Shown: positions 1 through 35,047 of the stretch, piece by piece
How the letters are laid out: the number at the start of each line of letters is the position of its first letter
Position numbering within the stretch: the first letter of the stretch is position 1
NCBI GenBank assembly: GCA_000934665.2
Contig: JYFJ02004131.1
Location: 1 to 35,047, forward strand
Reading direction: 5' to 3'
Source: Catajapyx aquilonaris
Taxonomy: Eukaryota
DNA: 35,047 nt
The notes under the pieces: model-generated
Database searches by the model: none
What the model saw: the letters and a program-made list of their open reading frames with translations, nothing else
Told to the model about the DNA's origin: nothing
Program-made: the position numbers and the translations under genes

Positions 1-500
1 GGGGGGGGGTAGGGGATAATTAGAATGGCTGCTGGACATCTGCCAATAACAGTGGAGGCGGATTGTGGGCAAGTTAATCGGATAATCGTTAGCTACTGGT
101 GTGAACATGTTTTTGTTGTGGAGCAAATTACCGAATTTGCCAGTTTTTAGCTGAAGAAATTTTATGGAAAATTGCCGAGCCGAGTGGTCAAGCCACGTGA
201 ATATAATTAGCACCTGAAGAGTGCAATTACAGGTCATTTGTGTCAAAGTGGTTACTATATTAGTTATTACATAATGCTAGTAAGGCGATTTTCACAAAAT
301 AAATTCTTATAATGATGATAATGTCTATTTTTTAAAATATCCAGCACTAATATTAGTAGGGTGTTTATAAGTTTTTGATAACTAGTTACTACATACGATC
401 TTATCAAATTCAAGCTATATCAAAGCTGCTTTTTAAAACATTTGGCTATTTTCACTTCTGAAAATTTCGTCCTTCGTGTTTTCTGTTCCACGTACGATTG

Positions 501-3500
501 TCACGAACATGGGCATGAAGAGAATCGGTATTTAGTTAGTGGAGATGAGCAGTGAGAGCGCTGCGATGCTGACCTGGAGCAATCGAAATCTCCTTTCCTG
601 CAGCCGCAGTCCTGCCATCTCTCGTCCGACTTATCCGCGCAGTCCAAGCGATCGTCGCACAACTTTTGCGGCGCCCAACTGCGAAGTCGATCAGCGCATG
701 TCAGATTGCCTGCGATGTCGCAAGTACGGCTGTTCCTGCAACCTACACAATAATTTTATGAACGTCAAGAAAATACACCGAGAGTAATTATGTTTCGAAT
801 AACTTCATATGGAATAGTTTAAAGTTTGACAGAATGGTGGTAATCCACCCCCCTATGAACCCTTATCGCGGGGCAATAGGAAAAAAAAAGTTAAAGTTCG
901 TTATCCTTCCTGCTAGGCTTCTCCTTCATACAAGAGAGGCTGAAGGGTAGCCCTCTACAGTCAGGATAACCTTGTCTTACCACAGTGGTCACCATGCGCA
1001 TTGTTGCACTTGTGGGCTTCCTTCCCACACACTGTTTCGTCTATCGGATCGAAACAGTCAGGTATGCCGTCGCACATTTTCGTTAGCGGTATGTCGTCTC
1101 CAAGAGGACACTGGAAACCGGTGCTTGGCGGTGGGGGTATCGGAACCAGGTGCGATCCTGGAAGAAGTGGCCATTGTTGTATACAGTGTATTATCATGAC
1201 AAGCATTTACCTTTAGCATGATCGAGCTGCTGTTCCAAATCGCGAAGATTGGGAAACAGGACATGTTTTCCGTCGGACAGGACATCGCATGGTCCGTTTG
1301 GTAGGTAGAACAACGCTGCGGCGTGCCATATTTGCTCCTGGTCTGTACACACGATTGCACCCGACCAGGCTGGGCTTTTCTGTGAGGACAGGAGGAGGTA
1401 TAAGTCTAGGATATGTTTTACTTCGAGAGTACATACAGTGCAGTCTATGTCACCCGCCGAGACGCAGAGGTCATTTCCGGAACATTCGGAGTCGACGTCC
1501 ACCTTAATTGTGGTTAATCTTTGCAGGCCTTGATGAGGTAGGAATCCGGTCATGTAACAGGAGTCAAAAGAGGCCGCGTTGTAATTTCTACAAGAACAAT
1601 GTGTGCGATTATTTTATGACGAAAAATACATTGTTGGACATACCCTTTGGTGAGACAGATGGGGCTGACATTTTCGGTCGGAGAGACTGCAATGTCTAAT
1701 CGGAGCAAAAGTGTGTCGTAATCCGGCACATGGTAGACGTAGTCGATACGACGGATCTGATGGTACGGAGTGTCGAAGAGTATCTCCCAGCTTCCGAACA
1801 ATGCCGACACGTAGTCATCCTTCAAGCTTTAAGAAAATTGTTATCAATGTAAAGTTAGAGTAGAATAGCACACATTGTACGTCTCTTACTTGATGCTGAG
1901 GAAGCATTGCTTGGGTGCCATGACCCATCGCAGGTCAACGAGAGTTGCACCGCAGAAGAATCTTCCTGATCGGAAAAGTGCCACGAACCAAGGGTTTGAT
2001 CCAGGGCCTTCCAGTGATGAAAATCCGGATTTTATCTTGGCATACAGTGGTTTTATGCCGCATTGTATGTTTCCGTCGCAATTGATGCGAACATTGAAGC
2101 AATTACGGGGACCTGTATGAATAACATGACAGGTTAAGAGACTGTACGGTGATAGTGGCGATTGGTGGCATACCTTGATGTTCTCGGAACAGTGGAACGT
2201 TAAGCTTGGTGTTGTAATTGAGTCTTAAGTTTATGGATAGAGCTCTTGCCGATGGTGGTAAAACGCTAACATGAGTTCTGGGAGGGCCGTTTAAAAACAC
2301 TTCCGATGCACTGCCTCTGTAATGAAAAGGTCGGAATGACAATTTGTTGCTCATACAATCATGATGTAAGTTGCAATCACTTGAAAGAGTGTTGTGACAC
2401 TCTGTATGTTATTGCATCAAACGACGTATTGCATCGGAATGCTGGTTTGAATAGACGGAACTATGATAAAACAATATCTAAAGGAGTGATGTACAAGTAA
2501 TAGCTGACTTATTTGGTATTAGGTGCTGCTCTGTTACTGTCCTTTGCTCAAGGGCATGCACTTTTGCACTGTGATATCTTCGCGGGTGACTATCATCCAC
2601 TATAGGTTATCAGATTAGCCGTCAATGTGAAAAAGTAGTGAAAAAAACTAGGAAACTACCTGTATGATAAGGAACTACAAACAACTTCAGACATGCGAGG
2701 TGCCCAATCATCCGGATAAGCACAGAATGGTATCCACGTTCCTTGAGAATTGGTGACTAAAGTGCCCGAAGATTCCGTGATAGGTTTGCCTTCGCGGTCT
2801 AGATGAACTTCTGACGAAACTAGTGCCACTGATAAGATCAAAAAGGTTTTAGAAAGATATAAAGGTCAATGAGTAATCTTCCATATTTACCGCAATAATT
2901 TTCGTCTTCTCCCATATGGCAATCCTTCACAGAATCACAAATGGACGACTCATTTATGCACATACGACTCAGAGGACAGTATCGTTGTTGATCTGAAGGA
3001 CAGTAGTCTGAAAGGACCAGGACAAACAGTCAACATAGTTATGTTGGGTGTCATATTCGACATAGAGGCACAGTTCCAGATATTAACACTCCTTACTACA
3101 ATCCATTTCATCGCTGTAGTCCCAGCAGTGGAATATACCATCACAGAGACTTTCTGGTCGAATCCTCTGAAGGTAATCGCTACACCGACAATCACGTTCG
3201 TCGCTTGCTTCAGGGCAATCCTGATGAAGGTCGCATGTTTTGGAAACCGGTATGCAATTCCAGTTCCTGAAACCCATCAGAAGTTGACGTATATGTTGCA
3301 AGTAAGCTCCAGAGTTAACTTACTGGCTGCACAAGAATTCGTCTTCTGCACACGACGGCGAGGTCACCGGATTGGAGTGTAGGTTGCTCGATTCTTGCCA
3401 GGAGATTGGATCGTCCAATGAGGTCTCCTTGTCCTTCCTGTCTTCGGGATCGCAGCCGGTCTCGTCCTGTCCGTTCATGCAGTCGACAATGCCGTCGCAC

Positions 3501-6101
3501 ATCATGTGCGGGAACAAGCATAGGCCTGCTCCTCGACGGCAGGTAGTTCCTGGGCATGTAGTCAGTGGCTTCCTCATTGGCAGGATTAAGCTCTCTGAAA
3601 GCAAAAAATGTGTTGGCACATGGTACATATTCAAAAATCACATAACATACTGAGCTTGCTCTCTATCCAAGGAAGATATTTGGAAACCCGGGTGTACACT
3701 CCTGGTTGTCCTGCTCGTGCGCAACCTTTTCCGTGGCTGACAATTCCAGCCAAGTACCAGCTGATCGTACTGTTGCTAACCCTGCAACAAACACGCAAGT
3801 ACAGTATGTTCAAGAGTACTGTACAGCTTAGCTTCAAACCTGCAAAGAAGCGGTCCTCCACTGTCACCCTGGCAGGCATCACGACCACCTTCTGGGAACC
3901 CAGCACATATCTGCAGCTCGTCATCATTGTAGCTCTCCCTGCAGTGTTGCACCACCTGCACCTTCACTTCTTGCAAGTTGTCCACTGTGTTTGAAAGAGC
4001 CAATAAATATTATAGTGTACAATGTGAGTACACCCAGCAAGTAGCGTACCGTCCGATTCGGTCTCTCCAAGCGCGCCCCATCCCATAACGGTGCAGTTTT
4101 CTCCCTGCACCGGTCCTTCCGTGGTCTGGGGAGGACATGCCGAAGAGGTCCATCGGCTCATCTGTAAGGGCTTGTCCAGCCGAACTAAGGCGATGTCGTG
4201 TCGGAGGTACAGGGCGTCGAAGGACTCGTGGATGACGATGTTGGTCACCACCCTCGTCTGCTCCTGAGGCGAGTAGGACAATCTGCGGAGGTTGCCCGAT
4301 TGGACTTCGTAGTAGTAGCTTTCGAATCTGAAAACACAACATAATATTGCTCATAGTCATAATGTTACAGATACTAATGATAGCATTTTGTAGAATAGTT
4401 GAACCTTGTGAAGCAGTGCCCTGCGGATATGATCCATCGACGGTTGAGAATAGTGGCACCGCAGTGGAAGGTACCGTTGCGATAGATGACCACCACAAAA
4501 GGCCAAGCACCTGCATTGCTGTCGTGTCCACCAACAATGCGCCTAAAATATGGTCATTTTACAGCCCTGCACTTTGCTATTTTCAAGTGACTTTAAAACA
4601 ACAACTTAATTTATTAATTAACAGTTTACATTTTGGTGGAGTCCTGAACTGACAACTGGGCCACACCACTGTCGCTGTGGATAAGACTATCATTACATGA
4701 GTTTAAAAAAATTAATGCTATACTCTAATGGGGATGTAGAAATCTTATAAAAGGACATACCCTCCAAGTGCAGGTCGTCCACAAGCAGGAGGAGGACATG
4801 TCATATGAACAAAGTATCCCGACTCGCATGGTCCGACGATTCCGTCAGCTTTTGCTATTGGCCCCTCGTAGTCTCCAACAGGTACTTTCGTGATTTGCGG
4901 TTCTCTGAGAGGCAAGTAAAACTTACAACTCAATCATAAAGTACGGAATAGGCAGGACACAATTTTCCGAAACATCTTGCCATGTCGTACCTGTTGAGTG
5001 GACCTATCAGCGTGCGGCAAAGTCTGCGAGCTATGATTTTATACGAAGTGTTGGTATAGCACACAGGGTACCACTGTCCCCGTACATTGCGCTCCAAGTA
5101 ACCGGTCGATTGAATCCGACGGAAAAACTGGAAAGTTATGCAGCGGTTTTTATTCACCACATGTGTCACTGTGTATCCAAGTACCTTTTGTGGGGTTGCA
5201 TCAGGAGATATCGAAAAGCAAAAGTTTTCGTCGCTCCCACTGTCGCAGTCCTTGTGGTTGTCGCAAATCTGATCTGCAGTCACGCATTCAGAATCAGCTT
5301 TTCTTTGTTGCAATGGGATCTTCCTCCTGATGCATTTGAACGCTCCTTCTCTGCAACCTGCATGTAATTTATTACAAATATTGGCTACATTGTAATCTGA
5401 TAAGGTGTTTTACCGAAGCATCCACTCTCGTCGCTTCGATCGGGACAATCGGCGTACCCATCGCATCGTCGCCTTTGTCCGACCCTTTCAGCACAGGTGC
5501 AGTTCAATTCGTCACTAGCGTCGTTGCAATGTACGACACTGTCACACCGCTGACTCACCTCCAGACACGCCGAGTTGTCCGGACAGCGGATGGTATTTTC
5601 AGGGCATGCAACTTCATTACAAATATAATATTACTTCGGGTATAACACACTAGTGTAATACATACCGACTTTTGCACCTGAGTTGTCAGGTTTATTATTT
5701 TTGCGAATATTTTCTAAAGCAGGTCTGGCTTCGACCCCGTTGGTCTCTCGAGATGATATGTCCGGTGTTGATGGTGCCAATGCCTCGAACTGTGGCCACG
5801 GACTTCTTTCGATTCCAGGCAGCCATTGGAACCGAGGGTTTCCTTCTCTGCTTCCAGTCGGAAAATAGTGTCCCGGATCCTGATTTTGTTGTGACACGCT
5901 GCATAGTGCCAGAACTGTAAATATGCATTGTCGTCCAATTTAGTTTACTATTGGCGAAGGTACCCAGAGACCAAGGAAAACCAGCACTAATCATCAAGAG
6001 TGATTGTTACTTATTTCTCTCTATACTGATGATTATTTATCTGTAATTATAATTTAATTTATTAGTGACTTACCTGCAAGGAAAGTGTAAATGTGTCCCA
6101 T
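501..6101 (-). CDS. ndl: Nudel-like modular serine protease (ovarian serine protease), 22 coding exons, ~1238 aa; both ends less certain
   Basis: GT-AG exon chain with all phases matching: 6101-6074, 5914-5666, 5611-5414, 5357-5185, 5127-4991, 4904-4761, 4542-4405, 4327-4050, 3984-3840, 3781-3651, 3594-3324, 3266-3097, 3007-2891, 2828-2660, 2589-2509, 2316-2174, 2112-1890, 1826-1644, 1587-1437, 1379-1211, 1157-981, 742-501. Encodes LDLa repeats ([29 protein letters not shown]), activation site R|IVGG, triad SAGHC / HDIAL / GDSGG, nudel-type [11 protein letters not shown] motif, more LDLa repeats, a second protease-like domain with APKQC in place of AAHC, and further LDLa repeats. The last exon stops within an LDLa repeat and has a possible donor near 583, so the gene may continue left of the window. 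Confidence 0.88.
900..970. repeat. Imperfect ~70-nt intronic hairpin
   Basis: GTTATCCT..GGCTTCTCCTTCA pairs with TGAAGGGTAGCC..AGGATAAC; lies in nudel intron 743-980. Confidence 0.45.
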
Positions 6102-6668
6102 TGTGCATCGATGACTGAAGGTGATGAATGCATTGCCCCAACGAGTACATCGCGGTGGTATTTGCTGACAGGTATGCAAAGCAGAGAATGTAAACAGCGC
6201 AAGGATTCCATGTCAATCATTGATCTTGCTATTTGTAATCATGCTGCATTCAGCATTTTACTCTTTGTCGCTAATTTAACACACACGATATGAGAATAAT
6301 GCTGGACTTGACATCATTGTCAGTGGAATTCAGGGACGATACGGAATCTGTAGAAAGAGACAATCTTAGTTCAGATATTATTGTTTAGTGCACAATCCTA
6401 TATGGATGACTGCCGCACGAATGCGTCAGATATTATTATCCACATAGCGCCCATTCTCACTAAAACAATGAGCATTAATTCATTCTGGAAACCGCTTATC
6501 TCATTATTATTTCCGCTTAAATATGGAGCCGACACTGCTGTTCTCCACGCTTCTTGCTGACTTGAAACTAATACTACTGCATTCTCGTCAGGTCTCAGGT
6601 ATTCGCTGTGTTTTGCCACCTCTTATATTTTTTGACTAATAATTACTGTATTTATTTCAGACTCAATC

Positions 6669-6980
6669 ATGAACATGTGGATACTTTTTGTTGGGGCATT
6701 GTCCCTTCTGATTTCCACCACATCCGGATCTCCCAACATGGAGGCAATGATGAACCACGAGATGGCGTGTCCCACGGTGGTCAAATGCGAGCTGGATCCT
6801 CTCCAGAAGTTGGAACACGTCTTTCCTCATCCAGGAAGATGCACGTGCTACTGCTCATGCGATGGAAAGAGCGAGACCCCCATCTGGAAGCATTGTCCTG
6901 AAGGACTGCACTTTAGCCGTACCTTGAAGGAATGCGTGTCACCAGAGGAAGCCGATTGTCAGCTCTACATCAGCCAGTAG
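6669..6980 (+). CDS. Secreted single-domain peritrophin-like chitin-binding protein (CBM14/ChtBD2), 103 aa
   Basis: Signal peptide [20 protein letters not shown]; motif FPHPGRCTCYCSC...CPEGLHFSRTLKECVSPEEADC; 5'UTR intron 6599-6660 (CAG|GTATTC ... TTTCAG) just before the ATG. Confidence 0.85.
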   Translation: MNMWILFVGALSLLISTTSGSPNMEAMMNHEMACPTVVKCELDPLQKLEHVFPHPGRCTCYCSCDGKSETPIWKHCPEGLHFSRTLKECVSPEEADCQLYISQ

Positions 6981-7785
6981 TCATGTATAGGATGTTGCCC
7001 AACAAGCCTCAAGCATAACATTGGGAAATTGAATGTGGTATGTTTAGATGTCAGGGAAGTAACACCGGGCCTATTGTGATCTTTATTTATTTAGTTATTT
7101 ACATATTTATTTGAGATGGCATATATGATAGAATTTATAGCTGATGTGTCTTGCAGTTAAAACCAAATATGTAATGAGATACATCGGGTACCAGGAAAGT
7201 GCCAACACAATCAACATTATAGTTGGAGTAGGGTTAGTAGGTGTTTTTTTTTTGCACATGTAGGCTACTGCTTATAATTAGTTGTAGTTGTAGTTGTGTG
7301 GCAAGCGTGTCGTGGATAGTTTCTCTGATCTTGAATGAGCAACTCGCCTGCCCCATATGGGTTATAGTACAAATACTTTTATTGCCTCTCAGTATGCTCA
7401 GTCAAGTGTTGAATTAAGTTAAATGTCTATGGTTTGGAAAATAACAATATAAGTTAATATTGGCTGCGCCTTACTGATTCAAATAATTCTTTTGCCTTTC
7501 TGCACTCCTATTGTATTTCAAGACATGTATGTAATTACTTCTATACCTGTTGCTGTATAATTACCATTGTTTAAAAAGTAATATTATTGTTGAAAATATG
7601 CATATACTGCTCTATGTTATGCAAGATACATAATGCTTATTTAATTATTTATTTGCGGCATAAGATGACAACGATATGTTATTACATACACCTGTACATC
7701 ACCAAATAAATACCTATAATGAACAAGCATGCTGACTTTATTGACACCTCATGTAACCAACAAGTGGCAATGTGACATTACTGAA

Positions 7786-8724
7786 TCAGTACAAACTGAA
7801 AACATGGTGGGAGTTACATGGAGAATAGTCGCAATTGTTGTTAGTCGTGTCGAACACCAAATTGGCAGCGCAGGTGAACTTGTAGGCCGTACCATGACTG
7901 CACATGCAGTACGAATGGCAATCCCCAGGGAACGGGAAGAAGACGGGGGTTCCGGTGTCATCAGGAGGACATCTGGACGACACAGTCTTGTCGCACTTCT
8001 GCCCTTCGAAGACGATGTCATCTGGAATGTTGGCCCGTCCAGTGTTGCAAGGGTACTCATCCGGATGCACGCACACGTTCAGGTCAGGGTCGAATACGAG
8101 GTCACCAGGGCACTTCAGCTCGTAGGCCTTCCCTCCGCTGCACTCGCAGAACTTGTGGCAGTCGGTGGGGTCAGCCAGGTACTTCGGAGGGGTGGGGTCA
8201 ACCAAGGGGCAGTCGCTGGACACATCCTGGCTGCACTGCTTGGAGTCTGGACCCACACAGACGTCCTTGGTCAGGTCAAAGATCAGGTCACCTGGGCATG
8301 TCTGCTCCCAGGCTGCCCCGTTGCTGCACACGCAGAATCGGTGGTTGTCCCCTGGGTATGGGAAGTATACCGGGGTCGTGGGGTCATCCTTGGGACACTG
8401 GTTGCTGATCTCGGCTGGACACTGCTTGCTGGAGCTGACCACCATCCTGGACGGTGGCATGGGCCTGTCGCCGCAGTTCACGTCCTGGGGGTAGTCGCAG
8501 ACCTTAAGCTGGGTGTTGTAGAGGAGACCCTTGGGGCAGGGGATGAAGAAGGCCAAACCGCCCTCGCATTTGCAGAAGGCGCCACAATTGTCTGGGTCTG
8601 GAAGCTGGATCACGTCGGTTGAGTTGGTCACTGGACAGTCCACTGACGAGGGGCAGTATTGGGGGGCAGAGGCCAAAGTGGCGCTCACCAGGCACAGGAC
8701 AGATAGAGCAGTGTACACTTTCAT
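7786..8724 (-). CDS. Secreted peritrophin-like protein with 4 CBM14 repeats, 312 aa
   Basis: Signal peptide MKVYTALSVLCLVSATLA; four repeats of C-x5/7-CP...PDP/PYP.DC..FCxCS.G.A....CP..L.F......C; intronless CDS; acceptor at ~8733; reverse AATAAA at ~7737. Confidence 0.92.
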   Translation of the reverse strand: MKVYTALSVLCLVSATLASAPQYCPSSVDCPVTNSTDVIQLPDPDNCGAFCKCEGGLAFFIPCPKGLLYNTQLKVCDYPQDVNCGDRPMPPSRMVVSSSKQCPAEISNQCPKDDPTTPVYFPYPGDNHRFCVCSNGAAWEQTCPGDLIFDLTKDVCVGPDSKQCSQDVSSDCPLVDPTPPKYLADPTDCHKFCECSGGKAYELKCPGDLVFDPDLNVCVHPDEYPCNTGRANIPDDIVFEGQKCDKTVSSRCPPDDTGTPVFFPFPGDCHSYCMCSHGTAYKFTCAANLVFDTTNNNCDYSPCNSHHVFSLY

Positions 8725-9257
8725 CGTGTTCTCTGGAAAAAAAAGGAAGGTCGTTCATTCATCTATGATACACAACCTCATATATAAATATTATGTCAAT
8801 ATATTAATAGAGTCATATGGCAGGTGGTCAAGTGCAAACAAGCTTTTATCAGATGTGCCATAGGCCTATTGTTGTTTTTATTATGACTTTCCTTATTGGA
8901 GAGTTTAGAGAAGTCAGGTAGATTTCATGCAGTTAGCACAAATTAACTTCACACTGTAATGGCAATGCTGTCCAATAAGAGTAAGACATGACTTTGATTT
9001 TGCTAATGTGTTAATGAGGACATAAATCATTCTTACGTTCGATAAGAAGAGTGAAGAGTCTTATTACCAAATCACTTTAGTCATAATCCATGGGCTTTAG
9101 ATATTATGATATCAGTAGTAAGATATTCTCAGTGGAACCAATGAGGAAACTTTTATCCTAAAATCACAATATATCGTAACAACTTGCTCTCACCTGTTAA
9201 ACCTGCTCCTTCCAAATCCAATTCCGCAAAGAGACAGCGAAATATCTCACCCTTTGT

Positions 9258-9264
9258 TTTTATA
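9258..9264 (-). promoter_or_regulatory. Putative TATA box of the 7786-8724 gene
   Basis: TATAAAA on the minus strand, ~65 bp upstream of a CAG|GTGAGA donor at 9193 that would close a short non-coding exon 1. Confidence 0.55.
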
Positions 9265-9507
9265 GGTCAGCAATAGCTGGATAAATAAAATGGCGATACT
9301 GATAACACACGGCAATGACGGCATGTCTTTAGATCTAATTCAAGTATTGAGCGATTAAACGAACATCACTTTTCAATTAAACGATATCGTCGGTGCATTG
9401 CTTAAACATTCGTATGGCGCCTGATTGCCTCATGCAAGATACAGCAATACTTACTATAAGTAATTACCCGAAAGGAAACTTTGACCTGTCACCTGTATAA
9501 ACTGAAG

Positions 9508-9661
9508 TGCATTGATAATTTATTATATTGATGTACTGACGCAAAGGGAAGGAAATGCCGAGCTGCTGGACAAACAAGTGTTTCTCAATGGGGCTTGTTT
9601 GTCCAGCTCAGCATTTGCTTCCATTTGCGTCAGGGCATCAATATAATAAATTATCAATGCA
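9508..9661. mobile_element. Palindromic MITE-like element, 154 bp
   Basis: Perfect 26-bp TIR TGCATTGATAATTTATTATATTGATG / CATCAATATAATAAATTATCAATGCA; pairing continues inward (CTGACGCAAA, GCTGGACAAACAAG). Confidence 0.8.
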
Positions 9662-11026
9662 TGTAAGTGACAGGAATGTGAGCTAGCAATATATTTCAAT
9701 AACCTTGCTTTGTATTTAGCAAGCTCTCCGTTAGAGTATTAGAGGAAGAAGTAATAAGGATTGTTTGGCATATATTTATTATTAAACTGGTACTGATATG
9801 TAGTTGGTCAGATTGTACAAGTAGATAGCGGCACAATTATTTTTATTGGACAAGTGGAATGAAATTATTGTGCTTAATGACGTTATTTTCTTTTTGAGGA
9901 TGCCGTCTCCAATCATTACTAATCCCTGCCCTCCATCCGTGTGACAAGATGATTGACAGACATTTCCTCACTCCGTTGTCCTTTGCCTTATCAATGACGT
10001 TATCGTTTGCCCTTCCTTCTCCTTGATAACACGCTGGGACCAACAGTGTTCATGTTACATAGAGAAGTACAACAATAATAATTTATTGAATGAGCGACCT
10101 TCTGGAAGAATAAGTATTAATATGATATGATAGTATTATGAGCAAATTATGGGACAGAATATTATTATTATATTAGCCTATATATTAGCAGTAACCAGGA
10201 GCTACAAATTCTTGCAGCATACAATACAATCATGATCTTCTGGTTATTTTGAAAGCATTATTTATTATGCATTAATTTACTATACTGTACTTATTACACG
10301 TATTATGAAAGATGTGGTAAAGTGTTGATGTTTGTTCGAGCAAGTTATGCGTTTAATAAAGTGGACATGCTATCAGTATTGAAGTATTAACTCTACGGTG
10401 ATACGATGTGACAGATATTGATAGATTATTGAGTAAAATGATAAGAAATACTGTTACGTAATACTGCAGGTACACAATTGCAAGTTAATCTAATGCTCCT
10501 AAACTTAGACGTATCTCATGAATGAGTCTCAGCATTTTGGCTGGTACCGGTATTGTGCAAATAAAACGTAGAGAGTTTTGCTGTCCAGGGTCACAGGAAT
10601 CCGGACCTAATTCTCGTTAAAATAGATGCGTCCAATTGCCAGATGCGCGTCTAATCATGTTTAATAGCAGCTAGATATGTTTTTCTGTCACATGCAAGTT
10701 ATGGCCACAATTTTTTTCGAAAGATAGTCCAAGTGGCCTGCTCTTATGACGGTACTTTGATAAAAATCTACAAAATCAGTTTCAAGTATAAAGTGTTTTT
10801 TTTTATTTTTAAAATGTTTTTATGACAAACCAAATGTAACTCTTTGATGTGATAAATTTGTAGCCTATAGTCTGAAACTGATGACTTTTCTGCTGTTAAA
10901 TGCATTTACATTGTGTTGAGGTACAATATTTCGTACAGGAAAAAGACTTGAATCAAAGGCAATGACACTTTATTTTCCATAAATATATCTGACAGACAAT
11001 GTAATTGAAGGCATGACAATATTCAT

Positions 11027-11926
11027 TTATTCTGCTCGGCACTCTGATCCGTCGTCAAATCCGCATGCCTCTAGATCCGGGTGGTAAACAAGTCCTTTTG
11101 AGCAGTACTGTGCATAGGCCACTGCATTGCTGCACTCGCAAAACTGTCGGCAATCTCCAGGGTAAGGGAAGTACACGGGCCTGTACGGGTCGGTGGCCGG
11201 ACACCTGGACGAGACAGAGTCGGGACACCTTCTTCCGAGTCCAACATTGATGCCGCTGTGACAAGGGTAGTCTCCAGGCTGGACACACACGTTTCTGTTA
11301 GGGTCGAACACGAGGTCATCTGGACAGCGCTGGTACCATGCAATTCCTCCGTTGCATTCGCAGAAGGAGTGGCAGTCAGATGGGTCAGGAAGGTACTTGG
11401 GAGGGGTCGGGTCCACAGCTGGACACTCGGCAGACAAAGACGAGTCACACTGTCTGGCGGCTCCGACCTTGCTGGACACTTTTGGCCTCTCGCACGCTGA
11501 CTTCTTCACATCGAAGATCAGGTGGGCTGGACAACACTGCTTCCAGGCTTTGCCTCCGCTGCAGGCGCAATAGCAATGGCCATTGCCGATGGGGAAGTAC
11601 ACAGGGTAGTACTTGTCCGGGTTGGGACACTTAGCCTCAATCTCTGGGGAACACTCCTCAGCTTCCGTTGACTCCACCGTGTCGCAATGGACGTCCTGAG
11701 GGTAGTCGCACACCTCGAGTTTTGGGTTGTAGAGGAGGTTGCCTGGACATTTCATCAGGTAGGCTTTTCCCTCGTAGCACTTGCAGAATGAGGCGCAGTC
11801 ATCAGGGTTTGGGAACTGGACCACATCCTCGGGGTCTTCAGCAGGGCATACCACAGACGAAGGGCAGAAAGCTGACAGGGACTGGCCAACCAGGCCCAGG
11901 ATGACCAATGCGGTCAAGGATTTCAT
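11027..11926 (-). CDS. Secreted peritrophin-like protein with 4 CBM14 repeats, 299 aa
   Basis: True start MKSLTALVILGLVGQSLS follows acceptor TTCTTTCTCAG (~11935); four Cys-rich repeats paralogous to 7786-8724; reverse AATAAA at ~10968. Confidence 0.92.
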   Translation of the reverse strand: MKSLTALVILGLVGQSLSAFCPSSVVCPAEDPEDVVQFPNPDDCASFCKCYEGKAYLMKCPGNLLYNPKLEVCDYPQDVHCDTVESTEAEECSPEIEAKCPNPDKYYPVYFPIGNGHCYCACSGGKAWKQCCPAHLIFDVKKSACERPKVSSKVGAARQCDSSLSAECPAVDPTPPKYLPDPSDCHSFCECNGGIAWYQRCPDDLVFDPNRNVCVQPGDYPCHSGINVGLGRRCPDSVSSRCPATDPYRPVYFPYPGDCRQFCECSNAVAYAQYCSKGLVYHPDLEACGFDDGSECRAE

Positions 11927-12154
11927 AGTTTGGGCTGAGAAAGAAATAATTAATTGAAAGAAAAGTTCACTCAAAAGTTTAATGTGTATAAAAAGTTTTT
12001 AAAATATTTAAATTAAAGTACTAATTTACTCAGAATAATTTAAGAAATAGTTCTGCTGAATATGCTGGCTAGGGTTCTACTTACCTGGAGTGATATAGGC
12101 CTACCCAGTTGGTTGAGCTGATAACTAATGGTTCTGATATTCCTGAGCCTATTG

Positions 12155-12162
12155 TTTTTATA
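12155..12162 (-). promoter_or_regulatory. Putative TATA box of the 11027-11926 gene
   Basis: TATAAAAA on the minus strand, Inr-like TTAGT ~30 bp downstream, donor CAG|GTAAGT at 12084. Confidence 0.6.
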
Positions 12163-12922
12163 CCCGCCACATAATCCCCTCGTATCGTGACAAACTGACA
12201 GGTTGATAGCGAATCCATACGCAACTCATCTTTTTCTGCTTCAAACCCATCAATTTCCAACACTTCCGACATGACATCAGTGCCGACTTATTTATCTTTA
12301 GCCGACACTTGCGCAAATTTATGACTTGTGACGTCTTTTCACACGTAAATGTCAACATGCCATATTCAACTTGCGTTAATTGTTATCAGCTTTATTAAAA
12401 CCAAAAATCGCATCGCTTTTATTTGCACTTCAACTTGTCTACTCAAAATGTTGTAGTACATAATTATAGCAGTATATGTATAGGTATACAAAGTATGAAC
12501 AATCAGCTCTACACTACTATACTATACGATGAATTTTTAATTGTGGCCAACCGGTGGTTTTGAAGCCACAATAGTCAGAATGGTTCCAAACAAAGAAAGC
12601 CTATCTGTGTGTATCAAACAAAGATGACAAATTGCGTGCAATACAAAGCAACAAAAGCCATAAGTATTCCCTTTGCTTCTATAGTATCTTCACCTCTCAT
12701 CATTTTCCATGCATCAACTTAACTACCATTATTGCATGCACCAATCCACAGGAGTACTGTTAGCCGATTCAAAAGAGCCCCCTTCCTATAATTATATTGA
12801 TATATGAAATGGACAAGACAGCACTCTCTTTATTGACTCTTCACATATATGCCAGGCAAATGAATAGCTTCCGGTCGCAAGGTTCAATATCGGTGTAGGT
12901 TACGCAGAAGAAGGTCGCAAAA

Positions 12923-14348
12923 ATGCGTGTGGCTTGGGCTTCAGTTCGAACTAAAGAAGAGAACGTTCACGAGTCGTTCAGAACAATCAGAATCATTTTG
13001 GTTGCATTAGGTTTGCTCCCAGCAGGGACAATCAGGCCATCGGGAAATTTTTTGAAACATCATTTCAACATGATTGGTGTATTTTTGCTTTTTGCATCAT
13101 TTTGGGTTTATGGATCAGTGCAACATTCAGTGCTGAAGTACATCCACAAGGGAACCTACATCGGTTACTTTGATTTTGTCAGCGTGGTTTTGTCCAGTGT
13201 TTTGTACTTAGCTCTGATTGTCAACTCAGGTCGTATATGTCAGATATTCATTGATATTGAACAACTATGCAAGTCCATGTCAATTCGAGGTCATAAAATG
13301 CACCGTTGCGCATATTCGGCCATACTTTCTGTAATTGCCAGATTCTTTTCATTGGTTGCACTTACTCTAATGGCCCGGTGGCCAAAATCTACGAATGATT
13401 GGATTGCATTCGCATTTTATTCGTACATGGAATTTGTCGTTTTCATGGCGTGGTGTCAACTGGTGTTTTTAGCAGTGTATGTCACACGGATTTTGGAATT
13501 TATCAACTGCGAAATCATATCCGCTTGTTCTCAACGACAAAATATATGTTCTGATCAATCATTGGCTATTAATGTGGAACAAAAATACAGATTTTCATGT
13601 CTCTGTCGCGCTTACTTTAAAATTTGCGACATCGTTGAAAAAATTACTCAGTCATACGGAGTATGTCTTGTTGGGTACTACGCAATAGCTGTGATGTATT
13701 TTGTTATCTGCGCTTTTCTTGTGATCACGATAAAGGAAACAGAAATGATGACTTGGGACGTAATTAGCCTTCTGTTCGTCACAAGTTTTGTAGTTTCCCT
13801 CACTGTCATCTTGGGAAACATACCTTTAAAGGTAAGTGATATTATCGGATATTATTTTGTACCATGCTGCACATTCAAAGCACATTCAAAGTAATTGATT
13901 ATATTAATTCGTATTTATAATTATACTTTAAGGCAACCGATGCATTGCAACACCTTATTCAAGTGAGTAGTGTATATTCAAACGAGGAATTCCTAGAGCA
14001 GGTAAATGTTTTTTTTTCTTCATAATCCAGGTGATTGTTGTGACCACACATTCATAATCTCTTCTAGGTCCAGTCTCTGGTGAAGAAAATGTCAGGCCCA
14101 CCAGTGGAAGTGTCCGCTGCCCATTTATTTACCATCAACCGCAGCCTACTGACTTCAGTTAGTATATAACACACAGACACACTGTTACCCAAAAGTGTTC
14201 ATGATACCTGTATTTTATTATATTGTTGCAGATTTCTGGTGTTGTGGTCACATACATTATAATTTTAGTGCAATTTAAGCCTCCATCTTCTGACGTAGCT
14301 GAAAAGGCATCGATCGACAATGCATCAAGAACTTATATCATAGAGTAG
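12923..14348 (+). CDS. Gustatory receptor (7tm_7 family), 394 aa, 4 exons
   Basis: Exons 12923-13831, 13933-14001, 14068-14157, 14232-14348; multiple hydrophobic helices; C-terminal SAAHLFTINRSLLTS and TYIIILVQF (TYxxxxxQF) motifs; one long first exon followed by three phase-0 introns, the typical arthropod Gr layout. Confidence 0.92.
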
Positions 14349-14646
14349 AATGACAAAATTGATAAAAGTTCATTAGGGATTGTCCTTTTTATTGTGTAAC
14401 AATGACTTTGCTTACTTTTCATTCACTATAGATGATCTCAATTTCTTACAAAATTAATGAAGTACATCTGGATGACTCAGGTGTTAATTACATGGCACTA
14501 TTGGCACACTGTATGAAACACTGTTTATTTACAATAAATATGTATCAGTACAAGCGAACAAATCATGGATTATTACTGTACGGTCTTGAACTACATATAT
14601 TGTGCACATATATTATTTATCCGGACACAATTCTTCAGGCTGAGGC

Positions 14647-15141
14647 CTACTCAATGCACTTGGTGTCCCTAGGCCAGGTGCATGAGTGCAAGGTCTGGTT
14701 GTACACCAATCCTCTCTGACACTCCTTCATGTATGCGGTACCTGAGTTGCACTCGCAGAACTTGTGGCAGTCTCCTGGGTACGGGTAGTACACCGGATTC
14801 GGAGGGTCGCGACGGGGACACTTTTCGGACACGGAGGGCGGACACGGAGGCGGAGGGGTGGCACTCAAGGTAAGGGTGTGACACTTGTATTCCTCCGAAT
14901 AAACGCATCGGCCCTGGTCGGGGTCAAACACGAGGTGACCAGGGCAATCGAAGTACCAAGCCACGCCGTTGCTACACTCGCAGAAGGCATGACAGTTGTC
15001 CTGTATAGGCAGGACCTTCGGAGGGGCAGGGTCGACTGAGGGACACTGGTCACTGATGGACATATCACATTGCCTTTGGGATAAGACAATGTGCGACATG
15101 CTGGCCAAAGCTGCGAGAAATATCGCTGGAATCATCTTCAT
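14647..15141 (-). CDS. Secreted peritrophin-like protein with 2 CBM14 repeats, 164 aa
   Basis: Signal peptide MKMIPAIFLAALASMSHIVLS; two 8-Cys repeats (FCECSNG, FCECNSG) matching repeats 3-4 of the paralogs; 5'UTR intron 15155-15232. Confidence 0.92.
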   Translation of the reverse strand: MKMIPAIFLAALASMSHIVLSQRQCDMSISDQCPSVDPAPPKVLPIQDNCHAFCECSNGVAWYFDCPGHLVFDPDQGRCVYSEEYKCHTLTLSATPPPPCPPSVSEKCPRRDPPNPVYYPYPGDCHKFCECNSGTAYMKECQRGLVYNQTLHSCTWPRDTKCIE

Positions 15142-15285
15142 GTTGTGGAATTATCTGAACAAAAACAAAATGATATTGTACTGGAAACTTGAGCTGTGCA
15201 CCTTGTACTACACCAATACCATTTATACTAACCTGAGGCTGAACCACAGTGGTCAATTCTGTGTTGAAAAATGACTCGAATGTCC

Positions 15286-15292
15286 TTTTATA
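15286..15292 (-). promoter_or_regulatory. Putative TATA box of the 14647-15141 gene
   Basis: TATAAAA on the minus strand upstream of donor CAG|GTTAGT at 15232. Confidence 0.55.
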
Positions 15293-15689
15293 GCATCGAC
15301 TGTTTCCTCCTTCAGTACACCTATCAAAAATAGTGACATCCTAATCTTTTGTATGGCCTATAAAATTTTCCTCCTCATTATCTGCTATTGCCACAAACAC
15401 CTGGAGGAAGAACAGAATCAAGTTATCATCTGTGTTATCATCTAGTTGACTGCTAGATTGTGCAAGTAAGGAAATGAAGTTCCTTCAGATGTAGTGTAAA
15501 GAAATAATTCAAATGCACACCAGCCGTCCGAATCCGCCCGAGCAGTTCCAAGTCAGCCGCAGCAACGCGACTTTTCCTTCCAGTCAGCAGTCCTTTGTGT
15601 GGAGCTTAGGGTTTCTCTCTCTCTGTTTGTGGCCTGACCTCAGGTGACCTGGGGTCGTAGTCTTTGTTGGAGGGGTTGGGTGGGGTAGG

Positions 15690-18600
15690 ATGGAAGGGGC
15701 TGGGATGGTGCTGGAGGCGGTGCTGGTCAACAGGAGGCTGCTGCAGGAGACACTGGAGCAGGGGAAGGGGATCAGAGACTGGATGGAGGCCATGGACAGG
15801 AGGATGGCCGCCATGGAGAACTGGGTCAAGGGGCAAGGAGGGCTGCCCACTGGCCAGGAGAAGTGCTGGCCAGCCCGCCATTGTTCGTTGTTTGAATTAT
15901 GTTAGTCAGAGTACGTATGCTAATTAAGGCGTTTTACACCAGCCGCACCTGGCCAGAGCGCACAGCCGGATGTACAACAGCCAGAAGATGAAGAACGCAC
16001 TTCTTTGAAACTGCCAGGGGAGATCAAAGTTGAGGCGGAATGGGATCCTGTCGAAGAACGACAGGATGCTGACCAGGACGCACATCACGACCAGCGTAAT
16101 GAGCATCAGGTGGGAGGAAAGTGCGTAAAGAAGAGCTTGACACTAATAATTTTCAATTGTAGGCTTCCCTGAGATTGCTAACTACCCATGATGATGGCAC
16201 TAGTGAATCGAAATTCATACCAGGGCCTGAACCTGAAGCCACTGAAGGACCTTCAAGTCTGGGTAATGGTGGGTATTGGTGTGGTTGTAAATTGTTGCAT
16301 TATGCTGATGCTATGTAACTCATCACACTTGGTTTCTTGTGTGCACCTCCAAAGACGGTCGAGAAACTCAATATGAGGGTCGTTTGGGATGCTCTGGGAG
16401 ATCAATGATAACTGAACCAAATTGGGAAGGTGCGAGGTCAGGTGACGTCCTATTACCACCTGAAGGCGTGTATGTCATGGAAGCTGAGCTCAGCAGCACT
16501 CTGGATATTGACGAGACTGAGGTGAGTTGACAAGTGGCGTGTATTGTACCACTAGTGATAGTTGCATATGTTGGGAAAGGCGCTATTCAGCCCCCNTTTT
16601 GTGAAAACCTACAAATGAAAATAGTGGGGACATGTCCCCACTAATTTACACATGTCCCCACTGTAATGGTACACTTCGCGTGTGTGAGACTGTGGGGACC
16701 GACAAATGTCCCCACAATTGGAACTGGTCCCCACAGCTACAGTAAAACCACAGACTTCCGTCCCCAGACCTTAGTCAAGACCTGATCACCTGGGGATGCA
16801 GGACTTGCTAAGAGCACATGAAAAGAGACAGAGTTGCAGGGGGCTGATTAAAGGTAACGACAGCGTGCGTTTCCATTGCATCTCTAAGGCCACTTGCACA
16901 CTTATTGTTATTATTTTAGTGCAGGCCATGTGCGGGCTGGGACGTGGGCATGGGCTAACAACAGGGTTCACGTGGAAACTTCAAGGATCTATTCTAGGGC
17001 CTCAACATCCATACTGTAGTCTACTGGTCATGGAATACTTTGTGTATCACATTGCTATGCAACACTTCATACTTTTGGAGACTCCAAACCAGTAGTTTCG
17101 TCTCCTGCGGCCAAGGATGACCTCGGAGGTCAAGTCAATGTGCTTGTGACCTTCCCAGTAAAAAACTACTCCTAATCATTCCCCTGGGGCATATGTCGAG
17201 ACTTCCGTATGGATTTGCATCGGGATCAGACAGAAAGATAGATATACGTCGAGAAATATGTATTACATTTGACGTACGCTGTAGCGAATTCCATTTGGCT
17301 TGTGAAGAAAAACCTTTTACTTTAAGCATAAGAAAATACTGTACTGTACTGTACTGTGGTTTATAGTTTTATTTTCACAAGTTTTAATTTAGTTCATATG
17401 TTGGGTTAACTTGCATCTCCCGTCATCGCTGACTACCCCTCATAGGGAAATGTCGTGATGTTGTTGCTGTTGTATAAGAAAATACTCAAGTTAATATTAT
17501 CTGAAGTGTATTGTGTACTAAATATACGAGTATAATGCCCTGTGGTTTATTATTGTAGCGTGAGTGGAAAGAGGAACAAGAAATGCAAGAAAGTGATGAT
17601 AGTAATGTGGCTTGTGAGAAATCTGACCGGACATCCAATCCCCAGAGCTCAGACGGTCCTTCAGAGCAGAATGCACATGAAATGGTGAGATATTAGAAAT
17701 GCTTACTAGGAAAACCCCTGCTCCGCTTGCATTTTCCTAAGGCGCAGGTCGAGAAAACCACTCGCTTCGCTCGCTCTTTTCTATGCCTGCGGTGTAGTCC
17801 ATGTTCTTAATGATGCTCATCCAACAATATTATCCGCATCATACTCCCCTCCCCTCGATCTCCCTCCGTGCCACCTGCCTCTGCCCCCTCCTTATATTAA
17901 CCCATTGACGGCTAAGTATATCATAATGATTATGATGGCCTGAGGGTTTTTGAACTACGCAGGTGGAGCCTGAGAGGCTCCAATGGTATATTTAAATCTC
18001 TGCTTATCAACTAAATTGTTATATTGGACTTTACACATTCAGAAACTGCAGTTCAGATCATTAGGCTTCCGAAAACGTAAAAATCACATCCGACAGGGAA
18101 AAATGTTAAGTTAAAGGTTACATCATGTTTGAGCCGCTCGGGCTTCACCTGCATAGGTAGAGCCTGAGCGGTTCCAGGAGGGACCTGTTCCTCATTACGA
18201 ATTTTTTTAAACCAAAGAATAGGGACTAAATTTTTTTTTGTTTCCTTTTCATGCTTAAGAAGGTTTTTCTGACAAAGTCACGGAAGGACAGGGGAAAATA
18301 AAATTCAATGAAAAAGTTACATCGTTTAAATAGTGGTTGGAGCCTCTAAGGCTCCACTTACGTAGTTATAGTCAGTTGTAGCCTACTGCTAGTGACATTT
18401 TCCAAAGTGACAGAAGTGCAAATCGAAGTGATATGGTGCGAACAGAGCGAGTAAGAAATGGTAGGCCTTGGGTGACGTCACTGGCACGGGGGCAACGGAG
18501 AAAAAGGCTTGTCCCCAGCTGGCAACGTCACCCAGGGCCTACCATTTTTGACTTGCATGAGTTGCACTCTATCACTTTGATTTACACTTCTGCCACATCG

Positions 18601-21600
18601 AAAATTGTAGCTAGCAGTACGACGGAATTAATGTCCAGCACTGCACGACAATACCAGTCTTACAAGTACTCAAGCATGTAATTGTCGTGAGCTGATAGTG
18701 TGTACTGGCCAAACATTGCTCGAGTGAATTGGCAGCCGGCCAACCGCTCTGCCACCACCAGCCACCACCACCCCCGCCACAATGAAGAAGCAGGAGCTGG
18801 CATCGCCGCGCTTGGTGACCCAAAGGGAAGGCGCACGGGTTCAAACCAAGCCATCCTGGCCAAGCGGGTAGAAATATTAGGCTGATGTCATTGTCACCGT
18901 CATCATTATCATCATCATTGTCCTGGACATAACTAAGAGATCGCGCGCNGGGGGGGGGGGGGGGGGGGGGGGAGAGAGAGAGAGAGAGGCGAGGGGCATC
19001 CTCCCCGTGCACACGCCACTGCACCTTGCAACGTTACTGCCCTACACTATTTCCTGGTGTTTGTGGCATGTTACCCATTTTAGTTGTGCGCAAAGCTAAC
19101 CTGTTGCAGTAAATGATCATGGAAGAATGAATTCCGAGTTGTTGACATATTATTACTGTGACAGGATGACACAAAACGAGTTGCTTCGGTGACCACTGAG
19201 GAGGAATTGGAAATGGTCCGCAATACTGCTGGAGTATGCGGACCATCAGCAGCAGTCCTCGACTTCCAGCCAGAAAAGGAGCTTGCAACTGATGGGGAAG
19301 AGGTAGAGGAGGAGGACGGACCTGCACCAGCCAAGCGTCCCATGATAGAGGATCGTTTGTGTTGCATATGTGGTTCACTGATGACTTCTGCATCAGATGT
19401 TATGTGTCACATGTGCAACAGTGTTGCCCACATGAAGTGCACTGGGGAAGGACGGGAGGTGGCACCAGGAACGTCCTACACATGTCCACTTTGTGTCTCA
19501 GCAGCTACCATTCACCATGAAAGAGCTGGGGCTCACCAAGGGCTGAAGAGAGGGGTGGAGGACATGCTGAAGAAATCGCACAAGCAGAAGCAAAATCTGG
19601 CTGTGGGTGATTGTGTCCTCTACAGTGTGCCGAAGGTTGACCGGGGACCTGTGGACCCTGAGAATATAGTTGGAGTAATACTGGCTACAAATGAGCATGG
19701 CCTCTTCCAAATGGGGACCAAAAAGGGCATCATCAATGGCTGGCATAGGGAAGAGGACCTGTGCAAGACCCTGGTGCAGTTTGTGACCCTTGATGATGTG
19801 CGTCAGGATAAGACTTTATCAGTCAGGGAGGCAATGGCTGCGTTCTCGGGGGGGCAAGGGTTCAGGAAGTGCATGTGCCAGCTGTCAAAGGTACGATGCC
19901 AAACTGCTAGATGTGGTTGCTTCCAGAAAAGCATGCTCTGTAACTCGAGATGTCATAAGAGCACACCATGTGGCAATAAATAGTTGGAAGCAATATCCTG
20001 CCTACGTTTATGGGAAACAGGGACAACATCATGTTAATGTTTCAGTTAATGACGTTCACAGTAAGTATATGTTTACTTGGGAAAGTGCCACTGCTGGGAA
20101 CACCATTTGAGTTATTGGAAATCAAAACTCTGAGTCATGAGTCACTGGGCGCAAGTTGAGTACTTTCCTCTCTCTGCATTATTTGACGCAAGTTGAGTTC
20201 ATGGAGATGACAAATGTTGCATTGATTTCACCGATGCAACTCATTTTGTGTCATTCTGTTACAGTAATAATATGTCAACAACTAGGAATTCATTCTTCCA
20301 TGATCATTTACTGCAACAGGTTAGCTTTGCGCACAACTAAAATGGGTAACATGCACAACCACCAGGAAATAGTGTGGGGCAGTAACGTTGAAGATGCAGT
20401 GGCACCCCCCCNGACCCCCCCCCCCCCCCCATCCCCCCGCGATCTCTTAGTAATGTCCAGGACAATGATGATGATAATAATGATGACGGTGATAATGACA
20501 TCAGCCTAATATTTCTACCCACTTGACCAGGACGGCTCGGTTTGAACCGTGCTCTTTCCCTTTGCGTCACCAAGCGTGGCGATGCCAGCTCCTGCTTCTT
20601 CATTGTGGTGGCTGGTGGGGGCAGAGTGGTTGGCCGGCTGCCAATTCACTTGAGCACTGTTCGGCCAGTACACACTATCGGCTCACGACATATACATATA
20701 GGAAATACCCATTTTACGCTGGTAATTGGTTCCAGCAACACAATGGGTGAATTGGGAGTAAGATGAAGAGGTGTAAAAGGGGTACTTCCTGTATAAGCGA
20801 TTTGAACTAGTTAAATTGTCATAATTTATGAATAAGGTGTCTCTTACTAGTGAGACTTCCTGCTGCCAGAGTATGTATTTGTCCAAAAGAAGTCGAGAAT
20901 GTAGGGTGAAAGATGTGGAGGAATCAACCAGTAATGGTGTAGATTGCAGACAACAAGACACTTGTGCCTTTTCCTAGACACCTCTGACAACAAACATTGT
21001 AGTCATTGACCGGAAGAACAGCATGTGAATTTGCAATGGTTGCATGGAATTAGCATATGCATGTAATAATGATTACTGTGCATGAGGCAACGTTGCAAAT
21101 TTTGTCCCCTATTGCATAGTACTCATGATCACTTTTACGTCCTGCTCCCTAGGCAACCATTTCTAATTCACAAGCTGTTTTGCCTTCAACAACTGAAATG
21201 TGGGTTGTCTAGGGAAAGCAAATGCATCAGGTCAGCCCAAAGAGTTCTGATATCCTCCTGAGACCTGAGAAGAATTTTTAAAGCAATGTCAGTTCCTATT
21301 GCATTTTCTGAACATTTTCCCAATAAGAAATGAGAAAAAAAATTTAGTTTTCAAAAATCGACAAAAATAGTGACAAACAACCAATGAGAACATTAGGACC
21401 CAATTGTTGCTACAAAAGCAGAACGGATGAAAGCTGAAAATTGAAATACCACTTAATGGATCACTCACATAGTGCTCTATCCTCAAAACAATGTTTTTAA
21501 AATTCATTTGTGGAATTTGTGGTAGCAATTCCTCTCAGAAGACAATGAAAGATAAATGAAATTATTTTTGAATGCCACCACTCCAGGCATTGGGCTTGCT

Positions 21601-24600
21601 CCTTCCCTTCTTACCCCCTAACATGGTACCTTGCTATTCTAGATTTTAAAACTGAACTGCATAGTGCAAAGCACACTTCCTTATGGGTGTATAAAGTCAC
21701 AGCCCATTCAGCTAAAAATGCCATTTTTCGGATGTCCATTTAAATGGGCATTTGGTCTCAGGAAGAAAAGAAAATGATCAGTTCTCTACAGCAACAAAGA
21801 TTGTAACAGGCACATCTTTTCGTATTTCCTAATACACATTCCTTGTGAATCCCAGGACATTCACTGCATTGCGAAAATCTCACTCTAAATATGAGTAAAA
21901 AAATAAAACTGATCAGATGAGCGCCTAGCTTCAGCAGCGGAATCCGCCATATTCATAAGTGATTCAATTTTCGCCGCCAAAGTCAGATATTCAACCCTAG
22001 GTGGCTACACCTATTGAGGCCAGATTGTAATCATGGGATACCAACATATTACAGTTCTCTTGGCATCACTAGTTGGCGCCAAAAAAATCTTTTGCTGATG
22101 TCGACATATGTCGATATCAGGTCTCAGGAGGATATAATATACCTAGAGAGGAAGTACTCCCTATCCTTTCCCATTAGCCAGGGAGAGGCAGCTGCCATCT
22201 TTACCATGGGCATATTGTTGCCTGACTTACATTTCAGCCCAAGTACTTTCTCTAGGTATACAGGGTGTATCAGAGTCACGAGTCAAGCAGGAGCGAGGGG
22301 TGGGGAAAAATTGTAGGTGGCGACAACCCCAGTCGGTTTTATAAAACAATTAGAAATACGGCAGTAATCAATTTATTTATTACGGTCTACGGTGTGACGT
22401 CACATCCTTTCTGTATTCAAATTGACCCCCGCGGACTGGCAAATGCAAGGCAAATGCTACACCGGCAGGGTAAGTACCCTGCCGGTGTAGCATGAGAGCG
22501 CCTTTTTCAGTGCAACCCGCAAGGCTAAAAACCCGTTCAACCAGGTTCAACAGAAAGCATTTGCCTTGCATTTGCCAGTCCGCGGGGGTCAATTCGAATA
22601 CAGAAAGGATGTGACGTCACGCCGTAAACCGTAATAAATAAATTGATTACTGCCGTATTTCTAATTGTTTTATAAAACCGACCGGGGTTGTCGCCACCTA
22701 CGATTTTTCCCCACCCCCTCGCTCCCGCTTGACCCGTGACTCTGATACACCCTGTATATTATAGCAGAACTCTTTGGGTCAGTCACATCATTACCCATTG
22801 ATCCTTTGACCTTTCCCATCCCTACATTTTGGACTTGTTTTGGGACAATGGTTACACTGGTGGCCAAAAGTCTCACCAGTGAAAAAGCACCCTGAATGTA
22901 ACACTTCCGTGACCATAAGGATTACTTTTGATACACATGTGCTTCAAGGCACATCTATCATATTAAAATCCTTATTTGTTTGTATAAGTCCTCTGATTGG
23001 TCTGCCCCCATATTGTTGTCACCGCCACATTCCGATTGGCCCCGTCCAATGTTACCTGGACGTGTTGTTACCATGACGCCTCCTATTGGCCCTCGTTCCG
23101 AGCATGCGCAATGGGTGGAAGAACGCCACTGTTGCTTGCTGGACGTCAACGAGGACTCATCTCCTCTCCCGTGAAGACCCCTAGCTACCCATCCACCTTC
23201 CTCCACCCACATCTTCACAGTGACCTCACAACAGGGGAGGGGGAGAGGAGCGGGAAATGGAACGTGCCATAAACAAACCGAATCGAATATTGGCCAAGGT
23301 CGGGATGTTGTTTATCAGTGGTGCCAACTCCATGGACATTTATGAACAAAGTAAAATAATCAGTTTCAGTTTTCTAAACAAGGTCCTTCGTGTCACCCTT
23401 GTGGGAAGAGTTTGGTAGCAGGATTAGCCGCGATATTCAACACTGAACCCGGAGATTGCCCGAGAATGTCAAAAGAAAGTGGCGGGAAGAATTAAAACAG
23501 TTTTTGATCATCTAATACAAACACTGGAGAAGAGTTCCATGGCTGTTTATAATAGGGGGGAGTTATGAACAGTTAGAAAGACGTGGTCGGAATGTGTGCA
23601 TATAATTTATGTACATGTGCGAGTAGAGGCAGTGAAGAGGTTGTGAATTTCTGTTCATACAATAATTTATTGGTGTTTTTTTTTAAATTCAAAAGGTATT
23701 GGTACCATATGTTGAAGTGGGCAAATGCGTATTTCCCAGCCAATGCAAAGGTGGGATTGCAGATTGGTTGCAGGGTAGGGAATCACAGATTATGTGAATG
23801 CATGGAGGAACTGGTGGGGTTGGGGGGCATGCATATGATTGGCATCATCACTGGCTATAAGTCCAAAGTATAACTGAAAATATGGTGGGCACTGTAGGCC
23901 GCAGGCCTAGAAAAAAGCGAGCGAAGCGAGTGGTTTTCTACGCCTGCGCCATAGAAAAATGCGAGCGTAGCGAGGGTTTTACTAGTATATTATTTACTTT
24001 TACAGTGTATGTGACAATATTTTTTTATTTTGCTCTAGGAATACTGGAAACTGCAGGTGACACCAAAGGCAGCTGATAATGATCTTTCACCAAAATCCAG
24101 CACATCTTCAGACACAGGAATTCCAGGCCAATCAATAACAAAGAAAGTGAGTTGTAATCTTGATTTTAAAAAGTACTCTAGACTTTTGATACATGGTAAG
24201 GCTCAAGTTCAGTGAATGTTCAGATATCTCCAACTAGCAGGTTACCCGGCGTTGCCCGGGTATGTTGGGGTGCTGGTAAAGGTAGGGGTGCATATACAGT
24301 ACCGTATTTTAGGAAGTGTGTTTGTTTGTAAAAATTTCCCTTCAATACACTCGAAACTCGATATGTCTTAAAACAGGCCCTGTAAGTTGCAATAAGCCAA
24401 AGTTTGTCACTATCTGTGATAGATTACCTGCTTGTCTTATAGCGTATAGTCGACACAGATATTCTGATTGGATGTGTAAAAAGAGGAATGCGGATGGAGT
24501 TGGCCCAGGAAAAGACTGCACAACCATGTGTTTTTTCCCATGCATTTTTGACAGCTTGACCCCCCAACCCCACTTCACACCCCCACCTCGTTCCATATGT

Positions 24601-27600
24601 TTGCTCTGAAGAACTTTAGAAATGTACCTACAGATTCATGGTCTGAAATTTTGTTTTCAACCCGGAGTAATATTTGTAAATACTGTATTATTTTATTGTA
24701 TTTATTTTTGTCTGGAAGTCTACTTTCAAATCCCACAAAATCCTGGAATGACCACTTATACGATACGAACTCACTTGAGGTGGGCGATTAGCGTAATTGA
24801 TGGATGCGTTGAATTTTTTATGATTATGATGATGATGATGATGTGTATTTTGATAGGTATTGTTGCATAAGGGCATTTCCATGGGAATGCTAATTGATAT
24901 ATTACTATTTGTTGATGTAAGTTAATTTTTGAGGCCAGAGTAGTGACAAGATTCGGGAATATGCATGTTGTGGGAGTTAGGTTCATTTTCGGAAGCTGAA
25001 ACATGCGGCGTTAGATTCCTTGGAAAATGTAACCCCCGATATGCTAGTTTAAGGCGGTGTAGGGGCCTTCCCCTGGATTTCTATAAGGGACAAACAAACA
25101 AACTCACAAACAAACTAAAATATAGATATAGATAGATGAAAAGAATGTTACAAGTTCGATCATGCACATGCACGTTGCACACACTGTGGTGCTAACTCAA
25201 GTACATTAGTAAAAAATCCATCATTAGTCACATGCATTGCACTCAAGATGTCTGAACATCACTGAACCTTTTAGTCCCACCATGTATAACAAACTTCAAG
25301 GGACCATCTGGTCCTCTGGGACGGGGAGACGGGGAACAAGCTCCACGGGGTGAAGCCGGTCCTCTCCCCCTGGGGGTCCTCCTCCCGTCCCGACAGGAGG
25401 GAGGAGGTCGTTCTGGCCAGGCTCAGGATGGGGCACACCCGCCTCACCCACGGCCACCTCCTCAGGGGCGGGGACGGCCCCCCTCTCTGCGGCCACTGCC
25501 ACCAGGCCCCTTCTCTGACGGTCCAGCACATGCTGCTGGACTGTCCTGCATTGCACCAACTCCGCCTAGACACCGGTCTCCTGCGGGCGGGAGATCCCGC
25601 TCCTTCCACCCTCGCTCATCTGCTGTCCGACTCCGCGGACCCCACTGTTATGTTGGCTCTCTTTTCTTTTTTGAAAAGAACCAACATGTATAGAGATCTA
25701 TAACCGTTGCATTTTAAAAATATACTCGTAGCGTTTTGTTTCACTTGTTACACTCTATTGAAATTTTATAGTCGCTACTGTAATAAATGCTCAAGTAATA
25801 AGATAATTAATTAATTAATTAATTATCTCATTTTTTTTAAAAAACAAAAAAAAACAAAAGAAACACACATTTTTGTTCAGTTAACGTTGGGGGTGGGGTG
25901 GCCTTGCCTGCCCTCCCCTACAACGTCACAGGACACAGGTGCTTGGCGCAGTATAGCCATTGCTGCTGTTGCGCCATTAAACCATTAATCAATCAATCAA
26001 TCAATCAAGGGACCATGGAAATCAGTCTGCTCTAACCAAGGTCTGTTGTTGCCAAATACGCAAGGACTTATGGTATATGGCAGGACTAGCCTTACGAGTC
26101 TGCCATAACGAAGGGTCTGTTATAGCCGAGGCTGTTATATCCAGAGCCTACTGTATTTACTAAGGGCCGGTTGCACCAGTCACGGTATATGGAACGGTAT
26201 ATGGAAGAACCCTGCACCGCGGGTACACGGTATATCCCATGAAAAACCGCGGGTTTATTCCATAGCGTTGCACCGGTCCAGATAAACGGGGGGTTTTCGG
26301 TAGAATGCTGGCCCATGAGAGACGTAAGCGGGCAAAAATTTTGGAGGGCGCTGATTGGATCGCAGCACCCGTGACGTCATGGAAGTATGGGTAGTCGTCT
26401 CGTATCTACGGCAACCATGTGGCAGGGTTGCCACCTGGTGTCACACAGTACACGAAATCCATAGCCCCATGACAACACCATAAACCCGCGGTATAAGCAA
26501 CATGTGCTGCAGGATCGGCGGGTAGATGGATCGGGCGGTAAATGGGAGGGAGAACGGGCCATTTTAGAACAACCGTAGGTGGCGCAACACTTCTCGCGGT
26601 ATACCGGAGTCAACACCCGCCGTTTTCCATATACCGTGACTGGTGCAACCGGCCCTAAGTGCATAATATGAAAGCGTTACAGGACTCTAGTAACTATGCT
26701 GCACTTGCAATTCTGAGAGAGAGAAAAAAATCTGTGGATGTATTGTGATGATGAGTCGTGAAAGTTTTAGTACAGTGAAACCTGTAGAAGGAAAAAAATT
26801 CTCATCATTTCTGCTACACACTCTCTTGATTCCAAAGGACATGGTCTGCCAGGTCTTGTTTAGGTTTCAGGTGGTATACACAAAATCTGAAAAAATATAT
26901 TGCTTGTGAGTTACAAGATAGGGAGGTTTAGTATAATTTTTTTTCCCCCCTTGTCTGTGAGATGGACAGGAATGAGGAAAGTGTCATACATGCACTAAAA
27001 TAGGTTTTGTTGTTATTGTTGTTTTAACATATCAGTTAATCACCTGGGCGTAGTAGGCTTTCTGGCTTTTTGGCCTTCATTGTGACTGTCTGACACCATG
27101 TAGACTAATCCAGGGAAATATTTGTTACATAACACTTACCTTTTAAACATTTTCATCTTGATACATCTCCTTTGGTGAAGTTTTGCCTAAAGATATACTC
27201 AGTGATGGAATTCTCATCTCACATGTCTTTTTATCCCATGCAAAACTTCATCTAAGAAATTTTGTCTGAGACATTGCCTGAAGAGATTTGGTTTGAAGAA
27301 TTTTCATGCCCATTCATCCAACACAATATTCTTGTCAGATGTACCCAATCACGAAATGATTCGGACAAAGTCTTGCTTTGATGAAAATGTGATAAACAAC
27401 GTGAAGAAAGCTATTGGAGTGTTGATGTATTGCTCTAAGAAGTAACACCTTGGGATATCTAAAATTATATTACCTAAGCGGAAAGCATAAGCTACTGCAT
27501 AAAGTTTTTATGCAGTAGCTAAATTCTAGCTTCAAAATAAGGTTAATCTGAAGTCAGCACAAGGTGGCCCCCAACACAGTGTTACACAATTTGGGTGAGT

Positions 27601-30600
27601 ATATTTTATCAAAGGTATTATGTTGTGAAAGTTACAACTCATAATGTATCCCTTATCATTTATATTAATTTCTTCTACTGGAGCAGCTGGAACAGTTCAA
27701 TTCGGGACAAGCAATAATGGATGTTATGATGGAAGTGGGTGATGCCAGTGTTGACGAAGGTCAGAATTACTATGAAGCTGAAACAACAAATTGGGTGCAA
27801 GGAAGTTACAATCACAAACGTCTCAAGTATCAAGAGGAAAGAGAGCAGATATTACTTGGAAAAGGGTAAGAATTTGTCTGAGTAGTGCCAAATATTGCAT
27901 TAAAAAGTAAGAGTGGCCTTCATAGCAAATGTGGCCCTGAGTGCTGATATGTTAAGGGTTGTTCCAGCATCTCTTTTATCGTAGGCCTAAGTACTTCCCA
28001 TTGTTTAAGCACAGTTGGTATACCTGGTTTTAAGAGGTTATCCAGCATTTGCTCCTTGGCTATCTCATTGCTGTGTCAAGTCCTATTTTCATTAAGAAAT
28101 TTTTTCAGTTGGCCTGAGAGCCATTATTTTTCCACCTGTTGAAAAAATATACCATATAATTGAATCACTGAAAACGAAATGGTCCCAAGTCCACATTTTG
28201 GCCAAATTGAGTTAGAGGCGGGAAAGTGGCCTACATAGTAGCAGGCACACACACTTGGAATGATAATGTCCCAAGTACCATCTTTGCCATCAAAATGAGG
28301 GAGCAGGAAAAGTAGGAGAGAATGGAAAAATTCCAGGTTCGGGACTTGGGACCTTCCCGAACTGTGCAGTTGGCCGCGCTGCATGCGCCTTTTGTTAAAC
28401 ATGGCTGACATGGGAGGCAATGCTTGCAGTGACCCCAGCGATTCTGAGTCCTGTTCCCGGCGAAGAAAACGTCCTCGGCCGAAGGGATGGAAGGCAAATA
28501 ATAACAAGTTTCTGAGGCATGCTGGCCAGGCGTATGAAGACTACAAGGGCCAGCCAAGACCGGCACGAGTAACTGGAACAGCCTGCAGGTGAGACAAATG
28601 CCCGGTGTGGCTGACTCATAACATATCTTACGGCATGCCATGCCTTTCTCAAGCAATGCAATGTAGATGTATCCTACGGTAGGTGCAAGAGAGAGTGCCT
28701 GTCTAAATTCAGTGACCCATGTAAGGCCGCACTGTTGGCTGAATTTAACAAACTGGCACATAAGAATTCCCAGGACGCATACCTGACATTCATGATTCAC
28801 CCAAGAAAAGTAGCCAGGCGACGTCCAAGGAAAGAAGATTCCACAGCATTCCGATCACACTCGTTCGTGTACACGGTATGGCATAGTAACGATGCTGGTG
28901 TAGCGTGGGAAAAATCAGTCATGCGTGCTATGATCAATCATTACTTATGTTATGGGTTTTCCCCTTAGATTCAGCAAGGTGAATGCGAAATGGTCATATG
29001 CAGGGAAGCCTTCGCCAGCCTGTTTGGGATTGGCATTAGGCGTGTAAGGAGACTGGGGCAATGTGTTGCGACAGTCTAGTCACCCAAGGATCTACACGGA
29101 ACACACCCCAACAGCTCCCGAGAGCTGAATGCTGAACAAAGGGACACAATATATTGACAGCCACATCAAATCATTTCCCTACAGAGTGGCTCATTATGGG
29201 TTTGCTGGTAATAAGCGTAGGTATTTGCCGTGCGATTTAAATGTAAAACTCATGTACACCTTGTATCTAGAGAAGCATTATCCGGAGGCCTACCTGAAGG
29301 TGAAGGCAGGCACTAATGCAGAGAGTGTGGCTTGCCAGATTAAGTACTCCTATTATCTGAATTACTACAGGGTAAATGTCAATTACCCCTTTGGTAGGCC
29401 ACAAATTGATGTGTGCAACACATGTTCACAACTCAAAACCACCTTGACTCATGAGAAAAACCATGCTATTAGGCAACGGTTCAAGCAAGACCTACAACTG
29501 CATAAGTGTAAGGCAAGATTGTTTTACAGTTGTCTATGTGAGTGTCAGGAAAGTGCTCAGGTAACAGATTCATTAGATGTCATATGCTTTGATATTGAGA
29601 AGAATTTCCCTGTACCTAAGTTGAACGTGAATGAAATATTCTACTGCAGGCAATTATGGGTCTATAACCTGTGCATTTTCAGTGGGAAACGGCAAGAATC
29701 CAAAATGTACATGCATTGCGAGCATGAGGCGCAAAGAGGGGGGTTAATGAGGTCATTTCATGCTTGAATGACTACCTTCAGAAGTACTTGTCACCTGGGG
29801 TAACAGACCTTATCATTTTTACTGACAGTTGCCCTGGTCAGAACCTGAACTATACCATGGTCCACTACCTCTTTTCCCTTGTATCACTGGGTCACTTTAG
29901 GTCGATCACGCACTATTTACCTACGAAAGGCCACAGTTATCTGCCCTGTGACAGGCAATTCTGACCATTGAGAGGGCCAGGAGGAGTACAGAAAGGGTCG
30001 AGCTTCCAACAGAGTGGGAAACCATTGTGGGGAAAAAATTCTCTGTTGTCCATATGGATGGGAAGTCCGTAAAAGATTACAAGGGACATTTCACCAGTAT
30101 CTTCAAGAAGAGTGTCACATGCAGGAAGCACACATTTCTGGTGTCAAAGTGCAAAGTACTACAATATTCGCAGTCACATAGGCATGCTGTGAAAGTGTTG
30201 CAGCTCATGTCAGGGTGTGATCCAGTGTTTTATCGCATTCAAAAGCCACGTACAACTGTTTCACTGCCTACGAATGTGTCATGTTATCCTGGGAATATTG
30301 CGGTGAAAAGGTAAAAGTTGTCAGATTTGCTCAAACTGAGGAAGTATTTGTCGCCAGCAGCAGCTCAGTTTTACTCCAACTTGGCAACACAGGATGGGGA
30401 TGTGTCAGATATGTCAGAAACTGATGATGAGCAATAAAAAATCTGATGTATGATGTTTGTGTTGGTGTTTCTCCAATCTTTAAACATGTTCCTGCATTTA
30501 TTTGCTGAGAAATTGCTGCATGGGAAGGTCTGGAAGGTGCGCAAAATGAAAAGGTCGCACTCCAACGACTTTGAAGGTGTCCTGCTCAAAGGTCATGAGG

Positions 30601-32496
30601 TGAGCAATGTCAACAAACTGATATCTCAACAAGCAAGCAGGTGCCCTATCCTCTGGCAGGGCTCCCAAACCTATTTTTCACTGGGCAATCTAGGAAAACA
30701 GTTTTTTGTTTCTCCTGAATAGTTGTGGTGCTTGGACTTGGGACCGTTTCGTTTTCAGTGATTCAATTTAGAATTTATATGGATCAGTATAGTTTTCTCT
30801 GGTTTGTAGTGTGGCTGCAAACCTTGTCATAAGTGTTTAACTGATTTTAAAATGCTTATTCTGTATTATTTTGTTGTTTCTAATAGCTACTTTCCTGCAT
30901 GTAATTATTACAAACTTACTACTGAGTGCCAATGAACTGTTTCCATTTCCTGTTCTACCAGAAATTCTCTGATCCTACCATTGCTCCTTCATGGGATATT
31001 ATTCTCGATGGGTGGGATGGAAGGGATTTTCTGGGGTTGCTGGAGTGTTATCTACAGTATTCAGGGTGGTAGTCTGTGATAAGGACACTGTGTCACACCC
31101 GTTGTCATCCAGAATCGAAAATATACAAGAAGCATATTTTCGACATGTGCATGTGCATGTGTCAATTCAAGCTACTCACTTGTCATACTCTAAGTTTAAT
31201 TGTAACTGGTTGCACCAAACACTAATGATGATCTGCATCAATTTACTTTATAGACTTCCTTCAGGACACTTGGTAAAAGCTAAGCCAAACTGGTCAGTGG
31301 AAACCATGAAAGAAGCATTTTTAGCAGTGAAACAAGACAAAAGGAAAATACGGGAAGTTGCTCGATCATTCCAGGCAAGCTACTTCTAATTAATATACTG
31401 CATACTTAATGCAAATAAGGCATAACATTTAACAGTTTCACATGTATTTGATTTATTCCAGGTGCCAATGTCCACTTTACGTGATCGTGTAAGAACTGGT
31501 GTGTGTGACCCAGGCATAGGACGCAAGCCAGTGTTTTCCCATGAAGAAGAAAAGGAACTGGAAGTGCTGCTGATTACCATATCAAAATTCTTTTATGGTG
31601 TACCATGCATAGAACTTCGCAGATTTGCTTACGAGTTTGCTGAAATGAAACAAATTAAACACCCATTCAATACTGGGGCCCGGCTGGCTGGTTATGACTG
31701 GCTTCAGGGATATTTGAAGCGATACCCAGATGTGGGGATATGCAAACCTCTGTTACGTGTAAAGCAAACTAGTGAAAGGGTGGCTCTGTTCTATTCAGAT
31801 CTTGCATCTGCAATGGAAAAGTACAAGTTCACACCAGACAGAATATTCAATGCCACTGAGGTGACAGTTATCAAACCAAAGGCACTAAAGCTTCTCGGTA
31901 CTGCAGGTATCAAGGAACAAGGGCACGGAGTTACTATGTTTTGTGCGTCATCTGCATCTGGCACGTTTGTATCTCCCATGATAGTATTTTCTCACATGCT
32001 GCAAGTGGACCTTCTGCTTGATGAATATGGCCCTCCTGGTGCTACTTATCACTCTTCTGGGAATGGAGGGATGAATATTGATCTGTTCTTTACCTGGAAT
32101 CAGTGCTTATGTGAACATGCCAATCCGAGTCCAGAAAATCCCATCCTTCTCATCCTTGATATCAACAGCTGCTATTTATCACTGAAGACTTATTCCTTTT
32201 GGCTTGAACATGGAATTGTTGCAATTTGCATCCCACCTGGTACTTCCCTTCAACCACTAGGTTTGTCATTCTACAGCTCCTTGAAAAGTGCATTTAACAC
32301 TGAGACTGATTTGTTTCTGATAACTCACCATAACGAGAAAGTAACCCCAATTGTCATAGCTTCAATACTGCGGAAAGCGTACGGACAAAGTGCAAAAGCT
32401 GGGAAGGTTATTGATGGGTTTCATAAAACTGGGATATGGCCTTCTAACGCAAGAACTTTCAACAGTGACAACTATGTTCCTGCAGACTCGATTTAG
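15690..32496 (+). CDS. Predicted host gene fused to a pogo/Tigger-derived domain, ~731 aa, 9 exons
   Basis: Phase-consistent exons 15690-15882 (or -15900), 15943-16109, 16163-16262, 16355-16521, 17559-17684, 24039-24146, 27687-27865, 31254-31374, 31462-32496; helical N-terminus, IKVE motif, acidic S/D/E/P linkers, then WSVETMKEAFLAV..IREVARSFQVPMSTLRDRV (psq HTH). Confidence 0.68.
16622..16784 (-). mobile_element. Probable DNA-transposon end with repeated GTCCCCAC/GTGGGGAC motifs
   Basis: 22-bp perfect palindrome TAGTGGGGACATGTCCCCACTA (16622-16643) plus several more motif copies; minus strand starts CAGG at 16784; partner end not found, and an N lies at 16596. Confidence 0.4.
17953..18367. 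mobile_element. MITE, possibly piggyBac-like
   Basis: TIR AACTACGCAGGTGGAGCCTGAGAGGCTCCAA / TTGGAGCCTCTAAGGCTCCACTTACGTAGTT; flanks TGAA and TTAT resemble decayed TTAA. Confidence 0.7.
18384..18619. mobile_element. Foldback MITE with TA ends, 236 bp
   Basis: TACTGCTAG...CTAGCAGTA; arms pair along the whole length, best in the core AAATGGTAGGCCTTGGGTGACGT / ACGTCACCCAGGGCCTACCATTT. Confidence 0.75.
18683..20690 (+). mobile_element. Non-autonomous Ginger-like DNA transposon with ~500-bp TIRs
   Basis: TGT...ACA termini (TGTCGTGAGC / GCTCACGACA); 18683-19192 is inverted at 20228-20690; internal ORF resembles the C-terminus of Ginger/KRBA2-like integrase-type transposases; TSD not exact (TAAT vs TATA). 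Confidence 0.72.
19189..19983 (+). CDS. C-terminal fragment of a Ginger/KRBA2-like transposase (PHD-like finger, VGD..VPKVDRG region, Cys-rich tail); no integrase core
   Basis: CCICG..MCHMCNSVAHMKC..YTCPLC; VGDCVLYSVPKVDRGPVDPENIVGVI; SVREA..SGGQGFRKCMC..C..RCGC..CNSRCH..CGNK; open for 264 codons from a GTG. Confidence 0.7.
   Translation: MTTEEELEMVRNTAGVCGPSAAVLDFQPEKELATDGEEVEEEDGPAPAKRPMIEDRLCCICGSLMTSASDVMCHMCNSVAHMKCTGEGREVAPGTSYTCPLCVSAATIHHERAGAHQGLKRGVEDMLKKSHKQKQNLAVGDCVLYSVPKVDRGPVDPENIVGVILATNEHGLFQMGTKKGIINGWHREEDLCKTLVQFVTLDDVRQDKTLSVREAMAAFSGGQGFRKCMCQLSKVRCQTARCGCFQKSMLCNSRCHKSTPCGNK
20698..20793. mobile_element. Small MITE-like inverted repeat
   Basis: ATAGGAAATACCCATTTTAC vs GTAAAAGGGGTACTTCCTGT. 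Confidence 0.5.
22261..22754. mobile_element. Tc1/mariner-type MITE, 494 bp, ~200-bp TIRs
   Basis: TA|CAGGGTGTATCAGAGTCACG ... CGTGACTCTGATACACCCTG|TA; arms nearly identical. Confidence 0.9.
24233..25137 (+). mobile_element. Non-autonomous Helitron/Helentron-like (DINE-1/Lep1-type) element
   Basis: 5' ACTAGCAGGTTACCCGGCGTTGCCCGGG short hairpin; 3' (CAAA)n microsatellite followed by TATAGATATAGATAGAT. Confidence 0.6.
25308..26006 (+). mobile_element. 5'-truncated LINE (I-group, Nimb/I-like) with target-site duplication
   Basis: ORF2 C-terminus RREEVVLARLRMGHTRLTH..CGHC..LTVQHMLLDC (stop 25703); 3' stem GGCGCA..TGCGCC, then TAAA and an (AATC)n tail; TCAAGGGACCAT repeated at 25296-25307 and 26005-26016. 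Confidence 0.9.
26164..26655. mobile_element. PIF/Harbinger-type MITE, 492 bp
   Basis: Perfect 31-bp TIR GGGCCGGTTGCACCAGTCACGGTATATGGAA; TAA TSD on both sides. Confidence 0.92.
28162..30764 (+). mobile_element. Sola1-like DNA transposon, full length 2603 bp
   Basis: 32-bp TIR GAATCACTGAAAACGAAA(T/C)GGTCCCAAGTCCA; AATT TSD on both sides; internal transposase remnants. Confidence 0.85.
28401..30436 (+). pseudogene. Disrupted Sola1-like transposase
   Basis: Motifs DVCNTC, CFDIEKN, FYCRQLWVYN, FTDSCPGQN, GHSYLPCDRQF; introns 28589-28682 and 28876-28968; in-frame TAG at 29077 and frameshifts near 29130, 29740 and 29960-30030. Confidence 0.8.
31254..32496 (+). CDS. pogo/Tigger transposase-derived exons (HTH_psq, CENP-B/Tc5 HTH, DDE_1) lacking two catalytic Asp
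   Basis: GRKPVFSHEEEKEL, ELRRFAYEFAE, AGYDWLQGYLKRYP, RIFNATE, LLILD, LQPLGLSFY, GFHKTGIWP; split by GC-AG intron 31375-31461; AATAAA at 33100. Confidence 0.88.
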
Positions 32497-33833
32497 GCTT
32501 GAGTTGTAGAGACTTTCACCCAAATCAGCTGAGCACCATAATGGCATGGTAACAAGAAGTGAAGAACCACCACATGCATAAATTGATCCTTCATCCACCC
32601 TTTAGTGTTTAGTGTATCAAGTTCCAAAAAAATTCCACTTCCGGAAAAGAATCATGAAGCTGCTCATGAAAGAAGGTCAGAGATAGGATTGAAAGTCATT
32701 CTGCGATTTTTTCAGCAACACCTTGTGTATAGACTTGCAAGCAAGTAGGGAAATGAGGGAGCAAAAACCTAATCTGGCTACTAAGGGAAATCCAGTTCAA
32801 TGGCAGGATCAAAGATGTGCCAGCAATAGTGTGGAAGAAAAGACTGGTGCTTGCTATTAATCCATTTCATGATGAGCAGGACAGTGATGATTAAGAGGAT
32901 GCATTAGAAGCTGGACATGTCAGTGTGAAACATGTTCAGATTCATGCTAATGAATGCAGCCATGTTGCAGCATAAGCATTTGTGTGATTTTTCAGTTCAC
33001 TAGTATTTAAATAACATGGGATGCATAGAAGCTATGCTATCCTTGCATTGCAATTTTTGTAGTAAACTGTTATTTGTTGTTACAAATTTGTTAATAAGAA
33101 ATAAAGGTAATGTTTATGGAAAATGTAGATATATTTCTTTAGCAATGCATAATTGCTCATTTTAGAGGCAGCAAACCAAACCTATTCTCATGTTGCATTG
33201 TGAAGTGGACTTGGAGATAGAACTAGGTAGAGAGAGCCCCATATACCATAAGTGATTAGCCATGACCAAATCATTTCATAATTAAATTTTATTAATAATT
33301 TATCATCAATGCTGCTGTTATTCTAAAATTGTGAACGTAAGTTCTGGTAGATAACCAGTTCACTTCCAATCACAAAAATGTAGTTTCATTTTTTTGGCTT
33401 TTCTTTTAGTTGCTCTCTATTGACAAACCCTAAAAGGTGTTGGAAATGGAAAGCATTGTGGGTCAGGAGGACAGGGGTTTCCCATAACCCATACGTATTC
33501 CAGTGACCCTGGGCTCAAAAGCTAAGGCTAGCTCTACATTTACAAAAAAATTTATTCTACTCCAGACGTAATAAGCAAGGTCTAGGTAATAAGAGCCTCG
33601 GCTATAAGCAACCCTCAGTTATAGCCAACTCGAAAGGCTGGTCCTACCATACTATCATATAATTATGTCCTGTGTATTTGGATATACTGTAGGATACTTA
33701 TTTTTTCGGTGGTTCCTTTAAGTTTTTTACATCTAGAATCTATTGTAATTAGTACCAATTCTTGTGCATCTGCAATTTTCATAGAGTGGGAGCTAAATAG
33801 TTAATAATGCAAACCATGAAACATTTTTTTCAG

Positions 33834-34253
33834 GTAAAGGTAAAGACAAGACAAAATTACACCTGTGAAAGGACCGAGTATGGAAGCTACCACTTTAAGA
33901 GGGGCAAGACAGCCACAGAGAAAAATAGTATGACCAGCGACACAAGTGTTGATGGCCAGAGAAGTGAAGTAGTGAAAAAGAAACACATTTCATATCAATT
34001 GTACAAGTGCCAGTTGTGTTCCTTTACCACTAATGACAGGCCCAATTGGAGTAGGCACCAAAAAATGCACACGGGAATTCAACCACATGCTTGTAGCTTG
34101 TGTGAGAAGAGATTCAATCGTAAGGACCATTTGCAAAGGCACATTTCTCTAATTCATGTCAGAGAAAAGCCTCATCCTTGTGAAATATGTGGAAAGACCT
34201 TTGCCATGAGATATAATCTTAAGCTTCATATGAAGGTTCATTTGAAAAACTAA
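33834..34253 (+). CDS. Terminal exon encoding three C2H2 zinc fingers
   Basis: CQLC..HQKMH-TGIQP-CSLC..HISLIH-VREKP-CEIC..HMKVH; strong acceptor TTTTTTTCAG at 33833 (phase 0). Confidence 0.85.
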   Translation, partial: VKVKTRQNYTCERTEYGSYHFKRGKTATEKNSMTSDTSVDGQRSEVVKKKHISYQLYKCQLCSFTTNDRPNWSRHQKMHTGIQPHACSLCEKRFNRKDHLQRHISLIHVREKPHPCEICGKTFAMRYNLKLHMKVHLKN

Positions 34254-35047
34254 TTAAATGTGCACTCTGTGATAAGAAGTTTAAGAGTGAGGCGTGAGAG
34301 ACTCTTGAATTGGCCCCCTTGAAACGGCATCCACGCAAAAAAGTGACATTTCCAAGATATGCCAGAAGAAATTGAGTTACAATAAGTGTGCTTGAAAGAA
34401 TCACCCCATGCATGTGCAATGTGAATACTGATGAAAGCAAAGTATCATAGGTGTTTCGGTTTTGTGTGTAATGCATTTACATTAAGGTGGAATATGATGA
34501 TTCTCTATGCAGACTTTGCATGTAGATTGCTCATGCACATGGTAGATGAGCATACTGCAACTAACATACAGAGATAAAGTAAGGTCATTTACCTGTACAT
34601 GTTGCCAACTGCCATTAGCTACAGTACCAGTAACAAAATGAAGTATTTTGTCTACTTGAGTACTACATGTAATGAGCCTGGAACATTGGTCATGGACTCA
34701 TGGCACATCATCTGTCACAATAATGACAGTGGCACAGGTGTAAAACTCGTGTGTACTGTAACAGCTAACAGTGCACCATGTTAATGTAACTGAATTGATA
34801 ATGGCAGTAGAGTAATTATTGTTGTCTTGAACAAATATGGGTTTTTTGTTGTAAATTAATGTGTGCAAGATATTTCCCTACTATAACCGAGGGAATAGGT
34901 GGGCGTGTGGGTGACTGAGAGAAAGCCACAATGTTAAATTAATATATTCCATTGATGTAGCTATTATTATTATTATTATTAAGTTATTGTGGCAAAATCA
35001 CTGCTATGTGACCATTTTACCCTCTCCACCCCCACCCCACCCCCTGC

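What the first reader, a model, noticed from the sequence alone, without database searches (positions are those of the whole stretch)
15690..32496. Host gene spliced in frame onto a pogo/Tigger transposase: candidate domesticated fusion gene
Seen: seven short exons spread over 12 kb, mostly missing from the ORF track, chain with matching phases (1,0,1,0,0,0,2). The phase-2 donor at 27865 fits exactly the acceptor TTACTTTATAG at 31253 that opens the psq-HTH. The transposase part has no ATG at its natural start, and I found no flanking pogo TIRs. Known: transposase capture by splicing produces new regulators (SETMAR, CSB-PGBD3, POGK). Inference: a ~731-aa lineage-specific DNA-binding regulator.
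Basis: partly seen in the sequence, partly recalled or inferred. Interest (0 to 1): 0.85.

Follow-up and report, generated by a model that had tools for sequence, protein, structure and literature searches.

The report
Catalytically dead pogo transposase captured by splicing
A jumping-gene enzyme of the pogo type has lost its cutting residues and its own start codon but kept an intact reading frame, and it seems to be expressed as the tail of a spliced host transcript, a known route by which animals make new DNA-binding proteins.

Summary
The transposase half of the finding is real. Bases 31254-32496 (+) encode a Passer-like pogo transposase remnant. It has a psq helix-turn-helix split by an 87-nt GC-AG intron, a second HTH and a DDE_1 core. 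A good splice acceptor lies one base before the codon where relatives have their start ATG; that codon now reads CTT. Two of three catalytic aspartates are gone (T-D-G, against D-D-D in at least 69 of 71 relatives). The C-terminal ~200 residues are missing and no convincing TIRs flank it. The 384-codon frame is nevertheless intact, which neutral decay seldom allows (0 of 400 simulations at the observed loss of conserved residues).

The 27865/31254 junction has indirect support. A 240-nt contig of an unlabelled, transcriptome-like run covers 27687-27864, and depth book-keeping places its other 62 letters in the bin that holds 31254.

The rest of the "host gene" is unproven. Exons 1-4 (15690-16521) form a non-random chain but have no homologue and no proven link. 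Exons 5-6 cannot be identified.

Verdict: a probable domesticated host-transposase fusion of at least 434 aa, a new member of a known kind. The 731-aa model is not established.

The parts
27687..27865 (+). Upstream coding exon: 179 nt, enters in phase 0 and leaves in phase 2. It holds an ATG at 27717 with A at -3 and G at +4. From that ATG it adds 49 codons plus 2 bases, about 50 residues new to the family.
   Evidence: CAG|C acceptor and AAAAGG|GTAAGA donor. X5 contig record 19 lies on 27687-27864 with no differences and starts exactly at the acceptor. The DNA here is at single-copy depth, about 29-32 in X1 and X2. No Pfam or Atlas match.
27866..31253 (+). Intron of 3388 nt. 2611 nt of it is a nested TIR-bounded DNA transposon (28158-30768), so the intron was 777 nt before that insertion.
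   Evidence: GT..AG ends. 36-nt inverted ends at 28158-28193 and 30733-30768, 97% alike. Weak DUF7869 match at 29728-29964.
31254..31374 (+). First transposase-derived exon: the N-terminus and the first two thirds of the psq-type helix-turn-helix. The ancestral start codon is now CTT at 31255.
   Evidence: Aligns without gaps to residues 1-40 of 16 relatives. In relative P0018 the matching stretch is Pfam HTH_psq at E 3.3e-11. The piece alone gives no Pfam hit.
31375..31461 (+). 87-nt GC-AG intron inside the psq HTH. It is in the same frame as its flanks but holds stop codons.
   Evidence: CAG|GCAAGC ... TTATTCCAG|G. No counterpart in relatives. Its removal is inferred; no RNA contig covers it.
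31462..32496 (+). Main transposase-derived exon (344 codons plus stop): the end of the psq HTH, a CENP-B/Tc5-type HTH region and a degenerate DDE_1 core reading T-100-D-33-G in place of the family's D-108/109-D-35-D. The stop falls where relatives continue for a median of 204 residues.
   Evidence: AlphaFold2 model with mean pLDDT 86.1, whose best PDB folds are Mos1, the SETMAR transposase domain and Sleeping Beauty. X5 contigs lie on 31509-31876, 31984-32136 and 32120-32603 with no differences.
32497..32881 (+). 3' untranslated stretch, as far as contigs reach.
   Evidence: X5 contigs on 32120-32603 and 32627-32881. The true 3' end is not known.
15690..16521 (+). Candidate four-exon 5' part of a gene: 15690-15900, 16018-16109, 16163-16268 and 16355-16521, 576 nt in all, ending in phase 0. 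Its link to the exon at 27687 is not shown.
   Evidence: It is the only chain of this kind from ATG 15690, and 0 of 300 shuffles give one as long. Single-copy DNA depth. No Pfam, Atlas or homologue match.
33834..34253 (+). Neighbouring exon-like ORF with C2H2 zinc fingers and a phase-0 acceptor. It may be the terminal exon of a parental host gene. It is not shown to belong to the finding.
   Evidence: zf-C2H2 at E 2.5e-15. Acceptor TTTTTTTCAG|G needs incoming phase 0, which fits exon 4 at 16521 but not the phase-2 donor at 27865.

Best explanation
This is an immobile, catalytically dead remnant of a Passer-like (DD35D) pogo transposon that now serves as the 3' coding exons of a spliced cellular transcript.

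SHOWN
- The ancestral ATG is gone (CTT at 31255), and an acceptor sits one base upstream of it.
- Aspartates 1 and 3 of the triad are replaced by T and G.
- The HxSH and PPHxSH motifs, about 18 residues of internal sequence and the C-terminal ~200 residues (which in part of the relatives end in a cysteine-rich, PHD-like finger) are lost.
- The 384 codons nevertheless stay open.

INFERRED FROM CONTIG BOOK-KEEPING
- An exon at 27687-27865 is spliced onto 31254.

INFERRED
- The 87-nt GC-AG intron is removed.
- Translation starts at ATG 27717, or further upstream, and gives a protein of at least 434 aa.
- The protein keeps the two helix-turn-helix DNA-binding modules and an inert RNase-H-like core. 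It binds DNA sequence-specifically, most plausibly at ends of its parent transposon family, and cannot cut.
- Whether further upstream exons add a host effector domain is open.
For: FAMILY AND DECAY
- phmmer found 6679 relatives at E<=0.001, the best 40% identical.
- In 71 relatives of 480 aa or more, D1 is D in 70, D2 in 71 and D3 in 69. The window reads T, D, G.
- The D2-D3 spacing is 35 residues in 64 of 71 relatives. Gao et al. 2020 (PMC7386202, passages read) give DD35D as the signature of Passer and Fot elements.
- The window keeps 39 of 62 family-conserved columns, while 69 of 71 relatives keep at least 84%.
- It carries 8 deletions and 2 insertions relative to the majority, none of which breaks the frame.

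OPEN FRAME AGAINST NEUTRAL DECAY
- Simulated neutral substitution leaves the frame stop-free in 53 of 400 runs at 10% amino-acid change.
- The figure falls to 9 of 400 at 20% and 0 of 400 at 37%, the observed loss at conserved columns.

ACCEPTOR AT THE ANCESTRAL START
-. This matches 8 of 9 host-transposase fusions traced by Cosby et al. 2020 (bioRxiv 10.1101/2020.05.07.082677, section 5 read).

SPLICING
- X5 record 19 is 240 nt long. It lies on 27687-27864 and has 62 letters left.
- The G at 27865 equals the G at 31253, so ending at 27864 is what a 27865|31254 joint would give.
- Depth in bin 31042-31658 exceeds the listed pieces by 239.8, against 62 x 3.9 = 241.8. Four other bins balance to within 2.
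- X5 has 31.8 million letters in 85611 contigs and covers this stretch in patches that match the exons. I read that as transcriptome-like.

FOLD
- The model has pLDDT 86.1 and its best PDB matches are Mos1 and the SETMAR transposase domain.
Against: - No run is on record as RNA, and the kind of X5 is unknown.
- The joint itself was not printed.
- No contig covers the 31374/31462 junction.
- No orthologue or close paralogue exists in the libraries (best 40%). So there is no dN/dS and no synteny, and copy number in the genome could not be measured.
- Some of the 23 lost conserved residues and the in-frame indels may predate inactivation in an unsampled, divergent but active subfamily. That would weaken the neutral-decay argument.
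- Loss is not significantly concentrated at the active site: 8 of 16 columns kept near it against 31 of 46 elsewhere, p = 0.24.
- The DDE_1 score is barely above the cut-off.
- The N-terminal addition has no recognisable domain.
- In-frame ATGs at 31225 and 31228 would allow an unspliced product.
Confidence: 0.55

Rival explanations
1. A seven-exon host gene starting at ATG 15690 is spliced through to the transposase and gives a ~731-aa protein.
For: - Exons 1-4 (15690-16521) form a unique ATG-started chain with short introns of 117, 53 and 86 nt and phases 1,0,1,0. 0 of 300 shuffles give a chain as long.
- The chain ends in phase 0, and the 27687 exon enters in phase 0.
- The X5 contig begins exactly at the 27687 acceptor, as expected where an assembly graph branches at an exon boundary. 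About 89 depth-units in that bin are unexplained, which would fit a roughly 30-nt overlap from an upstream-exon contig.
Against: - Nothing links 16521 to 27687, 11 kb away across high-copy repeats (X1 depth in the thousands).
- Exons 5-6 can be chosen from 35 symmetric candidates.
- Exon 1 has a weak donor, 3.45 on my score.
- There is no Pfam, Atlas or sequence homologue for any of these exons.
- The 27687 exon has its own well-placed ATG.
Confidence: 0.15
2. A transcribed but functionless relic. The dead transposon copy is merely exonised into a non-coding or aberrant transcript, and its open frame is luck or youth.
For: - No orthologues were found.
- The catalytic residues are lost, the C-terminus is truncated and the Pfam score is marginal.
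- The added N-terminus has no domain.
- X5 depth is low, 2-8.
- At 10% post-inactivation divergence, 53 of 400 neutral runs stay open.
Against: - 37% of family-conserved columns are changed and at least 10 indels are all in frame. At 20% neutral change or more, at most 9 of 400 runs stay open.
- The splice is in frame, and the acceptor replaces the start codon precisely.
Confidence: 0.25
3. A stand-alone transposase-derived gene translated from ATG 31225 or 31228 with no upstream exon. The 27687 exon would belong to another transcript.
For: - In-frame ATGs lie 9-10 codons upstream of the acceptor, within the same open frame 30973-31389.
- One relative, P0010, has a similar short N-terminal extension.
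Against: - The start M of 15 of 16 relatives aligns to 31255, not to 31225.
- The contig book-keeping favours the spliced form.
Confidence: 0.04
4. An active or recently active autonomous pogo transposon copy.
For: - A long open frame with clear pogo homology.
- A marginal 26-31-nt inverted repeat flanks the frame at 31195-31225 and 32602-32632.
Against: - D1 and D3 are lost, the C-terminal third is missing and there is no ATG at the start.
- 3 of 60 shuffles match the inverted repeat, and it is best matched at its inner ends, not its outer ends.
Confidence: 0.01

Closest known systems
KRABINER, SETMAR and CSB-PGBD3 type host-transposase fusions (Cosby et al. 2020, bioRxiv 10.1101/2020.05.07.082677; abstract and section 5 read)
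   Same: [quoted passage not shown] The transposase exons are separate from the upstream exon. A C2H2 zinc-finger exon lies downstream on the same strand, which recalls the mariner insertion in the last intron of ZNF112.
   Different: Those fusions are vertebrate genes whose host domain is recognised (KRAB, SET, CSB) and for which conservation or function has been shown. Here the added part has no known domain, no orthologue is known, and the parental gene is not identified. KRABINER keeps a full-length transposase, whereas this one is truncated and has lost two catalytic aspartates.
POGK and POGZ, the Passer-derived chimeric pogo genes of vertebrates (Gao et al. 2020, PMC7386202; passages read)
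   Same: They share the pogo subgroup signature (DD35D relatives, a psq/Brk-type HTH plus a Tc5-type HTH) and the architecture of host N-terminus followed by transposase. POGK also has a degenerate triad (DN35D).
   Different: This is not an orthologue; the best identity to anything in 1.84 billion representatives is 40%. There is no KRAB domain or zinc-finger array in the supported part. The triad is more degraded (T-D-G) and the spacing is shortened to 33. I did not compare the window directly with POGK or POGZ sequences.
CENP-B, JRK, the TIGD genes and the lineage-restricted Tc1/mariner-derived genes of Drosophila (PMC7386202, passages; Guseva et al. 2026, PMC13548663, abstract only)
   Same: These are stationary pogo or Tc1/mariner transposase genes that kept the DNA-binding module while the DDE triad decayed. 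They lack TIRs.
   Different: Most of those derive from complete transposase genes without captured exons, and they are defined by conservation across species. That could not be tested here.

Membership tests
pogo superfamily transposase (Passer-like, DD35D) | N-terminal psq/CENP-B-type helix-turn-helix modules followed by a DDE_1 (RNase-H-like) core | tested here: met
   DDE_1 scores 24.7 bits against a cut-off of 22. The spliced N-terminus aligns without gaps to 16 relatives, one of which (P0018) scores HTH_psq at E 3.3e-11. The fold model matches Mos1, SETMAR and Sleeping Beauty transposases. HTH_psq itself is not detected in the window's separate pieces.
pogo superfamily transposase (Passer-like, DD35D) | Intact catalytic triad D..D..35..D | tested here: not met
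   The window reads T, D, G with a spacing of 33. Relatives have D in 70, 71 and 69 of 71 at the three positions, and a spacing of 35 in 64 of 71.
pogo superfamily transposase (Passer-like, DD35D) | Terminal inverted repeats with a target-site duplication | tested here: not met
   The best flanking inverted repeat is 31 nt at 77%. 3 of 60 shuffles of the region match it. No TSD was sought beyond this.
Host-transposase fusion gene (sensu Cosby et al.) | Transposase exons joined by splicing, in frame, to upstream non-transposon exon(s) | tested here: inconclusive
   Donor, acceptor and frame all fit. One X5 contig ends at the donor, and depth book-keeping places its other 62 letters in the bin that holds 31254. 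The joint was not printed, and the run is not labelled as RNA.
Host-transposase fusion gene (sensu Cosby et al.) | [quoted passage not shown] | tested here: met
   The AG at 31252-31253 is followed one base later by the codon (31255) that aligns with the start M of 15 of 16 relatives. Relatives have a median of 40 residues before the 31462-aligned point, equal to the 40 codons of the exon.
Host-transposase fusion gene (sensu Cosby et al.) | Host part derived from an identifiable cellular gene or domain | tested here: not met
   No Pfam family was found for the 4 reproduced upstream exons, for exon 7 or for two of the 35 exon-5/6 candidates (10 pieces scanned in all). Atlas gave nothing usable. 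No homologue of exon 1 among longer proteins: 73 candidates, none at E<=1.
Domesticated (exapted) transposase gene | Purifying selection and orthologues at a syntenic locus in other species | not testable with these tools
   No protein above 40% identity in three searches. No genome is held for the window. Only an indirect single-sequence argument is available: an open frame despite 37% loss of conserved columns, with 0 of 400 neutral runs staying open.
Domesticated (exapted) transposase gene | Single, immobile copy | not testable with these tools
   The flanks at 26753-30605 are at single-copy depth in X1 and X2. No DNA contig was laid on 31042-32892, and the tool states that such a hole proves nothing.

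The most novel reading that the evidence does not exclude
This would be a gene birth of the KRABINER type caught in an invertebrate. A Passer-like pogo element landed in the last intron of a C2H2 zinc-finger gene whose 5' exons are 15690-16521 and whose zinc-finger exon is 33834-34250. Both ends are in phase 0. The upstream exons are now alternatively spliced, through the 27687 exon, onto the transposase. One promoter would then make both a zinc-finger protein and a 636-731-aa protein that carries the transposon's own DNA-binding domain.
Probability: 0.12. Interest if true: 0.7.

Novelty: new member of a known kind. Interest (0 to 1): 0.5.

Why it matters
Transposase capture by splicing has been documented systematically in tetrapods (Cosby et al.). 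Pogo domestication has been catalogued in vertebrates (Gao et al.) and in Drosophila (Guseva et al.). A well-supported case in another animal lineage would extend the pattern. It would have the acceptor sitting exactly on the lost start codon and the active site already dismantled.

Such a case would also supply a young fusion in which the steps of gene birth can still be read: loss of the ATG, use of the acceptor, loss of catalysis, and a later transposon insertion into the new intron. As it stands, this is a promising candidate and not a demonstrated new regulator.

Tried and rejected
DEAD ENDS
- Whole-genome copy count: no genome is held for this window.
- Earlier findings of this scan: nothing by place or by sequence.
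- RNA evidence: no RNA holder is listed. The only non-source run, X5, is of unknown kind.

PARTS WITHOUT X5 COVER
- By book-keeping, 31315-31508, which holds the 87-nt intron, is also uncovered.
- Per the tool, lack of cover is not used as evidence either way.

DNA RUNS
- X1 and X2 show no contig on 31042-32892 although X1 holds all sampled words of 27600-32700. A filter may have dropped the record, so no copy-number conclusion is drawn.

SEARCHES THAT FOUND NOTHING
- Pfam on 10 pieces: the 4 reproduced upstream exons, exon 7, the psq exon, two of the 35 exon-5/6 candidates and two antisense ORFs. No family was found on the + strand pieces, and only chance-level hits (E 0.089 and 0.16) on the two antisense ORFs.
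- ESM Atlas on exon 7 and exon 1: no usable hit; the best score, 0.84, is below the tool's lead threshold.
- Homologues of exon 1 among longer proteins: none.
- PDB by sequence: one hit at E 0.89, meaningless.

IDEAS CONSIDERED AND DROPPED
- A minus-strand gene under exons 1-4. The minus-strand chains from 15814 and 15793 reach their length only by running into the real CBM_14 ORF at 14742-15110, so this does not compete.
- Loss of conserved residues concentrated at the active site: not significant (p = 0.24).
- The inverted repeat 31195-31225 / 32602-32632 as degenerate TIRs: marginal (3 of 60 shuffles).
- My first reading that ATG 31225 is the natural start, as in P0010. I dropped it after 15 of 16 relatives aligned their M to 31255.

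CAVEAT
- Splice-site scores come from a home-made matrix built on recalled consensus frequencies, not a trained model. Treat them as rough.
Full report
SETTING

The window is animal DNA, rich in transposons. No whole genome is held for it, and this scan has no earlier notes on it. The interval 15690-32496 holds single-copy stretches at 15000-16595 and 26753-30605, with depth about 22-35 in the DNA runs X1 and X2. Between them lie roughly 10 kb of high-copy repeats at 16234-26722, with depth in the thousands.

THE TRANSPOSASE PART

A 356-codon open frame at 31426-32496 matches Pfam DDE_1 only weakly: E 2e-5 and 24.7 bits against a cut-off of 22.

- Word-based searches found 9 relatives of similar length and 8 longer ones, the best 33% and 37% identical.
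- An exhaustive phmmer scan of 1.84 billion representatives found 6679 relatives at E<=0.001, the best 40% identical.
- Nothing closer exists in these libraries, so no orthologue or recent paralogue is known.

The relatives are typically 590-640 aa. Where I scanned them, they carry HTH_psq, a weak Tc5-type HTH, DDE_1 and in one case a C-terminal PHD-like finger (P0010 and P0018).

I took 71 relatives of at least 480 aa, chosen from hits P0018-P0099 plus P0010 and P0011. Shorter hits were dropped.

- The three catalytic aspartates are D in 70, 71 and 69 of the 71. The window reads T, D and G.
- The D2-D3 spacing is 35 in 64 of 71 relatives and 33 in the window.
- Gao et al. 2020 (PMC7386202, passages read) give DD35D as the mark of Passer and Fot elements and derive POGK and POGZ from Passer.
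- The window keeps 39 of 62 columns that at least 85% of relatives share, whereas 69 of 71 relatives keep at least 84% of them.
- It has 8 deletions and 2 insertions against the majority.
- It stops where relatives go on for a median of 204 residues. tblastn finds no trace of that tail downstream.
- An AlphaFold2 model built on 48 relatives (mean pLDDT 86.1) finds Mos1, the SETMAR transposase domain and Sleeping Beauty as best folds. The relatives' alignment largely drives that model.

THE START OF THE TRANSPOSASE

Relatives have a median of 40 residues before the position aligned to 31462. The stretch 31255-31374 holds exactly 40 codons. In an alignment with 16 relatives it fits without a gap at the 31374|31462 join. 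Two things follow.

- The 87 nt at 31375-31461 are an intron. It reads CAG|GCAAGC at its 5' end and TTATTCCAG|G at its 3' end, a GC-AG type, and it holds stops. No RNA contig covers it, so its removal is inferred.
- The family's start methionine aligns with CTT at 31255 in 15 of 16 relatives. The acceptor TTACTTTATAG|A ends one base before that codon.

In-frame ATGs do exist 9-10 codons upstream, at 31225 and 31228. Cosby et al. [quoted passage not shown]

TIRS

The best inverted repeat around the frame is 31195-31225 against 32602-32632, 31 nt at 77%. In my own ungapped scan, 3 of 60 dinucleotide shuffles did as well. It matches best at its inner ends, not its outer ends. I count it as no TIR.

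IS THE OPEN FRAME MORE THAN LUCK?

I started from the spliced 384-codon sequence and applied random substitutions.

- At 10% amino-acid change the frame stayed stop-free in 53 of 400 runs.
- At 20% it stayed stop-free in 9 of 400 runs.
- At 37%, the share of family-conserved columns the window has lost, it stayed stop-free in 0 of 400 runs.

All of the at least 10 indels also keep the frame. This argues that the sequence went on evolving as a coding sequence after it ceased to be a working transposase.

Two cautions apply. Part of the divergence may have arisen in an unsampled active subfamily. And the loss is not significantly concentrated at the active site: 8 of 16 columns kept near it against 31 of 46 elsewhere, p = 0.24.

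THE SPLICE FROM 27865

The sequence AAAAGG|GTAAGA at 27865/27866 is a strong donor. The exon leaves two bases which, with the A at 31254, make a glycine codon and then read LPSGHLVKAKPNW... in the psq frame.

No run is on record as RNA. Run X5, from a different study and year than the source runs, has 31.8 million letters in 85611 contigs. It covers this stretch in patches at depth 2-8 and leaves neighbouring single-copy DNA uncovered. I read that as transcriptome-like.

- X5 contigs lie, without a single difference, on 27687-27864, 31509-31876, 31984-32136, 32120-32603 and 32627-32881.
- The first is a 240-nt record. Only its letters 1-178 lie there, and it begins exactly after the CAG acceptor at 27684-27686.
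- The G at 27865 equals the G at 31253, so a 27865|31254 joint would be reported as ending at 27864.
- The joint itself is not among the 15 joints printed; 91 more were not shown.
- The depth tables can be balanced. In four bins the listed pieces account for the X5 depth to within 2 units.
- In bin 31042-31658 they fall short by 239.8, and 62 letters at that record's depth of 3.9 give 241.8.
- No loose end is listed at 27864, although shorter X5 loose ends are.

I put the junction at about 0.8. It is not directly seen.

WHAT THE SUPPORTED EXON ADDS

Exon 27687-27865 is open throughout and holds an ATG at 27717 with A at -3 and G at +4. From there the spliced frame is 434 codons. The roughly 50 added residues have no Pfam family and no Atlas neighbour.

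The intron between this exon and 31254 holds a nested 2.6-kb element at 28158-30768 with 36-nt ends 97% alike and a weak DUF7869 match. Before that insertion the intron was 777 nt.

- No chain of 576 nt or more arose in 300 dinucleotide shuffles of 15600-16600, and 1 of 300 reached 450 nt.
- Across the real window, comparable chains occur at 8 plus-strand and 7 minus-strand loci, several of them real genes or their antisense.
- The minus-strand chains at this locus only borrow the CBM_14 ORF.
- So something gene-like is probably there. It has no family, no Atlas neighbour and no homologue, and its first donor is weak.
- Exons 5 and 6 must each be phase 0 to phase 0. With relaxed thresholds, 35 such candidates lie between 16522 and 27684, all inside repeats.
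- Nothing ties 16521 to 27687.
- A surplus of about 89 depth-units in the bin of exon 7 would fit a roughly 30-nt overlap from a contig carrying some upstream exon, but this is conjecture.

A NEIGHBOUR WORTH NOTING

At 33834-34250 (+) lies a C2H2 zinc-finger exon (E 2.5e-15) behind a TTTTTTTCAG acceptor that needs incoming phase 0. That phase fits the donor at 16521 and not the donor at 27865.

If exons 1-4 and this exon are one gene, the layout would mirror the birth of KRABINER in the last intron of ZNF112 (Cosby et al., section 5). I laid no reads beyond 33500, so this is untested.

VERDICT

The most likely reading (0.55) is a domesticated, catalytically dead, Passer-like pogo transposase. 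It would be expressed as the 3' exons of a spliced mRNA with at least one non-transposon 5' coding exon and would act as a DNA-binding protein.

The main rival (0.25) is a transcribed relic without function.

It is a new member of a known kind. The reports I found cover vertebrates and Drosophila (search listings). I did not search specifically for other invertebrate cases, and I did not open the supplements of the three papers read.

Noticed in passing
window 28158-30768: A 2.6-kb element with 36-nt terminal inverted repeats 97% alike (28158-28193 and 30733-30768). It carries ORF pieces in several frames, one with a weak DUF7869 match. It sits inside the intron between the 27687 exon and the transposase exon. 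X5 has a 502-nt contig on 29479-29980 with one difference, so the element, or the pre-mRNA around it, is transcribed.
   Followed up: partly
window 33801-34253 (+): An ORF with C2H2 zinc fingers (zf-C2H2 E 2.5e-15) behind a good phase-0 acceptor at 33834, 1.3 kb downstream of the transposase stop on the same strand. It may be a separate gene or the parental terminal exon.
   Followed up: partly
window 18676-20697: Long inverted arms at about 18676-19192 and 20228-20697, 90-96% complementary in pieces. They enclose a 273-codon ORF (19162-19983) with a sub-threshold PHD match. It looks like a transposon with long TIRs. Several of the candidate exons 5-6 fall inside it.
   Followed up: partly
window 7786-8754, 11027-11998, 14647-15150 (all minus strand): Three single-exon ORFs whose hydrophobic N-termini look by eye like signal peptides. 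Two of them were scanned and match chitin-binding Peritrophin-A (CBM_14) domains (E 2.1e-38 and 2.7e-20). The one at 11027-11998 resembles them by eye only. Together they look like a tandem gene cluster upstream of the finding.
   Followed up: partly
window 22257-22758 and 26154-26665: Two MITE-like near-palindromic elements. The first has 162-nt arms 97% complementary, and the second has 41-nt ends 93% complementary.
   Followed up: no
window 31042-32892: The DNA runs X1 and X2 have no contig laid on this stretch, although X1 holds all sampled words of 27600-32700. A record filter is the likely cause. It blocked any view of copy number for the transposase.
   Followed up: no
window 25290-25703 (+): An ORF whose motif (RLRMGHTRLTHGHLL ... 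CGHC) recalls, from memory only, the C-terminal end of non-LTR retrotransposon ORF2 proteins. It gave no Pfam hit.
   Followed up: no
window 18930-18960, 20400-20430 and 16597: Three N bases in the window. Two of them fall in the G-rich and C-rich runs of the inverted arms at 18.9 kb and 20.4 kb, which suggests assembly uncertainty at these repeats.
   Followed up: no

Follow-up and report, generated by a model that had tools for sequence, protein, structure and literature searches.

Splicing that captures the DNA-binding domains of transposases is a well-established source of new transcription factors. In Drosophila, the lola locus joins common 5′ BTB exons to one of many alternative 3′ exons. 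The related case of mod(mdg4), also in Drosophila, gives rise to more than 30 isoforms by trans-splicing (PMC13490949; PMC6237743). Host-transposase fusion genes born by splicing include KRABINER/ZNF112, SETMAR and PGBD3-CSB, as described in a survey that covers tetrapods only (Cosby et al., bioRxiv 10.1101/2020.05.07.082677). According to the same source, the captured element of KRABINER is followed downstream by the terminal zinc-finger exon of the parent gene, and both isoforms are present mainly in young fusions. The domesticated pogo transposases of vertebrates comprise CENP-B, JRK/JRKL, TIGD2-7, POGK and POGZ, and the catalytic triad is described as only partly kept in CENPBD1, TIGD2, TIGD6, TIGD7 and POGK (Gao et al. 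2020, PMC7386202).

The locus described here lies in a 35,047-nt stretch of Catajapyx aquilonaris DNA, referred to below as the window (Table 1). As in the fusions described by Cosby et al., the transposase domains are encoded by exons separate from the upstream ones, with homology starting at 31255, the acceptor marks the 5′ boundary of the transposase gene, the stop codon comes with the transposase unit, and upstream and transposase exons share one open frame of 561 codons upon removal of a putative 87-nt intron. As in KRABINER, a zinc-finger open reading frame (ORF) is located downstream of the captured transposase. The locus differs from KRABINER, as described there, in belonging to an invertebrate, in having captured a pogo-type rather than a mariner element, and in that exon 4, which feeds the transposase, cannot be joined in frame to the finger ORF; moreover, its acidic N-terminus carries no KRAB, SET or other known domain, unlike those of KRABINER and SETMAR. 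Like the domesticated pogo transposases in the account of Gao et al. (PMC7386202), the product keeps the helix-turn-helix (HTH) motifs and DDE_1, has a partial triad and lacks terminal repeats, and like POGK and POGZ it is chimeric, carrying an extra N-terminal portion, although this portion contains neither KRAB nor zinc fingers. The fingers of POGZ are located upstream of the transposase part in the same protein (PMC7386202), whereas here they follow the transposase stop codon. The gene is not an orthologue of CENP-B, JRK/JRKL, TIGD2-7, POGK or POGZ, its best library relatives being 40% identical. What it shares, in idea, with lola and mod(mdg4) is a single N-terminus that could be combined with one or another DNA-binding C-terminus, each encoded in its own 3′ exon of the same strand. 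On the other side, Pfam revealed no BTB in exons 1-4, and the window holds at most two modules, of which one has a joint, through an exon 4 that the finger module cannot use.

Splicing of four upstream exons onto the transposase exon

The transcript evidence was taken from a single public run (X1; library type unrecorded), the contigs of which were compared with the window at depths of 3-8. The depth was patchy, being zero in five of the 30 bins of the window, and the bins with high depth were mostly those of contigs with many differences or loose ends; this pattern of cover fits RNA and not genomic DNA. The X1 contigs contained the GT..AG joints 16521>17559, 17684>24039, 24146>27687 and 27865>31254, and therefore the upstream exons are spliced onto the transposase exon at acceptor 31254. 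One 361-nt contig without mismatches ran through exons 1-3 and 25 nt into exon 4, which leaves joint 24146>27687 with 25 letters on its far side. Contig record 1 spans 16420-16519 and continues at 17557, which upon shifting the cut by +2 gives 16521>17559. The joint 27865>31254 was found at a depth of 3.9 with 62 letters on its shorter side, and the exon 6 region was covered by two contigs (31509-31876 and 32120-32603), both with 0 mismatches. The chain of exons 1-6 was assembled across separate contigs and not from one molecule.

Table 1. Coordinates of the features of the locus in the window and the basis of each.
Feature	Position	Strand	Basis
Exon 1, coding from first in-frame ATG (39 codons)	16405..16521	+	X1 joint, ORF
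Exon 2, 126 nt, 42 codons, acidic, phase 0 at both ends	17559..17684	+	X1 joints
Exon 3, 108 nt, 36 codons, phase 0 at both ends	24039..24146	+	X1 contig record 1
Exon 4, 179 nt, ends two bases into a codon	27687..27865	+	X1 joints, frame check
Nested DNA transposon in intron 4, outside the gene's coding sequence	28158..30768	+	36-nt terminal inverted repeats, 97% complementary
Exon 5, first base completes the split codon; from 31255 first half of transposase HTH (psq-type)	31254..31374	+	Acceptor used in X1
Inferred 87-nt GC-AG intron, phase 0, in-frame stops inside	31375..31461	+	tblastn gap, splice-site reading
Exon 6, coding: HTH second half, second HTH region, DDE_1 with degraded triad, stop TAG	31462..32496	+	PF03184, X1
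Probable 3′ UTR, up to AATAAA 33100-33105	32497..33105	+	X1 cover 32627-32881; AATAAA located
Three-finger C2H2 ORF; candidate alternative or former terminal exon, or separate small gene	33834..34253	+	PF00096, 3 stretches

The frame check showed that the six coding pieces, joined with the segment 31375-31461 removed, amount to 1686 nt and 561 codons with a single terminal stop, whereas the frame stops at 31387-31389 if the segment is kept. X1 has no cover over 31316-31508, which includes this segment, and its removal is inferred: it forms a 29-codon gap against the relatives in tblastn and is bounded by sites of full GC-AG consensus (CAG/GCAAGC ... TTCCAG/G). The local BLASTP alignment of the spliced product is unbroken across residues 217/218. 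This intron within the HTH seems to have been gained. In tblastn, Met1 of the relative P0020 aligned at 31255, where exon 5 has its first complete codon; this places acceptor 31254 exactly at the ancestral transposase start codon. Upstream of 31198, tblastn with 159 relatives revealed no transposase similarity except two weak matches at 19327 and 22837.

The N-terminal part encoded by the four small exons is acidic and comprises about 177 residues. Pfam searches carried out for each of the four pieces separately returned 0 families at E<=0.1, BTB being absent as well, and no Atlas look-alike of exon 4 was found; as far as tested exon by exon, the N-terminal part appears to be domain-free. The proposal in the preliminary description that a BTB-less N-terminus is spliced at acceptor 31254 to a transposase DNA-binding exon thus agrees with the X1 joints and the frame check, and the own stop and AATAAA that it ascribed to the transposase ORF were located at 32494-32496 (TAG) and 33100-33105, respectively.

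Within the intron feeding the transposase exon a younger transposon is nested. A piece of its ORF matched PF25273 (DUF7869) at E=7.2e-4, under the curated cut-off, and an X1 contig at 29479-29980 within the element carried 1 mismatch. The nested element possesses a clear 36-nt inverted pair, whereas the pogo-type unit has no such pair: no convincing terminal inverted repeats were found flanking 31200-33100, and the inverted pairs detected around 30850-32981 (14-25 nt, 84-93% complementary) lie inside or across the coding region.

Identity and decay of the transposase part

The C-terminal 370 residues of the product represent a pogo/Tigger-type transposase (DDE_1), with PF03184 matched at E=2e-5 (24.7 bits vs a cut-off of 22) and the HTH part aligning to relatives that bear PF05225 and PF03221. 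A word-index search gave nine matches with precomputed PF03184, PF05225 and PF03221 and a best identity of 33%, and an exhaustive search gave 6679 relatives at E<=1e-3, 306 of them at E<=1e-30, with a best identity of 40%; neither search revealed an orthologue or close paralogue. In the alignment with 29 relatives, the DDD triad is not intact: only one of its three catalytic aspartates remains in place. The first is Thr (Asp in 26 of the 29), the third is Gly (Asp in 27), and the second is retained, as in all 29. Among the columns conserved in at least 90% of these relatives, 35 of 52 are retained here, two of the 17 missed ones falling in exon 5 outside the query, while the relatives themselves retain 0.75-1.0. 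Also lost are conserved histidines close to these positions, some ten residues next to the first Asp, and the C-terminal tail; the paired HTH region and the DDE_1 fold are retained. The replacements in the triad indicate that the transposase is catalytically dead, and the lack of terminal repeats that it is immobilised.

At that level of loss, a rough model of neutral decay predicts about 8 stops in 344 codons and a probability of about 3e-4 of finding none, a crude figure, and all indels relative to the relatives are in frame. This argues indirectly that the 561-codon ORF may have been kept open by selection.

Taken together, the locus is probably a host-transposase fusion gene, in which splicing joins four small exons, encoding an acidic N-terminus, in frame to an immobilised transposase gene of the pogo/Tigger type. 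The 561-aa product would then be a sequence-specific DNA-binding or chromatin protein and not a transposase, most likely acting like CENP-B, JRK, TIGD and POGK, with the acidic N-terminus presumably serving as its effector part. Conversely, it seems unlikely that the fusion transcript is a non-functional by-product, with a dead pogo copy, lying within a gene or downstream of one, spliced in via chance sites and no selected role: the low depth in the single run X1, the lack of orthologues in both searches and an N-terminus without a recognisable domain would fit such a reading, but the frame is intact despite loss of about one third of the conserved transposase positions, the indels keep the frame, the acceptor lies precisely at the old start codon, the GC-AG segment of full consensus occurs exactly where the relatives have no residues, and terminal repeats are absent.

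The zinc-finger open reading frame downstream

The frame of the finger ORF is open over 33801-34253 on the plus strand (stop TAA at 34251-34253) and starts 1337 nt past the transposase stop. PF00096 was matched in three stretches, at E=3.5e-15 for the whole ORF and at E=2.5e-15 for the part from 33834 on; the zinc ligands of the three fingers are intact (12/12), and no stop interrupts the 55 non-finger codons that separate 33834 from the first finger. A run of T precedes the AG at 33832-33833, and an exon spliced there would begin in phase 0 at 33834, which is 33 nt into the ORF; the bases after this AG also read as a fair donor (CAG/GTAAAG). A short distance before this AG, at 33807 and 33816, are two in-frame ATGs not included in the preliminary description. 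The only X1 cover of the ORF is a contig at 34164-34404 with 0 mismatches, showing that it is transcribed at least at its 3′ end; X1 leaves 33720-34163 uncovered, including the acceptor, and the joints listed from it include none to 33834. Directly after the stop, a fourth finger is found broken in another frame. Finger relatives, nine matches among 25 candidates, all in longer proteins, reached an identity of at most 38% over the fingers, and among proteins of 82-263 aa there was no match. The window ends 794 nt past the finger stop.

The preliminary description had regarded this ORF as an exon with a strong phase-0 acceptor, interchangeable with the transposase exon. Its strand, its spacing and the phase-0 AG hold, but the quality of the site does not stand out: by a crude rule (YAG with at least 11 pyrimidines in the preceding 17 bases), the plus strand of the window contains 172 acceptor-like sites, or about 4.9 per kb, and the interval 33000-34300 alone has nine, and therefore one in the first 33 nt of the ORF is not beyond chance. 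The frame relations it gave were confirmed, as the finger frame stays open when 33834 is joined to donor 16521, 17684, 24146 or 31374, and runs into immediate stops with 27865, the only donor out of frame with it. Since 27865 is the very donor through which the transposase is fed, the locus does not match the simple exchange of modules at one common donor that lola and mod(mdg4) exemplify. A second, interchangeable 3′ module is, with the acceptor uncovered in X1, not supported so far.

Three readings of the finger ORF were weighed. It may, tentatively, be an independent small gene that merely adjoins the fusion gene, uses a start site and start codon of its own and encodes a three-finger protein of 145-148 aa. 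This reading is consistent with the two in-frame ATGs, the second of which has an A at minus 3, and with the stop and AATAAA that the transposase unit has upstream of the ORF. By eye, no ATG is present in about 33668-33806, and an A/T-rich, TATA-like stretch lies near 33655-33668, although promoter motifs judged by eye in DNA of 35% G+C are weak evidence and no transcript start was seen in X1, which has a gap in its cover there. A lone three-finger protein without another domain is also rarer than a finger-bearing terminal exon, which counts against a separate gene.

It is possible, if doubtful, that the ORF is instead an alternative or parental terminal exon of the fusion gene, used in place of the transposase exons so that one N-terminus receives either DNA-binding module. 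Its position on the same strand behind the transposase, the intact ligands and open non-finger codons, the exact match of its 3′ end to an X1 contig, and a phase-0 site suited to the phase-0 donors of exons 1, 2 and 3 all argue for it. Furthermore, splicing capture is described as usually following insertion into an intron, so that a downstream host exon is expected (Cosby et al., 10.1101/2020.05.07.082677). Against it stand the missing joint to 33834 in a stretch that X1 leaves uncovered, the need to skip exon 4, which is joined to the transposase and out of frame with the ORF, the frequency of comparable acceptor-like sites, the in-frame ATGs, an array that looks eroded, with its fourth finger disrupted by a frame change and a stop, and the distance of all relatives. 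The sharper form of this reading, modelled on ZNF112/KRABINER, in which a C2H2 gene of exons 1-3 plus the finger exon captured pogo in its last intron and both isoforms coexist (exon 3>finger exon, or exon 3>exon 4>transposase), appears rather unlikely.

An equally doubtful reading takes the ORF for a decaying remnant, either the abandoned parental terminal exon or a fragment of a longer finger gene, with its RNA cover due to read-through or noise. In its favour are the fourth finger broken directly behind the stop, the mere three fingers that remain, the lack of a match at 82-263 aa and a similarity to longer proteins that is only generic; the parental transcript is also described as often lost in older fusions (Cosby et al., 10.1101/2020.05.07.082677). 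However, 150 codons are open in AT-rich DNA in which about 7% of random codons would be stops, as estimated from base composition, and none of the twelve ligands has been lost.

Standing of the locus among captured transposases

Host-transposase fusion is a known kind of event, and the locus is a good example of it and not a new principle. The wider idea, put forward in the preliminary description, of a system that recruits specificity modules from transposons exceeds the one captured transposase, and the host-transposase fusion route explains what is shown here. Since neither an orthologue nor a close paralogue was recovered, the gene may be of recent origin, restricted to its lineage or a non-functional exonisation.

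If the finger ORF were used as a second terminal exon, the locus would provide one acidic effector domain with two DNA-binding specificities, selected by choice of the 3′ end, and would represent an invertebrate counterpart of ZNF112/KRABINER, possibly a first step towards a lola-like multi-module locus extending past the window. Were the ORF to prove the last exon of the parental gene, the two isoforms would coexist here and the locus would represent the intermediate stage. The fusion itself offers a clean invertebrate case with RNA support and hence a data point on the generality of the transposase-capture route.

Structure and transcription of the fusion gene

The locus holds a host-transposase fusion gene, assembled by splicing, whose pogo-derived C-terminus is catalytically dead. 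Its six joined exons (16405-16521, 17559-17684, 24039-24146, 27687-27865, 31254-31374 and 31462-32496) amount to 1686 nt, which a frame check resolved into 561 codons with a single terminal stop. Exons 1-3 all end in phase 0, and exon 4 (179 nt) breaks off after the second base of a codon, the third being base 31254. The N-terminal 185 residues are acidic (D + E 37 vs. K + R 16). Pfam searches with each of four N-terminal pieces of exons 1-4 returned zero families, and an Atlas search with exon 4 gave no usable match. If the exon 4 donor is left unused, the frame continues on the + strand for 14 codons to a TAA (27866-27910), with an ATTAAA just upstream, as read by eye; this stretch is possibly where the host gene formerly had its 3′ end, which would not need a zinc-finger exon.

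A search of RNA sequencing runs over 25048-35047 matched one run alone, X1 (library type not on record; share 0.20), and none that is recorded as RNA; the contigs of X1 were aligned to 15100-35047. The results revealed four GT..AG joints at 16519>17557 (cut +2), 17683>24038 (cut +1), 24146>27687 and 27864>31253 (cut +1), corresponding to the splices 16521/17559, 17684/24039, 24146/27687 and 27865/31254. One 361-nt contig runs through exons 1, 2 and 3 and reaches 25 nt into exon 4 with 0 mismatches, and further contigs with 0 mismatches cover 31509-31876, 32120-32603 (spanning the transposase stop), 32627-32881 and 34164-34404. The depth of X1 is uneven, being zero in 5 of 30 bins, and the deep bins are mainly those whose contigs carry many differences or loose ends. 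The patchy cover together with the spliced contigs implied that the run is cDNA-like. When the mean depth of each bin was multiplied by its length, the listed contigs explained all cover in the bins 31060-31724 and 33720-34384, which leaves 31316-31508 and 33720-34163 without X1 cover. X1 is therefore silent on the removal of 31375-31461 and on the use of an acceptor at 33834, as both positions are uncovered.

The window is eukaryotic in content, with multi-exon genes and numerous transposon fragments, and the features within the introns and next to the fusion gene are collected in the table. A single multi-exon serine-protease gene carrying LDLa repeats probably accounts for the minus-strand ORFs that match LDL-receptor class A and Trypsin. 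The three CBM_14 ORFs on the same strand make an invertebrate animal the most likely source. The 331-aa frame, for which Pfam gave nothing at E ≤ 0.01, possibly encodes a multi-pass membrane protein. In intron 2, long inverted repeats of 90-96% complementarity (arms at about 18676-19192 and 20228-20697) flank the 273-aa ORF; the X1 depth is zero at 18676-20697, and this region looks like a foldback-type element. The hairpin-like repeat looks MITE-like or foldback-like. One arm of the 89-nt pair closely follows donor 17684 and the other precedes acceptor 24039, and X1 has an "opposite strands" joint at 17784/23944; the pair may represent a short repeat present twice, or base-pairing that draws the splice sites together. 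The plus-strand ORFs of the transposon in intron 4 are broken across several frames, one piece resembling DUF7869 weakly and below the cut-off (E = 7.2e-4). An X1 contig at 29479-29980 matches this transposon with 1 mismatch, and no convincing target-site duplication was found at its flanks.

Features within the introns of the fusion gene and in its neighbourhood
Feature	Coordinates	Strand	Details
LDL-receptor class A and Trypsin matches in exon-like ORFs	about 500-5650	−	Pfam on four pieces
Three tandem single-ORF CBM_14 (chitin-binding peritrophin-A repeat) genes	7786-8754, 11027-11998, 14647-15150	−	E = 2.1e-38, 4.1e-32, 2.7e-20
331-aa open frame	12899-13894	+	Many hydrophobic stretches; ORF reading
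89-nt inverted pair	17704-17792 and 23899-23987		87% complementary; within intron 2, one arm close to each end
273-aa ORF	19162-19983	+	Weak PHD match (Pfam, E = 6.6e-4); Cys-rich end
Near-perfect hairpin-like inverted repeat, intron 2	22257-22758		162-nt arms, 97% complementary, 97 nt spacing; outer 54-nt arms
2.6-kb DNA transposon nested in intron 4	28158-30768	+	36-nt terminal inverted repeats, 97% complementary

Identity and decay of the transposase part

The C-terminal remainder of the 561-codon product is a pogo/Tigger-type transposase. It contains a DDE_1 match (Pfam, E = 2e-5), and a word-index search with exon 6 found 9 relatives with precomputed PF03184, PF05225 and PF03221. In an exhaustive search 6679 relatives passed E ≤ 1e-3, of which the closest shared 40% identity, and neither search placed any relative of exon 6 above this value. 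In agreement with the preliminary description, which gave the transposase exon its own stop and AATAAA, the long plus-strand ORF (31426-32496) terminates in a TAG at 32494-32496, and the only AATAAA between this stop and the downstream zinc-finger ORF lies at 33100. Residue 1 of P0020, a homologous transposase protein, was placed at 31255 by tblastn, which indicates that acceptor 31254 sits on the ancestral start codon. In tblastn, the 87-nt segment 31375-31461 falls in a 29-codon gap of the alignment to the relatives; it contains two stops, and its edges read CAG/GCAAGC and TTCCAG/G. We take this segment for a GC-AG intron and infer its removal from the sequence. The putative intron was probably acquired after immobilisation, because the aligned relatives have zero residues at the segment in tblastn.

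For the catalytic residues, exon 6 was aligned with 29 relatives, comprising 26 chosen from the best 30 matches of the exhaustive search and 3 from the word-index search. The first catalytic Asp, kept in 26 of the 29, is Thr in the window, beside a deletion of ~10 residues; the second is kept in all 29 and in the window, which is without the subsequent histidines; the third, kept in 27 of the 29, is Gly. At columns conserved in at least 90% of the relatives, the window retains 35 of 52, compared with fractions of 0.75-1.0 for the relatives themselves, and two of the 17 missed columns belong to the half of the HTH encoded by exon 5, an artefact of the query range. A rough neutral model for that much change predicts about eight stops in the 344 codons, whereas 0 were observed, and every indel relative to the relatives is in frame. 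No credible terminal inverted repeats were found around the transposase unit by the search that recovered a clean 36-nt pair of another element. The C-terminal tail of the relatives, which is Cys/His-rich at its end, is absent, and tblastn with 159 relatives detected no remnant of it after 32496. The kept frame, degraded triad, missing repeats and lost tail would fit an immobilised, exapted transposase and not merely a dead copy.

The downstream zinc-finger ORF

As the preliminary description stated, a zinc-finger ORF follows on the same strand (33801-34253, +); it encodes three C2H2 fingers (PF00096, E = 3.5e-15, 3 stretches). Lack of transcription, which that description regarded as counting against its modular model, is not what was found, since X1 covers the 3′ end of the ORF. 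The proposed strong phase-0 acceptor is borne out in that a T-run precedes the AG at 33832-33833, which yields an exon starting at 33834 in phase 0; such a site is not beyond chance, as a crude rule gave 172 acceptor-like sites on the plus strand of the window (~4.9/kb), nine of them in 33000-34300. Scripted joins to 33834 reproduced the frame statement, the finger frame being open from donors 16521, 17684, 24146 and 31374 and not from 27865.

Tentatively, the ORF may be a separate small gene: ATGs at 33807 and 33816, between its upstream stop and the AG, are in frame, and it could thus begin independently at either of them. We consider it doubtful that the ORF represents a terminal exon, whether alternative or parental. 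Its phase is compatible with exons 1-3, and the layout is that of ZNF112/KRABINER, in which, according to the available text of Cosby et al., a zinc-finger gene carries a transposon in its last intron; however, exon 4, which leads into the transposase, does not share the frame of the ORF and would need to be isoform-specific. Right after the finger stop (34236-34385, +), another frame reads a C2H2-like start (Cys-x2-Cys, then the usual Phe) and hits a stop. This broken fourth finger suggests that the array was formerly longer, and the frame change and stop that interrupt it speak for an eroding remnant, a reading that we nevertheless hold to be rather unlikely. Consistent with a remnant, the protein searches gave no close relative: zero candidates were obtained at 82-263 aa, and among 25 candidates of greater length the 9 matches all showed generic finger similarity (≤38% identity), the non-finger part being common to none of the 9. 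An origin from the same element as the transposase was rejected, as tblastn of 159 relatives gave no match in the finger region.

The preliminary description had proposed that transposase and C2H2 3′ exons are swappable on one N-terminus, like those of lola and mod(mdg4). The X1 joints bear this modular reading out insofar as upstream exons are spliced onto the transposase, but membership of the lola/mod(mdg4) kind fails on the features tested. Unlike in those genes, BTB is absent (Pfam, exons 1-4), one module, the transposase, is seen to be joined, via an extra exon, and the window contains no array of variable exons. The likeness lies in the idea alone, and we put forward swappable 3′ exons as a testable hypothesis.

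Probable origin and function of the product

The fusion gene probably arose by a route that matches the three steps in the available text of Cosby et al. (bioRxiv 10.1101/2020.05.07.082677): a transposon inserts into or beside a host gene, host exons become spliced to a site at its 5′ edge, and the fusion is then maintained. The fusion gene belongs to a kind already known. Both the DDE_1 fold and the paired HTH region are kept in the protein, but it is predicted to be unable to cut DNA. Retention of HTH and DDE_1 with a degraded catalytic triad is a likeness to vertebrate pogo-derived genes, several of which, as far as the accessible portion of Gao et al. (2020, PMC7386202) describes, have lost the triad partly or wholly and encode proteins working via DNA binding. 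By inference, the product would be a regulator that binds DNA, with the acidic N-terminus as its effector.
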